Below are positions 1 to 64,000 of a stretch of 64,000 nucleotides of DNA, piece after piece. The position numbers were made by a program, and so were the translations under genes. Origin of the DNA: Myxococcota bacterium (GTDB taxonomy: Bacteria > Myxococcota_A > UBA9160 > UBA6930); the NCBI GenBank assembly GCA_965223705.1, contig OZ245015.1, forward strand, positions 2,912,001 through 2,976,000. The letters are read 5' to 3'. Under the pieces are notes generated by a model that saw only the letters and a program-made list of their open reading frames with translations, was not told where the DNA came from and ran no database searches. Every line of letters starts with the position of its first letter. Positions within the stretch are counted from its first letter, which is position 1.

Positions 1-788
1 TTCCAATCGTGAAATTCGTAGACGCGCGGGGCTTCGTGGCTCTCGACGTTCCACTGGACGCAACTGCCTGGCTGAAGCAAATTGACTCCGCGATACATCG
101 ACGCTCCACCGAACGTGTTTTGAAACGTCATGTACTGCGCCAAGGCTGAGGGATTGATCTCCGCTTCCACCAAGCCGGACGCGAACAGTGCCTTCGGCTC
201 ACTCGCGAATGTGAGGGCGTCATCTGTATCGCTGTAGTAGAGCGGTTTAACGCCGAACCGGTCTCGACACAAACTGATCCTCTTGCTCTGATCGTCGTAC
301 AGCGCGAAGGCGAACATCCCGTCGAGATAGGGAAGCGCCTGAGCACCGAACTGCGCCCACAAGTGCAGCAAGACCTCGGTGTCCGTCTTCGTCTGGAAGC
401 GCGTTCCTCGAACCTCGAGCTCCGCTCGGAGTTCACGGTAGTTGTAGATCTCTCCGTTGAACACGACCCAGAGGCGCCGATCGGGGGTTGTCATCGGTTG
501 ATGCCCGTTGTAGGACAAATCGAGAATCGCGAGCCGGCGATGCCCTAAAGCGAGGTCAAACGCACGGTCTGAAAGATGTTCACGCTTCTCGTCAAGCACG
601 GGACGCCGCGGATTGAGATGCCAGAAGGCTGCGTCCCCAAACTCAACGGGGTCGTGCTGTTCGGTGGCGCGGAAAAACGCGTAACCTGCATCGTCGGGGC
701 CGCGATGCTTCAGCGAGTCGCACATCGCACGAATTGCTCGCGGCTCAAGGACGCCCTTGCGCCGAAGGATCCCGGCAATACCGCACAT
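1..788 (-). CDS. asnB: asparagine synthase (glutamine-hydrolysing)-family amidotransferase, 3' end runs off the window
   Basis: Absent from the ORF track because no stop lies in the window. Manual translation from ATG at 788 gives MCGIAGILRRKG...LKHRGPDDAG...LGHRRLAILDLSYNGHQPM...VFNGEIYNYRELR...TDTEV...DGMFAFALYD...RDRFGVKPLYY, the class II GATase N-terminus with Cys2. Confidence 0.93.
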   Translation of the reverse strand, partial: MCGIAGILRRKGVLEPRAIRAMCDSLKHRGPDDAGYAFFRATEQHDPVEFGDAAFWHLNPRRPVLDEKREHLSDRAFDLALGHRRLAILDLSYNGHQPMTTPDRRLWVVFNGEIYNYRELRAELEVRGTRFQTKTDTEVLLHLWAQFGAQALPYLDGMFAFALYDDQSKRISLCRDRFGVKPLYYSDTDDALTFASEPKALFASGLVEAEINPSALAQYMTFQNTFGGASMYRGVNLLQPGSCVQWNVESHEAPRVYEFHDW

Positions 789-798
789 GCTGGACCCC

Positions 799-1842
799 CT
801 AAGCCGGCTCTAGCGCCTTTTGTAGCTCCTCGACTCTCCCTTGATGAGCCCGGCGCCACTGAATGAGGCTCTCCATTCCCTCTCGCAAATCCACTTGCCA
901 GTCGTAACCGAGGTCACGCGCTGCCGCAGTCGTCGAGCCTACGCGGTTCGTCACGAAACTCTGTTCCGACGGTAAGTACCGAACCGGCAAGTCCGATCCC
1001 GAGAGCTCTAGAAGTAGCTCCGCCAGCTCTTTGATGCTCGTCTTGATTCCGCGCCCGACGTTGTACATCCCGTAGGCTACGTCCGCCTTCAGAGCGCAAA
1101 CGTTGGCTCGTGCGATGTCACTGACGTGCACGAAATCGTACCCTTGGGATCCGTCGCCATAGACCGTCGGCGGCTCGCCACGGTCGATGCAATCGAGAAT
1201 CTTCATCATCACTGCGATGTAGGCGCCGCGGTAGTCCTGGCGCGGCCCGTAGACGTTCATGTATCGGAGACCGATGCCACTCAGCCCATAGCGCGCGTGG
1301 AACGCCTTGAGCATCTGCTCGCCTGCGATTTTCGTTGCACCGTAGAACGTCCAGTTGTTGAACGGGTGTTCTTCGTCCATCGGCTCTTCCACAGCGTCGC
1401 CGTAGACACTCGCCGAGCTCGAGTAGACGAGACGCCGCACGTCATTCGCGACGCACGCTTGCAACACGTTGAACGTGCCCCGGATGTTCACTTCGAAAGC
1501 CGACTCTGGGTATTCGTGGCAGTGCAGCAGCCACAGCGCTGCGAGATGCACGACGGAGCCGCAGCCTTCGACGGCGCGCCCGAGGAGGTCGGGCTGGCAA
1601 ATATCCCCGCCGAGATCGAAGACTCGGACGCGACGATCGAGCAGCGCTTTGTCGAGGTTCGACCGATCGCCTCGACTGAAGTTGTCGAAGATCACAATCT
1701 CCCGGACCGGCTCTCGTATCAGTGCTTCGACGACGTGCGATCCAACGAGCCCAGCACCGCCGATGACGAGAACCTTTTCGTCTTCCAGCGGGTTCGCAGT
1801 TTCTCCCACTGGGTCTACTGCCCCGCGCTCTAAGCTCACCAT
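799..1842 (-). CDS. NAD-dependent nucleotide-sugar epimerase/dehydratase (extended SDR)
   Basis: GGAGLVG Rossmann motif, SSASVYG, YGATK (YxxxK), RYMNVYGP. Confidence 0.92.
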   Translation of the reverse strand: MVSLERGAVDPVGETANPLEDEKVLVIGGAGLVGSHVVEALIREPVREIVIFDNFSRGDRSNLDKALLDRRVRVFDLGGDICQPDLLGRAVEGCGSVVHLAALWLLHCHEYPESAFEVNIRGTFNVLQACVANDVRRLVYSSSASVYGDAVEEPMDEEHPFNNWTFYGATKIAGEQMLKAFHARYGLSGIGLRYMNVYGPRQDYRGAYIAVMMKILDCIDRGEPPTVYGDGSQGYDFVHVSDIARANVCALKADVAYGMYNVGRGIKTSIKELAELLLELSGSDLPVRYLPSEQSFVTNRVGSTTAAARDLGYDWQVDLREGMESLIQWRRAHQGRVEELQKALEPA

Positions 1843-1887
1843 GTGCCAGCCCCCTGAGTGTTCGTATACTCGGAATAGCCTTAGGAC

Positions 1888-3117
1888 GTGTCAACACTGG
1901 CCAAGCAAGAGGCGTCGGGTAATCTGACCGCGGTGATTGGGGTCCGACTGAAGGTTTTTGGCTACACACTCTTGGGTATCGGCGAGACCGTAGCATTCGC
2001 TCTGTCCGGACTCGCCGCCTGCGCGTCGCGTTTTCTACGGCGGGCCGACGGACGAGTAGGCTTCGGACCCGAGCCGCTCATCAACCATGTCTTCCACCAG
2101 CGCGCACTCGAGGGTGCTCGCTACGACGCCGAGACGTTTTCTCTCCGCCCATACTACATCAGCCGAGATTTCAACTTCATTGTCGACTGGCCCCGTCCGT
2201 GGGGCTACCTCGCGCGATGGTTTCTGCTGTGGCGCGCGTTGTTTCGCTTCGACGCACTCTTCGTGTCATTCGCTGGCGGGTGTCTAGGCGGCAGTCGCTT
2301 CGCTTGGCGCTATGAGCCGTGGCTCTATCGGCTTGCGGCGATTCACACCGTGGTCCTGCCGTACGGCAGTGATGCCCAGGAAATGTCGCGCTGTCCAAAT
2401 CTCTTGTTCAAGGATGCGATTTCTCGAGACTACCCCGACCACCGTCTACGACAACGGCGCATCGAGAAGTCTCTCGAGCTATGGACTCAACACGGAGACC
2501 ACGTGATCGGTGGATGCGACTGGGTCGACTATCTACCGCATTGGGACTCTCTCACCCTGGGTCACTTCTCGATCGACACCGCAGCCGTTCGCCCCCAAGG
2601 GGGTTCACACCCGGACCGACCGCTCCGGATCGTTCACGCCCCGAACCACCGCTCCATCAAGGGAACCGAGTTTCTGGTCAAAGCGGTCGAAGAGCTGAAA
2701 GCCGAGGGGGTTGCCGTAGAACTCACGCTGATCGAGCAACAACCCAACACAACCGTGCTTCAAGCCATCGAGGAAGCCGATGTTGTGGCGGATCAGTTCG
2801 TGATCGGGTGGTACGCGATGTTCGCGTTGGAAGGCATGGCAATGGCGAAACCTGTTCTTTGCTATATCCGACCCGATCTCGAGCGTTTCTACATTCGTGC
2901 GGGGCTCCTTGAAGAAGGTGAGCTCCCGATCGTCCGCACATCGCCGGAAACGATCGCTGACGAGCTGCGACGACTCGCTGGAAACCGAGCCCTTCGAGAG
3001 GAGCTCAGTCAAAAATCGCGAGCCTATGTCTGTCGCCATCACTCGCTCGAGGCGGTCGGCGGACACTTCGGGCGCGTCCTGAGAGATCTCGGGGTGCCCC
3101 CAAGGGCGCGAGGATGA
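1888..3117 (+). CDS. GT-B glycosyltransferase (GT4-like); start codon uncertain
   Basis: HAPNHRSIKGT and DVVADQFVIGWYAMFALEGMAMAKPV (ExM..gkPV) C-terminal GT-B motifs; polysaccharide locus context. Confidence 0.8.
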   Translation: MSTLAKQEASGNLTAVIGVRLKVFGYTLLGIGETVAFALSGLAACASRFLRRADGRVGFGPEPLINHVFHQRALEGARYDAETFSLRPYYISRDFNFIVDWPRPWGYLARWFLLWRALFRFDALFVSFAGGCLGGSRFAWRYEPWLYRLAAIHTVVLPYGSDAQEMSRCPNLLFKDAISRDYPDHRLRQRRIEKSLELWTQHGDHVIGGCDWVDYLPHWDSLTLGHFSIDTAAVRPQGGSHPDRPLRIVHAPNHRSIKGTEFLVKAVEELKAEGVAVELTLIEQQPNTTVLQAIEEADVVADQFVIGWYAMFALEGMAMAKPVLCYIRPDLERFYIRAGLLEEGELPIVRTSPETIADELRRLAGNRALREELSQKSRAYVCRHHSLEAVGGHFGRVLRDLGVPPRARG

Positions 3118-3986
3118 CACTGCACTCCGCGACCCGTGACAGCTTTACGCTCGCGGATCTCGTTTCCCCCGCGGAGCATTGGCGATCCCTTCGTGAAGCG
3201 GCGCGCTACTTGTACGGTCATCGCGAGTTGCTCTATGAGCTGACCGCACGAGAGATCAAAGATCGCTATGCGGGCCAGGTCTTCGGAATCCTGTGGGCGA
3301 TCGCACATCCCTTGGTCTTGGTGTCCACCTACCTGGTGATCTTCGTGTTCGTTTTCCAGGTTCGGTTCCCTGAAGGACACACCCTACCCAGGGACTACGC
3401 CACGTACATCTTGGCTGGGCTCATCCCGTGGTTGACGTTCTCGGAAGCGATGAACCGCTCGTGTATCTCGATCGTTTCGAATCGTGCTCTCGTTAAACAA
3501 GTCGTGTTTCCGATCGAAATCCTCCCGATTCGGTCGGTGCTCGCAACCATGGTGTTTTTCTCCGTGACGATGGTTGCGCTCGTTCTCTACTCACTCGTTC
3601 GCTTCGGTAGCGTTCCAGGAACGTTCGGCCTCGTCTTCATCTTGGCGCTCTGCCAGATCCTCGCCATGTCGGGTGTCGGGTTGCTGCTGGCCGGTCTCGG
3701 TGCGTACTTCAGAGATGCGAAAGACGTCGTGCAGGTCTTCAGTCTGATCGGACCGTATTTGATCCCGGCGTTCTTCCTGCCGCAGTGGGTCCCTGCGGCT
3801 CTCAAACCCGTCCTCTTTGCGAACCCGTTCAGCTACCTCGTCTGGTGCTTCCAAGACGCCTGCTATTTCGGCCGTATCGAGCACCCCATCGCATGGGTCG
3901 TTTTCCCCCTGATGTCGGTCGCCGTGTTCTCGGTCGGTTTCATGAGCTTCCGTCGACTCAAGTTCGCGTTCGGAAATTTTCTGTGA
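3114..3986 (+). CDS. wzm: polysaccharide ABC-2 transporter permease
   Basis: REIKDRYAGQVFGILW, LVKQVVFPIEILP, FRDAKDVV; about six hydrophobic segments; ATGA overlap with upstream GT. Confidence 0.9.
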   Translation: MTLHSATRDSFTLADLVSPAEHWRSLREAARYLYGHRELLYELTAREIKDRYAGQVFGILWAIAHPLVLVSTYLVIFVFVFQVRFPEGHTLPRDYATYILAGLIPWLTFSEAMNRSCISIVSNRALVKQVVFPIEILPIRSVLATMVFFSVTMVALVLYSLVRFGSVPGTFGLVFILALCQILAMSGVGLLLAGLGAYFRDAKDVVQVFSLIGPYLIPAFFLPQWVPAALKPVLFANPFSYLVWCFQDACYFGRIEHPIAWVVFPLMSVAVFSVGFMSFRRLKFAFGNFL

Positions 3987-5212
3987 CGGCCGCGATCACA
4001 GCCAGATCGCTCTCGAAGAACTTCCGTGTCTTCAAGCATCCGAAGGATCTTCTGATCGAGCTACTCACCGGCCGCGAGAGACACACCTCGAACGCTGCGC
4101 TCTCGGATGTTTCTTTCACCGTGAGAAAGGGCGAGGTCCTCGGAATCATCGGCCGGAACGGGGCGGGAAAAAGCACGCTCCTCAAGATTCTGGCGGGCGT
4201 TCTCGAGCCCTCGCAAGGCCAAGTCGAAGTCAACGGCAGAGTCTCCGCGATTCTCGAACTCGGAACCGGCTTCAATCCGGAGTATTCGGGCCGGGAAAAC
4301 ATCGTGATGGGCAGTATCTGCCTCGGGTTGTCGCGGGCGGATGCGGAATCGCGAATCGACGACATCGTCGAGTTCAGCGAGCTGGGCACCGTCATCGACC
4401 ACCCCTTCAAGACCTACTCTTCGGGGATGCAAGCGCGGCTGACGTTCTCCACAGCGATCCATGTCGACCCGGACATTCTGATCGTCGATGAGGCGCTATC
4501 GGTGGGCGATGCGCTCTTTCAACGGAAGTGTTTCCGAAAACTCCGCGAGGTTTCCGACTCTGGCAAAACCATCCTGTTTGTGAGTCATGCTATCTCCGCC
4601 GTGTACGACTTGTGCGACTCGTGTCTACTCCTCGAGGCCGGTCGCCTTGTTGCGCAAGGAGATCCACGGGAAGTGAGCTACGAGTACGAACGGGTACTCC
4701 AAAGCTCGTCGAGAGAAGAAGCATCGACACCGGTTTCGCGAGGCTTTGTCGAGCAAGAAGTCGATTCGCCTGCGCAGATCGTCTCCGCCACCATCGAGAC
4801 GACCGCCGGGCAGCCGATCGAGACGATCGAAAGTGGCAAGCGCTACCACACGAGAATTCGGATTCGCTGCAATGAGACCGTCGAAGACCTGAACATCGGT
4901 TTTCGTATCGCGCGTACCAACGGCGCGATCCTTTATTCGACGAACACCCAGCTTCATGACCACTATATTGAAGGAACCAAGGGTGCCGAGTTTGATTGGG
5001 AACTCACGTTCCCTTGCCCGCTCGCGCCAGGCCGATACATCCTCGACGCCGGAGTGACACGAATGAACAGCGCATTCGATCACGAGTTCCTCCACCACGT
5101 CGTTGAAGCGCGCACGTTCGATGTTGTCGGCGTCGCGCCGTTCAGTGGCGAAGTCGACTTGGGGTTCACGTCGAACGGAGTCAAGCCCACTCACGGAAAG
5201 GTACTCCGATGA
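3983..5212 (+). CDS. wzt: polysaccharide ABC transporter ATP-binding protein with C-terminal Wzt_C (carbohydrate-binding) domain
   Basis: Walker A GRNGAGKST, YSSGMQARL signature, ILIVDEALSVGD; about 150-aa beta-rich C-terminal extension. GTG at 3983 overlaps the wzm stop, so the track start at 3785 is too long. Confidence 0.92.
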   Translation: MTAAITARSLSKNFRVFKHPKDLLIELLTGRERHTSNAALSDVSFTVRKGEVLGIIGRNGAGKSTLLKILAGVLEPSQGQVEVNGRVSAILELGTGFNPEYSGRENIVMGSICLGLSRADAESRIDDIVEFSELGTVIDHPFKTYSSGMQARLTFSTAIHVDPDILIVDEALSVGDALFQRKCFRKLREVSDSGKTILFVSHAISAVYDLCDSCLLLEAGRLVAQGDPREVSYEYERVLQSSSREEASTPVSRGFVEQEVDSPAQIVSATIETTAGQPIETIESGKRYHTRIRIRCNETVEDLNIGFRIARTNGAILYSTNTQLHDHYIEGTKGAEFDWELTFPCPLAPGRYILDAGVTRMNSAFDHEFLHHVVEARTFDVVGVAPFSGEVDLGFTSNGVKPTHGKVLR

Positions 5213-6195
5213 GCTCCCCCCACGAGCAGGCCTCCGCTTTTCTGGCGGGCCACCCGCGACTCAGGCGAGCCCTCGACATTCCTTTCGTCGGATCCTTCGC
5301 TCGCGCGGCGTTTCGGCAAGTGAACGCAATTCGAGCGATTGGGAGCGGAGCCAAACACTTGGCGGTTCTCGAATCTCGCTATGACGACATCCACCACAAG
5401 CACCGAGAGCTCATCAAGCGACTCGCCGAGCTTGAGCTTCGCGCAACGGAACGCGATCAAGAGCTGCGTATCGCGCTTCTCGAAGAGAGACGTCAGCGGC
5501 CACCGGCGCCTCGCCAAGCCCGTTCGGTCGCCGTGACGCGCGATGTGCGAATGGACGAAGCGATGTGCGAGCTCTCGCGCCTGGCTCCGGCAGCCTACAA
5601 AGAGTGGGAACGACTTCTCCACGAGAACGAGCGCACGTATCGCGGGCTCCCTACACACAGCTGCAGCGTCGACAGCCATGAGGTTGCGAGACACTTCGCA
5701 TCGTTCATCGCTCCCTTGTTGGGCGGGACCGTGCTCGACATCGGCTGCGGTCCGCAGGCCACCCCATCCTATCTCGACGGCGTTGCTGCGGACCGCATCG
5801 CAGGCATCGACCCACTGCTGCCTTATCAAGACCATCCGTTTGCGTTCGCGCAAGGCGTTGCGGAGTTTCTCCCGTGGGAAGACGGTACCTTCGATCTCGT
5901 ATTGGCGGCGACCTCGCTCGACCATGTCCTACTCCTCGACAGGACTTTCGACGAGATCACCCGCGTGTTGCGCCCCGCCGGCCACTTCGTCGCATGGGTT
6001 GCCTTTGTCGAAGGCGCGGCCAGCTATGAGCCCTACAGCGGAAACCCCACCCCCGTCGACGACTACCATCTTTTCCATTTTGATCGGGACTGGTTCGAGG
6101 ACGTCGTTTCGAAGTATTTCGACATCGATGAGAAATTTCACCTGAACTCGCTCGGGTCGAGCTTCTACACCATGTCTCCACGGAGATCCTCTTAA
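5209..6195 (+). CDS. class I SAM-dependent methyltransferase with N-terminal coiled coil
   Basis: VLDIGCGP, AEFLPWEDGTFDLV, SLDHV, RVLRPAG; heptad-rich segment LESRYDDIHHKHRELIKRLAELELRATERDQELRIALLEE. Confidence 0.85.
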   Translation: MSSPHEQASAFLAGHPRLRRALDIPFVGSFARAAFRQVNAIRAIGSGAKHLAVLESRYDDIHHKHRELIKRLAELELRATERDQELRIALLEERRQRPPAPRQARSVAVTRDVRMDEAMCELSRLAPAAYKEWERLLHENERTYRGLPTHSCSVDSHEVARHFASFIAPLLGGTVLDIGCGPQATPSYLDGVAADRIAGIDPLLPYQDHPFAFAQGVAEFLPWEDGTFDLVLAATSLDHVLLLDRTFDEITRVLRPAGHFVAWVAFVEGAASYEPYSGNPTPVDDYHLFHFDRDWFEDVVSKYFDIDEKFHLNSLGSSFYTMSPRRSS

Positions 6196-6199
6196 CGCT

Positions 6200-7318
6200 G
6201 TGAAGATTCTTCACTGTCCGTCGAGTGTCGGTGGAAATCCGCAGGGCCTCGCGCGGGCAGAGCGAGCGATCGGCCTCGACAGTCACTCCGTCATCCTTCG
6301 TAGCAGCCCCTTTGGTTACGCCGCCGACGAAAGCCTCCACGAACCAGGCATGTCTCCCGTCCGCTTCGAGGTTCGTCGTTGGAGACTCTTGTGGCAGGCA
6401 TTGCGCCACTATGACGTCATTCACTTCAACTTCGGACGCTCGATCCTACCGAGCCTCGAGTCCGAAGCAGCCGTCTCCGCCCTTTCGAGCAGCCGTGTCG
6501 TTCGATCCGCGTACTCTCTCTACGCCGGAGTTTTGGAGTTTCGGGATCTTCCCTGGTTGAAGAGAGCGGGTAAAGCGATAGCCGTGACCTTTCAGGGAGA
6601 CGACGCCCGACAAGGGGACCGGTGGGCGGCAGACGGGGCGAAAACTCACATTCCTCCGGGCTACTACTCGCCGGAAAAAGATCGGCGGCGCCGCGACGTG
6701 ATACGTCGCTTCGACCGGTACGCGGACCTGATTTTCGCACTCAATCCCGATCTGCTTCGGGTCCTCCCCGAACGCGCACAGTTCATGCCGTACGCTCACG
6801 TCGACCCGAACGAGTGGAAGCCCGTATCTCCGCACAACGACCGCTTGGTCATCGCACATGCCCCAACGCACGAAGGGATCAAAGGAACGACTTTCGTCCG
6901 GCAAGCCGTCGAGCAACTTCGACGAGACGGACTCGAGTTTGAGTTTCGCCTGCTTCAAGGCCTTTCGCACAGCGAGGTCAGAACGGAACTCGAGTCCTGC
7001 GATCTCCTTGTCGATCAACTCCTGCTCGGCTGGTACGGCGGCATTTCGGTCGAGGCCATGGCTTTGGGGCTTCCGGTGGTGTGCTACGTACGTGACGAAG
7101 ACCTGGGCGCTATTCCCGCAGAAATGAAACGCAGCCTTCCACTGATTCGCGCGACCCCCGAAACCATCGCGTCTGTGCTTCGGGAGACCGTCGCTCTCGG
7201 TCGAGACGGTCTGCGTCCGCACCGGAAGGCCAGCCGCGCCTTTGTGGAGCGATGGCATGACCCGACGTCCATCGCTCGTCATTTGAGAAGCTGCTACGAG
7301 AGCGTCGTCAATCCGTAA
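6200..7318 (+). CDS. GT-B glycosyltransferase (GT4-like), paralog of 1888..3117
   Basis: HAPTHEGIKGT, DLLVDQLLLGWYGGISVEAMALGLPV. Confidence 0.82.
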   Translation: MKILHCPSSVGGNPQGLARAERAIGLDSHSVILRSSPFGYAADESLHEPGMSPVRFEVRRWRLLWQALRHYDVIHFNFGRSILPSLESEAAVSALSSSRVVRSAYSLYAGVLEFRDLPWLKRAGKAIAVTFQGDDARQGDRWAADGAKTHIPPGYYSPEKDRRRRDVIRRFDRYADLIFALNPDLLRVLPERAQFMPYAHVDPNEWKPVSPHNDRLVIAHAPTHEGIKGTTFVRQAVEQLRRDGLEFEFRLLQGLSHSEVRTELESCDLLVDQLLLGWYGGISVEAMALGLPVVCYVRDEDLGAIPAEMKRSLPLIRATPETIASVLRETVALGRDGLRPHRKASRAFVERWHDPTSIARHLRSCYESVVNP

Positions 7319-9252
7319 TGTGTGGGTTCGTAGGCGCGTTCTCGCGCGAACTTGCGGAGACATTCGGCGAATCCGTGTTTCGGGCGACCCGAGCACTAGA
7401 GCACCGAGGCCCCGACCAGGAGGGCTTTGTCTCCCTGGGCGCGCAACCCGCTTCTCGATTCGGCTCTGGGGCGTCACCCTATCCGGCGTCCGAGCTCCAC
7501 TCCCTCATCATCGGTTTCCGCAGACTTGCCATCCAAGATCTGTCCGCGGCGGGGAACCAACCGATGACCTCTGTCGATGGACGCTACGCGATTGCCTTGA
7601 ACGGTGAGATCTACAATTTTCGAGAACTGCGGAAGGAACTCTCCAGCTCTTGGCGGTTCGTCTCTTCCTCCGACACCGAAGTCGCTTTGGCCGCACTTGC
7701 AACCTGGGGCGCCGAAGGCATCGGGCGCTTCGTGGGAATGTTTGCCCTCGCCTTCGTCGATGCTGTCGAAGGCAGTTTGCTCCTGGCGCGCGACCCGATG
7801 GGGATCAAACCCTTGTACTTCTGTCGGGCGGGGAATGCCTACTGTTTCGCATCACAGGCGAACGTTCTCGTCGAACACTTTCATACGGAACCGCCGCCGA
7901 TCGACCCACAACGGGCGTTCGAGTATTTGAGGTTTGGGGTTACCGATCACGATGAAGGCACACTCTTTGAAAGCGTTCGTCAAATTCGGCCCGGCGAACG
8001 CAGAACCTTCGAACTCCGAGGCACAGGAGAATCCGTAGCGCGCTCGCCCATCGAGGCGTGTTGCGACCCATGCGAGTGGTCGTACGAAGACGCGAAGCGC
8101 TCCCTTCGCGAGGCGCTCCTCGAGAGTGTCGACCTGCATCTGCGAAGCGATGTTCCCGTGGGCATCTTGTTGTCGGGGGGCATCGATTCCTCGGCGATCG
8201 CCGGCGCGGTCAAAGAAGTCGACTCGCAGTGGACGCGTCGAAGAGTATTCACGTTTGTGCCCGATGATCCCGACTTGTCGGAAGAGCGATTCGCCGACGC
8301 CGTCTGTCGGCATACCGGTTTCATCGCGACCCGGGCGAGGGTCCCAACCGGCGACCTCACGAAAGACGTCCTCGAACTGTGCGATCAACACGATTTTCCC
8401 GTGGGCAGTTCGAGCGTCCTTGCGCAACGCCGTCTGTTTCAAGCCGTCGCACAATACGAGACGCCCGTAGTGCTCGATGGGCAGGGAGCGGACGAGTTGT
8501 TCGGCGGTTACCGCACCTACCTGGGCGCGCGAATCGCCACGTTGATCCTCGAGGGCCGCCTCATCGACGCGGCGCGCTTCTTGACACGATGCCGCGCCCT
8601 TCCGGGCGTGACAAACGGTTTTCTCCTGTCGCGGGTCATCGGACATCTCGTTCCGCGTCGCTTGCAAGAAGTCGCCCGACTACTCGGGGGCGAGCCGCTT
8701 GTACCGAGCTGGTGCGCTTCGGACTGGCTCAAATCCCGTGGCGTCGCCCCTCGACCGCTTTGGCACCGAGTCGGCCGCTCGGCGCTTCGATCTCAACTCG
8801 ACGCGGCACTCAAGCGAACGAGTCTCCCGATGCTGCTCCAGTGGGAAGACCGGAACTCCATGGCCTTCTCGATTGAAAGCCGCGTGCCCTTCCTCACGCC
8901 GAAGCTCGTCTCTCTGGCGCTGTCCCTCCCCGAGAGTTTCCTCATTTCCGCGGAAGCTGAGACGAAGAGTATCCTACGGAGCGCGTCTGTCGGCTTGATT
9001 CCCGAAAGCGTCCGCAAACGACGCGACAAGATTGGCTTCGCTACGCCGGAACGCGCCTGGCTCGCGCCTCATACCGGTTGGATTGATGAGGTGTTTCGCG
9101 AGGCCTCAGCGCGCGCATCCATCATCGACTGGTCCGTCGCCAGGCGGCAGGCCGCGGAGATGTTGACGGGTCGCTCTCCTTACGATTTTCGCCTTTGGCG
9201 GTGGCTCAACCTCGCGCTCTGGTCGCGGCGGTTCGACGTCCGCTATGGATAA
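7318..9252 (+). CDS. asnB: asparagine synthase-family amidotransferase (probably polysaccharide amidation)
   Basis: MCG start, HRGPD, NGEIYN, LLSGGIDSS PP-loop, DGQGADELFGGY, DRNSMAFSIESRVPFL, KIGF. Confidence 0.93.
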   Translation: MCGFVGAFSRELAETFGESVFRATRALEHRGPDQEGFVSLGAQPASRFGSGASPYPASELHSLIIGFRRLAIQDLSAAGNQPMTSVDGRYAIALNGEIYNFRELRKELSSSWRFVSSSDTEVALAALATWGAEGIGRFVGMFALAFVDAVEGSLLLARDPMGIKPLYFCRAGNAYCFASQANVLVEHFHTEPPPIDPQRAFEYLRFGVTDHDEGTLFESVRQIRPGERRTFELRGTGESVARSPIEACCDPCEWSYEDAKRSLREALLESVDLHLRSDVPVGILLSGGIDSSAIAGAVKEVDSQWTRRRVFTFVPDDPDLSEERFADAVCRHTGFIATRARVPTGDLTKDVLELCDQHDFPVGSSSVLAQRRLFQAVAQYETPVVLDGQGADELFGGYRTYLGARIATLILEGRLIDAARFLTRCRALPGVTNGFLLSRVIGHLVPRRLQEVARLLGGEPLVPSWCASDWLKSRGVAPRPLWHRVGRSALRSQLDAALKRTSLPMLLQWEDRNSMAFSIESRVPFLTPKLVSLALSLPESFLISAEAETKSILRSASVGLIPESVRKRRDKIGFATPERAWLAPHTGWIDEVFREASARASIIDWSVARRQAAEMLTGRSPYDFRLWRWLNLALWSRRFDVRYG

Positions 9253-9259
9253 CGCCCGT

Positions 9260-10699
9260 TCAGAACGTCGTGGTGTGGGTGTAGGCGCCAGCGTCGAAAT
9301 GCCAAAGGTGCTCTCGCCCCTGGTTGTCTCGCCACAGAATTTCTGCCTTTCCGTCACCATCAAAATCATCGACGGCGAGAATGCTCGCGCGCCGGCTGGT
9401 TGACGGGAGCGGAAGCTGCAGCTGGAATTGGCCACCCGCCAGCCGCCAATAAACCGCAGCGCCACTGCGTGGATTGTGCCAGACGAGATCCCCGGCCCCG
9501 TCACCGGTGATGTCACCAGCCGCAGAGATCTTCCAGCCGATCGTAGACGTCGGCAGGGGCAGTTGGGTTTCAAACGAGCCGTTCGAGAATGTCCAATACA
9601 CCGAGCGACCGCGTGACGAGCTATGCCACACCATCTCGTCGATGCCGTCTCGATTGAGATCTGTCACCGCCTTGACGCGCCATCCCGCCGTGGAACTCGG
9701 GAGCGGCAACTGTTCCAAAAAGGATCCGTTCTGGAAGCGCCAGTAGACGTTCCCTCCGACTCTAGAGGAATGCCAAATCAGCTCTGAAATCGAATCTCCA
9801 TCGAGGTCTCCCGCCCCGGAGATACCCCAGCCAAAGCTGTTGCCCGGGAGAGCGATCGACTCCTGCAATTGCCCACCTTCGAGGATGAGCATTGTCGAGG
9901 CGTGTCTCCTACGGTTGTGCGCGACCAAGTCTGCGTCGCCGTCGCCATCGAAATCGCCTTGCGCCGCGATCTGCCACCCTCGACCGAGTTGCGGAAGCGA
10001 CCTTTCTTCACGGACCCCGTCGCTGTCGAGCAGCCGCAGGGTGACCTGACCGGCCCCCCCAGTACGAAGCACATCCGCGATCCCGTCGCCGTCAAAATCG
10101 TTGCGAGCGTCTCCGTTTCCGCGCAGCGGGGCGGCTTCCTCGACGGGCGGTGCAGGCGCTTCCTCCTCGGCCGGGGCCGGCGGCGACGGCGCGGGCACGT
10201 CCTCCTCAACGGGCGGCGGCGGCGGCGCGGGCGGGTCCGGCTCCGCCGGCGGATTGGCGGGCGGTTGCGTCTCTTCTTCCTCAGCCGGGGGCGGCGGCGC
10301 GGGTGCTTCTTCCTCTGCCGGCGGCGAAGGAGGAGGCGTGACAGGCGGCGAAGGAGGAGGCGTGACAGGCGGCGGAGGAGGAGGCGGCGCGGCCGCAAAG
10401 GTAAAGACGTCTGACGGATCGGAGAGCGGTCCCTCGGCGCCGACCGCGTCGCGTCCTGCAACGCGGATCTGGAAGCTCTCGCCGGGCTGGCCCATCACGG
10501 TGACCGCGGTGCCGGGTACGGCCTGCTCGAAGGTGTAGGCGCCGCCTTCCCGGGAGATATATACGGCGTAGTCGACGACGGGCCCGGAGGCGCTGAACCA
10601 GCGGACTTCAGCGCTCGTTCCCGGGACGGTGATCGCGCTCGCTGCTGATGCGACCATGGCACAGGCGAGGAGCAGGATGAACGCAAGGGATCGGTTCAT
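9260..10699 (-). CDS. secreted FG-GAP/VCBS-repeat protein with N-terminal FN3-like domain and Pro/Glu-rich linker
   Basis: Signal peptide; FN3-like segment (VRWFS...Y...FQIRVAGRDAVGAEGPLSDPS); about six DxDGDG-type Ca-binding repeats (DFDGDGIAD, GDFDGDGDAD, GDLDGDSISE, DLNRDGIDE, GDITGDGAGD, DDFDGDGKAE). Confidence 0.8.
   Translation of the reverse strand: MNRSLAFILLLACAMVASAASAITVPGTSAEVRWFSASGPVVDYAVYISREGGAYTFEQAVPGTAVTVMGQPGESFQIRVAGRDAVGAEGPLSDPSDVFTFAAAPPPPPPPVTPPPSPPVTPPPSPPAEEEAPAPPPPAEEEETQPPANPPAEPDPPAPPPPPVEEDVPAPSPPAPAEEEAPAPPVEEAAPLRGNGDARNDFDGDGIADVLRTGGAGQVTLRLLDSDGVREERSLPQLGRGWQIAAQGDFDGDGDADLVAHNRRRHASTMLILEGGQLQESIALPGNSFGWGISGAGDLDGDSISELIWHSSRVGGNVYWRFQNGSFLEQLPLPSSTAGWRVKAVTDLNRDGIDEMVWHSSSRGRSVYWTFSNGSFETQLPLPTSTIGWKISAAGDITGDGAGDLVWHNPRSGAAVYWRLAGGQFQLQLPLPSTSRRASILAVDDFDGDGKAEILWRDNQGREHLWHFDAGAYTHTTTF
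10320..10367. repeat. 24-bp tandem repeat x2 (GGCGGCGAAGGAGGAGGCGTGACA) encoding VTPPPSPP in the linker
   Basis: Two exact copies read directly in the sequence, followed by a degenerate third copy. Confidence 0.85.
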
Positions 10700-10756
10700 G
10701 CGGGGGCACCTTTCGATGAAGCGATGCCCCTGACTCGACCTGTGAAAGTCGAAATC

Positions 10757-10774
10757 TCGTGACTTCAGTCACGA
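10757..10774. promoter_or_regulatory. perfect inverted repeat TCGTGACT-tc-AGTCACGA upstream of the FG-GAP gene
   Basis: 8-bp arms read directly; lies in an AT-richer intergenic region about 60 bp upstream of the start codon. Confidence 0.5.
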
Positions 10775-10935
10775 AACTATGTTGTTTTCAACCCATTCTG
10801 GTCATCAGACGGATGATTTTGCCCCAATTTAATGAGGCAAATCCCACTCGTATGGAGATCCCTGCACATTGGGGTTGACGCAGGTTTTTTGTCGTTTGAA
10901 TGCGTCCCGGGCCCACCCGGTCGCATGCCGGCGGA

Positions 10936-12486
10936 CTAGTCGCCGAAGACCCGGCGCAGGTGTTCGGGCGGAAGATCGTCCGTGACCCAGGAGATCACCA
11001 CGCTGGCCAACAGCGAGGCGAACCCGCCCAGTGTCGCGCAAGCGAACGGGTTCGGTGCTTGGGCCGCCAGCCAGCCCATCACGCCGGAGTCTCCGGTGAT
11101 CCACCCGACCTTGAGAACGATGAACACCGCCGCGCCCGCGAAGAAGCCGGCGATCGCGCCACCGCGGGTGAGCCCACGCCAGAGCACGCCCAGCATGAAC
11201 GGGCCGGACAGTGCTGCCATCATGCCCCCGACCCCCGCCCAGATGAGGAGGGCGACGTTCATCTTTTGAAACGCCCAGGCCATGGCCATCGCGGCGATCA
11301 TCACGACCGCCGTCGCGACGCGACTGATCTGGAGGGCCTTGTGGTCGACGTACGCCGCGCCCTCCTCCCTGTGCCACCGCGGTGCGAGCGAGCAGCGGTA
11401 GATGTCGTTCGCGAAAATTTGCGAGGCCGAAACGGCGAGCCCGTCTGCCGTCGACATCACGGCGGCCAGGACCCCTGCTCCGAGGAGCGCGGCGAGCCAC
11501 GTCGGGAGCAGAGCGATAAAGAGCGCGGGGATCGAATAGTTCGGGTCGAGATCTCCCGTGAAGAGCGCATCACCGAGGACGGCTCGGGCGAGAACGCCGC
11601 CCAAAGTGATGCCCGGAAGGATGAAGCCGAACACGAACGCCAACGACAAAAAGATGCGCCGGCTGCTGCCATCGCGGAGGGCCCAAAGCTTGTTCCCCAC
11701 GTGGGGCAGCATGCCGAGCGGCAAATGGGCCGCGAAGATCGCGAAGACGCCCCACCAGCTGCCCACCAGCGGGTGGCCTTCTCGCAACACCGCCACGTTT
11801 TGTGGATCGAGTTCTTCAAGGCGCGAGACCATTCCGGAGAACCCGCCTTCCACACCGTACCCGACCCAGAACATCCCGATGACGCCGATGGCCAGAACGA
11901 TCATCAAGGCGCCCTGGACACCGTCGGTGAGGATGTCCGCGTGGGCCCCGCCGATCGCGATATAGACGAGCAACACAGCACTCGTGATCACCAGCGCCCA
12001 GAACTTCGGGATGCCGATCATCTGCTCGAACATGACGGTTCCCGCGAGCAGCTGCGCCGCGAGGTAGAAGAGCAGCAGCAACGAGAAGATCGCCACCACG
12101 AGGCGCAGGAACTCCGACTGATAGCGATCGCCCAGGTACTCGGGGACGGACCGGTTTCCGAACACGTGGCCGGCGCGCTGGACGACACGCATACAGAGGA
12201 GAATTCCGGTGTAGACCCCGGCCGGGTAGACGAACGCGTACCAAAGGCCGGAGATCCCGGCGGAATACGCAATCGCCGGGAGCCCGAGGAACGTTCCCCC
12301 GCTGGCGGCCGTCGCGACCAACGCGAAAGACAGAAAAACGGGCCCGTAGCTGCCTCGCGCCGTGGCGAAATCGTCGCCGCTACGGACCCGCCGCATGCCG
12401 ATGATCCCGCACACGACCATGATTGCGATGTACATCAGCAAGAAGACGATGGACCAGGTCTTGAGTGCGGGGTCGAGTTCGGGCAT
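10936..12486 (-). CDS. sodium:solute symporter (SSS, PutP/PanF-like)
   Basis: About 13 hydrophobic segments; ATAASGGTFLGLPA, SVPEYLGDRY, TDGVQG, LAAVMSTADG. Confidence 0.9.
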   Translation of the reverse strand: MPELDPALKTWSIVFLLMYIAIMVVCGIIGMRRVRSGDDFATARGSYGPVFLSFALVATAASGGTFLGLPAIAYSAGISGLWYAFVYPAGVYTGILLCMRVVQRAGHVFGNRSVPEYLGDRYQSEFLRLVVAIFSLLLLFYLAAQLLAGTVMFEQMIGIPKFWALVITSAVLLVYIAIGGAHADILTDGVQGALMIVLAIGVIGMFWVGYGVEGGFSGMVSRLEELDPQNVAVLREGHPLVGSWWGVFAIFAAHLPLGMLPHVGNKLWALRDGSSRRIFLSLAFVFGFILPGITLGGVLARAVLGDALFTGDLDPNYSIPALFIALLPTWLAALLGAGVLAAVMSTADGLAVSASQIFANDIYRCSLAPRWHREEGAAYVDHKALQISRVATAVVMIAAMAMAWAFQKMNVALLIWAGVGGMMAALSGPFMLGVLWRGLTRGGAIAGFFAGAAVFIVLKVGWITGDSGVMGWLAAQAPNPFACATLGGFASLLASVVISWVTDDLPPEHLRRVFGD

Positions 12487-12585
12487 AGGTTCGCGTTTGT
12501 AACACCGATCGCCGGACCGGATCTACCCCGAAGGCACAGGGATGGCGGCCGCAAACGCCCCCGGCCGCGTGCTAAAGTGCGCGAT

Positions 12586-13002
12586 GTGAAAGGCCATTTC
12601 GCCGCGCTCGTGGCCGCGCTCGTCGCGCTGGTTGCCCTCGACGCGGGGTGCGTTCAACAAAGCGCACGCCGCCCGCGGATCGACCGCTTCAGCGATGCGC
12701 CGCTCGTTCCCGTGGGTCGATCGGACATCCCGCGCTCGGGCAAGGTCACGTATCGCATCTCCTCGCTCGAGCAGAGCGAGGGCGGGCAAGCATTTCTCGA
12801 TATCGACCTCATGAACGGATCCGCCAGGGGCTTCCGCTCGGCGAACGTGGTTGTCACGTTTCTCGGCCGAGACGGTGCGAGCAAACGCGTGAGACGCGCG
12901 CTGGGGCCTCTGTTCGAAGGCGCCACGGAACGCGTCGTGGTTCGCTCGACCCTCGACTTCGATCTCGAAGACGTGCAGGTCGCCGTTCAGATGACCATGT
13001 AG
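12586..13002 (+). CDS. hypothetical lipoprotein (138 aa)
   Basis: GTG at 12586 gives MKGHFAALVAALVALVALDAGC (lipobox-like) followed by a beta-rich domain; it is the tail of the spurious 10900..13002 ORF; TAAAGT -10-like hexamer 7 nt upstream. Confidence 0.65.
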   Translation: MKGHFAALVAALVALVALDAGCVQQSARRPRIDRFSDAPLVPVGRSDIPRSGKVTYRISSLEQSEGGQAFLDIDLMNGSARGFRSANVVVTFLGRDGASKRVRRALGPLFEGATERVVVRSTLDFDLEDVQVAVQMTM

Positions 13003-13024
13003 GGCCGGCGCCCGACCGCCCTTT

Positions 13025-15232
13025 CTACCCCGGGCAACTGTCCGCGATCTCGGTGAGCTCGGCTCGGACCGGATCGGCGAAAACCCGCCCGCTCGCGAGC
13101 AAAGACGCTGCCACGGCGCAGCCGTCCTGCGCTTTTCCCGGAGCGGCGCGGAGGGTCCGGGCGACGCCGACGCGCGCTTCCGCCCACTGCTCGCTTTCCG
13201 GCGGCACGAGTTGGCTCGCACGGTGCCAGATCAACGTGGCGCGGTCGGGCAGGTCGAGAGATTCAAAGAGTGTCGCCGCGCCGTGAAGGGTTCCGAGCGC
13301 GCGCGGCTCGGTGGACAGCGTCTCGTCGAGGAGCGTCACCGCTCCGTCGATGTCGCCCGCGCGCGAAGACGCCTCGGCTTCACGCAGGGTGAGATCCGCG
13401 ACGAGCTCGACCTCGACGTCGTCAGGACGCTTCGCGCGCAGCGCCGCGAGCAGCTTCGCGTGAACCGCCGGGTTGGGCGCGGCTTCCGGCGGAACGGCGG
13501 CGAAGATCGCCGCGAGCTGCCAGCGATCGCGTTTCGCGCCGGGCCCCGCTTCGAGCATTCGTCGCGCGCGATCTTGTGCGTCCGCGTGCCGCCCGACTCG
13601 CCACAGCGCGACGAGACGCGTGCGGGTCGTCTCGAAATCGTCGCGAAGCGTGAGCAGGGTATCGAGTGCGGGTGTCACCTTCCCCTCCGCGATCTGTTGC
13701 CTCGCACGTGCGAGTCCCAGCTCCTGGGCGTAGGTCTTCTTTGTGGCCGCCGGGATTCCCGCAACAGCGTGCAATGCGCGGGCGAGCTTCTGCGCCGGCG
13801 CGCGGAGGTTGACGCGCTCTTGCAGCGAACGCTCGAGCTCCGACTGCAGCTTGGAAGACAAGAGGAGCGCCTTCTGAAGCTCGACGGCTTCGCCTCCCGC
13901 CTTGTTTCGTGTATCGACGCGCTCGAGGATGCGAATCGCGCGATCGGGGTTGGCGGTCGCCGCCGCGCGGCCGAGCGCCCGGTGGACGGCGACTTCCCCC
14001 GCCTCAGCGCTGTCGGGAGCATCCTTGGCCACCCAGGCCGACGCGTCGGCGACGGCGCGGTTCGCGCCCGCGCCGCCTTCCGCCTGCCAAGATCGCGCCG
14101 CGTCATAGGCCAGGCGCGCGACGTCGGGCCGGAGCGACGACTGCGGATGATCGGTGCGAAAACGCTGACTGGCGGCGTAGGCCTGTGCGAACCGTCCCGC
14201 GCGGTACTCGGCTTCCGCGAGCCGAGCGACCACGACGTCCCGTCGCAACCCGGGCAACGGGCCTCCACGCAACGCCCGGTCGAGGTGCGCGGCCGCGCGC
14301 GATGGTTCGTCCTTTCCGGCGGCGAGGCCCGCTAGAGCGGAACCGACAGCGCCGAGACCGAGTCCGTCCAAGAACGCCGCGTCGAGCCCCGCCGCGGCGA
14401 GGTGCGCGGTGGCCTGGCCGGCGCTCTTGCCTTCCATCAACGCCTTGGCGGTCTCGCTGATCGCCGACGATCGTTTCGCACGGTCTTTGGCACCGAGGAA
14501 CGCCTCGAGTCTCATCAGGAGGAGCTCTTCGTTGCGTGTCCCCTCGGTTTCTTTCAGGACTTCCTCGAGCTTCCCCTCGGCGGCCGCCGTTCGCGCCCGC
14601 TCGACGCGGACACGCTCGTGGAAATCGGGCGGCGCATCGCGGAAGACCTTGCCGAGGCGGTCCAGGGTCGCGCGCGCTTTTGCGGTCTGCCCCAGGCCGC
14701 GCTGCAACGATGCGACCGCGAGCAGCGTCTCGCGACCGACGGCCGGGTCTCGGACGCGAGGCAGTGCGCGACCGAACGCCCGGAGCGCTTGCTGAAAGTA
14801 ACCGCGCTGGCGTGTGCGACTCGCGCCACTGCGCTGCGCAGCGTGCCCCAAGCGAAAGAGCACCCAACCGCGCCAGTAGTCGATCTCGCCCGACAGGTGA
14901 TCCATCTGCAGCCACTCCGAAGAACCGTAGAGGGCATCGAGCGCCGCTTCGTCGTCCGCAATGGCGTTTTCTCTCCGGTCGCGCAGTGAGGTCAGCCCAC
15001 TTTGGGCGCTTTGCAACGCCGCGAGGGCGTCCTCGAGGCGCGCCGCTGGGAGGCCGTCGCCCCGCCCGAGCACCTCCGCCGTGTCGCGAACGACCGCCTT
15101 GAGCCCCGGCAAGTCGCCGGACTGTGCCGCGCGCTTTGCGCGCCCCGCGAGCTCCGTCGCCGCTATACCGGGTGCCGCGAGCACAGCGGTGAGCAAACCG
15201 ACGATCACGAGGTAGCGCGCGAAGAGCAGCAT
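13025..15232 (-). CDS. large secreted alpha-helical (TPR-like) protein
   Basis: Signal peptide; TPR-like segments (IDYWRGWVLFRLG, LAEAEYRAGRFAQAYAASQRFRTDHPQS, SSRAGDIDGAVTLL); TAATG coupling to exbD. Confidence 0.7.
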   Translation of the reverse strand: MLLFARYLVIVGLLTAVLAAPGIAATELAGRAKRAAQSGDLPGLKAVVRDTAEVLGRGDGLPAARLEDALAALQSAQSGLTSLRDRRENAIADDEAALDALYGSSEWLQMDHLSGEIDYWRGWVLFRLGHAAQRSGASRTRQRGYFQQALRAFGRALPRVRDPAVGRETLLAVASLQRGLGQTAKARATLDRLGKVFRDAPPDFHERVRVERARTAAAEGKLEEVLKETEGTRNEELLLMRLEAFLGAKDRAKRSSAISETAKALMEGKSAGQATAHLAAAGLDAAFLDGLGLGAVGSALAGLAAGKDEPSRAAAHLDRALRGGPLPGLRRDVVVARLAEAEYRAGRFAQAYAASQRFRTDHPQSSLRPDVARLAYDAARSWQAEGGAGANRAVADASAWVAKDAPDSAEAGEVAVHRALGRAAATANPDRAIRILERVDTRNKAGGEAVELQKALLLSSKLQSELERSLQERVNLRAPAQKLARALHAVAGIPAATKKTYAQELGLARARQQIAEGKVTPALDTLLTLRDDFETTRTRLVALWRVGRHADAQDRARRMLEAGPGAKRDRWQLAAIFAAVPPEAAPNPAVHAKLLAALRAKRPDDVEVELVADLTLREAEASSRAGDIDGAVTLLDETLSTEPRALGTLHGAATLFESLDLPDRATLIWHRASQLVPPESEQWAEARVGVARTLRAAPGKAQDGCAVAASLLASGRVFADPVRAELTEIADSCPG

Positions 15233-15675
15233 TAGAGCACGTCTCCGAGCTCGCCGAGCGTCACGCGCTTGCGTCCCGCCGCGAGCGCCGCGTCGTAGGC
15301 GTCGACGACTTTTGAATACGGCACATCGTCGTCCCCGACAACGACGACGGGGATCGAGCCCGGGAGACCGCGCAAACGCGCGACCAGTTCCTCCGCGGTG
15401 GTGACCGCGGTTCCAGCCGCGAACCAGGCCGGCCCTTGTTCCGTGTTGCGCACAGCCACGCGGTAGGGTTCGAGAAACTGCTCGACCGTCGGAGGTTCCT
15501 TCTCGGGGAGACGGACCTCAAAACGATCTTCCCTCGGGATGAAGCGAGCTGTGAGCACCAGGAACAGGAGGAGAAGAAAGACGACATCGACCAACGGGGT
15601 CAAGCCCGAGGTCGACGCCGCGGACGCGCCGTGGGGCGCGCGCCGAACCTGCTGGCGCCCGCGCAATCTCCTCAT
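15232..15675 (-). CDS. exbD: ExbD/TolR family protein (second copy)
   Basis: LTPLVDVVFLLLLFLVL transmembrane segment with the essential Asp; VVVGDDDVPYSKVVDAYD; ATG at 15675. Confidence 0.88.
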   Translation of the reverse strand: MRRLRGRQQVRRAPHGASAASTSGLTPLVDVVFLLLLFLVLTARFIPREDRFEVRLPEKEPPTVEQFLEPYRVAVRNTEQGPAWFAAGTAVTTAEELVARLRGLPGSIPVVVVGDDDVPYSKVVDAYDAALAAGRKRVTLGELGDVL

Positions 15676-16085
15676 CGCGCGCTCCCCGACGTCTCGGGCG
15701 TAACCATGAGGCGAACGTTCGGAACGCCTTCCTCGCGAAGCACCGAGAGCACACGTTTCATCGTTCCGTAGTTCACGCTCCCATCGCCGCGAAGACGTAC
15801 CATCGTCGCGCCCCGCGCCGACAACTCCGAGGCGATGGAATCGAGTCCGGTCGGTTCTCCAGAAAGGTGCAGCGCGCCGCCTCGCGTAACGGTTATGACG
15901 GGCTCGCCGCCCGGACGGTCGGTTTCCTTCGCCTCGGTGGCCTCGGGCAACGCCACTTGGACCAGCTGCTGCTGAATCACTCCCTGTGCCAGTGCGAAAA
16001 ACAGCACGAGCAACATGACGAGGTCGATCAACGGCATGAGGACAGCGCCGAGCCGTCCCCATGCGGCGGAGCTACTTCGCTTCAT
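15672..16085 (-). CDS. exbD: ExbD/TolR family protein (first copy)
   Basis: LMPLIDLVMLLVLFF, VALPEA, LRGDGSVNYGTMKRVL; ATG at 16085 overlaps the exbB stop. Confidence 0.88.
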   Translation of the reverse strand: MKRSSSAAWGRLGAVLMPLIDLVMLLVLFFALAQGVIQQQLVQVALPEATEAKETDRPGGEPVITVTRGGALHLSGEPTGLDSIASELSARGATMVRLRGDGSVNYGTMKRVLSVLREEGVPNVRLMVTPETSGSAR

Positions 16086-16873
16086 GCCGAAACGCGACGG
16101 CCGCCGTGAGACAGGCTTTCCGGAAGCGCCGCTACTGCGTTCTCCCCGGCTGCGACGCCCGTCGCCTGAACGTGATCCGCCCGGTTGCGCAAGATCGTGT
16201 AGAGCAACAGGATGGGGATCGCGACGGAAAGCCCCATCATGGTGGTGACGAGCGCCTGAAAAATACCTGCGGAGAGTTGGACCGGATCCACCGGGCCCGT
16301 CGATTGAGACAGGGCGGCAAAGGTTTTCACCATCCCGGTCACGGTGCCGAGCAAACCCAGCATCGGCGCAATGGTCGCGATCAAGTTCAAGTACTCGACG
16401 CGGCGTACGACGCCGCTCATCCAACTTTCGGCTGCGTCCGCCATCACGTTGCGCGCTTCGGGTCGGCCGTCTTCCAGGGCTTCAATGCCCGAACGGAGGA
16501 TATGCCCGAGAAACGTCGGGCTCTTCCGACTGGCGGCGAGAGCCGCGGCGGCGTCACCTCCGCGAAGTGCCTCGCCGACCTCGTGCGCGAGCTTCGCCGG
16601 TACCAACGACTTTGCGCGGAGCTCGAAGAAGAACACCGCCGCTAATGCCAGACCGACGATCGAGAGCGCGAGAATCGCGTAGCCTACCGTACCGCCGTAA
16701 CCCAGGACCTCGGCGAAATCGATGTCCGCCTCTTCCGAGGCGCTCGGTGTAGCCGCAGGCTCCGCGAGGACGGGTGCCGAGTCGGGCTCTTGCGCTGAAC
16801 TGATCGACACCGTCGACAACAGCGCGCCGAGCACGGCGAGGATGAGCCAGAAAGGCTTGATGTTGCTTCTCAT
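16082..16873 (-). CDS. exbB: MotA/TolQ/ExbB proton channel protein with cleavable signal peptide
   Basis: IATIAPMLGLLGTVTGMV and GIFQALVTTMMGLSVAIP signature helices; ATG at 16873 overlaps the vWA stop. Confidence 0.9.
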   Translation of the reverse strand: MRSNIKPFWLILAVLGALLSTVSISSAQEPDSAPVLAEPAATPSASEEADIDFAEVLGYGGTVGYAILALSIVGLALAAVFFFELRAKSLVPAKLAHEVGEALRGGDAAAALAASRKSPTFLGHILRSGIEALEDGRPEARNVMADAAESWMSGVVRRVEYLNLIATIAPMLGLLGTVTGMVKTFAALSQSTGPVDPVQLSAGIFQALVTTMMGLSVAIPILLLYTILRNRADHVQATGVAAGENAVAALPESLSHGGRRVSA

Positions 16874-17946
16874 TCGAGTCCTCCGAGAAACGGAACCAAC
16901 CAGTCGAGCCACTGCGTTCCGAAAATGGCTACCGCGAGATTGCGGGCAACCTGAGCGGTGCCGCCGAGATTGACGACTTCACCGCCTCCGGCGTTCGCCA
17001 GCTCGGCAAACTGCGGAATGAGTCCGCTCGATTGGTACGCCGGCTCCACGCCGTGCAGCTTTCGCAAGACCTCGGGATTCGAGATCAACGACACGTCGAG
17101 CAGGGTCACGACCCCACCGCGCCGGTGGAACGCTCCGACGCGGTCGATGAGCCGCCCCATCGTCTCGGGATGTGGCGGCGCGTCTCCGACCACGATGACG
17201 ACTTGAACCGCCTGCGAGCGGAACCCGGTCTTCTCGATCGCCGCTTCCATCGCAGAGTCAATCGCTTCAAAAATGTCTCCGCCCCCTTCGGCGTCGAGGG
17301 CGTGAAGGAACTCGCGAAGGCGCGCGTTCCGATACGTCAGGGGCAGGACCTTCGTCACGTAGGCCGAGTCGTAGTCGCGATAGGCCACGACGCCAAACCG
17401 CGTCTTCGGCACGAAGCCGCGAACGACGCGCACGAGCTCGTCGATGCGATCCCGCACTTCCTCGATCACCCAGCCCATGCTCCCCGTCGTGTCGATGGCG
17501 AGTACGACGTCGAGTCCGTGGCGTCGCATCTCGTCGAGCATGTCGTCGAAGCTGCCGAACGCACCGGGGCGGCCCGCGCCGAACGACGGCGCCAGTTGCG
17601 CCACGGCGCTCGGTTGAGACTCGAAGATCTGGGTCGCTTCCGCCGTGATGGGGTCGGGGCGGAACGTCCTCGTCGGAAGGGGACGGACCGTGGTGACTTT
17701 GGGTTTCGGCCTGGGAATCGGCTTGGGTTCCGGTGCGGCCTCGGCCGAGGTCGCGGCTTCGGGGGCCAGCGTCAACGCGGTTTCCGTCTCTTCGGGTGCG
17801 CCGGGCAGCCCGAGCCTGACGCCTCGCATGTACGCGAACAACGCGATGTGAAGGAGCACCGAGAACGCGAGCCCCAGCAGGACCCAACGATTCGTCTGCC
17901 AGGAAGACGGACCCGGCGCGCGCGGCGTCTGCATGGGCTCGCTCAC
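16870..17946 (-). CDS. membrane-anchored vWA-domain protein with TonB-like N-terminal anchor and Pro/Lys linker
   Basis: TM segment WVLLGLAFSVLLHIALF (S29xxxH33), linker APEPKPIPRPKPKV, MIDAS-type IDTTGSM, VAYRDY, GGGDIFE, VIVVGDAPPH. Confidence 0.85.
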   Translation of the reverse strand: MSEPMQTPRAPGPSSWQTNRWVLLGLAFSVLLHIALFAYMRGVRLGLPGAPEETETALTLAPEAATSAEAAPEPKPIPRPKPKVTTVRPLPTRTFRPDPITAEATQIFESQPSAVAQLAPSFGAGRPGAFGSFDDMLDEMRRHGLDVVLAIDTTGSMGWVIEEVRDRIDELVRVVRGFVPKTRFGVVAYRDYDSAYVTKVLPLTYRNARLREFLHALDAEGGGDIFEAIDSAMEAAIEKTGFRSQAVQVVIVVGDAPPHPETMGRLIDRVGAFHRRGGVVTLLDVSLISNPEVLRKLHGVEPAYQSSGLIPQFAELANAGGGEVVNLGGTAQVARNLAVAIFGTQWLDWLVPFLGGLE

Positions 17947-18635
17947 GACGGGACGACGCTTTCGGCACCGCCGCGCCCCGACGCCAGGAGTGCCGCGGAA
18001 AGTTCGCGCTGGCAGTGAACGAGCGTCGCGTGGTGGGACGCTCTCGAAGCCTCACTCGCTGCGGCGGCGATGGCGAGGGCCAGCCCGTAGCGACACTGCG
18101 CGCGCAGGCCCGCCGTCGAGAGGAGCCCATTGCTCCAGGCCTCGAGCGCGATGAGATAGTCGAAGAAATGTTGTCGTGCGAGCAAGTCCACCCGGACGCC
18201 GAGCGCGATATCCCCGGCGGTGGTCGCGGCGCGGAGGACTTCCGCCATGCCGTCGATGCAATGCGCCCAGACCTGGGGGGTGAGCTGGGGATCGCTCTGT
18301 TCCCAAAGCGCTCGCAGAAGACCGCGGCCGTACACGGGATCTTCGGTCTGCTCGTCGATCGCACAATCGAGGATCGCGAACGCCAAATCGACCGGCGGCA
18401 TGTCCGGTAGCGCCTGAATCCGCTCCTCCGTGCGCTCCACCGTCTCGACCAATAGGGCGTGAAGCACTCCGCCCTTCCCGCCGAACAAGTTGTAGGGCGT
18501 CACGAGTCCGACACCGGCTTCGCGCGCCAGGGAGCGCATCGCCAACCCGCCGGGCCCTCCCCTTCGGATGAGCCGTTTCGCCGCGCTCAAGATTCTCCGG
18601 CGCCGCTCGTCTTGCTGCTTCTCTCGCAATCCCAT
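17943..18635 (-). CDS. TetR/AcrR family transcriptional regulator
   Basis: N-terminal HTH: RRRRILSAAKRLI...MRSLAREAGVGLVTPYNLFGGK. Confidence 0.9.
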   Translation of the reverse strand: MGLREKQQDERRRRILSAAKRLIRRGGPGGLAMRSLAREAGVGLVTPYNLFGGKGGVLHALLVETVERTEERIQALPDMPPVDLAFAILDCAIDEQTEDPVYGRGLLRALWEQSDPQLTPQVWAHCIDGMAEVLRAATTAGDIALGVRVDLLARQHFFDYLIALEAWSNGLLSTAGLRAQCRYGLALAIAAAASEASRASHHATLVHCQRELSAALLASGRGGAESVVPS

Positions 18636-18668
18636 AACGCGTTATGATTGTATAACGTGTTATGGGAT
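18629..18668. promoter_or_regulatory. tandem TetR-type operators within a 40-bp near-palindrome overlapping the tetR start codon and a divergent promoter
   Basis: ATCCCATAACGCGTTATGATTGTATAACGTGTTATGGGAT: perfect 14-bp palindrome CATAACGCGTTATG plus second copy TATAACGTGTTATG; the outer 10-bp arms are exact reverse complements. Confidence 0.8.
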
Positions 18669-19216
18669 GGGTGAACGCGTATTCGATGTCAGCGATGAGG
18701 CTCGCCGCTATCGGTGCTGTGTGGCTCGTCATGAGCGCCTGCAGCGGCATCCAGAAGCATGAGGGCGGTTACATCTTCGTCCCCGAGGTTGAAGGCGACG
18801 CCGTCGAGCAGGAAGTCGAATCCCTGATGCGCGCCGAAACCGGAGTGTGGCTGGGAATGCCTCGGGGTATCGCCGAAGACATCCTCAACGATCGTTTTGG
18901 ACTCACGAGCGGCCGACAGCCGAGCTCCGGCGGGATCGAGACGCTCGTCGCCCCGGGTGGGGGCTACGTCTACCTCCTCTACTACAAAGGACCGCCGGGG
19001 AGCGGCAAGATCCTGGTCTGCGGGCTTCAGATGCGCGGCGTCGGCGAAGACCCGCCGCCGCTCATGTCACCCGCCGGCGTTCGGCAACATCTCGGCGGGA
19101 AGAGCTACCGACGCACGGCGGAACGCGTTGTTTCTGTCTCCGATCGCGAGATCTTGTTCCTCGACCGCGAACACTGTCCGGAGCGCGATCCGGGACCGCC
19201 GCGCCGAACCGACTAG
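18662..19216 (+). CDS. hypothetical lipoprotein (true start may be 18686 or 18695)
   Basis: MRLAAIGAVWLVMSAC lipobox-like signal; fills the gap between tetR and the HEAT-repeat gene. Confidence 0.6.
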   Translation: MGWVNAYSMSAMRLAAIGAVWLVMSACSGIQKHEGGYIFVPEVEGDAVEQEVESLMRAETGVWLGMPRGIAEDILNDRFGLTSGRQPSSGGIETLVAPGGGYVYLLYYKGPPGSGKILVCGLQMRGVGEDPPPLMSPAGVRQHLGGKSYRRTAERVVSVSDREILFLDREHCPERDPGPPRRTD

Positions 19217-20397
19217 AGTCGCGCCTGGGTGGGGCTGAGCGCGCCCGTCCCCTCTTCGTAGCCGCCGTCCTGGTTGTAGATGACGGCCCACGCGGCCATG
19301 ACTCGAACCGGGAGGCTCGTGTCGTCGAGTGCGCCCGCCGCCAGTTCGCGCTCCTCGGCTCGCCCTCGCCAGCCCACGGCCCACAAACTCTGCAACCGCA
19401 GATGCTCCGCCTGCCCTGGCTCGACGCCGCGCGCGAGTGTCTCGCGCGCCTCCATGTCGCGAGCCCATCCCAATGCCTCGATCACCCGGCCGGCGGCGAT
19501 CTCGTCGACGGAGCCGTCGGCGACAACCAGGTTCGCGAGCTCCAGAATGATGTCGCCGCTCGAGCGGCGGAGCGCGCCCGCGGCGATCGATGCCAGTCGC
19601 TCGTCGTTGCCGAGCACCTGCCCGCGCAGGTAGTCCTTCGCTTCTCGGACGCCTTGGCGTGCGCGGCTGGCAGAAGCCGCGATGCGAACCCGCGGTGAGG
19701 GATCTCGTGCGAGCTTCTCGAGTGCATCCCGCGACCATTCCGTCGGCTCAAGCGCCAGGCAGGCTGCCGCGATCTCTCGCTGGAGCTCTCCACTGGCTCT
19801 GAGCAGAGGCTCGACCATTGCGGGAATCTTCGCGCTGCCCAGCGAAGAGGCCGCGTAGATCGCGTAGGCGCGCATCCGCGGATCGTCCAGCTTCGAGATG
19901 TACTCCTCCACGACAGGGAGTAGCTCCGGGTTCCTCGAGTTCGCCGCCGCGTCCAAGGCCGCAACCTGCATGTTCGGTTGACCGGTGCGGATCGCCGACT
20001 CGATCAACGCCACGGCGTCCGTTCTCGGCGTAATGCGAAGACCTTCGAGGACCGAGCGCGTGAGCTCGGGGCTCTGCGTCGAATGGCGTTCGAACCACTG
20101 GATGGCACGCGGGCCTCGCACGGTGAGCACCGCGCCAACCGCGGCTTGCCGTGCGAGCTCCGCGCCGCTGGTGAGCGCATCCAGCAACACCTCTTCGCCT
20201 TCGACAGAGCCGCCGCTCAAGAGGATGCCTGCGGCGACGACGCGGTCGTAGCGGTCGACGTCTTCGAGGGCCAACGCATCTCGGGCAACCTGGAGCGCGC
20301 GCTCGCGCAGCTCGGCGTCCGGTCCTTGGCACCCCGTACCCAACGAGACAAGCAGCGAAAGAGCGGCAGAGAGAAGGAGGGGCTGGCAACGTCGCAT
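19213..20397 (-). CDS. HEAT-repeat lipoprotein
   Basis: LLVSLGTGC lipobox; repeated HEAT-like units (LARDPSPRVRIAASAS, ALDDTSLPVRVMAAWAV); GGAG RBS. Confidence 0.75.
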   Translation of the reverse strand: MRRCQPLLLSAALSLLVSLGTGCQGPDAELRERALQVARDALALEDVDRYDRVVAAGILLSGGSVEGEEVLLDALTSGAELARQAAVGAVLTVRGPRAIQWFERHSTQSPELTRSVLEGLRITPRTDAVALIESAIRTGQPNMQVAALDAAANSRNPELLPVVEEYISKLDDPRMRAYAIYAASSLGSAKIPAMVEPLLRASGELQREIAAACLALEPTEWSRDALEKLARDPSPRVRIAASASRARQGVREAKDYLRGQVLGNDERLASIAAGALRRSSGDIILELANLVVADGSVDEIAAGRVIEALGWARDMEARETLARGVEPGQAEHLRLQSLWAVGWRGRAEERELAAGALDDTSLPVRVMAAWAVIYNQDGGYEEGTGALSPTQARL

Positions 20398-20433
20398 GGA
20401 TTCTCCGTTCAGAATGAGGCCTTCCCAGCGGGC

Positions 20434-20439
20434 ATTTTA
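20434..20439 (-). promoter_or_regulatory. putative -10 element (TAAAAT) for the HEAT lipoprotein gene
   Basis: TAAAAT on the minus strand downstream of the terminator and about 37 nt before the ATG. Confidence 0.4.
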
Positions 20440-20491
20440 CACCTCCTGGAGATACGCCTCGAACCGCGGTTTGGACGCCGTCCGCGGGGCC

Positions 20492-20530
20492 AAAAAGGAA
20501 GGGGCTGGGCGGCACCTGCCACCCAGCCCC
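20492..20530 (-). terminator. intrinsic terminator downstream of the DUF1302-like gene
   Basis: Minus strand GGGGCTGGGTGGCA-gg-TGCCGCCCAGCCCC followed by TTCCTTTTT. Confidence 0.8.
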
Positions 20531-20566
20531 TATCCAGGATGCTTCCTTCGCTAGGCGAAAGACTGC

Positions 20567-22786
20567 TTAGAACGAGTACCGAATCCGGAAGAACACCTCG
20601 TCCTGGTTCCGGATGTTGCTCAGGCCTTCCTGGATGGCGCCTCGCACGTTCGTGGGCGTGCCATCTCCAAGCGGCAGAAATGTACCATCCGCTTGAGGAT
20701 CGACCGTGAACCCCGTGAAAGGTCCGATGGCATGGCTGTCTTCTTGGGGGGTCCCCCAGATGACGTTCACGCCGCCGAGAATGCTCCAGTTGTTGGTGAG
20801 CAGGTATTGCAGCTGAAAACCCGATACCCAAGCCCCCGAGGCCTCCTCCCAAACGATGAAGCCCTGTGGCGTCAATCGATCGCGCATGTACTGGCCCTGG
20901 ATGAAGAGCGTCAGGATCCAGTTGTGCCGGTCGATCGGCATGCCGCTCTGGTTGTTCCCCTCATGGTCCTTCCAGTACGTGTGGAAGATCTGGCTCGAAA
21001 TAAAGAACGTCCGGTTCGGGTTCAAGAACTTGATGAACGTCGGTCGATCCATACCTAACGCGAACTGAATGAGATCCGACTCGTCGAACCAGTTCAGCTT
21101 GTTCGTATTCGTGATCGGTACGTCGTTACTCCAAGACGACTCGAGGCGGAACACGATGCCGGTGAAGTCATCGAAGTAGTCGACGGCGAGCCCCAGCGTG
21201 TTCACCTTGTTGTAGTCGAGGAAGATCGAGCCACCCGGGGTCAGGAAACCGCCGAAGGCCGAATAGAACGCCTGCGGATCGTTGTGGGCGTTGTTCGCCA
21301 GCGCCACCACGGCCGGGTTGGTCGAGTTTTGCGCCAGGGCCACGACCTCTTCCGGCGAGCCGACGAAGGCCGGGATGTTGCCCAGGGCCGCCGAGCAGCC
21401 CGCTGCGGCGGCCGCCGCGGCGGCGCGGTCGAACCACAGACAGTCGTTCGTCGGAATCCCGGTAGCGACGTTCTGGCTCAGTGTGATCGTGTTCCAGCGG
21501 ACCTCAGGCGTATCCCAGGTGCCCCAGTGGTTGGTGAGCGCGAAACGGATCTTCCAGATCCTCGCCTCGAAGCGCACCGCGATCTCGGTGTTGTCGAACT
21601 TCCAGGCCGGCAGGTTCTCACCGCCCGCCAGGCCCGCCGGTGTGCCAAAGCCCGAAGGCAACACACCGGAGCCGAAACCGTCCGGATCGGCTCCACCACA
21701 TGCGATCTGGCCGTCACCGGCCGTGGCCGGATTGAAGTCCGTACCGCCCGGAGCGCAGGGTTCCACGCTGAAGTAGGTATTGAACAGCGCGAAGGTTCCG
21801 ATCTGGCGACCGAAGAAATCGAATGCCCAGCCGTGATACGGCGCGCCGCCGCCTACCCGCTGGAAGCGGTCGAAGTTCCAGATCAACTGGATCGCGGTAT
21901 CGGTCAGCGGCCCGATCGAACCCGGGCGCCACTGCGCCGAGATCATCCACTGCGGAATCCGGATATCTTCGAAGGAATCGAAGAAGAAGTGCTGTCCAAA
22001 GTCCACCGGGTTGATGACGTCCTGGAGGCGGAAAAAGTCCGTCTTTCCCCACACGATCTGCTGCTTGCCCGCGCGGATCCAGACGTCGCCGATGCGCAGG
22101 TCCATGTATAGCTCGCGCACCGGGTACAGGCGTCCGTTCGAGTCCGTTGCCCCGAAGGCGACGTCGAGATGGTCGTCGTCGACGTCCTGACACTTGGGAC
22201 AATTAAGATTTCGATCGCTCAGAGGAAACGTGAGCGGGAAGTTTGCGTCTTCAAGCACGGCAAACTCTTCGAAGAAGCTCGGTCCCTCGACCCCGTGCAG
22301 GACGATCTTCTCGAGACCGCCTGTGGCTGTGATCGCAGGCTGCCCGATGGCACGACCGGCAGCGAAGTCGAGACCACCGAAGGCAACCGGGTCGCTACCG
22401 TAGGAGAGGCGGCCCGAGTCAGCGGGCGTATTGTCGGCGTCCCGGCCCACGTGGCCGTTCGAAATATCCTCACCGTAGTACTGCGCCCAGTCGAACTGAG
22501 GTCGCAACACTGTCGTGATTGCGATCTCGTCGAACAGCCCGACTTCTTCCCAGGTGATGGTCGCCTCTACCTGGAGCCGTGTGATCAGCTGATTGAGGTA
22601 GGTGGAGCCACCATCTTCAAACGTGTGAATGCGAGCTTCCGCGTCTGCGAAGCCGGCGACCTCGAGTTCGCCACCGAGAACTTCCCAGGTGTAACCCGCG
22701 CGCGCCTGTTGGCTGGCGCCCAGAGCGACGGCCATGACGGCGGCGAACAAAAATGTCGCGCCTCGACCCATGAGTTGAACGAGCAT
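20567..22786 (-). CDS. DUF1302-like outer-membrane beta-barrel protein
   Basis: Signal peptide, RELYMDL, RAGKQQIVWGKTDFFRLQDVINPVD, EDIRIPQW, C-terminal FFRIRYSF (BAM signal); strong GAGGAGG RBS before ATG 22786. Confidence 0.8.
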   Translation of the reverse strand: MLVQLMGRGATFLFAAVMAVALGASQQARAGYTWEVLGGELEVAGFADAEARIHTFEDGGSTYLNQLITRLQVEATITWEEVGLFDEIAITTVLRPQFDWAQYYGEDISNGHVGRDADNTPADSGRLSYGSDPVAFGGLDFAAGRAIGQPAITATGGLEKIVLHGVEGPSFFEEFAVLEDANFPLTFPLSDRNLNCPKCQDVDDDHLDVAFGATDSNGRLYPVRELYMDLRIGDVWIRAGKQQIVWGKTDFFRLQDVINPVDFGQHFFFDSFEDIRIPQWMISAQWRPGSIGPLTDTAIQLIWNFDRFQRVGGGAPYHGWAFDFFGRQIGTFALFNTYFSVEPCAPGGTDFNPATAGDGQIACGGADPDGFGSGVLPSGFGTPAGLAGGENLPAWKFDNTEIAVRFEARIWKIRFALTNHWGTWDTPEVRWNTITLSQNVATGIPTNDCLWFDRAAAAAAAAGCSAALGNIPAFVGSPEEVVALAQNSTNPAVVALANNAHNDPQAFYSAFGGFLTPGGSIFLDYNKVNTLGLAVDYFDDFTGIVFRLESSWSNDVPITNTNKLNWFDESDLIQFALGMDRPTFIKFLNPNRTFFISSQIFHTYWKDHEGNNQSGMPIDRHNWILTLFIQGQYMRDRLTPQGFIVWEEASGAWVSGFQLQYLLTNNWSILGGVNVIWGTPQEDSHAIGPFTGFTVDPQADGTFLPLGDGTPTNVRGAIQEGLSNIRNQDEVFFRIRYSF

Positions 22787-22913
22787 CAAATCCCCTCCTC
22801 GGTCCGGAACCACTGAGGGGGGCACCCCCGGGGTCCGGCCAGCTCGCTGATTAAAGCATTCCCCCGCAAGGATTTAAAGCATCTTTTGCGGGTTTCTTCG
22901 TCTTTCGGGGCGT

Positions 22914-25583
22914 CTAAGCCCCGGCCGGTTCGCGTACCGCCTCTCCGGCCTGCTCTGCTCCCTGATCCTTGATGAACTTGGGTTGGAAGATACGGATCAT
23001 CATCGGGAGGATCGTGATCGCACCGATCATGTGGCCGCCCATCAGGAGTGTGAGGAGCAGCGCCATTTCCGAGTTGAAGCGGAGCGCCGATCCCACAATC
23101 CAGTAGAAGATGCCGGCGACGACCGTGATCGCCGTAAACACCACGGCAGCCCCCGTCGTCGACAGCGTCTTCACGATGGCGTCGTTCACGGACATCTCGC
23201 GCGCCTCCTCGCGGATGCGGTCGAGGATGTAGATCGCGTAATCGACGCCGATCCCGATGCCGACAGCCGTGACCGGAAGCGTGTTGACGTTGAGCCCGAT
23301 GCCGCGGATCCCCATGTACGCGCGGTTCACCAGCACGGCGATCATCAGCACGACGAACACCAACGCCGGCGCCGTAAAGGACCGGTAGGTGATGAACACC
23401 GACGCCATCACCACGACCAGAATGAGCGCCGTCTGGATCAGCTCCGAGTGCTCGATCTCCTCGTTCGCCGCCGCCGTCACTCCGACGTAACCGCCGGCCA
23501 GCTTGTACTCGATCCCCTCGAGCGGGTTCTCCTCGATGAACTCCTTCACGGCCGCGACCGCGCGGGTCACCGTTTGACCCGTCGCGTCCTTGAAGAACGT
23601 GACGAAGTTCGCCTTCTGCGCCGGGTAGTCGACGTACTCGAGAATGACGCCGGGGATGGCCGCACCCGCTTCGTACATGAAGAGAATGTTGCCGATGTCC
23701 GAGGCCGATTCGGGAAGTGCCGACCAACGGGGGTCGTCGAAGTGATAGAGACGGTTGATCGAGCGGACCAGCGTCGGCACGTCACGCGTACCGCCCGCGC
23801 CGAGCACGCCCATCATGTGCTGACGGAACTTCTCGACGGTGCGCACGACGTCGGGGCGCTTCATCTCGTGCTCCTTGGTACCGACCAAGTAGACAGACAG
23901 CTGGTTCGCTCCCGCGAAGCGATCGTTGATCGCCGCCGCGGCGACGTTGTAGTCGCTGTCCTGGAAGACGATCGGGGAACCCGGGAGGTTCTCGCCGACG
24001 ACCACGTCTTTCGCGTACCAGAGCGAGCCGAACACGAGGACGGCCGTGATGATTCCCACCGGCACGTTCGAGCGCGGTGAAACCAGGAAGTTCCCCAGAT
24101 GCCACATCACACGCTGGGCGAACGGCTCGGGAGAACCGTCCGCGCGGTGGCCCGCCGAAGCGGCCGTGGTCGTGGGTGCCATCAAGTGCGCGATGCACCA
24201 CGGAAGGAGCAGCGGCACCGAAACGATGTTGCTGCCCGACCAGAAGCAACAGAAGATTCCGAGCTTCGCGATGATCGGGATCGACGATACCGCGAGCACC
24301 AAGAGCCCCGCCGCGTCCGTGAAGATCGCGATGAAGCTCGGCGTGATGAGCTCGCCCATCGTGTTGATCACCGCGGGCTTGCGCTCGTAGCCCGCCCGCA
24401 ACTCGTCGCGGTAGCGCTCGAGGAACTGCACCGCGTGGCTCGCTGTCCGCGCGGAGATCAAAATCGGTACCACGAGGATCAGCGGGTCGAGGTTGTACCC
24501 GAGCCAACCGACGAACCCGAGGCCCCACACCGCGGACAGGCCCGTCGAGATAACCGGCAGAATCAGCCCCGGGAGTGACCGGAAGTAGAGCAGGAGGAGG
24601 GTTCCGAAGAGCACTGCGGTAACGCCGAAGATGAACGCCAGCTGATCGGAGTGGTGGTAGATCCAACCCTTCAGCATCGGTTCACCGGCGGTGTAGAGCC
24701 TGGTCTTCGGTTCGCCCGCCGGTTCATTTGCGGCCATCACCGCTTCGTGCATGGGATCGTAGATCTCACGCCAACCCGGAACAGGATCTTCGCCTTCCGC
24801 GATCTCCGCGTCGAAAGCCGCCGCGAGCTGATCGAGCGGAGCGCTCTCCACTTCGAAGTTCTGCTCGGCGATCACCTTCTTGAAGTTGTTGAGTGCTCGT
24901 TTGGCTTTCGAGGTCTCTCCTGTGTCGATCTGCCAACCCAGGATGTCGAGTGCTCGCGCGACCCAGAAGTTGTCGGATTCCACGAGCCAGCGGAGCGCTC
25001 GCAGTCTGCCGAACACCTCGTTGTAATCGAGGCGGTCTTCATCGAAGCCCGCGAGCACCATCGCAGCCTTTCCGTCTTCGGAGAGGTAGGTGCCGTAGAC
25101 GATGTCGTTGTTGAACATCTCCTCGCGGAGACTCTTCAGCACCTCATCCTTTTTTGGGATGCGGCGCGGCAACACCGGTTCGGATTTCACGAGGCCGCCG
25201 GCCGTCGTGATGATCCGGCGAATCTTGCGGTGCGCGATGCTCGCCACCTGGTAGTGGTTCACGCCCTTGATCTTGTCGACTTCGTCGTTCAGGTAACGAA
25301 CTTTCGACAGCGCTTCCTCGGTAAAGATGTCTTCGCCGGTGGCCTCGAGGGACATCGTCACCACGTTGGCGCCGCCGAACGTGTCGCGCATCTCGTTGTA
25401 CGTGCGGATGTACTCGTGACGCTGCGGGAGAAGATCCGCGAACCGCGAGAACACCTCGATCGAGGGAATCTTGTAGGCGAGTACCGCCGTGGGAATCGCC
25501 ATCAAGATGAGCGAAATGACGGGGTGCTCGATCCACCACTTCGCGAAGTTATATGTCCAGCCTGAGGTTCGATCGTCTGACAT
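22914..25583 (-). CDS. MMPL/RND-family transporter
   Basis: Two-repeat RND topology; LDPLILVVPILISARTASHAVQ, GIGIGVDYAIYI, TGAAVVFTAIT. Confidence 0.9.
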   Translation of the reverse strand: MSDDRTSGWTYNFAKWWIEHPVISLILMAIPTAVLAYKIPSIEVFSRFADLLPQRHEYIRTYNEMRDTFGGANVVTMSLEATGEDIFTEEALSKVRYLNDEVDKIKGVNHYQVASIAHRKIRRIITTAGGLVKSEPVLPRRIPKKDEVLKSLREEMFNNDIVYGTYLSEDGKAAMVLAGFDEDRLDYNEVFGRLRALRWLVESDNFWVARALDILGWQIDTGETSKAKRALNNFKKVIAEQNFEVESAPLDQLAAAFDAEIAEGEDPVPGWREIYDPMHEAVMAANEPAGEPKTRLYTAGEPMLKGWIYHHSDQLAFIFGVTAVLFGTLLLLYFRSLPGLILPVISTGLSAVWGLGFVGWLGYNLDPLILVVPILISARTASHAVQFLERYRDELRAGYERKPAVINTMGELITPSFIAIFTDAAGLLVLAVSSIPIIAKLGIFCCFWSGSNIVSVPLLLPWCIAHLMAPTTTAASAGHRADGSPEPFAQRVMWHLGNFLVSPRSNVPVGIITAVLVFGSLWYAKDVVVGENLPGSPIVFQDSDYNVAAAAINDRFAGANQLSVYLVGTKEHEMKRPDVVRTVEKFRQHMMGVLGAGGTRDVPTLVRSINRLYHFDDPRWSALPESASDIGNILFMYEAGAAIPGVILEYVDYPAQKANFVTFFKDATGQTVTRAVAAVKEFIEENPLEGIEYKLAGGYVGVTAAANEEIEHSELIQTALILVVVMASVFITYRSFTAPALVFVVLMIAVLVNRAYMGIRGIGLNVNTLPVTAVGIGIGVDYAIYILDRIREEAREMSVNDAIVKTLSTTGAAVVFTAITVVAGIFYWIVGSALRFNSEMALLLTLLMGGHMIGAITILPMMIRIFQPKFIKDQGAEQAGEAVREPAGA

Positions 25584-25595
25584 GGTGCGATACTC

Positions 25596-26918
25596 CTAAG
25601 CGTTGTCGTCGTTCAGACGAATCTGGCAGCGTTCCCAGCCGGAATTGCCTTTGCGAAACACGCAGCTACCGCGCCCACCGAGAGCGAGCAGCGTGTTGTC
25701 TTCCAATACGAGGATGGGCTTGAGCCACGAATAGAGCTCGAGCGCGGAACGGTCGACGAGCTTCCACCCCTCGCCCTCGACCTCTCCGAGCAACCCGACG
25801 GCGCCGACGATCAGCGGCGACGAGTTCGCGAGGAGGTGCGTCCCGAAGATGCCCGCCGTGCCCGCAGGTTGCGGCCTCGAGGACCACGTGACGCCGCGGT
25901 CGTCGCTGCGTTGGTTGGCACCGGCCGCTCCGACGAGAACGATGGTGTCGCCCTTCCCCGTGGAATCGATCCAATACGGGAGGTCGGGGTCTCGCGCGGA
26001 GAGCGATGCGCCGCGGCGTGCCCACGTAGCGCCGTCATCTTCGCTCTGAAGAATGAGTCCGAACTCACCCGCGGCCGTGATGAGGTCTCCCTGGAAGACC
26101 ATCGTGCTGATCGTGAAGTCGCCGGCCTGGAACGCCGCGCCGGGCCGGAAGTCGAAGGTGATCGTCGGCGCGGGCTCGGCGTCGAGCTCGTTGACGATCT
26201 CGATGACGCCGTCCTCGCTGACGATGAAATCCTTGTCGAGTTCGGCCGGGCGTCCGTTGACGTTGCCGGCGAGTACGATGGACTCGCGGAGAATGTTCGC
26301 GACGCCGGTGAACCAAACACCCGGGTTCGTGTTCGGGAAGGGCAGCGGGGGTTGGTTCACGGTATCCGGGGCGGCGTCCTGAAAGGTCTTTCCACCGTCG
26401 CGCGACACCGCGAGGATGCCTCGCCCGCCAGCGGCCCAGATCGACCTGATGTTGCCCGATGAATCGCGCCGCACGCCCATGGTGAGGACGGCGTCGTTCC
26501 CGATGTTCTGCACCTGAGAGAGCGTGCCGTTTTCGAAGCGGAGAATATTGCCCGACGCACTCGCGACCAGCGCCGAGCCATCGGGCAAGGCGACGACGTC
26601 CATCAGGTCTTCGGTGACGTCCGTCTCGACGAGCTCGGCTTTCGAGACTTCCGACCCGTTGAACGTGATGAGGGCGACCATGCCGAACTCGCCGACGCCC
26701 AAGATCTGGTCGCTTCCAACGAGCTGAACCGCAGCGATCACATCGTTCGAAAACTGCAGCCGTCGGTCCCACGAAGGCGTCGGTGCCGCCTCTTGGGCGA
26801 ACGACGCAGACGCGACGAGGCTAGAGCTCATGCAGAGGAGGAGAAGCAGGACGAGTTCCTTGCTTCTCGGTACCCGGCGAACCGGGACCGATACGAGGGG
26901 CGCGTGTCGTTGTGTCAT
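25596..26918 (-). CDS. YCF48-like / BNR-repeat periplasmic beta-propeller protein
   Basis: Asp-box repeats SRDGGKTF, SEDDGATW, SDDRGVTW; VGEFG and AGEFG motifs; signal peptide. Confidence 0.8.
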   Translation of the reverse strand: MTQRHAPLVSVPVRRVPRSKELVLLLLLCMSSSLVASASFAQEAAPTPSWDRRLQFSNDVIAAVQLVGSDQILGVGEFGMVALITFNGSEVSKAELVETDVTEDLMDVVALPDGSALVASASGNILRFENGTLSQVQNIGNDAVLTMGVRRDSSGNIRSIWAAGGRGILAVSRDGGKTFQDAAPDTVNQPPLPFPNTNPGVWFTGVANILRESIVLAGNVNGRPAELDKDFIVSEDGVIEIVNELDAEPAPTITFDFRPGAAFQAGDFTISTMVFQGDLITAAGEFGLILQSEDDGATWARRGASLSARDPDLPYWIDSTGKGDTIVLVGAAGANQRSDDRGVTWSSRPQPAGTAGIFGTHLLANSSPLIVGAVGLLGEVEGEGWKLVDRSALELYSWLKPILVLEDNTLLALGGRGSCVFRKGNSGWERCQIRLNDDNA

Positions 26919-26967
26919 GGGGGTCTTGAAGTCGTCCGTGTGAGTGTTGGGTGGTTGTTGGGTCGTT

Positions 26968-28173
26968 CTAGCGGATCTTGTCCGTGAAGTTCGGCAGGAC
27001 TTTTTCCGTGAGCAGCTCGAAGTGCCGCATCATCGCTTTCTGCGGAATGAGCTGCGTGTACGTGAAGAGCCAGAAGTACTCGGCCGGCAACTCCTCGAAC
27101 AGCGCCTCGAGCTTGCGCGACACGGTATCGGGGCTGCCACACACGACGAGCCCACGTTCATCCAACAGTTCGAACGTTTTCGGCAACTTCATCGGGTCTT
27201 CGCCGGGCCGCGCTACGGCCGCGTTGAACCCGAAGGGCTGGAAGAACTTCTGCCAGATGTAGACGCCCGCGTCCTTCGCGAGGTTGTACGCCTCTTCGTC
27301 GGTGTCGGCGACGATGACGTCGCGAATGATTCCCAAGCCTTCGCCGAACTTGAGATCTTTGCCGACCTCCGCGGCGCCTTCTTGTCCGGCGCGGAACTGG
27401 CCGGCGCAGATGTCGGGATCGCACACGATCGTGATGGGCACGACGTCGTTCTGTGCGGCCCAGCGAACCGACGATTCCGAAAAGCTGAAGGGCTGGAACA
27501 ACGGCGGGTGCGGCTTCTGATAGATCGCCGGGGCGATTCCGATCTCGCGAATCATTCCCGCGTCGTCGACGCCTTGCCCGAGCTCGCGTGTCACTTCGTG
27601 GGCGGGCCAGAAGATGTTGTCTCGGGGCGGGATGTCCCAGTGCTTGCCGTGGTGGCTGAAGGTCGGGTTCGCCCACGCCTTTTTGATGATGTCGAAGTGC
27701 TCGTGGTAGAGCTCTTTCTTGAGCTCCTCGTAGCGCGCCGGATCCGTCGTGCTATCGGCCAGCGTGTCGTAGTGCTGACCTAGCAGGTCGACCCAGCGGG
27801 GCTGGTAGCCGCGCGCAAAGCCGGCGAAAACACGCCCTTTGAGCATCTGGTCCACCATCGCGATGTCTTCGGCGAGGCGGATCGGGTTCGCGCAGGGCAA
27901 CACGTTGCCGAGCTGCCCGAAGCGCAGGTGCTTCGTCTGCATACCGAAGTACAGATCGAGTAGGATCGGGTTCGTCGAGACCTCTTCGCCCTCGATGTGG
28001 AAGTGATGCTCGGTGGTCGCGGAACCGTAGTAGCCGTGCTCATCGCAGTACTGAAGCTGCTCGGTCATGTCGGCCAGCATCTGCTGGTACAGATCCGTCC
28101 GCTGACCGGCCATTCCCTTTTCGAGCTCCTTCTTGGAGCCCGTGCTCGGCAAATAGAAAATTCCGACTTCCAC
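26968..28173 (-). CDS. luciferase-like (LLM) flavin-dependent oxidoreductase
   Basis: TEHHFH, NPIRLAEDIAMVDQMLKGR, GFARGYQ, QKPHPP, GSPDTV. Confidence 0.88.
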   Translation of the reverse strand: MEVGIFYLPSTGSKKELEKGMAGQRTDLYQQMLADMTEQLQYCDEHGYYGSATTEHHFHIEGEEVSTNPILLDLYFGMQTKHLRFGQLGNVLPCANPIRLAEDIAMVDQMLKGRVFAGFARGYQPRWVDLLGQHYDTLADSTTDPARYEELKKELYHEHFDIIKKAWANPTFSHHGKHWDIPPRDNIFWPAHEVTRELGQGVDDAGMIREIGIAPAIYQKPHPPLFQPFSFSESSVRWAAQNDVVPITIVCDPDICAGQFRAGQEGAAEVGKDLKFGEGLGIIRDVIVADTDEEAYNLAKDAGVYIWQKFFQPFGFNAAVARPGEDPMKLPKTFELLDERGLVVCGSPDTVSRKLEALFEELPAEYFWLFTYTQLIPQKAMMRHFELLTEKVLPNFTDKIR

Positions 28174-28185
28174 GATTTCTCCCGC

Positions 28186-29034
28186 CTAGCCCTGTGCTCG
28201 AATCTTATCGAGGACGGGCATCAGATACTTCTTGAAGACTTCGGGATTCTCACACATGGGGAAATGCCCGATCTCCTGCATGATGATGCACTCGGAGCCC
28301 TTTACCTTTTTCGCCGTGTCCTCGGTCATTTCGGGCGTGCAAGCGAAGTCGTATACGCCGGTCATGAGGTAGATGGGAATGTCGCCCGAGAGCTTCGAGC
28401 ACAACTCGCGGAAGTCGTGATCGACGCTGTAGAAGTAGAGGTCTCCCTTGAAAACGCCGGGACCGCCCTGGGCGTAGTACCACCAGGTCTCCCAGCGATA
28501 CTCGTCGGGGCTTTGCGGCGCCATCAAGCCGAAAACGGACGTGGCACACGCTTCGCCGCCGTGGACCTGCGAGTTATGCAACCAGTCGAGATGCCAACCC
28601 GGCGAGTGATCGCACGCTTCGATGGCGATCAGGGAGCGGAGCTGCTTCTCGTAGTGGAGTGCCAGGTGGAGGCAGATATTGCCGCCCATCGAGCTCCCCA
28701 TGATGACCGGCCGGTCGAGCTCCAGTGCTTCACAGAAAGCCATCACGATGCCGCTGTAGAACTCGGCCGTGAGTTTGTATTCCTCGGTCTCTAAGTACCA
28801 GTCTCCGGGCGGGATCGATTTTCCGTGGCGCGGCAGGTCGAGCGCGATGACGCGGAAATGCTTGTTGATGTCGGGATCGCAGAGCTGGTGCCGCCACTCG
28901 CGGGAATCGGTGCCTGCCGTGTGCAGGCAGACCATCGGGATCCCCTCTCCGGCTTCTTCATAGAAAATCCGGTAATCGACGCCCTTGTAGGGCACGTAGA
29001 CGTAGCGGCCGGTGATCGGTTCGATCTTTGCCAT
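28186..29034 (-). CDS. alpha/beta-fold hydrolase
   Basis: LHTAG oxyanion region, DLPRHGKS, GSSMGG nucleophile elbow, YDF, GHFPMCENP. Confidence 0.88.
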   Translation of the reverse strand: MAKIEPITGRYVYVPYKGVDYRIFYEEAGEGIPMVCLHTAGTDSREWRHQLCDPDINKHFRVIALDLPRHGKSIPPGDWYLETEEYKLTAEFYSGIVMAFCEALELDRPVIMGSSMGGNICLHLALHYEKQLRSLIAIEACDHSPGWHLDWLHNSQVHGGEACATSVFGLMAPQSPDEYRWETWWYYAQGGPGVFKGDLYFYSVDHDFRELCSKLSGDIPIYLMTGVYDFACTPEMTEDTAKKVKGSECIIMQEIGHFPMCENPEVFKKYLMPVLDKIRAQG

Positions 29035-29046
29035 GGATCCCTCGCT

Positions 29047-29436
29047 CTAGTTCGTCACGTCGCGCATCAGCGCGAGCGCCCAGGTGAAAGCGCGTAGGTT
29101 CTGCCAGAGCACCTTGACGTCGCCGTCGATGACCAAGCGCCCGTGGAGCGGGTGCGCCATGGCCCACATGTCGTTGTACATGGGCGGCGGCACTTCCTGA
29201 CAGAACTTCTCCCATGTCTCAGCGGGCGCCCGAAGCGCGAAGTTCCAGCACGTCTCCGGCCCGAGCTCGCTCTCGACCTCTGTGATGCGACCCTTCCGAA
29301 AGCTGACCGCGTGGCCCGCGTCTCCGAATTCGAGGAGCACATCGGCGGTCAAGTGCTTCCCGATGTTGGCCATCACTCCGTCGCGGTTGACCTGTTCCTG
29401 CCAACGACCCACCCAGGCCGAGTCGAACATCGCCAT
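29047..29436 (-). CDS. SCP2 (sterol-carrier)-like small protein
   Basis: GAGG RBS then MAMFDSAWV; FALRAPAETWEKF and GRLVIDGD are SCP2-like patterns. Confidence 0.6.
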   Translation of the reverse strand: MAMFDSAWVGRWQEQVNRDGVMANIGKHLTADVLLEFGDAGHAVSFRKGRITEVESELGPETCWNFALRAPAETWEKFCQEVPPPMYNDMWAMAHPLHGRLVIDGDVKVLWQNLRAFTWALALMRDVTN

Positions 29437-29735
29437 CAGCTTGTCCTCTTCCGTGTGCGTATTCCGGTCCGCGCTGGCCTCGGCCGGCGTCCGCTCCGCC
29501 GGCTTCCGAATCGTGGGCCGGTGGAGAAGCCGATAGCGCACGGGCGCGGCGCGGCGAAGTGGCGCGGACGAGCCCCGCCCCAACAGCTCGAAAAGTAGAC
29601 TCGATCCGGCCTCCGTGTGTCAACTCGATTTGCGATGACGCGATGCGCTAGCGCGTTGCGTTATTCGAACCGACCCGCCACCGAGCCGTTGGATGGCTTC
29701 GTTACGCTACGAGCGTCGTACAGGAGGCCCGAGCA

Positions 29736-31214
29736 ATGGATCAGTTCAAGATGTTGATCGACGGCGAGTGGTGTCAGGCCGCGGGCGGGGAATGGTTCGA
29801 AACCCAAAACCCGTACACCGGGAAAACCTGGGCCCTCGTTCCTCGCGGCGGGAAAGAGGACGCGAATGCCGCCGTAACGGCCGCGCACCGGGCGTTCACG
29901 TCCGGCGAATGGCCGACGTACACCCCGACCCAGCGCGGCCACCTCCTCCGCCGGCTCGGTGACCTGATCAAAGAAAAAGCCGAGTACCTGGCGGACTGCG
30001 AAGTCCGCGACAACGGGAAGCTCAAGCTCGAGATGTTCGGCCAGCTTCAGTACGTCCCGGAGTTCTACTACTACAACGCGGGCCTGGCGGACAAAATCGA
30101 AGGCCGTGTCATCCCGATCGATAAGCCGGGCATCTTCAACTACACCCGACACGAGCCGCTCGGCGTCGTCGCATGCATCACCCCCTGGAACAGCCCGATC
30201 CTCTTGCTGTCGTTCAAGCTCGCGCCGGCTCTCGCGGCGGGCAACACGATCGTGGTGAAACCGTCGGAGTTCACTTCTACGTCGACGCTCGAGCTCGCGA
30301 AGCTCTTCGAGGAAGCGGGTTTCCCGCCGGGCGTCTTCAATGTCGTGACGGGCTACGGGCCCGACGTCGGCGAGCCGCTCGTCGTCGACGATCGCGTTCA
30401 GAAAGTTTGCTTCACGGGTTCCGAGATGGGCGGCGTGCGTGTCTACCAAGCCGCGGCCGCCGGTCTCAAGGCAGTCACTTTGGAGCTCGGCGGCAAGTCG
30501 CCAAACATCGTCTTCGAGGACGCCAATCTCGACAACGCGGTAAAGGGAGCTGTCTCGGGCATCTTCGCAGCGAGCGGTCAAACCTGTATCGCGGGCTCGC
30601 GCCTGCTGCTGCAGCGATCGATCCACGACGCGTTCGTCGAGAAACTCGTCGACTTCGCCCGCACCGCGAAGCTCGGCGATCCGAGCCAGATGGACACGCA
30701 GGTCGGTCCGGTCACGACGCCGCCTCAGTTCGAGAAAGTGCTCAAATACATCGACATCGGTAAGGAAGAAGGCGCCGAAATCGTGCTCGGTGGCGGACCT
30801 TCCGATCGACCGGAACTCGGGGACGGCTGGTTCGTCGAACCGACGATCTTCCGAGGCGTCAACAATCAAATGCGCATCGCTCAGGAAGAAATTTTCGGGC
30901 CGGTTCTCTCGATCATTCCCTTCGATGACCAAGACGAGGCCGTCTCGATCGCGAACGACGTGCTCTACGGCCTCGCTTCGGGTGTCTGGACCCAGAATCT
31001 GGCACGTGCCCACCAAGTGGCCGCAGCGCTGCAAGCCGGCACCGTGTGGGTGAATACGTACCGAGCGGTCTCGATGACGTCTCCCTTCGGCGGGTGGAAG
31101 CGCTCCGGGCTCGGCCACGAGAACGGTTCCCGGGCCATCGAGCAGTTCCTCCAGGAAAAGAGCGTCTGGATCAACACGAGCGACGAGTTCCCGAACCCGT
31201 TCGGGATGCGCTAG
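29736..31214 (+). CDS. NAD(P)-dependent aldehyde dehydrogenase
   Basis: PWN, KPSE, FTGS, LELGGKSP, GQTCIAG (catalytic Cys), EEIFGPV. Confidence 0.95.
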   Translation: MDQFKMLIDGEWCQAAGGEWFETQNPYTGKTWALVPRGGKEDANAAVTAAHRAFTSGEWPTYTPTQRGHLLRRLGDLIKEKAEYLADCEVRDNGKLKLEMFGQLQYVPEFYYYNAGLADKIEGRVIPIDKPGIFNYTRHEPLGVVACITPWNSPILLLSFKLAPALAAGNTIVVKPSEFTSTSTLELAKLFEEAGFPPGVFNVVTGYGPDVGEPLVVDDRVQKVCFTGSEMGGVRVYQAAAAGLKAVTLELGGKSPNIVFEDANLDNAVKGAVSGIFAASGQTCIAGSRLLLQRSIHDAFVEKLVDFARTAKLGDPSQMDTQVGPVTTPPQFEKVLKYIDIGKEEGAEIVLGGGPSDRPELGDGWFVEPTIFRGVNNQMRIAQEEIFGPVLSIIPFDDQDEAVSIANDVLYGLASGVWTQNLARAHQVAAALQAGTVWVNTYRAVSMTSPFGGWKRSGLGHENGSRAIEQFLQEKSVWINTSDEFPNPFGMR

Positions 31215-31217
31215 GCC

Positions 31218-31616
31218 CTAACGAAAGAAGACCGCGTCCGGCTCGACTTGGTATCCCTCGGCCAGGCGATTCGTTTCGTTGAACATGCCGACGACGGACA
31301 TCATCTCCCCGAGCATCGCATCGGTCATCCCGAGTTTCCGCGCGGAAGCGGTATGGGAGCGGATGCAGTATTCGCAACCGTTCGTCGCGCTGACGGCGAT
31401 CGCGATCATTTCCTTGGTCAGTCCGTCGAGGGCGCCGGGTGTCATCACTTCCTTCACGCTTTGCCAGGTACGGCGCAAGAGCGCCGGGTCGTGAGCGATC
31501 GTGCGCCAAAAGTTCGGAATGAAATCGATCCCGCGGCTTTTCATGATGTCGTCGTAGATCGCGCGTACTTCTTCGTTCGCGGCCTCGTACGAAACCGGCT
31601 CGACGAGTGTGTTCAT
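31218..31616 (-). CDS. carboxymuconolactone decarboxylase / AhpD-family protein
   Basis: KEMIAIAVSATNGCEYCIRSH (CxxC..H). Confidence 0.88.
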   Translation of the reverse strand: MNTLVEPVSYEAANEEVRAIYDDIMKSRGIDFIPNFWRTIAHDPALLRRTWQSVKEVMTPGALDGLTKEMIAIAVSATNGCEYCIRSHTASARKLGMTDAMLGEMMSVVGMFNETNRLAEGYQVEPDAVFFR

Positions 31617-31631
31617 CGTGACGTCCCTTTT

Positions 31632-32652
31632 CTAACGGAGCTCGGCGACCACTTCGCCCAAGCGCTCGATCGTCTCGAGGCATTCTTGTCGCGAGGGATA
31701 GTACTCGGGTGAATTGTTCGGCGTCCGCGTGCGCAGGCAGATGTAGTCGGGTTTCACGATCTCGCGCATCTGCCCGAGCCGATCGACCCACTTCTGCTTG
31801 TTACCGAGGGTCAGCGCCGCGCGCTCCAGGTTTTCGAGGACGTCCCGTTTCTTGTCCGGGGCCAGCGACTTGTCTTCGTAGAACCCCAGTTCTCGCACCC
31901 AGCGGTGGCCGTGCTTCTTGCGGACGTCGGCTTCGTCGTCTCCGATCCATCCCTCGAGACCGGTCGCGAAGACCCAATCCTCTTTGCCGCGGGCGGCCGC
32001 CTTGTCGCGCATCTCGTCGACCTTGACGGCCATCTCCTCGAACGTCGGCGGGAACCACCAGACCCACCCGTCCCAGTCGAGCGCGCGCTCGATCGGCTTC
32101 TCGGCGAAGGCGCCGATCCAAATCGGCGGCCGAGGTCGCTGGAACGGTTTCGGCGTGAGGTACACGTCGTCGAATTCGAAGAACTCGCCCTTGAACGAGA
32201 AACCGCTCCTCTTCCCAGACGCCGCGGATCACTTCCATCACCTCTTCGAAGCGCTTGCCCTTCTTCGCGCCCGGAACACCGAAGAGCCGGAAGTAGTCCT
32301 CGTGATAGCCGACGCCCGCACCGAAGATCAGACGCCCCCGCGACAGCAAGTCGACCGCGGCGAGCTGCTCGGCCAGGTGCACCGGATGATGAAACGTCGG
32401 CTGGATGACGGTGGGGACGAGATCGACCCGGCTCGTCCGCACGGCCGCCGCCGCGAGAAGCGCCTCGGTCGACGAGAAGAATGTCTCGGACCGGGCGTGG
32501 CGCTCGGGGAACCACAACCCGTCGAACCCGACTTTTTCCGCCAGCTCGCACTCCTTGAGAAGGTGCTCGGTCGCATCGGCCGCCTCCTCGGACGAAGGCG
32601 TCGGCTGGTCGTAGTAGCCGAAGTGCGTGTCGGGCATGTAGGCAATCTTCAT
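31632..32652 (-). pseudogene. LLM flavin-dependent oxidoreductase split by a +1 frameshift (pseudogene or sequencing error)
   Basis: N-half MKIAYMPDTHFG...PERH...HPVHLAEQLAAVD...GVGY; C-half YLTPKPFQRPRPPIWIG. Deleting one base of the AAA run at 32200-32202 restores ...WEEERFSFKGEFFEFDDVYLTPKP. Confidence 0.85.
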
Positions 32653-32721
32653 CGTGTCCTCCAAGGGAGGCTATTGTACCGGACGCCGTGAGATGACCGA
32701 CGGCCGCGATACACTCGCGCC

Positions 32722-33486
32722 ATGTCGAACGATCTCGTCACGTATCAGTGCGACAACCATGTCGCTTGGCTCACGATCAACCGCCCCGAAGCCCGCAACG
32801 CGCTCTCCGAGGCCGTGCGCGACGGACTCCGCGCGGGGTTTCTTCGTTTCGCCGAAGAAGACGAGGCCCGTGTGATGGTCGTGGCGGGCGCAGGCGACGT
32901 CTTCTGCGCCGGCGGCGACCTCAAGGAAATGGCGCAGATGCAGCTCAAGGTGCCGGGGCCGGATTTCATGCCCTACTTGAACCGCACCGTCCACACGGAC
33001 AAGCCGACCATTGCCATGGTCCAAGGGGGCGCCTACGCCGGGGGCTTCCTGCTCGCGCAGATGTGCGATCTCGTCGTGGCCGAAGAAGGCGCGAAGTTTG
33101 CCATTACCGAGGCCCGGTGGGGTCGCGGCGCGCCTTGGGCGGCTCCCCTGCCGTGGCTGATCCCGCCGCGCGTCGCCATGGAGCTTCTCGTCACCGCAGC
33201 CCCCATCGATGCAGCGCGGGCTCACGAAGTCGGGCTCGTGAACCGCGTCGTCCCGGCGGCGGATCTGCGCGCCGAGACCGAAAAGCTCGCGTCGCACATC
33301 GCGCGCAACGCCCCGCTTTCCGTGCGCGCGGGTAAGTCGATGGTCTACGCGACGTTGGGCAAGAGCTTCATGGACGGCCTCGCCGAGGGAGAGCGCTTTT
33401 TCGAAAAGGCGTATCTGAGCGAAGACGCCCAGGAAGGCCCGAAAGCCTTTCGCGAGAAACGCGATCCAGTCTGGAAAGGTCGGTGA
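32722..33486 (+). CDS. enoyl-CoA hydratase/isomerase (crotonase) family
   Basis: INRPEARNAL, FCAGGDL, KPTIAMVQGGAYAGG, FAITEARWG, FREKRDP. Confidence 0.92.
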   Translation: MSNDLVTYQCDNHVAWLTINRPEARNALSEAVRDGLRAGFLRFAEEDEARVMVVAGAGDVFCAGGDLKEMAQMQLKVPGPDFMPYLNRTVHTDKPTIAMVQGGAYAGGFLLAQMCDLVVAEEGAKFAITEARWGRGAPWAAPLPWLIPPRVAMELLVTAAPIDAARAHEVGLVNRVVPAADLRAETEKLASHIARNAPLSVRAGKSMVYATLGKSFMDGLAEGERFFEKAYLSEDAQEGPKAFREKRDPVWKGR

Positions 33487-33499
33487 GCGCCCCGCCGAG

Positions 33500-34501
33500 A
33501 TGACCGCCGATCCCGAATCCACCGAACGGATCGAGGCCGCCATCCGACGCCGCTACGGCAGCGCTGCGCGTACGGAAGAGCTCCGCTTGGCGACCCTCGG
33601 ACAATCGAATCGCACTTGGCTTCTCGACATCGTCGAAGGTTCGGGCGCTCGGCGCAAAGCCGTTCTGCGCCAAGAAACGTATCAGGGGCCGGGGAACCCG
33701 TTTCTCCCCTCGGAAAAGCAATACGCCGCGATCGAAATCGCTCGAGAACTGGGCGTCCCGACGCCGGAGCCGTTTTTCCTGTTCGAGGAGGAGGACGGCT
33801 TGGGCCAGGGCTTCGCGATGGAGCGCGTCGAGGGTGAGACGTTGCCGAAAACCATCCTCGAAGACAGCGCGTTCGCGGACGTGCGGCCGAAACTCGCGCA
33901 CGAATGCGGCGAAATTTTCGCGACGCTCCATCGCTGCTCCGAAGATGCCTTGGGATTTCTCGCCGACAGTCCCGACTCCGTCGACCCGATTCGCGCGCAA
34001 CGAGATCGCCTCGACACGTACCGAGAGCCGCACCCCGCGCTCGAACTCGGCTTCCGTTGGCTCGAACAGAACCGCCCGCGCGAGCGCTCTCGCACCCTGG
34101 TCCACGGTGACATGAGAAACGGCAACTTTATCGTCGGCCCCGAAGGCATTCGCGCGGTGCTCGACTGGGAATGCTGTCACATCGGCGATCCGCTCGAAGA
34201 CCTGGGTTGGCTCTGCACCCGGTCGTGGCGTTTCGGGCGGTTTGACCTACCCGTCGGTGGGTTCGGGAAGCGCGCCGAGCTGTACGCCGGCTACCGCGCC
34301 GTATCGGGCAGCGTCATCGACGAAGACGACGCGCGCTACTGGGAAGTGTTCGGCCTCATCCGCTGGGCCGTCATCAACTTGATGCAAGCGTACGGTCACG
34401 TCGAGCTGGGCCGCAGTTCCGTGGTCTTCGCGGCGTGCGGCCGCAACTGCGCGGAGATGGAATACGATCTCCTCCGCACCCTCGACGGGACGTTCGACTG
34501 A
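33500..34501 (+). CDS. APH-family phosphotransferase (ACAD10/11-associated type)
   Basis: LVHGDMRNGN, VLDWE, GDPLEDLGW, WRFG. Confidence 0.88.
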   Translation: MTADPESTERIEAAIRRRYGSAARTEELRLATLGQSNRTWLLDIVEGSGARRKAVLRQETYQGPGNPFLPSEKQYAAIEIARELGVPTPEPFFLFEEEDGLGQGFAMERVEGETLPKTILEDSAFADVRPKLAHECGEIFATLHRCSEDALGFLADSPDSVDPIRAQRDRLDTYREPHPALELGFRWLEQNRPRERSRTLVHGDMRNGNFIVGPEGIRAVLDWECCHIGDPLEDLGWLCTRSWRFGRFDLPVGGFGKRAELYAGYRAVSGSVIDEDDARYWEVFGLIRWAVINLMQAYGHVELGRSSVVFAACGRNCAEMEYDLLRTLDGTFD

Positions 34502-34869
34502 TGGCACAAGACCGACCCTCTGCCGTGAACCTTCTCGAAACGGTCTCGCAGTTTCTCCGCGAGTTGATGCCGAGAGTCGAAGGCGCGGATCGTTTTCACA
34601 CGCGGGTCTCCATTCACCTCCTCGATCTCGTCGCGCGTGAACTGCGGGACGGCGCAAAGCTCGACGCGGCAGAACACGAACGGCTCTCTCGGCTCCTTGG
34701 GACCGACGGATCTCTGGAGACCCTGAACGCAGAGCTTGCTCGCGCCATTCGCGCCGGAGAGCTCGACGATCGCCACGCCGAGACCTTCGAGCACGTCTTG
34801 AGGACCGTCGAAGACAAGCTCTCGGTCGTGAATCCCACGTACGCGGAGCGCGCGGGCGCCGGGTCCTAG
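34501..34869 (+). CDS. small helical protein typically paired with APH phosphotransferases (DUF6285-like)
   Basis: MAQDRPSAVNLLETVSQFL...FHTRVSIHLL...LARAIRAGE...KLSVVNPTY; TGATG coupling to the upstream gene. Confidence 0.7.
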   Translation: MAQDRPSAVNLLETVSQFLRELMPRVEGADRFHTRVSIHLLDLVARELRDGAKLDAAEHERLSRLLGTDGSLETLNAELARAIRAGELDDRHAETFEHVLRTVEDKLSVVNPTYAERAGAGS

Positions 34870-35873
34870 GCCAGCAATCGCTCTGCGCCTGCAAACAAGT
34901 GGGGTACGGCGCGACCGAATTGTTCCCATGCCGGATCGGTGCGACGCCCCGTCCGGTGGAGCTTCACGTAGAGCCCGGTGACCACCGCCATTTTGTAGTT
35001 CGCGAGAGCGCGGTACCAGGCGATCCCCGCGCAATCCCGACCGGTGCGGTCTCGGTAGCGCTCGATCAAAGCTTCCGGCTCGAGCGGTGTCACGGGTTGC
35101 CATGCCTCGTGCCAACTCTTGCGATCCCCGATCATCGCGAGCCAACCGAGGTCGTAGTACTGGGAGCCGATGCTCGAGAGCTCCCAGTCGAGAAGGGCCG
35201 ACACACGACCGTCTTCGAGGAACAACACGTTGCTCGGTTGACAGTCGCCGTGGAGCAACCCGATGGGCGAAGCCGGAGGCGCCAGTGCGGTGAGCCGCTC
35301 GCGAACGCGTTCGCCATGACGTTGCCACTCCGGTTCCGCGGCCTGCGCGAGTATCGGATCCCAGCGTTCGACTTCGCTTTCGATCGGTGTCACTGCTTCC
35401 CAGGTGCCGAGGTGCGGTTCCCAATCGAACGCGTGGACTCTCGCCAAGAGGTCGACCGCGTGTTCCCACAGCGGCGCCACAGCGTCGGGGGCCCGCGAGA
35501 ACGACACATCGGGATGCCACACGACGAACGCGCGGCCGGGCACGTGGCGAAAGACGACGTAGTCCGTCCCGAACGCGCCGTCTTCTTCGCCACCGTAGAA
35601 GCAGATCGGCGGGACGGGAAACCCGTGCTCTCGAAGCGTCGTCAGCAGTGGGACTTGCCGCAGAACGTCGGTGTTGCCGCTGCGCCGGACCCCTGTGGGC
35701 GCGAGCCGGATGACGAAGCGTTCGGCAGAAGCGCCGGGGACCTTCCAACGAAACCCGTAGGTAAGCCCACCGTGACTTCCCGAGAAGCCGTGGACACCTT
35801 CGACCGACACCGTTCGCCCGAGTTCGCGCTCAGCGAACGCCTGCAGCCGCATCTCGAGTTGCGGAAGATCCAT
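34866..35873 (-). CDS. APH-family phosphotransferase
   Basis: LLHGDCQPSN, LLDWE, YDLGW. Confidence 0.85.
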   Translation of the reverse strand: MDLPQLEMRLQAFAERELGRTVSVEGVHGFSGSHGGLTYGFRWKVPGASAERFVIRLAPTGVRRSGNTDVLRQVPLLTTLREHGFPVPPICFYGGEEDGAFGTDYVVFRHVPGRAFVVWHPDVSFSRAPDAVAPLWEHAVDLLARVHAFDWEPHLGTWEAVTPIESEVERWDPILAQAAEPEWQRHGERVRERLTALAPPASPIGLLHGDCQPSNVLFLEDGRVSALLDWELSSIGSQYYDLGWLAMIGDRKSWHEAWQPVTPLEPEALIERYRDRTGRDCAGIAWYRALANYKMAVVTGLYVKLHRTGRRTDPAWEQFGRAVPHLFAGAERLLA

Positions 35874-35882
35874 CGCCCCGCG

Positions 35883-36671
35883 CTAGCGCCCCTGAAACTC
35901 GGGCTTTCGCTTCTCCTGAAACGCTCGGATTCCTTCGGCAACGTCGTGCGTTCGTGCGGAGTCGGCGATCGCCCTCGCCTCGTACTCCATCTGGCTCTCC
36001 AACGTTTCCGAGAAGGAGCTTTGCAGCAGTTTCTTGACCAACCCGTACGCGCGGGTGGCACCGCTCGCGAGTTCGCGAGCCAAGGCCGTCGCTTCGGCAA
36101 GCAACGTTTCGTCGGGAACGACCCGCGTCACGAGTCCGCACGCCGCGGCCTCGTCCGCGGACAGCGTCGGGTTCGTCAGCAGCAGCTCGGCCGCGCGCCG
36201 CATGCCGACCATTCTCGGCAGGAAATACGTGGTGCTGGTGTCGGCCGCGAGGCCCGAGCGCGTGTAGGCGGGACAGAACCGCGCGGATGAACCCGCCAGG
36301 ACGAGGTCCGCCATGCAAGCGAGCCCGAAACCCCCGCCGGCGGCGACTCCGTTCACCGCGGCTACGAGCGGCGCGTCCATCCGAGCAAAACGGGACACGG
36401 CTGCGTGGAGGTAGACCGTCATTTCTTTCGTCAGGGGAGCGAGCTCGTCCCCGGCTGCCGAGAATTCGCGAATGTCGCCGCCGACGCTGAAGATCGAGCC
36501 GCTCCCGGTCAGAAGAACCGCGCGAATCTCCGGGCGTTCGTCACACGCGATCGCGGCGTGCATGAGGTCGCGCGTCGCAGCGAGGTTGATGGCGTTCTGC
36601 GCGTCCGGGCGATTGAGCGTCACGTGCGCAACGCCGTCCTCGACCTCGAACAGCAGGGTTTCGAACGTCAC
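35883..36671 (-). CDS. crotonase-family protein, PaaG-like isomerase
   Basis: LNRPDAQNAIN, FSVGGDI, AVNGVAAGGG, GLAAD; GTG at 36671 overlaps the FAH stop. Confidence 0.88.
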   Translation of the reverse strand: MTFETLLFEVEDGVAHVTLNRPDAQNAINLAATRDLMHAAIACDERPEIRAVLLTGSGSIFSVGGDIREFSAAGDELAPLTKEMTVYLHAAVSRFARMDAPLVAAVNGVAAGGGFGLACMADLVLAGSSARFCPAYTRSGLAADTSTTYFLPRMVGMRRAAELLLTNPTLSADEAAACGLVTRVVPDETLLAEATALARELASGATRAYGLVKKLLQSSFSETLESQMEYEARAIADSARTHDVAEGIRAFQEKRKPEFQGR

Positions 36672-37528
36672 AAGAGCGTGGTGTCGGCCGGTTCGTCGAT
36701 GACCGGATTCTCGAGTGCGCCGAGCTTCTCGATCTCGATCCGGACCGTGTCTCCGGGAACCAGCCATTTCGGCGGATCGAACCCGAGCGCCACACCACTC
36801 GGTGTACCCGTGGAAATGATGTCACCGGGCTCGAGCGTACACACCGTAGAGATCAACGCGACGAGGTTGTAGCAGCCGAAGATCAGGTGCTTGGTGTTCG
36901 AGTCTTGACGCAACTCGCCGTTCACAAAGGTCCGCAGTCCCAGCGTGTGAGGATCGCCGACTTCGTCGCCGGTGGTGAGCCACGGACCGTGTGGACCATG
37001 GGTATCCCATCCCTTCCCCAGCACAAACGTCTTCGCTCTCATCTGCCAATCGCGAACGCTGACGTCGTTGACCACGCAGTAGCCGGCGATGACTTCCGCC
37101 GCCCGCTCCTCAGGAACGTGCCGACAGCGACGACCGATCACCAGGCCGAGCTCGCCTTCATAGTCGAGCTGCTCGGAAGCGCGCGGCCGATGAATGGGGT
37201 CCCCCGGGTTCGCGACGCAACTCGACTGCTTGTTGAAGAACATCGGAGAGCTGGGCTTCTCCATTCCGGTCTCTTCGATATGGTCGCTGTAGTTGAGCCC
37301 GATACCGAAGAACTTCTGCGGCGCCGGAATCGGCGCGCGTAGCGTCACGGATGAAAGATCGTGCGCAGTGCCCGTCGCCGTGGCTGCCTTTGCGAGGGCA
37401 TCGGAGCCGGCCGCAAGGAGTTGCTGCACGTTTCCAGGCAAGCCCGCGTCGGTCAGGTCGACCACCTGATCACCTTCGATTCTTCCCGCACGGGACGTCC
37501 CGCCATGGCTGAAAGTCGCGAGTCGCAT
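36668..37528 (-). CDS. fumarylacetoacetate hydrolase family protein
   Basis: GIGLNY, LDYEGEL, NDVSVRDWQ, GKGWDT, LEPGDIISTGTPSGV. Confidence 0.92.
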   Translation of the reverse strand: MRLATFSHGGTSRAGRIEGDQVVDLTDAGLPGNVQQLLAAGSDALAKAATATGTAHDLSSVTLRAPIPAPQKFFGIGLNYSDHIEETGMEKPSSPMFFNKQSSCVANPGDPIHRPRASEQLDYEGELGLVIGRRCRHVPEERAAEVIAGYCVVNDVSVRDWQMRAKTFVLGKGWDTHGPHGPWLTTGDEVGDPHTLGLRTFVNGELRQDSNTKHLIFGCYNLVALISTVCTLEPGDIISTGTPSGVALGFDPPKWLVPGDTVRIEIEKLGALENPVIDEPADTTLL

Positions 37529-37623
37529 GCAGTCTCCTTCAGGTTGAGTTCCGTCTGTGCGGAGCGGCGGCGCAGTGTCGCCCATCCTGTGAATCGTGGG
37601 AAGCGGCGGCCAACCCCGAGGGG

Positions 37624-37974
37624 CTATTCATGGCTATGGCTGTGATCGCCGTGCGAAGCCCGCTGTTCCGCCGCGATCGCTTCTTTCACGACGGCGACTT
37701 CCTCCGCCGCGGCCAAGCCCCGCTCAGCCAGCCAAGCTTCGCAGGCGTCGAGCCAGCGCTCGTAGTACGCCGCGGGATCGCGCTCGCTCGCCGGGCCGGC
37801 GGCGTCCGCGAGCTCTGCGGAAAAACGGTCGGCCCATTCTTTCCAAGGGATTCCGTGAGCGTCGCAGAGATGGACGACCAAACCGAAGACCCGGGCCTGC
37901 CAGGGCTCCGAAAACACCGGGCCCTCCTCATCGCGCGGGAGGGTCTCGAGGTCTTGTGCTTCGGGTCGGCTCAT
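37624..37974 (-). CDS. nitrile hydratase accessory/activator protein (P14K/NhlE-like) with His-rich tail
   Basis: PVFSEPWQARVFGLVVHL and YYERWLDACE resemble the NHase-beta N-terminus; ends HGDHSHSHE; GAGGAG RBS. Confidence 0.85.
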   Translation of the reverse strand: MSRPEAQDLETLPRDEEGPVFSEPWQARVFGLVVHLCDAHGIPWKEWADRFSAELADAAGPASERDPAAYYERWLDACEAWLAERGLAAAEEVAVVKEAIAAEQRASHGDHSHSHE

Positions 37975-38039
37975 AGCGGCTCCTCTTCGGGCTGTGGCGT
38001 GGCTTGTGCCGGGCGCTTCCATCATACTGCGCCGCGCCG

Positions 38040-38726
38040 ATGAACGACCGAAGCTCTCCGCAATCCGAACGCCCGCATGCCGTGCTGTTCGATGTCGACG
38101 GGACGCTCCTCGATTCCGTGCCGCTGTTTCTCGAAATGAGCGCGGAGCTCCTTCGAGAGCTTGGCGCGCCGCCGGTCCACGAGGACAGGATTCGGGAGCT
38201 GATGAGCGTCGCGACGCCGGATCTCCTGCTCGAGATTCTCCCCGACGATTTCCCCGACGCGAAGCAACGCGTCGAAGCCCTGATGACAGCGAATATGGAG
38301 CGTTTCATCTCGCGCTATCACCGCGAAGCCGAGCTCCTGCCCGACGCCGTCGAAACGGTGGAAGCCCTGGCCGCCGAGGGGTTCTCCCTCGGGCTGGTGA
38401 CGTCGTCGGGACGCGCCGTGCCGTTCCTCGACCGCTGTGAGATGCGCCACCGATTTCTGGCGATCGTCGGGCGCGAGGACGTGCTGCGTCATAAACCCCA
38501 TCCGGAGCCTTTGCTCTTGTGTGCCGAACGCATGACGCTCGAACCGCGCCGCTGCATCTACGTGGGCGACTCACTGGTGGATATTCGCGCGGCGCGAGCG
38601 GCCGGCATGTCGGCGGCGGCGATCCCGACCGGAACTGCCACGCGCGAGCAGCTCAGTGCCGAAGGCCCCGACATCCTGCTGGGCCGGCTGTCCGAGCTGC
38701 CCACCCTGCTCGGCTCGGCTCCCTAA
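38040..38726 (+). CDS. HAD-superfamily hydrolase (phosphoglycolate phosphatase-like)
   Basis: FDVDGTLLDS, VTS, KPHPEP, YVGDSLVDI. Confidence 0.9.
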   Translation: MNDRSSPQSERPHAVLFDVDGTLLDSVPLFLEMSAELLRELGAPPVHEDRIRELMSVATPDLLLEILPDDFPDAKQRVEALMTANMERFISRYHREAELLPDAVETVEALAAEGFSLGLVTSSGRAVPFLDRCEMRHRFLAIVGREDVLRHKPHPEPLLLCAERMTLEPRRCIYVGDSLVDIRAARAAGMSAAAIPTGTATREQLSAEGPDILLGRLSELPTLLGSAP

Positions 38727-39949
38727 CGGTCGCCGCTGTGCAGCACACCGTCGCGCTCGAGGGAACGCACGCGATCGACGGGGAGTTGAAGCACGCTGGT
38801 CAGGACTTCCTCATTGTGCTGCCCGAGGAGCGGCGCTTCGAGATTCGGCAGCTTCGGGTGCTCGGAAAACTTGAACGGGAACCCGGGGATGGTGACCTCG
38901 CCGAAGACGGCGTCCGGAACCTTGCGGATCATCTCGCGCCCTTCGAAGTATGGGTGACCGAGGGCGTCGGTCGGTGAAAGCACGGGCGCGCACGGCACCC
39001 GGTGCTCTTCCAAGCGCGCGAGCACCGCTTCGTCGCTCCTCAAGGAGGCCATCCACGCTTCGATGATCGGGATCAATTCTCCTTGATGGCGCCCCCGTGC
39101 TTCTTGCTCCGCGAACCGCGGATCTTCGAAGAGGTCGGGACGCTCCATCGCGTCGCACACGTTCTTCCATTGGCGTTGTAGCGCCAAGATCACGATGTAC
39201 CCGTCGGGGCTCTTGAACGCGCCGACGGGGCAGATCAGCGGATGATGAGAGCCCGCGCGCACGGCTTCGAGCGCGCCGTCCGTCAGATCGTGACCTTGAA
39301 TCGAGATCTCGTGCATATGGTAGAGGGCGTCGATCATCGAAAGATCGATGTATTGCCCGCGACCGGTTTGGCCGCGCGCGAACAATGCGTATCCGATCGC
39401 CGCAAACGCGTGAACGCCGGCCGTCTGGTCGGCGATCCCGTAGCCCACTTGATAAGGCGGGCCGTCGGGATCTCCGGTCATGTGCATCATTCCGGAAAAC
39501 GCCTGGGCGATGAAGTCGTAGCCCGTCTTGTGTTTGTAGGGTCCGCTGCGGCCGAACGCCGAAATCGAGGCCATCACGATCTTCGGGTTGGCGGCGTGCA
39601 CCGCTTCCCAACTGAGTCCTCGTTTTTCCATCACGCCGAGGCCGTAGTTTTCGATGATGACGTCGAGCTCGGGGAGCAACGCGTGGAGGATCTCGACGGC
39701 TTCGTCGCGCTTGAGATCCATACACAGGCTCTTTTTCCCGCGGTTTTGCTGAACGAAGTAGCCGCTGCGGCGATCCTTGACGATCGGGAGCGTCCGCGCC
39801 GGGTCGCCGTCCGGCGCGTGCTCCACCTTGATCACGTCGGCGCCCATTTCCGCCATCAGGCGCGTCGTCGTCGGACCTGCCAGGTATTGCGTGAAGTCGA
39901 GGACACGCACGCCCGAGAGAATCCCCGGTTGATCTTCGCTTTCTGCCAT
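38723..39949 (-). CDS. class III (CaiB/BaiF) CoA-transferase
   Basis: VLDFTQYLAGP, GADVIKVE, NRGKKS, GYDFIAQA, IADQTAG (catalytic Asp), PLLGQHN. Confidence 0.92.
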   Translation of the reverse strand: MAESEDQPGILSGVRVLDFTQYLAGPTTTRLMAEMGADVIKVEHAPDGDPARTLPIVKDRRSGYFVQQNRGKKSLCMDLKRDEAVEILHALLPELDVIIENYGLGVMEKRGLSWEAVHAANPKIVMASISAFGRSGPYKHKTGYDFIAQAFSGMMHMTGDPDGPPYQVGYGIADQTAGVHAFAAIGYALFARGQTGRGQYIDLSMIDALYHMHEISIQGHDLTDGALEAVRAGSHHPLICPVGAFKSPDGYIVILALQRQWKNVCDAMERPDLFEDPRFAEQEARGRHQGELIPIIEAWMASLRSDEAVLARLEEHRVPCAPVLSPTDALGHPYFEGREMIRKVPDAVFGEVTIPGFPFKFSEHPKLPNLEAPLLGQHNEEVLTSVLQLPVDRVRSLERDGVLHSGDR

Positions 39950-39968
39950 GGACCGAGCGCCTAAGCCG

Positions 39969-40628
39969 TCAAACCGCTTCGAGATGGTCGTCCCACAAAT
40001 CGGCGACCACACAGTCCGCGGCGTGTCCCGCCGTACCGAACAGATCCTGCGCCGTGAAGCGGACGGCGTAGACGTGCTGTGGACACGCTCCGTCGCCCCG
40101 CGCGTGGCTGTCGGCAAAAATGAAGACGCCGTGGTCCGCGATGACTTCTCCGACCTTGCCGCGCGCGTAGCGCGGCAGCCGGGTGTGACCCGGCGCGTGG
40201 TCATTTTTCGCGCGGACGCGCTGGCCGACTCGGAAGCGCGGCGCGACGTCGGCGTCGATCTTCGTCGACGCGCCCGCCACCGACAAGCCGAGCGCCGCTT
40301 CCCGGGGCAAGGCGGGTTCCGCGACGGGAGCGCCCGGTGTCGGCGTACCCGACGCGAGCTCTTCAGCGGTCAAGACACCTTTCTCGACGAGCAGCGTCTC
40401 GAAGGCGTGCAGCCAGTGCTCGTAGTAGGACGTCGTCAAGTAGGCCGCGCCGGGCATCCGTTCGATGGCGTGCCGCATTTCGTCGAGGTTCCAGGCGCGA
40501 AGGGCAACCGTGGTGGGAAACAGTCCGAAGACGCGTTTCTCCCAGTCGGCGTGAAAAACGGGCTCGTCCTCTTCTCGCTCGATCGGACCTTGCCAGTCGA
40601 CGCCGCCCAAGTCGTGCAGACTGTTCAT
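39969..40628 (-). CDS. nthB: nitrile hydratase beta subunit
   Basis: [49 protein letters not shown]. Confidence 0.95.
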
Positions 40629-41227
40629 GAACTCGGTGCCAGGGCAGAGGTCACGCCGATCATCGAGTCGCGGGTGACGAGCTTTGCGAGGTCGTCTTCC
40701 GACAGGCCCTCGGTTCCGGACGGGCGCTCCGGAAGAACCAGATAACGCACTTCTGCGGTGCTATCCCAAACCCGTACTTCGACGTCGTCGTCGACTTCGG
40801 TGCCGAACTCCGCCAGCACACCCCGAGGATCGCGCACGGCGCGCGCGCGGTAGGCGGGTGCCTTGTACCAGACCGGCGGGAGTCCGAGCACCGGCCAGGG
40901 GTAGCAGCTGCACAGCGTGCACACGATCAGGTTGTGCACCGTGGGCGTGTTTTCGACGACGACCATGTCCTCGCCCTGCATCCCGGCAAAGCCCAGCTCG
41001 GCAATGGCCTCGGTGCCGTTCTCGAGGAGCCTCGCCTTGTACGCGGGGTCGGTCCACGCCCGTGCGACCACCCGCGCGCCGTTCTGGGGGCCGACCTTGT
41101 TCTCGTAGCGGTCGACCAGTGCGTCGATGGCCGTCGGGTCGACCAAGCCCTTGTCCACCAGGACTTTTTCGAGGGCCTTCACGCGCAGAACAATTTCGGA
41201 ATCGGGTTGGCGGTGACGCGAGCTCAT
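40625..41227 (-). CDS. nthA: cobalt-type nitrile hydratase alpha subunit
   Basis: [21 protein letters not shown] metal-binding motif (Thr and Tyr positions indicate Co-type); [26 protein letters not shown]. Confidence 0.95.
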
Positions 41228-41351
41228 GATCATCCCCGGTGCAAGTTGCTTCAATGCTAGGCTGCGAATCGCAACGGGCCAAGAGCGAGCGGCCGGTGGG
41301 TCGAACGCCTCGGGCCCGGGATGCGCGGCGACCGCCGCGCCGGGAGGCCCC

Positions 41352-42866
41352 ATGCCGGTACGACGTCCGACCCACGAACAGATGCGAGAACTGGCCGAGC
41401 GCCTGTACCTCAATGCGTCCGATGACGATCTTCGGTCGTTCCGAGGGTTGATGGAGGGGACCCTCCGCGCCCTCGACGGGATCGAGTCCATGCCCGAGGA
41501 CCTCCCCGAGACGCGCTACCCGCGGACTCCCGGGCACGTACCCACGGCGGAGGAAAACCCGCTGAACGCCTGGTACGTCAAAAGTGAGGTCAAGGGGGCT
41601 TCGAGTGGACCTCTGGCCGGGCGCACGGTCGCGCTGAAAGACAACGTCTGTCTCGCTGGCGTCCCCATGATGAACGGAGCATCGACTCTTGAGGGCTACA
41701 TCCCGGAGATCGATGCCACGGTCGTCACGCGACTCCTCGACGCCGGGGCCACGATTGTGGGGAAAGCGCATTGCGAATACTTCTGCCTTTCCGGAGGCAG
41801 TCACACCAACGCGACGGGCCCGGTCCACAACCCACACCGCCACGGTTACAGCGCCGGCGGGTCTTCGTCGGGCAGTGCAGCACTCGTGGCCGCCGGAGAG
41901 GTCGACCTGGCGATTGGCGGTGACCAAGGCGGCTCCATCCGCATCCCGGCGTCGTACTGCGGCGTCTACGGAATGAAGCCCACCCACGGCCTCGTGCCCT
42001 ACACCGGGATCATGCCGATCGAGAACACCGTCGATCACGCCGGGCCCATCACCGCCAGCGTCGAGGACAACGCGCGCATGCTGGAAGTGATCGCCGGCAC
42101 GGATGGGCTCGATCCTCGACAGATCGGCGTGCAGACGGCGCCTTACACCGAGGCGCTGGGAACCGGCGTCGAGGGCCTGCGCATCGGCGTCGTCGAGGAA
42201 GGCTTCGGGCTCGACGATTCGCTGCCCGGCGTCGACGCGAAGGTGCGCGACGCGGCGTCGCGGCTCCGGGACCTCGGCGCCAAGGTCGAGACGCGATCGA
42301 TCCCCATGCACCGTCAAGGCCCCGCGATCTGGTCCGCCATCGGGCTCGAAGGCCTCACCATGCAGATGATGCACGGAAACGGGTTCGGGATGAATTGGGA
42401 GGGGCTCTACTTGCCTTCGATGATGAAGGCGCACAGTCGCTGGCGCGACCAGGCCGACGACCTCTCCGAAACGCTCAAGCTGTCGATGTATACCGGTGAG
42501 TGGATGAATCAATGCTACGGCGGCGCCTGGTACGGCAAGGGACAGAATCTCGCGCGGCGCTTGCGCGCGAGCTACGACGCGGCGCTCGCGGAGTTCGACG
42601 TCCTCCTGATGCCGACCTTGCCGATGGTCGCCACGGAAATCCCCGCAGCCGATGCCCCTCGAGAAGAAGTGGTCGCCCGAGGCTTCGAAATGATTCCCAA
42701 CACGGCGCCGTTCGACACCACGGGGCACCCGGCGATTTCGATCCCGTGCGGACTGGAAGACGGGCTGCCCGTGGGTCTCATGCTCATCGCGAGGCACTGG
42801 CAAGAGGCGACGCTCTACCGAGCCGCCCACGCGTTCGAGCAAGCGGGGGATTGGAAGACCTTCTAG
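41352..42866 (+). CDS. amidase (amidase-signature family, NHase-associated type)
   Basis: [33 protein letters not shown] before ATG 41352. Confidence 0.95.
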
Positions 42867-42869
42867 GCG

Positions 42870-43895
42870 CTAGAAGTTCGGCATCACTTCTTTCGCGAAG
42901 AGTTCGACCGAGCGCATGGCCTGCTCGCCCGGAAGGCCGGGCATGTGCATCCAGCAGACGATCTCCGTCGCGCCGATGGCCTCGTAACGTTTGAGTTCCG
43001 CGGTGACGTAGTCGGGATCGCCAATGATGTAGCGATCCTTGAAGTTCTCGAACCCGACCTGGTCGGAATCTGTGATCGCGCTGCCGTCATCGGAGCGCAA
43101 GACCCGGTCGCCCGCAGCGGACGCCGCGCCGTAGAGCTCGCGAAACAAGTAGTTCACCGCCGGCGCGGCGGTCTCCTCCGCGAGATCCATCCGATCGGCG
43201 ACGAAGACCTGCCGAATGACCGGGCGCTCGGTGACCTCGTAGCCGACTTTCTTCGCCTCGTCGTCGTAGGGTGCGTAGTGCTCTTTCAGTTCCGCGACGC
43301 CGTGGCGCGGCGACATGATCTGCACACAATGACGGCGAGCCGCTCGCCGCAAAGCACTCGGAGCCGAGACGCCGTACCAGATCGGTGGGTGGGGCTTCTG
43401 CATGGGCTTCGGCGTGAGCTGGGTCTCCGGCACGCGGTAATACTGGCCCTCGAACGAGAACCGATCCTCCGTCCATGCGCGGATCATCAGATCGAGAGCT
43501 TCTTCGAAACGCCCGGTCCGCTCCTCGCGCGGAATTCCGTGCGCTTCGAACTCCTTCGTCACGTAGCCCGGCGCGACGCCGAACACGAACCGCCCTTGAG
43601 AGAGGTTGTCGAGTACCGCGACGTCCTCGGCCAGCTTGAGCGGTGCGTAGAGCGGCACTAAGAGAACGCCGGTGCCGATTCTCATGCGCTTCGTCACGGA
43701 CGCCATCCCGGCGCACGCGATCAGCGGGCCTGGGCACAACCCGTCTTTCTGTGCGTGGTGCGAGACCTGGAACGCGGATTCAAACCCCAGGTCCTCGGCC
43801 ACGGGGAGGCACGTGAGCATGTCGCGGTAGGGCTCGTTCCACGCGATCCCCGAATCGGCGGGGGTCTGGAACGCGAACAGCAGGCCGAATTTCAT
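42870..43895 (-). CDS. LLM flavin-dependent oxidoreductase
   Basis: IGTGVLLVPLYAPLKLAEDVAVLDNLSQGR, TPKPMQKPHPPIW, LFAKEVMP. Confidence 0.88.
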   Translation of the reverse strand: MKFGLLFAFQTPADSGIAWNEPYRDMLTCLPVAEDLGFESAFQVSHHAQKDGLCPGPLIACAGMASVTKRMRIGTGVLLVPLYAPLKLAEDVAVLDNLSQGRFVFGVAPGYVTKEFEAHGIPREERTGRFEEALDLMIRAWTEDRFSFEGQYYRVPETQLTPKPMQKPHPPIWYGVSAPSALRRAARRHCVQIMSPRHGVAELKEHYAPYDDEAKKVGYEVTERPVIRQVFVADRMDLAEETAAPAVNYLFRELYGAASAAGDRVLRSDDGSAITDSDQVGFENFKDRYIIGDPDYVTAELKRYEAIGATEIVCWMHMPGLPGEQAMRSVELFAKEVMPNF

Positions 43896-43905
43896 GCCGT
43901 GTCTC

Positions 43906-44676
43906 CTACGCCGTGGCGGGCTTCACGTCGCACTCGAGCTTTTTGAGTGTCTCGCGAATCGCGGTGGCAACCTCGACGCAGTTCGGTCCGTCGCCGTGGA
44001 TGCAGAGACTCTCCGCATCGAGCTCGATCTGGGTTCCGTCGATGGCCTCGACCACGCCTTTCGTCACGTAGCGCTCGACCTGTGCGCACGCCGCCGCGAC
44101 ATCGGTCTCGTGCTTCGCGCGCTGCAGGATGAGCGACCCGTCCGGCGCGTACTCGAGATCGGGATAGATCTCGCCCACCACGCGAACGCCTTTCCTCTTG
44201 CACGCCGCGGGGAGCGCCGCGTCCGTCGGCGCGGGCCAATACAAGACCGGGTCCGACGTGAGCGCGGCAACGGCTTCCGCGACGGCGGTGGCCAGCTCCT
44301 CTTCGGTTCGGAGGATCGAATAGAAGGCACCGTGGGGTTTGATGTGGTGCAGTTCGAGGCCGTGGAGGGTCAACGCGCCTTGCAGCGCCCCCGACTGATA
44401 GACGACGTAGGCATGCGCGTCTTCCGGCGTGATGTTCATCGCCCGGCGGCCGAACCCGAGGAGATCCGGCAGCCCTGGATGGGAGCCGACGACCACGCCG
44501 TGCGCTTTCGCGTCCCGCACGGTGTCGAGCATCGTCACCGGATCGCTCGCGTGAAAGCCACAAGCCACATTAGCGGTCGTGATGTGGGGCAGCATCCCGC
44601 TGTCGTTCCCCATCACCCAGTTGCCGAAGCTCTCGCCCATATCGCAGTTGATGTCCATTCGTGTTCGATGTGCCAT
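43906..44676 (-). CDS. pxpA: LamB/YcsF family, 5-oxoprolinase subunit A-like
   Basis: DINCDMGESFG, ANVACGFHASDP, GSHPGLPDLLGFGRR, HIKPHGAFY, SLCIHGD. Confidence 0.9.
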   Translation of the reverse strand: MAHRTRMDINCDMGESFGNWVMGNDSGMLPHITTANVACGFHASDPVTMLDTVRDAKAHGVVVGSHPGLPDLLGFGRRAMNITPEDAHAYVVYQSGALQGALTLHGLELHHIKPHGAFYSILRTEEELATAVAEAVAALTSDPVLYWPAPTDAALPAACKRKGVRVVGEIYPDLEYAPDGSLILQRAKHETDVAAACAQVERYVTKGVVEAIDGTQIELDAESLCIHGDGPNCVEVATAIRETLKKLECDVKPATA

Positions 44677-44789
44677 AAGGTCCTCCCACTGCCCGAGACG
44701 TCTCGCGGCAGAGCCATTCTACCGTGGCCCGGGTGAGCCGGGGGCCGGGTCGTGGTACAACCCGGTTACGCTAGACGCGGAGGAACCCG

Positions 44790-45644
44790 ATGGAGAACTT
44801 GACCGTGCAACCCTTGGCCGAGGGCCTCATTTTCGGAGAGGGCCCGCGCTGGCACGACGGCAAGCTCTGGGTCTCGGATATGCACGCGACCCGGGTGGTC
44901 ACCTGTGACATGCAGGGATCCATCGAAGAAGTGGTCCGGGTGCCAGAGCGCCCCTCGGGTCTCGGATGGCTCCCCGACGGCCGCCTCTTGATCGTCTCGA
45001 TGATGGATTACCGCCTGTGCGTGGTCGAGGGCGGTGAGCTCAGAACCCACGCCGACCTGCGGCCCTACTGCGGAGGCGATCCGAACGACATGGTCGTCGA
45101 CGCACAGGGACGCGCGTACGTGGGGAACTTCGGCTACGACCTCTTGGCCGGCGAAGACCCGAAGCCGGCCGATCTACTGATGGTCGATCTCGACGGCAAG
45201 GTCACCGTTGCCGCGACGGACCTTCAATTCCCGAACGGTACGGTCATCACTCCCGACGGGAGAACTCTCATCGTGGCCGAGACCTTCGCGAGTTGTCTCA
45301 CAGCGTTCGACGTCGACCCGGCGAGCGGCGCGCTCTCGAACCGGCGCGTGTTCGCTTCGCTGCCCGACCGCACGCCGGACGGAATCTGCCTCGACGCCGA
45401 GGGCTGCGTGTGGGCCTCGTGTTTCATGAGCGGTGAGTACCTCCGCGTGCGCGAAGGCGGCGAAATCACGCACCGAATCGATGTCGGCGACGATTGCGGG
45501 GTGGCGTGCATGCTGGGCGGCCCCGACGGCCGGACTTTGTTTACGTTGACGGCAGACACCGACGTCGAGCGCTTGGCAAAAAGCGATTCCCGCTGCCGCA
45601 TTGAAATCTGCACCGCGCCGTCCGAAGCCGCGGGGCTTCCCTAG
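44790..45644 (+). CDS. SMP-30/gluconolactonase family protein
   Basis: FGEGPRW, PNDMVVD, FPNG, PDGICLDAEG. Confidence 0.9.
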   Translation: MENLTVQPLAEGLIFGEGPRWHDGKLWVSDMHATRVVTCDMQGSIEEVVRVPERPSGLGWLPDGRLLIVSMMDYRLCVVEGGELRTHADLRPYCGGDPNDMVVDAQGRAYVGNFGYDLLAGEDPKPADLLMVDLDGKVTVAATDLQFPNGTVITPDGRTLIVAETFASCLTAFDVDPASGALSNRRVFASLPDRTPDGICLDAEGCVWASCFMSGEYLRVREGGEITHRIDVGDDCGVACMLGGPDGRTLFTLTADTDVERLAKSDSRCRIEICTAPSEAAGLP

Positions 45645-47761
45645 TGACCCAGTACTTCTGCGGCGTGGATATCGGCGGGACGTTCACCGACTGCGTCGTG
45701 ATCGACGAAGCGGGCCGGCTCGTCACGTGCAAGTCGCCTTCGACGCCCAAGAACTTCGCCGAAGGCATGCTCGAGGCGTTGCGTCTGGCGGCCGACGAAC
45801 TCGGTGTCTCTCACGAATCGCTCTGCACCAACATCTCCGTGCTGTCACACGGAACGACGACGGGCACCAACGCGATCATCCAGAAGCGCGGAGCCAAGGT
45901 CGGGCTGCTGACCACGAAGGGCCACAACGACGTCATTCACATCATGCGCGGCTCGCGCGGATTGTCCGGCACGGATATCCGCAAGGTCGTACACATCCCC
46001 GAAAGCCAGAAGCCCGACCCGATCATTCCGAAGCGCCTGATCCGAGGTGTCTCGGAACGCGTCGATTGCTTTGGAAAAGTCGTCGTCGGCTTGAACGAAG
46101 ACGAGGTTCGAGAAGGAACGCGAGAACTGATCGCCGCCGGGGTCGATGCGATCGCGGTCTGCTTCCTCTGGTCTTTCCTTCACCCGGACCACGAGCGACG
46201 AGCGAAGGAAATCATCGGGGAAGAAGCGCCGGGGCTGTTCGTCACGTGTTCCCACGAACTGGTTCCGAAATGGGGCGAGTACGAGCGCACGACCGCAGTC
46301 GCGCTCAACGCGTACATCGGTCCGGTCACCAGCGACTACCTCTCCCGGGTCGACCGAGAGACCAAAGCCATGGGGTACGGTCCACCGCTCCAGATCACGC
46401 AGTGCGCGGGTGGAACCATCTCCGTCGACACGGCCATGGACGCTCCGCTCCTGACCCTCGATTCGGGCCCGGTTTCCGGAGTGATGGGGTCTCAGTATCT
46501 CGGCCAACTGATCGGGACGCCGAATGTCATCACCGCCGATATGGGCGGTACGTCCTTCGACGTCGGGATCATCTACGACGGCGCACCCGCTTCGTCGTAT
46601 CGAAGCTTGGTGAACCAGTACGAGTACTACCTGCCGAAAGTCGATATCCAGACCGTGGGGAGCGGCGGCGGGAGCATCGTCCGCCTCGATGAAGTCACCG
46701 GCACGCTGCGGGTCGGCCCGGACAGCGCCGGCGCCGACCCGGGGCCCGTGTGCTACGGGCGCGGCGGAACGCGCGCCACGGTCACCGATGCCGACTTGGT
46801 CCTCGGCTACCTCGACGCGGAGAACTTCGCGGGCGGGCGGATGCCCCTCGATCGAGACGGGGCCTTCCGTGCGATCGGCGCCCTCGCCGACCAACTGGGC
46901 ATCGACGTCTACGCCTGCGCAAGCGGAATCGCCCAGATCGCGGAATTCCAGATGGCCGATCTCATCCGCAAGACCACGATTCAGAAAGGTTTCGACCCCA
47001 GAGACTTCGTGATCTTCGCGTTCGGCGGCGCGGGACCCGTGCACGCCGGCGTTTTCGCGCGAGAGCTCGGCATCTCGCGCGTCATCGTTCCGCAACGGGA
47101 AACCGCTTCGGTCTGGTGCGCCTTCGGCGCGGCTGCCTCGGACATTCTCCACGTCGACGAGAAAGTCGAAATCATGACCACACCGTTCGACGCCCGGCGC
47201 ATACAGAACAACCTTCTCGAACTGCGCGATCGCGGATCGGCCCAACTGGAAAAGGACGGCATTGCCGCCGCTGAGCAAGCGTTCGCCTTCTCCCTCGACA
47301 TGCGCCACAAGGGGCAGATCAACGAAGTAGAGATCTTGGTCGAAGCCGACGCTACCGAAGCGATCGACGTCGAAGCGCTCCGCGAAGCCTTCCGACAGCG
47401 GTACGAGCTCCTCTACGGCGCCGGCGCCGCGTTGCCCGGTGCGAAACTCGAGATCGTGACGTTCCGATCCCGGGCGACGGCCCCGATGCCGAAACCGGTG
47501 CTCCATCCCCAGCCGGAAGGTGCGAAATCGCCCTCCGACGCGTCGCGCCGGGACCCGCGCAGCATCTACTGGGCGGAACTATCGGAAGCGGTCTCGAGCG
47601 CCATCTTCGACGGCGCACGTCTCGCCCCGGGAAACGAGATCGCTGGGCCGGCGGTCGTCGAAACCGTGGCGACTTCGGTGGTCGTTCATCCGGGCCAACG
47701 GCTTCGTGTCGATCGGTACGGCAATTTCGAAATCCTTTCCGAAGGGGAGCACCACGGATGA
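45644..47761 (+). CDS. hydantoinase A / oxoprolinase N-subunit (ATP-dependent)
   Basis: DIGGTFTD, HGTT.GTN, EYERT, SGP, DMGGTSFD, GGGS, GPDSAGADPGP.CY, FGGAGP.H. Confidence 0.93.
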   Translation: MTQYFCGVDIGGTFTDCVVIDEAGRLVTCKSPSTPKNFAEGMLEALRLAADELGVSHESLCTNISVLSHGTTTGTNAIIQKRGAKVGLLTTKGHNDVIHIMRGSRGLSGTDIRKVVHIPESQKPDPIIPKRLIRGVSERVDCFGKVVVGLNEDEVREGTRELIAAGVDAIAVCFLWSFLHPDHERRAKEIIGEEAPGLFVTCSHELVPKWGEYERTTAVALNAYIGPVTSDYLSRVDRETKAMGYGPPLQITQCAGGTISVDTAMDAPLLTLDSGPVSGVMGSQYLGQLIGTPNVITADMGGTSFDVGIIYDGAPASSYRSLVNQYEYYLPKVDIQTVGSGGGSIVRLDEVTGTLRVGPDSAGADPGPVCYGRGGTRATVTDADLVLGYLDAENFAGGRMPLDRDGAFRAIGALADQLGIDVYACASGIAQIAEFQMADLIRKTTIQKGFDPRDFVIFAFGGAGPVHAGVFARELGISRVIVPQRETASVWCAFGAAASDILHVDEKVEIMTTPFDARRIQNNLLELRDRGSAQLEKDGIAAAEQAFAFSLDMRHKGQINEVEILVEADATEAIDVEALREAFRQRYELLYGAGAALPGAKLEIVTFRSRATAPMPKPVLHPQPEGAKSPSDASRRDPRSIYWAELSEAVSSAIFDGARLAPGNEIAGPAVVETVATSVVVHPGQRLRVDRYGNFEILSEGEHHG

Positions 47762-50043
47762 CCCGCGTGAGCGAACTACCGCCCGAGATGTTCGATGGCA
47801 TCGGGCACGGCTATGTGCCTCCGAAGGAGCTGCGGGTCCACGAAAGCTTGAAGCTCCACACCCGCTGGGACCGCGAGCTCGATCCCGTCACCTACGAAGT
47901 GGTTCGCCACAACTTGTGGAACATCAACGAAGAGCACGGCGCGACGATCCAGCGCATCTCGGGCTCCCCCGTCGCGATGTACGCCCTCGACTTGAATCCC
48001 TCGATCCTCACCGAAGACGCGGAGTTCGTGTATTTCGGGCCCTACATGCAGTACATGTCGGGCGTCACCGACACCCAGGTGAAATGGATCCTCGAAAACC
48101 GCAGCGAGAACCCCGGCATCCGACCCGGTGACATGTTTCTCGCGAACGATCCCTGGGTCGGGGCCGCGCACCAGCAAGACGTGATGCTGATCTGCCCGAT
48201 CTTTCACGAGGGCGAGCTCTTCTGCTGGGTGACGAACTGCCTCCACCAATACGATATCGGCGGGATCACACCGGGGAGCTTCTGCCCGTCCGCCGAAAGC
48301 GCATTCGATGAAGGCATCTTGATTCCGCCGGTCAAGATCGTCGAGAACGATGTGGTTCGACGCGACATCGAAGAACTCTATCTCCGCTCTTCCCGCAAGC
48401 GCGAAATGGTGGCCCTCGATTTTCGCGCGCAACTGGCGGGTAACCTCACGGCGAAGAATCGCGTCCACGCGCTGATCGATCGCTACGGCGCGGGCACCGT
48501 AAAAGCCGTCATGAAGAAAGTCATCGACAACGCGGAGACGGCGTTTCTCGCGAAGCTCGACTCGCTTCCCGATGGCGTGTGGCGAGAGCGGACGTACGTC
48601 GAAGCGTGTCGCCCAGGAGATCGCCGCACCCACCGCGTGAGTCTCACCCTGCGCAAAGAGGGCCAAAAGCTCATCTTCCAGAACGACGGGACGGCGCCCC
48701 AGGACGGCGCGATGAATGCGACGTATTCGGGCTGGCGAGGCTCGCTCATCGTCGCGATCAACGAGCTCTTGTGCTGGGATCAGTATTTCGCCGTCGGCGG
48801 CGCGTTGCGGCACATCGAGTTCGATCCGACACCCGGTTCGTTTACCTGCGCTTCCTTCCCGGCTTCCGTCTCGACGGCTCCCACCCAAGCCATGGAGATC
48901 TCGCTCTACCCGGCGTACAACGTCCTCTCGAAACTGCTGTACCCGAATCCGGAGCTGCGTCCCGACATCATGTGCATCGGCGGCACGAGCCAGTGGCCGG
49001 CCACGATTTTCCGCGGGCAGGATCAATGGGGCGAAGCGTACGGCTACATCCTGATCGACCCGATCGGCGGGGCGATCGGCGCCTTCGCGGGCGGCGACGG
49101 TATCAACACCGGCGGGCAGTCTCGGACGCCGATCTGCCAGCTGCCCAATATCGAGCACACGGAACAGACCTTCCCGGTCCTGTTCTTGTACCGGAAGGAA
49201 TTGCCCGATTCGGGAGGGGCTGGGAAGTTTCGCGGAGGCATGTCCGCGGAAACCTGCTTCATCCCCCACAACGTCGACCGCATCACCCACGACACGCTCT
49301 CCTCTGGGAACGCGACACCCACCGCGCCCGGCATCATGGGCGGCTATCCCGCGGTGACGAACGGCTATACGTTCGTCACCCAGAGCGACGTGCAGAACCG
49401 CCTCGCCAACCGACGGATGCCCGAGGACGCCGCAGAGCTGTCGGGCAACTCCGTCACCTTGGGATTGCGCGATCAGGACTTCGATCAAAGCCCGGACGAT
49501 GTGTACGCCGTGCGCTGGAGTGGCGGCGGCGGCTTCGGCGATCCACTCGAGCGCGACGTCGCCCGGGTGCAGGCCGATCTCGATAGCTTTGCCATCTCAC
49601 CCGAAGCCGCTGAGACGATCTACGGCGCCGTCCTCGACGCTTCGCGCGAGCTCGTCGATGAAGTGGAAACGCAGAAACGTCGCGACGCGCTGCGCGCCGA
49701 GCGGATTCGCCACTTCGAGGGCGAGGTGGTGAGAAGGCGCGGCGAGATCCTGGCGCAGGCCAACGAGTTCCTGGCCGCAAAGCGCGACAGCCGAGGCACG
49801 TTCTGGGGATGCAGCCGTTGCGATGCGGACCTCGGGCCGCTCGAAGCGAACTACAAAGAACACGCGGCGCAGGAGACCCGAGACGTCGGCGCCAGCAACC
49901 CGTTGGTCGGCGATCCGTCGCGTTTTATCGACGACCCGGTGGAGTTCCGTCAGTTCTACTGCCCGGGTTGCGGCTCGCTCCTCGAAAACGAGATCGCCGT
50001 GGCGAGCGATCCGATTCTCGCCGACATCGAACTCGCCTTCTAG
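47758..50043 (+). CDS. hydantoinase B / oxoprolinase C-subunit with C-terminal acetone-carboxylase-gamma-like Zn-ribbon domain
   Basis: PGDMFLANDPWVGAAHQQD, EG..IPP.K, DSGGAGKFRGG, GGGGFGDPLER; C-terminal CSRC...NYK...RQFYCPGCG..LENE. Confidence 0.9.
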   Translation: MTRVSELPPEMFDGIGHGYVPPKELRVHESLKLHTRWDRELDPVTYEVVRHNLWNINEEHGATIQRISGSPVAMYALDLNPSILTEDAEFVYFGPYMQYMSGVTDTQVKWILENRSENPGIRPGDMFLANDPWVGAAHQQDVMLICPIFHEGELFCWVTNCLHQYDIGGITPGSFCPSAESAFDEGILIPPVKIVENDVVRRDIEELYLRSSRKREMVALDFRAQLAGNLTAKNRVHALIDRYGAGTVKAVMKKVIDNAETAFLAKLDSLPDGVWRERTYVEACRPGDRRTHRVSLTLRKEGQKLIFQNDGTAPQDGAMNATYSGWRGSLIVAINELLCWDQYFAVGGALRHIEFDPTPGSFTCASFPASVSTAPTQAMEISLYPAYNVLSKLLYPNPELRPDIMCIGGTSQWPATIFRGQDQWGEAYGYILIDPIGGAIGAFAGGDGINTGGQSRTPICQLPNIEHTEQTFPVLFLYRKELPDSGGAGKFRGGMSAETCFIPHNVDRITHDTLSSGNATPTAPGIMGGYPAVTNGYTFVTQSDVQNRLANRRMPEDAAELSGNSVTLGLRDQDFDQSPDDVYAVRWSGGGGFGDPLERDVARVQADLDSFAISPEAAETIYGAVLDASRELVDEVETQKRRDALRAERIRHFEGEVVRRRGEILAQANEFLAAKRDSRGTFWGCSRCDADLGPLEANYKEHAAQETRDVGASNPLVGDPSRFIDDPVEFRQFYCPGCGSLLENEIAVASDPILADIELAF

Positions 50044-51260
50044 ATCACGCCCCGCTCGCGAAGCTCGCAGAGGCGCGCGTCGTCGAGACCGAGAAGCCCC
50101 CGGTAGATCTCGTCGCTGTGTGCTCCGAGCTTCGGACCGACCTCGCGCACGCGACCCGGCGAGGCGGAGAGCTTGGGGAAGACGTTCTGCATCGCGATCG
50201 TGTCGCCGTTGTGCATCGGCAATGAAACGATCGCTTCCCGAGCCTCGTAATGCGGGTCCGCGAGCATTTCCGGCGCGCGGAACAAGGTGCCGAACGGGAC
50301 GGCATGCTCCTCGAGAATGCGCTCGAGCTCTGCGAGATCGCGCTCTTTTGTCCACGCCGCGACCCGTTCGTCGAGCTCCGCCTGTCCTTCCGCGCGCAGC
50401 TCGTGTCGACCGAACACGTCGGGTGCTGCGAGCTCGGGCTCGCCCATCGCTTCCGCCAGCCTGCGGAACACCGTGTCTTGATTACCCGCGATGAGGATCA
50501 AGCGATCGTCTCGGGTCGGATACACGTTCGAGGGAGCGACCTTCGGGAGGATCGAGCCCGAACGCTCGCGGATGTGTCCCGCGAGTTGGAAGTCGGAGAT
50601 CAGCGACTCCATCGTCGTCAGAACCGATTCGTAGATGCTGGCGTCGACGACCTGCCCGACGCCGGTGCGCTCCCGATGGTGCACCGCCATCATGGCGCCG
50701 AGCGCGGCATGGGTACCCGCCAACGTGTCGCCCAGCGAGGTCCCCGTCCGGCTCGGTACCCGGTCCGGCTCACCGATCAAGTAGCGGAGCCCGCCCATCG
50801 CCTCGCCGATCGCCGCGTAGCCCGGGCGTTTTGCGTAGGGCCCGGTCTGACCGAACCCCGAGACACGCACGAAGATCAACGCGGGGTTGATCGCCGAAAG
50901 GGTTTCGTAGTCGAGACCCCAACGCTCGAGTGTGCCAGGACGAAAGTTTTCGATGACGATGTCGCAGTGCGCGACCAACGACTTCACCAGCTCCTGCCCT
51001 TCGGGCTCTCGCAGGTTCAGGGTGATGGACTTCTTGTTCCGCGCGCACACGTTCCACCAGATCGCCTCACCGCGGTGTCGCGCGGGGCCGTACGCCCGCA
51101 TCGGGTCCCCGCCCTCGGGTTGCTCCGCTTTGATCACTTCGGCGCCGAAATCCGCCAGTAGTTGCCCGCAGAACGGGCCCGCGAGCATGATTCCGAGTTC
51201 GAGCACGCGGAGGTCGGACAACGGGCCGCGGTAAGCGGCCGGATTCGTCTTCGCAATCAT
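50040..51260 (-). CDS. class III (CaiB/BaiF) CoA-transferase
   Basis: GPLSDLRVLEL...AGPF, GAEVIKAE, RNKKS, ENFRPG, SLGDTLAG. Confidence 0.92.
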   Translation of the reverse strand: MIAKTNPAAYRGPLSDLRVLELGIMLAGPFCGQLLADFGAEVIKAEQPEGGDPMRAYGPARHRGEAIWWNVCARNKKSITLNLREPEGQELVKSLVAHCDIVIENFRPGTLERWGLDYETLSAINPALIFVRVSGFGQTGPYAKRPGYAAIGEAMGGLRYLIGEPDRVPSRTGTSLGDTLAGTHAALGAMMAVHHRERTGVGQVVDASIYESVLTTMESLISDFQLAGHIRERSGSILPKVAPSNVYPTRDDRLILIAGNQDTVFRRLAEAMGEPELAAPDVFGRHELRAEGQAELDERVAAWTKERDLAELERILEEHAVPFGTLFRAPEMLADPHYEAREAIVSLPMHNGDTIAMQNVFPKLSASPGRVREVGPKLGAHSDEIYRGLLGLDDARLCELRERGVI

Positions 51261-51301
51261 GGGCGGTACCTTATACCAGGCCCCGAAAACTGAGAGATTC
51301 A

Positions 51302-52990
51302 ATGACGTACGACATCAAGATCGAAGGCGGCATCCTCTACGACGGTGACGGGGGCGAGGGATACCGCGGCGATCTGGGCATCCGGGACGGCCAACTCGTG
51401 GCCGTGGGCGACGCTCCGGACTACGCGGAGCAAATCATCGACGCCGATGGCCACGCGGTCTCTCCCGGATTCATCGACCTTCACACGCACTACGACGCGC
51501 AGGTGATGTGGGACGGGATGCTCAGCATTTCGCCCTGGCACGGTGTGACCAGCGTGGTGATGGGGAATTGCGGTTTCGGCATCGCTCCGACGCGCACCAC
51601 TCACCGCGACTTGATCTTGCGCACACTCGAGAACGTCGAAGGCATGGACATCGACGTCCTGTGGCAAGGCCTCGGAGAAGACTGGGGGTTCGAGACCTTC
51701 CCCGAATACCTCGACGCGATCGAGGCCCGGGGCAGCGCCATCAACGTCGCGGCCCTCCTCGGTCATACCCCGCTGCGGATGTACGTCATGGGCGAGGAAG
51801 CGACGGAACGCGAAGCGACGCCCGACGAAGTCAACGCCATGGCAAAGCTCGTGCGCGAGGGCATGGAGGCCGGCGCGATCGGGTTCGCGACGTCGAAAGC
51901 TCCCAATCACGTGGGCTACGACGGCAAGCCCGTCCCGAGCCGCCTGGCTCACTTCGACGAGATTCGCGCACTGTGTCGGGCGATGGGAGAAACCCAGCGC
52001 GGCATCGTCATGGCGTCGGTGGGCCGGGGATTGTTCTTCAAAGAGATGGCCATGATCGCTCGGGAAAGCGGGCGGCCCATCTCCTGGGCGGCGCTCCTCG
52101 CCGGGATGAGCGGACCGGGTTCGCATCGCAAGATGCTCGACACGGTCGAAACGCAGCAGGCCGACGGCCTCATGATCGTGCCCCAGGTCTTGGGGCGGCC
52201 ACTCAACTTCGAATTCAATCTGCGCGATCCGTTCCTGTTCGAGAGCCTCGCGTGCTTCGAGGCGTTCGGAAAGCTCCGCTCCGACGCGGACAAGCTCGCG
52301 TTCTACGCCGCCCCGGGTCTCCGCGACGCATTTCTCGCGGAAGCCGGCGACGGTCTGCCTCCGTTCAAGGCGCGGTGGTTCGACGCGGAGATCTCCTACC
52401 ACCCGACGCGCAAGGATCTCGAGGGCCGCCGGCTGAGCGAACTCGCGAGCGAAGCGGGCAACCACGCGTACGACGTGATGATCGAAGTCGGCCGCGAAAC
52501 CGACCTCGCCGGGCGCTACCGAATGGCCGTGGTGAATACCGACGAGGAGGCCGTCGCGGAGCTCCTTCGGTCCGAGCACACCGTTCTCGGTCTCTCCGAT
52601 GCGGGCGCTCACGCCAGCCAACTGTGCGATGCCTGTTTCTCGACGGATTTGTTGCAGCGCTGGGTCCGCGAGAAAGGCACTTTGTCCCTCGGCGAAGCGG
52701 TGCGTCACCTGACGAGCCGCCCGGCGGATCTCTACGGCATCACCGATCGGGGTCGGCTGCGCGAGGGTCTCGCGGCCGATGTCACGATCTTTGATCCGGA
52801 AACCGTCGGTGCGAGTCCGCTGCGGCGGGTGGCCGACCTGCCGGGCGGTGCCGAGCGCATCGTGTCCGACGCGTTCGGCATTCGGGCCGTGCTGTGCAAT
52901 GGCCAGATCGTCCGACGAGACGGGCAGGACACGCTTCCGCCTGGCGAGCGCCCCGGCAGTGTCCTCCGCGGCGGCGTCGCGCATCGATGA
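51302..52990 (+). CDS. N-acyl-D-amino-acid deacylase-like amidohydrolase
   Basis: PGFIDLHTHYD, GVTSVVMGNCG, SDAGAH, DRGRLREGLAADVTIFDP. Confidence 0.9.
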   Translation: MTYDIKIEGGILYDGDGGEGYRGDLGIRDGQLVAVGDAPDYAEQIIDADGHAVSPGFIDLHTHYDAQVMWDGMLSISPWHGVTSVVMGNCGFGIAPTRTTHRDLILRTLENVEGMDIDVLWQGLGEDWGFETFPEYLDAIEARGSAINVAALLGHTPLRMYVMGEEATEREATPDEVNAMAKLVREGMEAGAIGFATSKAPNHVGYDGKPVPSRLAHFDEIRALCRAMGETQRGIVMASVGRGLFFKEMAMIARESGRPISWAALLAGMSGPGSHRKMLDTVETQQADGLMIVPQVLGRPLNFEFNLRDPFLFESLACFEAFGKLRSDADKLAFYAAPGLRDAFLAEAGDGLPPFKARWFDAEISYHPTRKDLEGRRLSELASEAGNHAYDVMIEVGRETDLAGRYRMAVVNTDEEAVAELLRSEHTVLGLSDAGAHASQLCDACFSTDLLQRWVREKGTLSLGEAVRHLTSRPADLYGITDRGRLREGLAADVTIFDPETVGASPLRRVADLPGGAERIVSDAFGIRAVLCNGQIVRRDGQDTLPPGERPGSVLRGGVAHR

Positions 52991-54108
52991 AGGAAAGCCA
53001 CCTCGAGCTCGGCGTCTTCGCCCCGACCATCGGCCGTATGCCGCCCGTCGGTCCGTGTTCGTTTCAGCTCGTTTCCGAGGTCGAGCAGCGGAGCCCCGTC
53101 GATTGGGAAACGAATCGGCGTATCGCGCTGCTTCTCGAGACCTCCGGCCTCGAGATCTTCTTTCAAGCCCAGCGCGGTGGCGCCGGTTTCGGACCGAACC
53201 GGTTTTGGAGCCACTCCCTCGACTCGTTCTCCGTCGCCGCCGGCCTCGCCGCGCTGACAGAGCGCATCCGCATCATGTCGACGGTGCATACGGCGTTTTA
53301 TCACCCGGCCCTCATCGCGCGTACGGCCGCGACGCTCGCCCAGATGGCCGGCCCCCGCTGGATGCTGAACCTCGTCTCCGGCTGGGTGCGCAACGATTTC
53401 GACATGCTCGGCATCCCGTTCGAGGAACACGAGGTCCGCTACCGACGTACGGAGGAGTTCGCGACGCTGCTCAAGCGCTTCTGGACCGAGGACTTCTTCG
53501 ATTTTGAAGGCGAGTTCTACGCCGTGACCGGCGGTGTCTGCGAACCCAAACCGAGCCCCCTCCCCTGCCTGGTGAACGCCGGCGGCTCACCGGCGGCGAA
53601 GGACTTCGTCGTGCGGCACTGCGACTGGTACTTCATCGGGTCCGCGGACCCCGAGCAGTCGCGCAAGGAGATCGCCGAGGTTCGGTCGCGCGCGGAAGTG
53701 GCGGGACGCGAAATCCGGTTCATCACCTACATCTTCACGCTCTGCCGCAGCAGCGAAACGGAATGCGAGCGCGAGCTCGCCGAGATCCGAGGCCACCAAG
53801 ACAGTCTGGCGGCGACACAACTCCTCGAGGAGATGTCGGGCCAGACGATCGGTACCATGGCACTCAACTTTCCCGAAGGGGTGACGCGAGAACAGATCAT
53901 CGACGGTATGGTCATCGGTGTGGGCAGCGCGAAACACATCGGCACGCCGAAGCAGGTCGCCGAGCAGCTGGCGCTCCTTCAGGACGTCGGTTTCGACGCG
54001 GTGGTCACCGCGTTTCGCCACTCCGAAGAGGAACTCGCGGCGTACGCCCGCGAGGTGGTTCCACTGCTGGAAGACATGGGCGTTCGTCGCCGGACATCCA
54101 CAACGTAG
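52987..54108 (+). CDS. LLM FMNH2-dependent monooxygenase, RutA/SsuD-like
   Basis: FWSHSLDSFSVAAGLAALT, NLVSGW, RYRRTEEF, FDFEGEFY, NAGGSP; ATG at 52987 overlaps the upstream stop. Confidence 0.85.
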   Translation: MKESHLELGVFAPTIGRMPPVGPCSFQLVSEVEQRSPVDWETNRRIALLLETSGLEIFFQAQRGGAGFGPNRFWSHSLDSFSVAAGLAALTERIRIMSTVHTAFYHPALIARTAATLAQMAGPRWMLNLVSGWVRNDFDMLGIPFEEHEVRYRRTEEFATLLKRFWTEDFFDFEGEFYAVTGGVCEPKPSPLPCLVNAGGSPAAKDFVVRHCDWYFIGSADPEQSRKEIAEVRSRAEVAGREIRFITYIFTLCRSSETECERELAEIRGHQDSLAATQLLEEMSGQTIGTMALNFPEGVTREQIIDGMVIGVGSAKHIGTPKQVAEQLALLQDVGFDAVVTAFRHSEEELAAYAREVVPLLEDMGVRRRTSTT

Positions 54109-54120
54109 AGCGAGGAGAAG

Positions 54121-54672
54121 ATGGAAAAGAAGATCCCGGTCAAGATTCAACCGCTCGAGGCGGCTGCCTTCAAGCCCTACGGAAGCGTCGTGGAAGACGA
54201 CACGCTGGGCTTCCCGGCGACGGAACTCGGCCGCGTCGGGCTCGAGCGTCTGCGGATCAAGTACCGACCGGACGCGGATATCGTGGATCAGCTCGCGATC
54301 CATTTCACCTACAACCAAACCTTCATTCCGGTGCGGGGCTCGATGGTGCTGATTGTGGCGCCCCCTCCGACCAATCGAGAGGAGGGGGAACGCGACGGGC
54401 CGGACGCGTACGAGCTCGACTACGCTCAAGTCGCGGCCTTCTCGATCGGCCCGGGCCAGGTCGCGTTCATCGAGAAAGGCACCTGGCACAACGTGATGAC
54501 GCTCGAGCCCGAATGCCAGTTCGTCAACGTCACGCGCAAGAACGACGGCGAAGGCATCTCTCCCGCGGAAGAGCTCGAGGGCAAGATCGCTGCCGCGAAC
54601 GCCGTGCGCGACTACGTTGAATTTGTCGATGTGCGCAAGCGAGACAACTGCGTCATCGAGCTCCACGTCTAA
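54121..54672 (+). CDS. ureidoglycolate lyase (AllA)-like cupin
   Basis: PLEAAAFKPYG, H...QTFIP, AF...PGQ....KGTWH pattern. Confidence 0.7.
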   Translation: MEKKIPVKIQPLEAAAFKPYGSVVEDDTLGFPATELGRVGLERLRIKYRPDADIVDQLAIHFTYNQTFIPVRGSMVLIVAPPPTNREEGERDGPDAYELDYAQVAAFSIGPGQVAFIEKGTWHNVMTLEPECQFVNVTRKNDGEGISPAEELEGKIAAANAVRDYVEFVDVRKRDNCVIELHV

Positions 54673-54684
54673 GAAGGCCCCGCG

Positions 54685-55809
54685 ATGACCGATCAGCTCA
54701 TTTCAGCCGATTCCCACATGTGCGAGCCGCCGGATCTGTGGACCCAGCGGATCGACAAACCCTTCCGCGACCGCGCTCCGCGGATCCTCGCGAACCCGAA
54801 AGGCCTGACCGGCTCGTTCTTCGTGTGCGAGGACCTCCCGCCCTTCCGGGTGTCGGGCGCGTTCGCGGCCGGAAAGACCTTCGATAAGGCGTTCATGGAA
54901 GCCGGGATGGAGGACGCCTTGCCCGGCGGCTGGGATCCCACGGCGCGCCTTCGCGATATGGACGAGGACGGCATCGTGGCGGAGGTGCTCTACACGACGT
55001 GCGGGTTCGTCTTGTTCTGGGTCGAAGACGCGGCGTTCCAGGACGCGTGCTTCCGCGCGTACAACGACTGGCTCGCCGAGTTCGTGAGCCACGATCCGAA
55101 ACGCTTCTACGGGCTCGGACTGATCTCGCTCATCGACGTCGAGCGCGCGACGCGCGAGCTCGAACGCTGCAAGAAAGCCGGCCTCTCCGGCGCCATGATC
55201 TGGGCGAAGCCGCCGGACGACAGGCCCTACAGCGCCCCGGAATACGATCGCTTCTGGGCTGCGGCGCAGAGCCTCGAGATGCCGCTCTCGCTCCACACTC
55301 TCACCGGCAAGGGCAAAGAGAGCCAGCAGGATGAATCCGCCGGAGTCGCCGAGATCTACGCCCGCATGGTCCTTCGCCCGGGTGAGATTCAGCACTCGTT
55401 TCTCACGCTGGTGTTCGGAGGCGTGCTCGAGCGGTTCCCGGAGCTCCGCTTTGTCTCGGCGGAAGGCGACGTCGCCTGGATTCCTCACATTCTCGAACGC
55501 GCCGACAAATACGCGCGTCGCTTCGGGAAAGGCTACGACGCGGGCCCGTTGTCGCTCACGCCCACCGAATACTTCAGGCGCCAGTTCTACGCGTGCTTTA
55601 TCGACGATCCGCTGGGACTCGCGATCTACCACTACTCGGGCGTCGCGGAAAACCTGATGTGGTCGACGGACTACCCGCACCAAGCCTCGACGTTTCCCCA
55701 GTCGCTCAAGTTCGTCGACGAGAAATTCAGCGGCGTGCCCCCCGCTGACCGCAAGAAGATCGTCTGCGAGAACGCAGCGAAGCTCTACGGAATCGAGCTC
55801 GCCACGTAG
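54685..55809 (+). CDS. amidohydrolase family 2 protein
   Basis: ISADSHMCEP, RLRDMDEDGI, AYNDWLAEF, LSLH, GVLERFP, MWSTDYPH, ENAAKLY. Confidence 0.9.
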   Translation: MTDQLISADSHMCEPPDLWTQRIDKPFRDRAPRILANPKGLTGSFFVCEDLPPFRVSGAFAAGKTFDKAFMEAGMEDALPGGWDPTARLRDMDEDGIVAEVLYTTCGFVLFWVEDAAFQDACFRAYNDWLAEFVSHDPKRFYGLGLISLIDVERATRELERCKKAGLSGAMIWAKPPDDRPYSAPEYDRFWAAAQSLEMPLSLHTLTGKGKESQQDESAGVAEIYARMVLRPGEIQHSFLTLVFGGVLERFPELRFVSAEGDVAWIPHILERADKYARRFGKGYDAGPLSLTPTEYFRRQFYACFIDDPLGLAIYHYSGVAENLMWSTDYPHQASTFPQSLKFVDEKFSGVPPADRKKIVCENAAKLYGIELAT

Positions 55810-55826
55810 ACCGATCGCTCGCAGAA

Positions 55827-55889
55827 AAAGGCACGCGCTGCGGCTCCGCCTGTCAGCGAGAAAGGCTTGCGCTGTGGCTCCGTCTGTCA
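55827..55889. repeat. 29-bp imperfect direct repeat x2 (period 34) in an intergenic region
   Basis: AAAGGCACGCGCTGCGGCTCCGCCTGTCA versus AAAGGCTTGCGCTGTGGCTCCGTCTGTCA, 25/29 identical. Confidence 0.8.
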
Positions 55890-55946
55890 TCAAATACGGG
55901 GTCGCAAGCGGCCTCAATGTCCTGGAGCCGCGGTTAGGAGTCTCTC

Positions 55947-56822
55947 GTGGCGGTTGACCAGTTTCGCATCGGCGTTTTCCAGCCTCTCAACGACCGACCC
56001 TCGGGCGATCCGGCGGTCGTCGCCAAGCGAGCGGAGGAGCTCGGCTTTTCGTCTTACTGGGCGCCGGAGCACACCGTCATTCCGGTGGGCTCCGCCGATA
56101 TTTATCCGGGGAAACAAGCCGACGAGCCGCCGCCGGAATACCTGTTCAAGATGCCCGACCCGTTCATCGCACTCACTCGCGCTTCGGCTGTCACGACGAA
56201 GATCGAGCTCGGCACCGGCGTATGCCTCATCCCCGAACGCAACCCGCTCCTCACGGCGAAAGAAGTGGCGTCCCTCGACCACTATTCCGGAGGTCGCTTC
56301 CTGTTCGGGATCGGGGCCGGCTGGAACGAGCCCGAGTGCACGGTGATGGGCGGCGATTTCCCGCATCGGTGGACCCAGGCGCAAGACGCGATCCTCGCCA
56401 TGAAAGAGCTGTGGACGAAGGACGAGGCCGCGTACGACGGCAAGTACGTGAAGTTCCCGCCGGTGATCTGCAAACCCGCTCCCGCCCGCAAGCCGCACCC
56501 GCCGGTCCTGCTCGGAAGCATCGGTTCGCCGTTCGTGCTGAAGCGCGTCGTCGCGTGGGGCGACGGGTGGTTGCCCTTCAGCACCGATCCGTCGGAAATG
56601 GCAAAGGGCCGCGAGGAACTCACCGCGATGGCGAAGGCAGCCGGCCGCGACCCGGCGTCGATCGACGTCACGTGCTTTTCGCCCGAGGGTTTTTTCCGCA
56701 AGGCGTCCGAGGTGGCGGAGCTCAAGAAGACGGGCTCGAACGGTTGTGTCCTGTGGCTCAGCGCGAAGGACGAGAAGAGCGTCTTGGCCGAGCTCGAGGA
56801 TCTCGCCGCGGAGCTTCTCTGA
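55947..56822 (+). CDS. LLM class putative F420-dependent oxidoreductase (Rv2161c-like)
   Basis: AEELGFSSYWAPEH, DPFIAL, RNPLLTAKEVASLD..SGGRF.FGIGAGW, GDGWLP. Confidence 0.85.
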   Translation: MAVDQFRIGVFQPLNDRPSGDPAVVAKRAEELGFSSYWAPEHTVIPVGSADIYPGKQADEPPPEYLFKMPDPFIALTRASAVTTKIELGTGVCLIPERNPLLTAKEVASLDHYSGGRFLFGIGAGWNEPECTVMGGDFPHRWTQAQDAILAMKELWTKDEAAYDGKYVKFPPVICKPAPARKPHPPVLLGSIGSPFVLKRVVAWGDGWLPFSTDPSEMAKGREELTAMAKAAGRDPASIDVTCFSPEGFFRKASEVAELKKTGSNGCVLWLSAKDEKSVLAELEDLAAELL

Positions 56823-57230
56823 ATGGCCCGAAAGACCGCGAAGCAGCTCGTCGAGGAGGCGGATGCCGCCGTCAAGAGCGTGACCCCTGCCGAGGCCCAA
56901 GCCGCCGCCAAACAGGGCGCGCTTGTGGTCGACTTGCGAGACATTCGAGAACGCGTCCGAGAGGGCTTCATCCCCGGCTCGTACCACGCGCCGCGGGGAA
57001 TGCTCGAATTCTGGGTCTGTCCGGAAAGTCCGTACCACAAACCGGTGTTCGCCGAGGACCGCGAGTTCGTCTTCTTCTGCGCGAGTGGCTGGCGTTCGGC
57101 GCTCGCGGCGAAGACCGCGCAGGAAATGGGCGTACCGAAGGTGAGCCACCTCGCGGGCGGATTCACGGCTTGGCGGGAGTCCGGTGCCGACGTTTTGAAA
57201 ACCGATGACGGTAAGGAGCCGCGCGAATGA
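56823..57230 (+). CDS. rhodanese-like domain protein
   Basis: VVDLRD..E, IPGS...PRGMLEF, FCASGWRS, LAGGFTAW. Confidence 0.9.
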   Translation: MARKTAKQLVEEADAAVKSVTPAEAQAAAKQGALVVDLRDIRERVREGFIPGSYHAPRGMLEFWVCPESPYHKPVFAEDREFVFFCASGWRSALAAKTAQEMGVPKVSHLAGGFTAWRESGADVLKTDDGKEPRE

Positions 57231-58441
57231 CGACCCCCAACGTACTGTCCGGCCTCAAGGTCCTCGATTTGACCCGCGCCCTCGCCGGCCCGAGCTGCAC
57301 GCGCATGCTCGCGGAGATGGGCGCCGACGTCATCAAAGTCGAAGCGGGCCCGGGTGGCGACATGGTGCGCGGCATGTCGAAGATCGGTTCCGAGCGGAGC
57401 CTCTACTACATCCAGCAGAACCTGAACAAGAAAAGCGTCTGCGTGAATTTCCACGACGCGGACGGGCTCGCGTTGGTGAAAGAGCTCGTGGCGCACGTCG
57501 ACGTGGTCGTCGAGAACTACAAGCCCGGTGTCATGGCCGACATGGGGATGAGCTACGACGAGCTCAAAGCGATCAAACCCGACATCATCCTGTGTTCGAT
57601 CTCGGCGCTGGGTCAAAGCGGCCCCCTCGCGTCGAAACCCGGCTACGACTACATCGCCCAGGCCTACTCGGGCGTCACGTCGATGATCGGCGACCCGAAC
57701 GAGCCGCCCTACATCCCGGCCGTCGGTCTCGGAGACGTCAGCACCGGGATCACCGCTTCCGTGGGAGTCTTGGCCGCTCTGCGCCATCGCGACCAGACGG
57801 GAGAAGGACAGCACATCGACATCGGTCTGCTCGACGTCTACTACCAGTATCACGAAGTGAACGTCCACCAAGCCAGTGCGAGCAACGGCAAGATCAAGCC
57901 CACGCGCTCAGGGCGCCACGTGAGCTACGTCGCACCGGCGGGCATCTTCCAGGGCACCGGTGGATCCGCAATGATCATGGGCTTCCTCCACCACTGGAAA
58001 GACCTGTGTGCCGCGATGGAGCGTCCGGACTTGGTCGAGCACGAGATCTTCGGCAACGACATGAAACGCCTCGAGCACCGCGACGAGATGGTCGAGATCA
58101 TCGAGTCGTGGCTCAAGACCTTCCCCGACGTGAACTCGGCGATCGCGAAGATGGAGTCGCACGGCGTCCCCTGCGCTCCGGTGTTGACGGTCGAAGAGAC
58201 GCTTACGCACCCGCACTTCCGGGAGCGCGGCACGGTGCGCCGCATAAAGGACCCGATCGCCGGCGAGTTCGACATCCCGGGCCATCCGATTCGCTTCTCG
58301 GGTTTCCCGGATGATCCGGGGTATGTCGCGCCGACGCTCGGCCAGCACAATGGCGAAGTGCTGAAAGGGGTTCTTGGCAAAAGCGACGCTGAAATCGAAG
58401 CCCTCGCCCAGCGCGGCACCCTCATCGAGGGAGAGTTCTAG
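57227..58441 (+). CDS. class III (CaiB/BaiF) CoA-transferase
   Basis: VLDLTRALAGP, GADVIKVE, NKKS, ENYKPG, GYDYIAQA, LGDVSTG, PTLGQHN. Confidence 0.92.
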   Translation: MTTPNVLSGLKVLDLTRALAGPSCTRMLAEMGADVIKVEAGPGGDMVRGMSKIGSERSLYYIQQNLNKKSVCVNFHDADGLALVKELVAHVDVVVENYKPGVMADMGMSYDELKAIKPDIILCSISALGQSGPLASKPGYDYIAQAYSGVTSMIGDPNEPPYIPAVGLGDVSTGITASVGVLAALRHRDQTGEGQHIDIGLLDVYYQYHEVNVHQASASNGKIKPTRSGRHVSYVAPAGIFQGTGGSAMIMGFLHHWKDLCAAMERPDLVEHEIFGNDMKRLEHRDEMVEIIESWLKTFPDVNSAIAKMESHGVPCAPVLTVEETLTHPHFRERGTVRRIKDPIAGEFDIPGHPIRFSGFPDDPGYVAPTLGQHNGEVLKGVLGKSDAEIEALAQRGTLIEGEF

Positions 58442-59472
58442 GCGCCGAGGAGCTCCCGCGCCGCGGCGACCACTCGCGCGGGCGCGAGCTGCGTCATGCA
58501 GCGGTGGTCGATGGGACACCGTTTCCGGTGACACGGGCTGCAGGGAAATTCTTCCCGGAGGACGCGTTGCCGTTCTAGCAGATGCGCGGTGTGTCGCTGA
58601 TCGGTCGGGCCGATCACGCACACGACCGGGCGCGACAGAGCCACCGCGATGTGACGCGGTCCCGTGTCGTTCGTCAGCAACAGCCTCGCGTCGGCGAGCA
58701 GAGCGACCAAATCGGCGAGGCCGGAGGAAGCCCCTCCCAGGCGGATCGGTTCCGAGTGGGCCTCGTCCGCGATGGCCCGCGCGATCGCTTCTTCACCGGG
58801 GCCGGGCGCCAAAACCGCGCGTAGTCCCAGCTCCTTTTCCATCCTGTCGCACGCGCTCGCGAAGTGTTCCGGCGGCCACAGTTTGCTCGCGCCGAAACTC
58901 GCTCCCGGGGTCACCACGACGTAGTCCGTGCCGGGACCAAGGCCCGCCGCCGCTAGGCGCGAACGCACGCGCTCGCGTGCGCCCGGGTCGACATGGAGCT
59001 CCATCGTTTCGCCCGCGTCGTCGCAACCGAGCGCGCGCGTAATGCGCAGAAAACGCTCGATCATGGAGATCGGCACCCGGCGTCCGTTTTCATCGCGGGG
59101 CGGCGGTAGAGCTTGCGTCAGCAACGCGCGGCGGAGGGGTTCTCGCGCATAGCCCACGCGTACCGGAATGCCGGCCAGCGCGGGGAGGAGCGCGGCACGG
59201 GTCGAGTCCGGAAAACAGACCGCTGCATCGAAGTTCGCTTCGGCGAGAGAAGCAGCCGCCTGCCTCTGCGCGCGAATCCCGCGCTCCGGTGCGGGCTCAA
59301 ATCGATCGACGTGTGGATGCCCCTCGAGAAGCGGTGCGAGGTAGGCCCTCCCCGAAACGACGAGTTGCCCCACCCCGCTCTGCCGCAAAGCCCGAAGCGC
59401 AGGTGTCATCATGACGGCGTCGCCGACCCAGTTCGGCGACCGAACCCAGACCTTTGAGCCGGCGAGATCCAT
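58438..59472 (-). CDS. waaF: lipopolysaccharide heptosyltransferase II (GT9)
   Basis: RSPNWVGDAVM, PGASFGASKLWP, LLTNDTGPRHIAVAL, GPT, CSPC...CP...CM. Confidence 0.85.
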   Translation of the reverse strand: MDLAGSKVWVRSPNWVGDAVMMTPALRALRQSGVGQLVVSGRAYLAPLLEGHPHVDRFEPAPERGIRAQRQAAASLAEANFDAAVCFPDSTRAALLPALAGIPVRVGYAREPLRRALLTQALPPPRDENGRRVPISMIERFLRITRALGCDDAGETMELHVDPGARERVRSRLAAAGLGPGTDYVVVTPGASFGASKLWPPEHFASACDRMEKELGLRAVLAPGPGEEAIARAIADEAHSEPIRLGGASSGLADLVALLADARLLLTNDTGPRHIAVALSRPVVCVIGPTDQRHTAHLLERQRVLREEFPCSPCHRKRCPIDHRCMTQLAPARVVAAARELLGA

Positions 59473-59494
59473 GGGCGACGACGCGTCGTATCGC

Positions 59495-60712
59495 CTAGAG
59501 GAAGTATTCCTCGCGCTCTTCGGCCAGCTCGATCTCGGCCTCGGGGTTTTCGACCAACCCCTCGATCCACCAGTTCGCGCTGTGGTAGAGGCAAGTCACT
59601 TCCCGGCACTCGTGACTGGCGTCGAAGCGATCGAGAAGACCGGCGAGCGAATCACCGGTCGCGCGCGCCTCTTCATCGCCGCGATAAGCCGTACGGCTAC
59701 CGACGCGCGCTTTCTCGACCCCGCGGTGCGCCGGGCAGTTGAAGAGTCCGGTGGGCGTCAGCACCTGTCGCAGAGCCTGCATGTGGCAGGTCTTCGGTTG
59801 GCGCGTCGCCTCTTGCCAATTGCCTTCTTCGAGGAGCCGCAAGTTCGTGCTCTCGTAGACGTCGAACCCGTCACCGGCGAGCTCTTTCGCCGAATCGACC
59901 GCCTCCCGAATCCGCTTCACGACGGCACTCAGCTCGCGCTTCGATTTATCGGGGTCCATCACCTCGGCGCCATCGTCCTGTCTTTCGAGGACGGGCTTGA
60001 ACGCGATGTAATCGAACTGGTACTGCTTCGCACGCTCGGCAGCGAGACGAATCTCGTGAATGTTCTCGTGCAGCTCGTTGTCTTCGCGCGTCGCACCGCC
60101 CCACACGATGATGTAGCTGAAGCCGACGCGTACGTTGGGGTTGCGTTCCTTCAACTGCGGGATCCACTCGCACACCGCGTCGAGGTCCCACTTCTTGTTC
60201 ACGGGGTTGTGCATCGCGACGAAGAGCTCGTTGCTTCCGGAGTCGAGTGAGAGGCGGATCCAGTCGGGCGCCTTCATGTACTGAATCGCCTCGAGCAAAC
60301 GGTCGCCCCGGCTTCCGTTCGACACGATCGAGACCTGGAGATCGAGCTCCTTCAGGAACTTCACGAAATCCGGGAAGCGCGGATACAGGGTCGGCTCGCC
60401 TCCGCCGATCAAGATGACCGAACGCAGCCCGCGCTTCGCCATCCACTCGATCGATTCGCGGAGCTCCGCTTCTTGGTGCTTGTTCTTCGTGTTGAGGATG
60501 TCCCAGTCGATGCAGTGGGTGCACCGGTAGTTGCACGCCGTGGTGAGGTCGAGGTTGATCGAGATCGGCGAAAGCTCGGGCGGCGGGGGCTCTTTCTCGC
60601 CGCGTGCCCGCGCGTCTGCGACGGCGCGCCGCCAGTTCACGTACGTCTGGACCTGGCCCGCGGCGCTCGGCTGCCTGAGTTTGCCGGTGAAATCGTGGAT
60701 CGCGTGAGTCAA
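59495..60712 (-). CDS. radical SAM enzyme with C-terminal Twitch/SPASM-like Cys cluster
   Basis: CNYRCTHC (CxxxCxxC), GGGEP, SNG, IRLSLD; C-terminal C-x16-C and C-x4-C; likely TTG start at 60712 overlapping the upstream stop, GAGGA RBS. Confidence 0.85.
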   Translation of the reverse strand: MTHAIHDFTGKLRQPSAAGQVQTYVNWRRAVADARARGEKEPPPPELSPISINLDLTTACNYRCTHCIDWDILNTKNKHQEAELRESIEWMAKRGLRSVILIGGGEPTLYPRFPDFVKFLKELDLQVSIVSNGSRGDRLLEAIQYMKAPDWIRLSLDSGSNELFVAMHNPVNKKWDLDAVCEWIPQLKERNPNVRVGFSYIIVWGGATREDNELHENIHEIRLAAERAKQYQFDYIAFKPVLERQDDGAEVMDPDKSKRELSAVVKRIREAVDSAKELAGDGFDVYESTNLRLLEEGNWQEATRQPKTCHMQALRQVLTPTGLFNCPAHRGVEKARVGSRTAYRGDEEARATGDSLAGLLDRFDASHECREVTCLYHSANWWIEGLVENPEAEIELAEEREEYFL

Positions 60713-61731
60713 GTGGACTTCCTCTTCCCTGTGGTGCCAACGGCTTCGCGAAAGGCTCCGACGAGGTCCTCGAGCATCTGTACACGCGCCACGAGCTCGA
60801 GGGGCGTCGTGACGCGTTGCGACATGTGCGGTTCGGGGTCTGGGGGAAGGCCGCCCATCTGGCGTCGCAACCAATCGACGAAGAGTCTCATCCGCGTCGC
60901 GAGGGGGTCTGCCATCGCCACACGACGCTCTCCGTCGCGGAAGAACATAGAGTAATCAGCCATCTCCACCAGACGCTCCGCCCTTCGGCGATTGAGGGCG
61001 TAGCCCGCTCGCCGCGGCTGCTCCCGCTGGCGGACCAAGTCGACCCGGCAAACGACCCGGAAATCTCCCCGAAGGAAATCGAAGCGAACGGTCACCGCCG
61101 GGTCACCACGCTCCTCGAAAGAGGCAAACGTGGCTTTTTCAACACGATCCTGCTGTCTTGAGCCTGCCGCGGGAACCCAGGATTGGAGCAGACTCAACGG
61201 GTGGGAAAGTGAATCGACAAGCATCGACTCCCCGGCGCTGCTGGGCGAGAGGCGCATGGAGAAGTGCTCGGGCTTCTCGTCGAGCGCCCCGGGGTGTAGC
61301 GCCGAGAAAGCGGGCAGCGTGTCGGGCCACTGGCAGTTCTCGACGAGAAGGAGTCCGCGCTCCTGGAAAGACGCGACGCACCCGCGCGCGGTAACCGCGG
61401 GCGAGTCGCCCCATACCAACGGCTTCTCGCACAACGCGTTGAGCCCCGCTGCCGCAGCCAGCCCGAGAAATCGCGCGTGTGTCTCCGGCGGCGACAGAAT
61501 GGCTACGGCGTCGAGCTGTGACTCGGCCAGAAAGGGTTCGACGGCGTGGAAGCCGCGCGCAGCAACTCCGTGAGCCCGGAGTTCCGCATCGGCGGGCTCC
61601 ACCGAATCGGGCTTGGAACACAGGAACGCGGGAACGACCGCACCGGCGGCGCTGAGTTCGCGTGCGACGAACGGCCCCAGCCCCTGTCGCAACCGGCGGG
61701 GGCCGATCAAACCGATCCGCGGAGCGCTCAC
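60709..61731 (-). CDS. Gfo/Idh/MocA-family oxidoreductase (divergent)
   Basis: LDAVAILSPPETH, ALCEKPL, SH at the usual DH position; atypical Rossmann loop GLIGPRRLRQGLG. Confidence 0.7.
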   Translation of the reverse strand: MSAPRIGLIGPRRLRQGLGPFVARELSAAGAVVPAFLCSKPDSVEPADAELRAHGVAARGFHAVEPFLAESQLDAVAILSPPETHARFLGLAAAAGLNALCEKPLVWGDSPAVTARGCVASFQERGLLLVENCQWPDTLPAFSALHPGALDEKPEHFSMRLSPSSAGESMLVDSLSHPLSLLQSWVPAAGSRQQDRVEKATFASFEERGDPAVTVRFDFLRGDFRVVCRVDLVRQREQPRRAGYALNRRRAERLVEMADYSMFFRDGERRVAMADPLATRMRLFVDWLRRQMGGLPPDPEPHMSQRVTTPLELVARVQMLEDLVGAFREAVGTTGKRKST

Positions 61732-61817
61732 AGGCCGATCGACGAGTTCAACGGGTCGAGTCCGAGGGACATCGGCAAACAGGTTAGCGGCGGCGCGACG
61801 GGCGTCGCGCGGTACCC

Positions 61818-63107
61818 CTAGTCAAGCGCTCGCAGGTGAGCCGTCAGCGCTTCGCAGACGTCGCCGGCCGCTTCGAGACACGCGGCGTGACCGGCTGGCA
61901 CTTCGACGAAGCGACCTTTCGGCAACCCGTCGGCGACACGCCGGGCATCGGGGGTCAGCAGGTCTTCCTTCGCGCCCACGACCAGCACCGGGACTTCGAT
62001 CTTTGCGAGATCCGCCGCGCGCGTTCCGGACCACGCGGCGATCCCCGCGGCGTAGCGCCCGAGAACCGCGCCTGTCGTACAGCGCAACATGGCGGCCAGG
62101 CCCCGCTCCGTCCGCTCACGTCGCTCGGTTTCTGCGAGCCACGCCTCCGAAAAGAGCCAGGGCAACAGCGTGCCAGCTGCGGCGTCGCTCGACGCTTCGT
62201 CGACGATTCGGCTCCAAGCGGCGAGGACGGCGCGAAGTCGGTGAGAAGCGGTCACGAAGGGCGTAATCAACGCGAGCGACGCCACCCGGTCTGGCGCGGA
62301 CAAGGCCGCTTCGATGGCCGTGGCTGCCCCGAGACTCGCACCGACGAGATGAACGGGGGTATCCGCCAAGGCGAGCGCGTCCGAGGCAGAAGTCGAGACG
62401 TCGTAGCTCTCCGTTTCCGGAGCGCTCGAGGCTCCGATTCCGCGCGGATGGACGACCCGCACCGTGAACTCCGAGGCGAGCGCGTCGGTCTGCGGAGCAA
62501 ACGAACTCGCGTCGCTCCCAAAGCCGGGCAAGAACAGCACCGGTTGCCCAGATCCCGCGCTGGGGACTTCGAGCTTCACCCCGTCAGCGACCGGAACTCG
62601 TTCGTCGTTTTGCGAGGCCGCCTCGACGTCCTCCTTCGTGATGCGGCCGCCGGGGCCGGTCCCCGTCACGGAGGACAACTCGATGGCCATCTTGCGAGCC
62701 AGCGTTCGCGCGGCGGGCGTGGCCGGCCCGCCGCGACTGCCCGACGCGCGCGTCGGGGCCGGCGTATCGGCGGCGGCCGCGTCCGCGGGTTCCGTCCCGG
62801 CGGAACCGACGGGCTCCGGTCGGTGGTGGTCGGCGTGGAACGCCTCGGGATCGAAGGGGCTGTCCTGGCTCTCGGTCAGCGCGGCGAGGAGCGATCCGCA
62901 GGGCACCGTCTCGTCCGGTTCGACGTAGATGTGGCGCAGCACACCGGAACCGGTCGCTTCGATCTCGACCTCGGCTTTTTCCGACTCGATGACGAGGACG
63001 ATGTCGCCCTTGGCGACGGCGGAACCGAGAGGGACCGGCCAGGCAATCACGCGCCCCTCTTCCATCGACATGCCCAGCTTGGGCATCGCAATCGGTGTGT
63101 CCGGCAT
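61818..63107 (-). CDS. acoC: AcoC-type E2 component: lipoyl domain + E3-binding domain + alpha/beta hydrolase
   Basis: MPKLGMSMEEG...IESEKAEVE lipoyl domain, ATPAARTLA...GTGPGGRITKEDV, GASLG nucleophile elbow, D, GH. Confidence 0.8.
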   Translation of the reverse strand: MPDTPIAMPKLGMSMEEGRVIAWPVPLGSAVAKGDIVLVIESEKAEVEIEATGSGVLRHIYVEPDETVPCGSLLAALTESQDSPFDPEAFHADHHRPEPVGSAGTEPADAAAADTPAPTRASGSRGGPATPAARTLARKMAIELSSVTGTGPGGRITKEDVEAASQNDERVPVADGVKLEVPSAGSGQPVLFLPGFGSDASSFAPQTDALASEFTVRVVHPRGIGASSAPETESYDVSTSASDALALADTPVHLVGASLGAATAIEAALSAPDRVASLALITPFVTASHRLRAVLAAWSRIVDEASSDAAAGTLLPWLFSEAWLAETERRERTERGLAAMLRCTTGAVLGRYAAGIAAWSGTRAADLAKIEVPVLVVGAKEDLLTPDARRVADGLPKGRFVEVPAGHAACLEAAGDVCEALTAHLRALD

Positions 63108-64000
63108 CTAGAACAAGCCGCGCGCCGCTTCGAGCACGCGCTCGGTCGACGGCATGTACGCGTCTTCCAAGACGCTGCTGAAAGGAACCGGCGTGTGCGG
63201 CGCCGTGACGCGTTTCACGGGCGCATTCAGATAGTCGAACCCTTGGTCGACGCAGAGCGCAGCGATGTCGCTCGCGATGCCGCAGCGCGGAGTCGCTTCG
63301 TCGATCACCACCACCGCACCGGTCTTCTCGAGGCTCGACAGGATCGCGTCTTCGTCGAGCGGCTGAAGCGACCGCAAGTCGATGACTTCCGCGCTCTTTC
63401 CGTCGGCCGCGAGGTGATCCGCCGCGGACAACGCGGTCTTCACGGTCGCTCCGAAACCGATGAGCGTCAGGTCGCTGCCTTCGCGCACGACGTTCGCACG
63501 ACCGAGCGGAACCTCGTAGTCGCCCTCGGGCACTTCACCGCGTTCGTTCAGGACACCTTTCGCTTCGCAGAAGATCACCGGATCGTCGTCGCGAATCGCG
63601 GCGAGCAGCAGCCCCTTTGCGTCGGCCGCATTGCTGGGGATCACCGTCTTGAGCCCGGGGATGCCGGTCGTGATCCAGTAGAGCGACTGCGAGTGCTGTG
63701 CCGCCGCGCGCATGCCCGCGCCGGAAACCGTGCGGACCGTGAGCGGCACCTTCGCCTTGCCGCCGAACATGTAGCGGAGCTTCGCCGCCTGATTGAGCAG
63801 CGGATCGAGGCAGACGCCGATGAAGTCGCAGAACATGAGCTCCGCTACGGGCCGCATCCCCGTAGTCGCCGCCCCGACCGCGGTCCCGAGCAGTCCCATC
63901 TCGCTGATCGGTGTGTCGAGCACGCGGTCCGGCCCGAAGGTCTTGACGAGCCCTTTGGTCACGCCCAGGACGCCGCCCATTTCGTCTAGATCTCCGCCTT
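63108..64000 (-). CDS. acoB: acetoin/2-oxoacid dehydrogenase E1 beta subunit, 5' end outside the window
   Basis: GGVLGVTKGL, RVLDTPISE, GMRPVAELMF.DF, NQAAK.RYMFGG, AAQHSQS; the frame stays open to the window edge. Confidence 0.85.
   Translation of the reverse strand, partial: GGDLDEMGGVLGVTKGLVKTFGPDRVLDTPISEMGLLGTAVGAATTGMRPVAELMFCDFIGVCLDPLLNQAAKLRYMFGGKAKVPLTVRTVSGAGMRAAAQHSQSLYWITTGIPGLKTVIPSNAADAKGLLLAAIRDDDPVIFCEAKGVLNERGEVPEGDYEVPLGRANVVREGSDLTLIGFGATVKTALSAADHLAADGKSAEVIDLRSLQPLDEDAILSSLEKTGAVVVIDEATPRCGIASDIAALCVDQGFDYLNAPVKRVTAPHTPVPFSSVLEDAYMPSTERVLEAARGLF

Follow-up and report, generated by a model that had tools for sequence, protein, structure and literature searches.

A Myxococcota ExbB-ExbD-ExbD motor module with a putative vWA force transducer, and its repeated linkage to DUF1302/RND cassettes

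The window analysed here, a stretch of 64,000 nucleotides from a Myxococcota bacterium, carries on its minus strand six ORFs in the order tetR-vWA-exbB-exbD-exbD-TPR, all of which were recovered when the window sequence was checked, and 2.6–9 kb upstream of this motor module stands a cassette that includes outer-membrane barrel, RND transporter and β-propeller genes. The features are these, in window coordinates:

13025..15232, minus strand: secreted TPR-like protein, 735 aa (Pfam TPR_6, E 8e-7; signal-peptide-like N-terminus, no lipobox Cys)
15232..15675, minus strand: ExbD/TolR-family subunit 2, TM Asp30 (Pfam ExbD, E 6e-16)
15672..16085, minus strand: ExbD/TolR-family subunit 1, TM Asp21 (Pfam ExbD, E 5e-17)
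16082..16873, minus strand: ExbB/TolQ-family motor subunit, 263 aa (Pfam MotA_ExbB, E 5e-27)
16870..17946, minus strand: putative vWA force transducer, 358 aa (Pfam VWA/VWA_2/VWA_4 at residues 146–326; structure model)
17848..17862, minus strand: S-x3-H motor-coupling motif, S29-V-L-L-H33 (SVLLH), inside the predicted TM helix of the vWA protein
17943..18635, minus strand: TetR-family regulator (Pfam TetR_N)
18629..18668, no strand: likely TetR operator pair, two ATAACRCGTTAT palindromes that form a 17-bp inverted repeat spanning a promoter match and the tetR start
18662..19216, plus strand: small predicted lipoprotein, no Pfam family; retained in loci L002–L004
19213..20397, minus strand: HEAT-repeat predicted lipoprotein (Pfam); goes with this type of DUF1302 also at loci that have no adjoining motor (L127, L129)
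20567..22825, minus strand: DUF1302 outer-membrane β-barrel, AmeA-like, long form (Pfam; model pLDDT 86, pTM 0.85)
22914..25583, minus strand: MMPL/HAE3-type RND transporter, AmeD-like (Pfam MMPL; TIGR00921 E 2e-46, under its cut-off)
25596..26918, minus strand: YCF48/BNR β-propeller protein, AmeC-like (Pfam PSII_BNR)
26968..29034, minus strand: luciferase-like monooxygenase and alpha/beta hydrolase at the head of the cassette, a catabolic context

Neighbouring ORFs of the six share 1–4 bp (GTGA at 17943–46, ATGA at 16870–73, 16082–85 and 15672–75, and TAATG at 15232), and rereading every junction bears out the chain described in the initial annotation. The first overlap, between tetR and vWA, hinges on a GTG start of the vWA gene, since the database copy of the protein (P0007, 354 aa) begins four codons downstream of the 358-aa ORF start. 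The initial annotation had counted tetR as part of the set; its overlap is present here, but tblastn with tetR gave no match in any other fetched locus, and by this comparison the regulator lies outside the conserved module and is local to this genome. The inverted repeat at 18629..18668 overlies the region's sole sigma-70-like promoter match, and ATAACRCGTTAT operator-like sites with at most one mismatch number just these two in the 4.56-Mb genome. In the window the cassette and the motor operon are not contiguous: between them lie a hairpin resembling a terminator, a divergent gene and tetR (terminator-like sites are not enriched relative to shuffled sequence, 13 versus 10.9).

The vWA protein is modelled as a TM helix (residues 15–42), a low-confidence Pro-rich linker (about 45–130) and a vWA head (133–357); the linker is 111 aa long with 14% Pro, and pLDDT falls below 50 at residues 51–68 and 98–128. 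The SxxxH that had been singled out in the TM helix is S29/H33 and is well conserved: the His is found in 77/77 aligned homologues, also at loci whose motor genes have moved, the Ser in at least 90%, and the motif passes a strict filter in 74 of the 80 loci. It is half of the SHLS motif, whose Leu and last Ser are gone; H+7 is Met and H+11 is Val here (mostly V/A/L and I, respectively, among the 77 rows). By eye, an alternating hydrophobic stretch can be seen 15–30 residues past the His, where a motor box would lie (TALTLAP here; IPVTL and VQIIV in relatives). None of the 77 aligned homologues has a TonB_C or TolA family domain. The head carries DTTGS at 152–156 and the candidate metal-site residues D152, T154, S156, E227 and D255, and D152, T154, E227 and D255 are invariant in all 80 loci. 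It is predicted to be integrin-β-I-like: in a structure comparison (VIA) all 50 of the matches listed are integrin chains (Z 17.2–18.5, rmsd about 2.5 over about 185 residues, 15–20% identity). A PDB sequence search with a close vWA alignment gave no match, and one with a broad alignment gave weak matches to BatB, ITIH4 and integrin beta-8; BatB, itself a vWA protein, is also the best sequence and Foldseek match, and it belongs to a vWA/TPR operon. Look-alike vWA proteins in the Atlas come from Pseudomonadota, Binatota, Poribacteria, Planctomycetota and Verrucomicrobiota. The conserved SxxxH, the adjacency of TPR and exbB genes and the modelled helix-linker-head layout support the initial view of this protein as a TonB/TolA-like force transducer.

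ExbB carries PMLGLLGT and ALVTTMMG, the two helices recognised earlier as PxLGLLGT and ALxTTxxG; both channel Thr are present in 62/62 loci, and TM1 has S-x3-L where Ton and Tol have Ser and Trp. Together with a TM Asp in each ExbD, the channel Thr pair gives the residues here that mark an ExbBD/TolQR motor. That both ExbDs keep the TM Asp, as first noted, is true of this genome and only partly true elsewhere: subunit 1 has it in 64/65 loci (the remaining one is truncated), whereas the key position of subunit 2 is Asn in 60/65 and Asp in 5/65, and an Asp/Asn pair occurs in 59/65. Asp/Asn ExbD pairs exist in some proteobacterial exbD operons; we found nothing on such a pair in the portions available of the literature on ExbD1/ExbD2 heterodimers. 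The natural pair offers a ready way to ask whether both proton sites are needed in a 5:2 motor. No tandem ExbD pair was seen in genomes G120 and G126.

In the TPR protein E88 is invariant (64/64), position 95 is acidic (D or E in 64/64; E95 here), and C705 and C733 are conserved. It has homologues in the gammaproteobacterial partners (hhalign 99.6%); an Atlas search with it returned just generic TPR clusters, under the recognition threshold. Its gene adjoins the vWA gene in 79 of the 80 GTDB loci, also where exbBDD has relocated, and these loci have an exbB/tolQ-like gene in 62 cases and two exbD/tolR-like genes in 65, which agrees with the expectation that vWA homologues are linked to motor and TPR genes. 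Distant vWA loci taken as controls had no motor, TPR or cassette (6/6 and 47/47). The vWA-TPR pair remains after the departure of exbBDD in at least 10 loci; in one such genome, G151, the cognate exbBDD is retained elsewhere.

In the same loci the cassette recurs as a neighbour: one or more of its four genes lie within 10 kb in 68/80 (40/46 among loci with long flanks), DUF1302 being present in 43/80 and DUF1329 in 53/80, and in 31/80 the motor module sits between these two. The next labelled upstream gene is DUF1302 in 40 loci, mostly across a gap of 100–450 bp, and the next gene after TPR is DUF1329 in 27, with a gap of at most 80 bp in 19. All three of the loci checked among those with no near cassette have RND and DUF1302 genes 10–14 kb downstream. 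These counts overstate independence because 70 of the 80 are related to one another, almost all being gammaproteobacterial, with 65 of 81 genomes in one order. Three supported subclades have three gene orders, with a cassette link in each, and their DUF1302 partners are just 16–30% identical to that of the window (the tree holds 52 of 64 intended rows, 12 having been left out where the anchoring motif was not found; it carries a long-branch warning for L154 and is rooted for drawing only). Porticoccaceae-like genomes carry the motor module. TonB-dependent receptors were not seen among the genes that recur nearby.

Among 151 genomes of the host's class (12 candidates scored per genome) DUF1302 occurs in 131 and the transducer in 6, and in 6/6 with a strong transducer match a DUF1302 gene lies within about 18 kb; the present genome has four DUF1302 genes, and its two transducer paralogs lie at distances of 2.6 and 6.5 kb from two of them. 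In G151 and G152 the 20 kb fetched for window-type DUF1302 cassettes contain no motor. As most cassettes of this kind work without a motor, it is an accessory. Of 32 high-scoring metagenome loci, whose genes were called with clade-built HMMs and a Pfam check on 52 chosen proteins, 15 have exbB; among the seven of these of at least 10 kb, two have RND and none has DUF1302 or DUF1329. The other 17 have no exbB in reach, including those with Planctomycete-type SxxxH proteins on loci of 12–15 kb.

In the window DUF1302, BNR/YCF48 and HAE3 RND genes stand together at 20567–26918, as in AmeABCD-like cassettes; there is no DUF1329 gene in the window, and 13 matches lie elsewhere in the genome. The model of the DUF1302 barrel begins strand 1 directly after the signal peptide and has no N-terminal plug domain; its best Foldseek match is OccAB3 (target TM 0.52), and PF00593, the TonB-dependent barrel, has no match in the window. 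An opening of the barrel in the style of TonB receptors was dropped as an idea, the model having no plug. We likewise dropped the long DUF1302s as a motor-specific clade: window-type barrels also occur with no adjacent motor, and motor-linked barrels (about 600–830 aa) fall in different groups. No mutual homology was found among the HEAT, c130, c132, c133 and c38 neighbours. A profile search agrees with the initial annotation that the window has no TonB_C gene or TonB-dependent receptor, an absence that says little because the genome encodes a Ton locus, TonB_C genes, five TonB-dependent receptors, its own Tol-Pal and a flagellar stator elsewhere.

The DUF1302/RND/YCF48 cassette, to which the initial annotation did not refer, is the likely client here, for a class of vWA transducers in which none had been described. 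In this genome and in relatives the motor module has an outer-membrane channel gene and an RND pump gene as neighbours, and it therefore likely helps to carry greasy molecules through the envelope. The reading we favour, with a little less than even confidence, is that the ExbB-ExbD-ExbD motor with its vWA head pulls on the TPR protein and works on the DUF1302/DUF1329/YCF48/RND cassette for hydrophobic compounds. By analogy with Ton and Tol structures and a published AF3 model, the SxxxH helix would dock at the rim of a pentamer of ExbB with an ExbD1/ExbD2 heterodimer held in it, and proton flow would shorten or shift the linker, which is some 100 residues long. An acidic residue that is invariant in the TPR protein, E88 and E95 being the candidates, might then be bound by the metal site (D152, T154, S156, E227, D255) through a metal-acidic residue bond that would be suited to bearing load. 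The pull most likely acts on a periplasmic partner because the DUF1302 barrel has no plug; in the least certain steps it may reset or release that partner, for example a LolA-like DUF1329 carrier bound to the barrel (cf. TolA-TolB), so that a lipid-like or aromatic substrate might cross faster from one membrane to the other.

It is on the other hand conceivable, if rather unlikely, that the module has a general envelope job, taking outer-membrane proteins or lipoproteins through assembly, quality control or remodelling, and that co-regulation and vertical inheritance account for its place near the cassette, or that it only helps to build the cassette and has no part in moving its cargo. The constant pair is vWA and TPR, the cassette is not constant, distant members have motor and TPR with no DUF1302, and the BatB match points to a vWA/TPR operon; DUF1329 itself has been proposed to help an outer-membrane transporter mature (10.1101/072470). 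Such a job sits poorly with a module inserted with short gaps between DUF1302 and DUF1329 in 31/80 loci, with a linkage that survives three rearrangements and different DUF1302 paralogs, and with a Tol-Pal system already in the genome. An ordinary extra Ton motor, in which ExbBDD energises TonB-dependent receptors via a TonB from another locus and vWA-TPR ride along or act without force, is quite improbable: the TonB_C genes and receptors of this genome, Ton/Tol cross-complementation (PMC12905483) and the persistence of vWA-TPR on exbBDD loss would suit it, but the invariant vWA His, kept even where the motor genes moved, and the lack of receptors among recurrent neighbours speak against it.

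We give very little credence to a surface-motility or adhesion motor like Agl-Glt, which was guessed in PMC12204202 and hinted at in the initial comparison with AglRQS. The likeness of layout stands, one ExbB with two different ExbDs as in AglR5QS (PMC11761067), that machine includes CglB, a vWA adhesin, and the head here is integrin-like; however, the AgmX/PglI (GltG-type) domain NF033768 has no match over the cut-off in this genome (95% complete), CglB is an outer-membrane lipoprotein on the cell surface rather than an inner-membrane-tethered protein, the neighbours are transport and catabolic genes, and the exbB-exbD-exbD clusters of relatives that read as Agl-like in sequence (L215, L216) are separate and have no vWA gene.

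Two puzzles meet at this locus: transducers whose 2025 description gave neither function nor client, and a widespread cassette with terpene and fatty-ester phenotypes but no mechanism. A bolder and somewhat doubtful extension is that it represents a third proton-driven trans-envelope machine beside Ton and Tol, in which the motor would pull through an integrin-like metal bond on a TPR adaptor and so power energised lipid/hydrocarbon transport by a DUF1302 barrel without a plug and a LolA-like carrier, its rotor being asymmetric in most members, with one proton-carrying Asp instead of two. The conserved linkage makes transducer class and cassette testable through named residues (H33, D152, E88/E95) and partners.

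The initial annotation proposed a new system; the same architecture and gene set had been published in 2025 by Williams-Jones et al. as vWA force transducers of the TMH-SHLS type, from computation and without functional characterisation, with an AF3-modelled His contact with the motor (PMC12204202). By sequence and model the window system is a member of that class, sharing with it the Ser/His TM helix, the Pro-rich disordered linker of about 100 aa, the C-terminal vWA domain and the TPR, tolQ-like and two heterologous tolR-like genes. The Tichowtungia locus of that paper has two transducers, whereas the window has one, with the vWA gene first and TPR last; the transpore-helix type has a vWA pair, a TM Asp and no exbD genes, in contrast to the single vWA, TM His and two exbD genes here. 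Cassette linkage, the Asp/Asn ExbD pair and the likeness to integrin β-I were found here and are absent from the section of that paper on the class, and no mention of DUF1302 was found in its supplement or among the full-text matches listed. Nor did our literature searches find a transducer-cassette link or anything joining DUF1302 with ExbD, and none of the matches listed for DUF1329 with ExbB/TolQ/VWA mentions DUF1329.

With AmeABCD and DUF1302-DUF1329-BNR-HAE3 cassettes the window shares DUF1302, YCF48/BNR and HAE3/MMPL RND genes in one run with catabolic genes around; it differs in its long barrel, its nearby motor, which the available parts of the published accounts do not mention, and its lack of a local DUF1329. 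Those accounts report monoterpene tolerance (PMC6394551), growth on fatty esters (10.1101/2020.07.04.188060) and four-gene cofitness (10.1101/072470), and a DUF1302-DUF1329 complex has been predicted (PMC13499233). The Myxococcus AglRQS-Glt machine has the R5-QS heterodimer layout, TPR partners and a vWA protein in common with the window, and differs by its GltG-type domain, which has no match over the cut-off in this genome, and by its Glt set, which was not seen here. The integrin β-I domain is the closest predicted fold of the vWA head (Z about 18, rmsd 2.5) with conserved acidic metal-site residues, although the head is a monomeric bacterial domain, periplasmic and flexibly tethered, and a shared fold shows no function. 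Like TonB-ExbBD and TolA-TolQR, the window system has the channel Thr and Asp, an S-x3-H helix and a periplasm-spanning linker; unlike them, it has a vWA head in place of TonB_C or TolA-III, half of the SHLS motif and two different ExbDs, and, unlike Ton, a neighbouring barrel that has no plug.

The motor operon of the window is made up of six minus-strand ORFs, and their coordinates and the 1–4 bp overlaps that chain them agree with the initial annotation. Its family assignments were borne out by HMM, with Pfam giving TetR_N, vWA, MotA_ExbB, ExbD (twice) and TPR. The window is laid out as follows:

1–9252: polysaccharide biosynthesis and export cluster of lower GC (~60%)
9260–10699: secreted protein with FN3, Pro-rich and FG-GAP repeats, downstream of the operon
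10936–12486: sodium:solute symporter, also downstream (one also follows the TPR gene in locus L003)
13025–18635, minus strand: tetR-vWA-exbB-exbD-exbD-TPR
18629–18668: operator-like double palindrome, unique in the source genome
19213–20397: predicted lipoprotein with HEAT repeats
20567–26918: cassette of DUF1302 barrel, YCF48 and MMPL/HAE3 RND genes
26968–64000: long apparent catabolic run, judged from translations alone, including monooxygenases, aldehyde dehydrogenase, CoA transferases, and hydantoinase-like and amidase-like genes

In the structure prediction the vWA protein has a transmembrane helix (residues 15–42), followed by a linker of low confidence and a vWA head (133–357) predicted with confidence. 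Integrin chains account for all 50 VIA matches listed for the head (Z 17.2–18.5, rmsd ~2.5), and BatB is the top Foldseek match of the model by E-value. The FG-GAP repeats nearby are integrin-alpha-like and the vWA is integrin-beta-like; the FG-GAP protein lies outside the recurrent neighbour families of the best 80 of 162 loci. Only 26 bp separate the start of tetR from that of the divergent lipoprotein gene, and among the loci fetched tetR and its candidate operator pair were found in the source genome only. By inference, the cassette is probably transcribed separately from the motor operon. The reported absence of TonB_C and TonB-dependent barrels is true inside the window but not of the whole genome, which carries a Ton locus and five TonB-dependent receptors. 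Since Tol-Pal, Ton and a flagellar stator are all encoded elsewhere, the window motor is an additional one.

A GTDB scan yielded 162 confirmed relatives; the locus counts below use the best 80 of these 162, 70 of which are related to one another. The predicted conservation of SxxxH (S29, H33), half of the SHLS coupling motif of Ton/Tol transducers, was upheld: the His is present in 77 of 77 aligned rows, and S-x3-H lies in a hydrophobic helix in 74/80 under a strict filter, with the motif visible on inspection in at least three of the six that fail it. Neither the Leu nor the final Ser of SHLS is retained in the aligned rows. Of 146 further representatives, 92 have SxxxH, 10 another xxxxH and 44 neither, several of the last being fragments or other vWA types. 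The metal-site residues D152, T154, E227 and D255 are invariant (80/80), and S156 is kept in 76/80. The expected exbBDD-TPR neighbourhood held almost throughout for the TPR gene (adjacent in 79/80) and less completely for exbB (62/80) and two exbD genes (65/80). The TPR protein of the window is homologous to those of other loci (hhalign, 99.6%); its E88 is invariant (64/64) and the E95 position is D/E in 64/64. In the second ExbD, Asn replaces the essential transmembrane Asp in 60 of 65 loci (L009–L079), a natural one-Asp heterodimer, and an Asp/Asp pair is found in L080 and in the four relatives closest to the window. The record titles of L002, L003, L007, L033, L038, L048 and L079 (Spirochaetales, Klebsiella, Hydrogenophaga) conflict with the sequence grouping and look unreliable.

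Most likely, an ExbB5-ExbD1-ExbD2 motor would grip the SxxxH helix in Ton/Tol fashion, and the vWA head would engage the TPR protein through binding of one of its acidic residues at the metal site. Force applied in this way would then free or reset a periplasmic cassette partner, for example the DUF1329 carrier, on the model of TolA acting on TolB. The available parts of the sources provide the Ton/Tol comparison for helix gripping (PMC12905483), load-bearing MIDAS bonds in Mdn1 (PMC8837202) and a predicted docking of the DUF1329 carrier on the DUF1302 barrel (PMC13499233). We consider it highly probable that the vWA protein is a motor-coupled transducer and reasonably likely that the TPR protein is its direct partner; that the motor does work on the cassette is a tentative proposal, slightly more doubtful than probable.

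The proposal stems from gene neighbourhoods. Upstream of the operon the window has YCF48, MMPL/HAE3 RND and DUF1302 genes and two predicted lipoproteins. Near the module in the best 80 of 162 loci are DUF1302 (43/80), DUF1329 (53/80), YCF48 (35/80) and RND (34/80), with at least one cassette gene in 68/80 (40/46 of those with long flanks) and DUF1302 on one side and DUF1329 on the other in 31/80. The usual gammaproteobacterial order is RND-YCF48-DUF1302-exbB-exbD-exbD-vWA-TPR-(acyl-CoA ligase, CobW)-DUF1329. A CobW-family GTPase (21/80) or acyl-CoA ligase (17/80) often lies between TPR and DUF1329 (L011–L080); that the GTPase might load the vWA metal site is speculation. Three of the six long-flank exceptions were checked, and all have RND and DUF1302 10–14 kb downstream; each of these genomes has just two DUF1302 matches. 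All six genomes of the source's class with a strong transducer match have DUF1302 within ~18 kb (five duplicate loci of the GTDB scan and are not double-counted). In a vWA tree of 52 of the 64 intended rows, the window type, a second deltaproteobacterial-like type and the gammaproteobacterial type form three supported subclades within a single supported clade (96/93), and both gene order and DUF1302 partner differ among the three. More distant vWA proteins have none of these neighbours in 6/6 and 47/47 loci.

The source genome also holds a second paralog:

C1:1498141–1509868 (L107): second vWA transducer, 374 aa, SLGVH
C1:1916652–1918913: TPR homolog of this paralog, 416 kb from its vWA gene

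At L107 the vWA gene follows anti-sigma-like and lipoprotein-like genes and stands opposite RND, YCF48, a 315-aa unknown and an 830-aa DUF1302 gene. No exbBDD is present there, so this paralog would have to borrow a motor. Both vWA paralogs lie within 7 kb of two of the genome's four DUF1302 genes (chance ~2% each by simple arithmetic).

Against the link, the cassette is often found without a motor: of the 151 genomes of the class, 131 carry DUF1302 and 6 the transducer. No motor lies within 20 kb of the window-type barrels of genomes G151 and G152. No tandem ExbD pair was found in G120 or G126, and exbB-exbD-exbD is absent between DUF1302 and vWA in L028, L059, L064, L065 and L067; in G151 the cognate motor genes are kept elsewhere, between two RND-like genes (L218). 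Outside the supported clade the link fades: high-scoring metagenome loci have exbB in 15/32, mostly beside one exbD, and the seven exbB-bearing ones of at least 10 kb have RND in 2/7 and neither DUF1302 nor DUF1329 (0/7 each), five of them sitting amid acyl-CoA, SCP2, thiolase, enoyl-CoA hydratase or monooxygenase genes. Planctomycete-type members (L132–L139; P0143-type, P0166-type) have neither motor nor TPR genes nearby on 12–15 kb loci; ahead of the SxxxH helix they carry a CxxC zinc-ribbon-like or long cytoplasmic N-terminal extension. The window's DUF1302 barrel has no plug in its structure model, which matches porins and Occ/AlgE channels (target TM ~0.5). The HEAT-repeat lipoprotein, a possible barrel partner, also follows window-type DUF1302 in distant motor-free genomes (L127, L129).

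Membership of the Myxococcus Agl-Glt gliding machine was rejected by comparison with the available part of PMC11761067, the source genome giving no GltG-type domain above cut-off. Three of the four genes that make up AmeABCD-like cassettes have counterparts in the window, going by the descriptions in the accessible portions of PMC6394551, 10.1101/072470, 10.1101/2020.07.04.188060 and PMC13499233; published cassette data, so far as these excerpts go, favour export/tolerance in one organism and ester use in another. A link between such cassettes and the motor-vWA module was not found in the literature searched. The claim of a new proton-motor system does not survive: the available text of PMC12204202 gives exactly this vWA-transducer architecture and gene set with an AF3-predicted His contact (matched by description rather than reference sequences), in Proteobacteria, PVC, Bacteroidetes and Rhodothermaeota, assigning it no established function and suggesting gliding. 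What had been noticed was thus a rediscovery of a published, functionally uncharacterised class; the module is real, a variant of that class lacking an assigned function, for which the cassette is a plausible, testable client.
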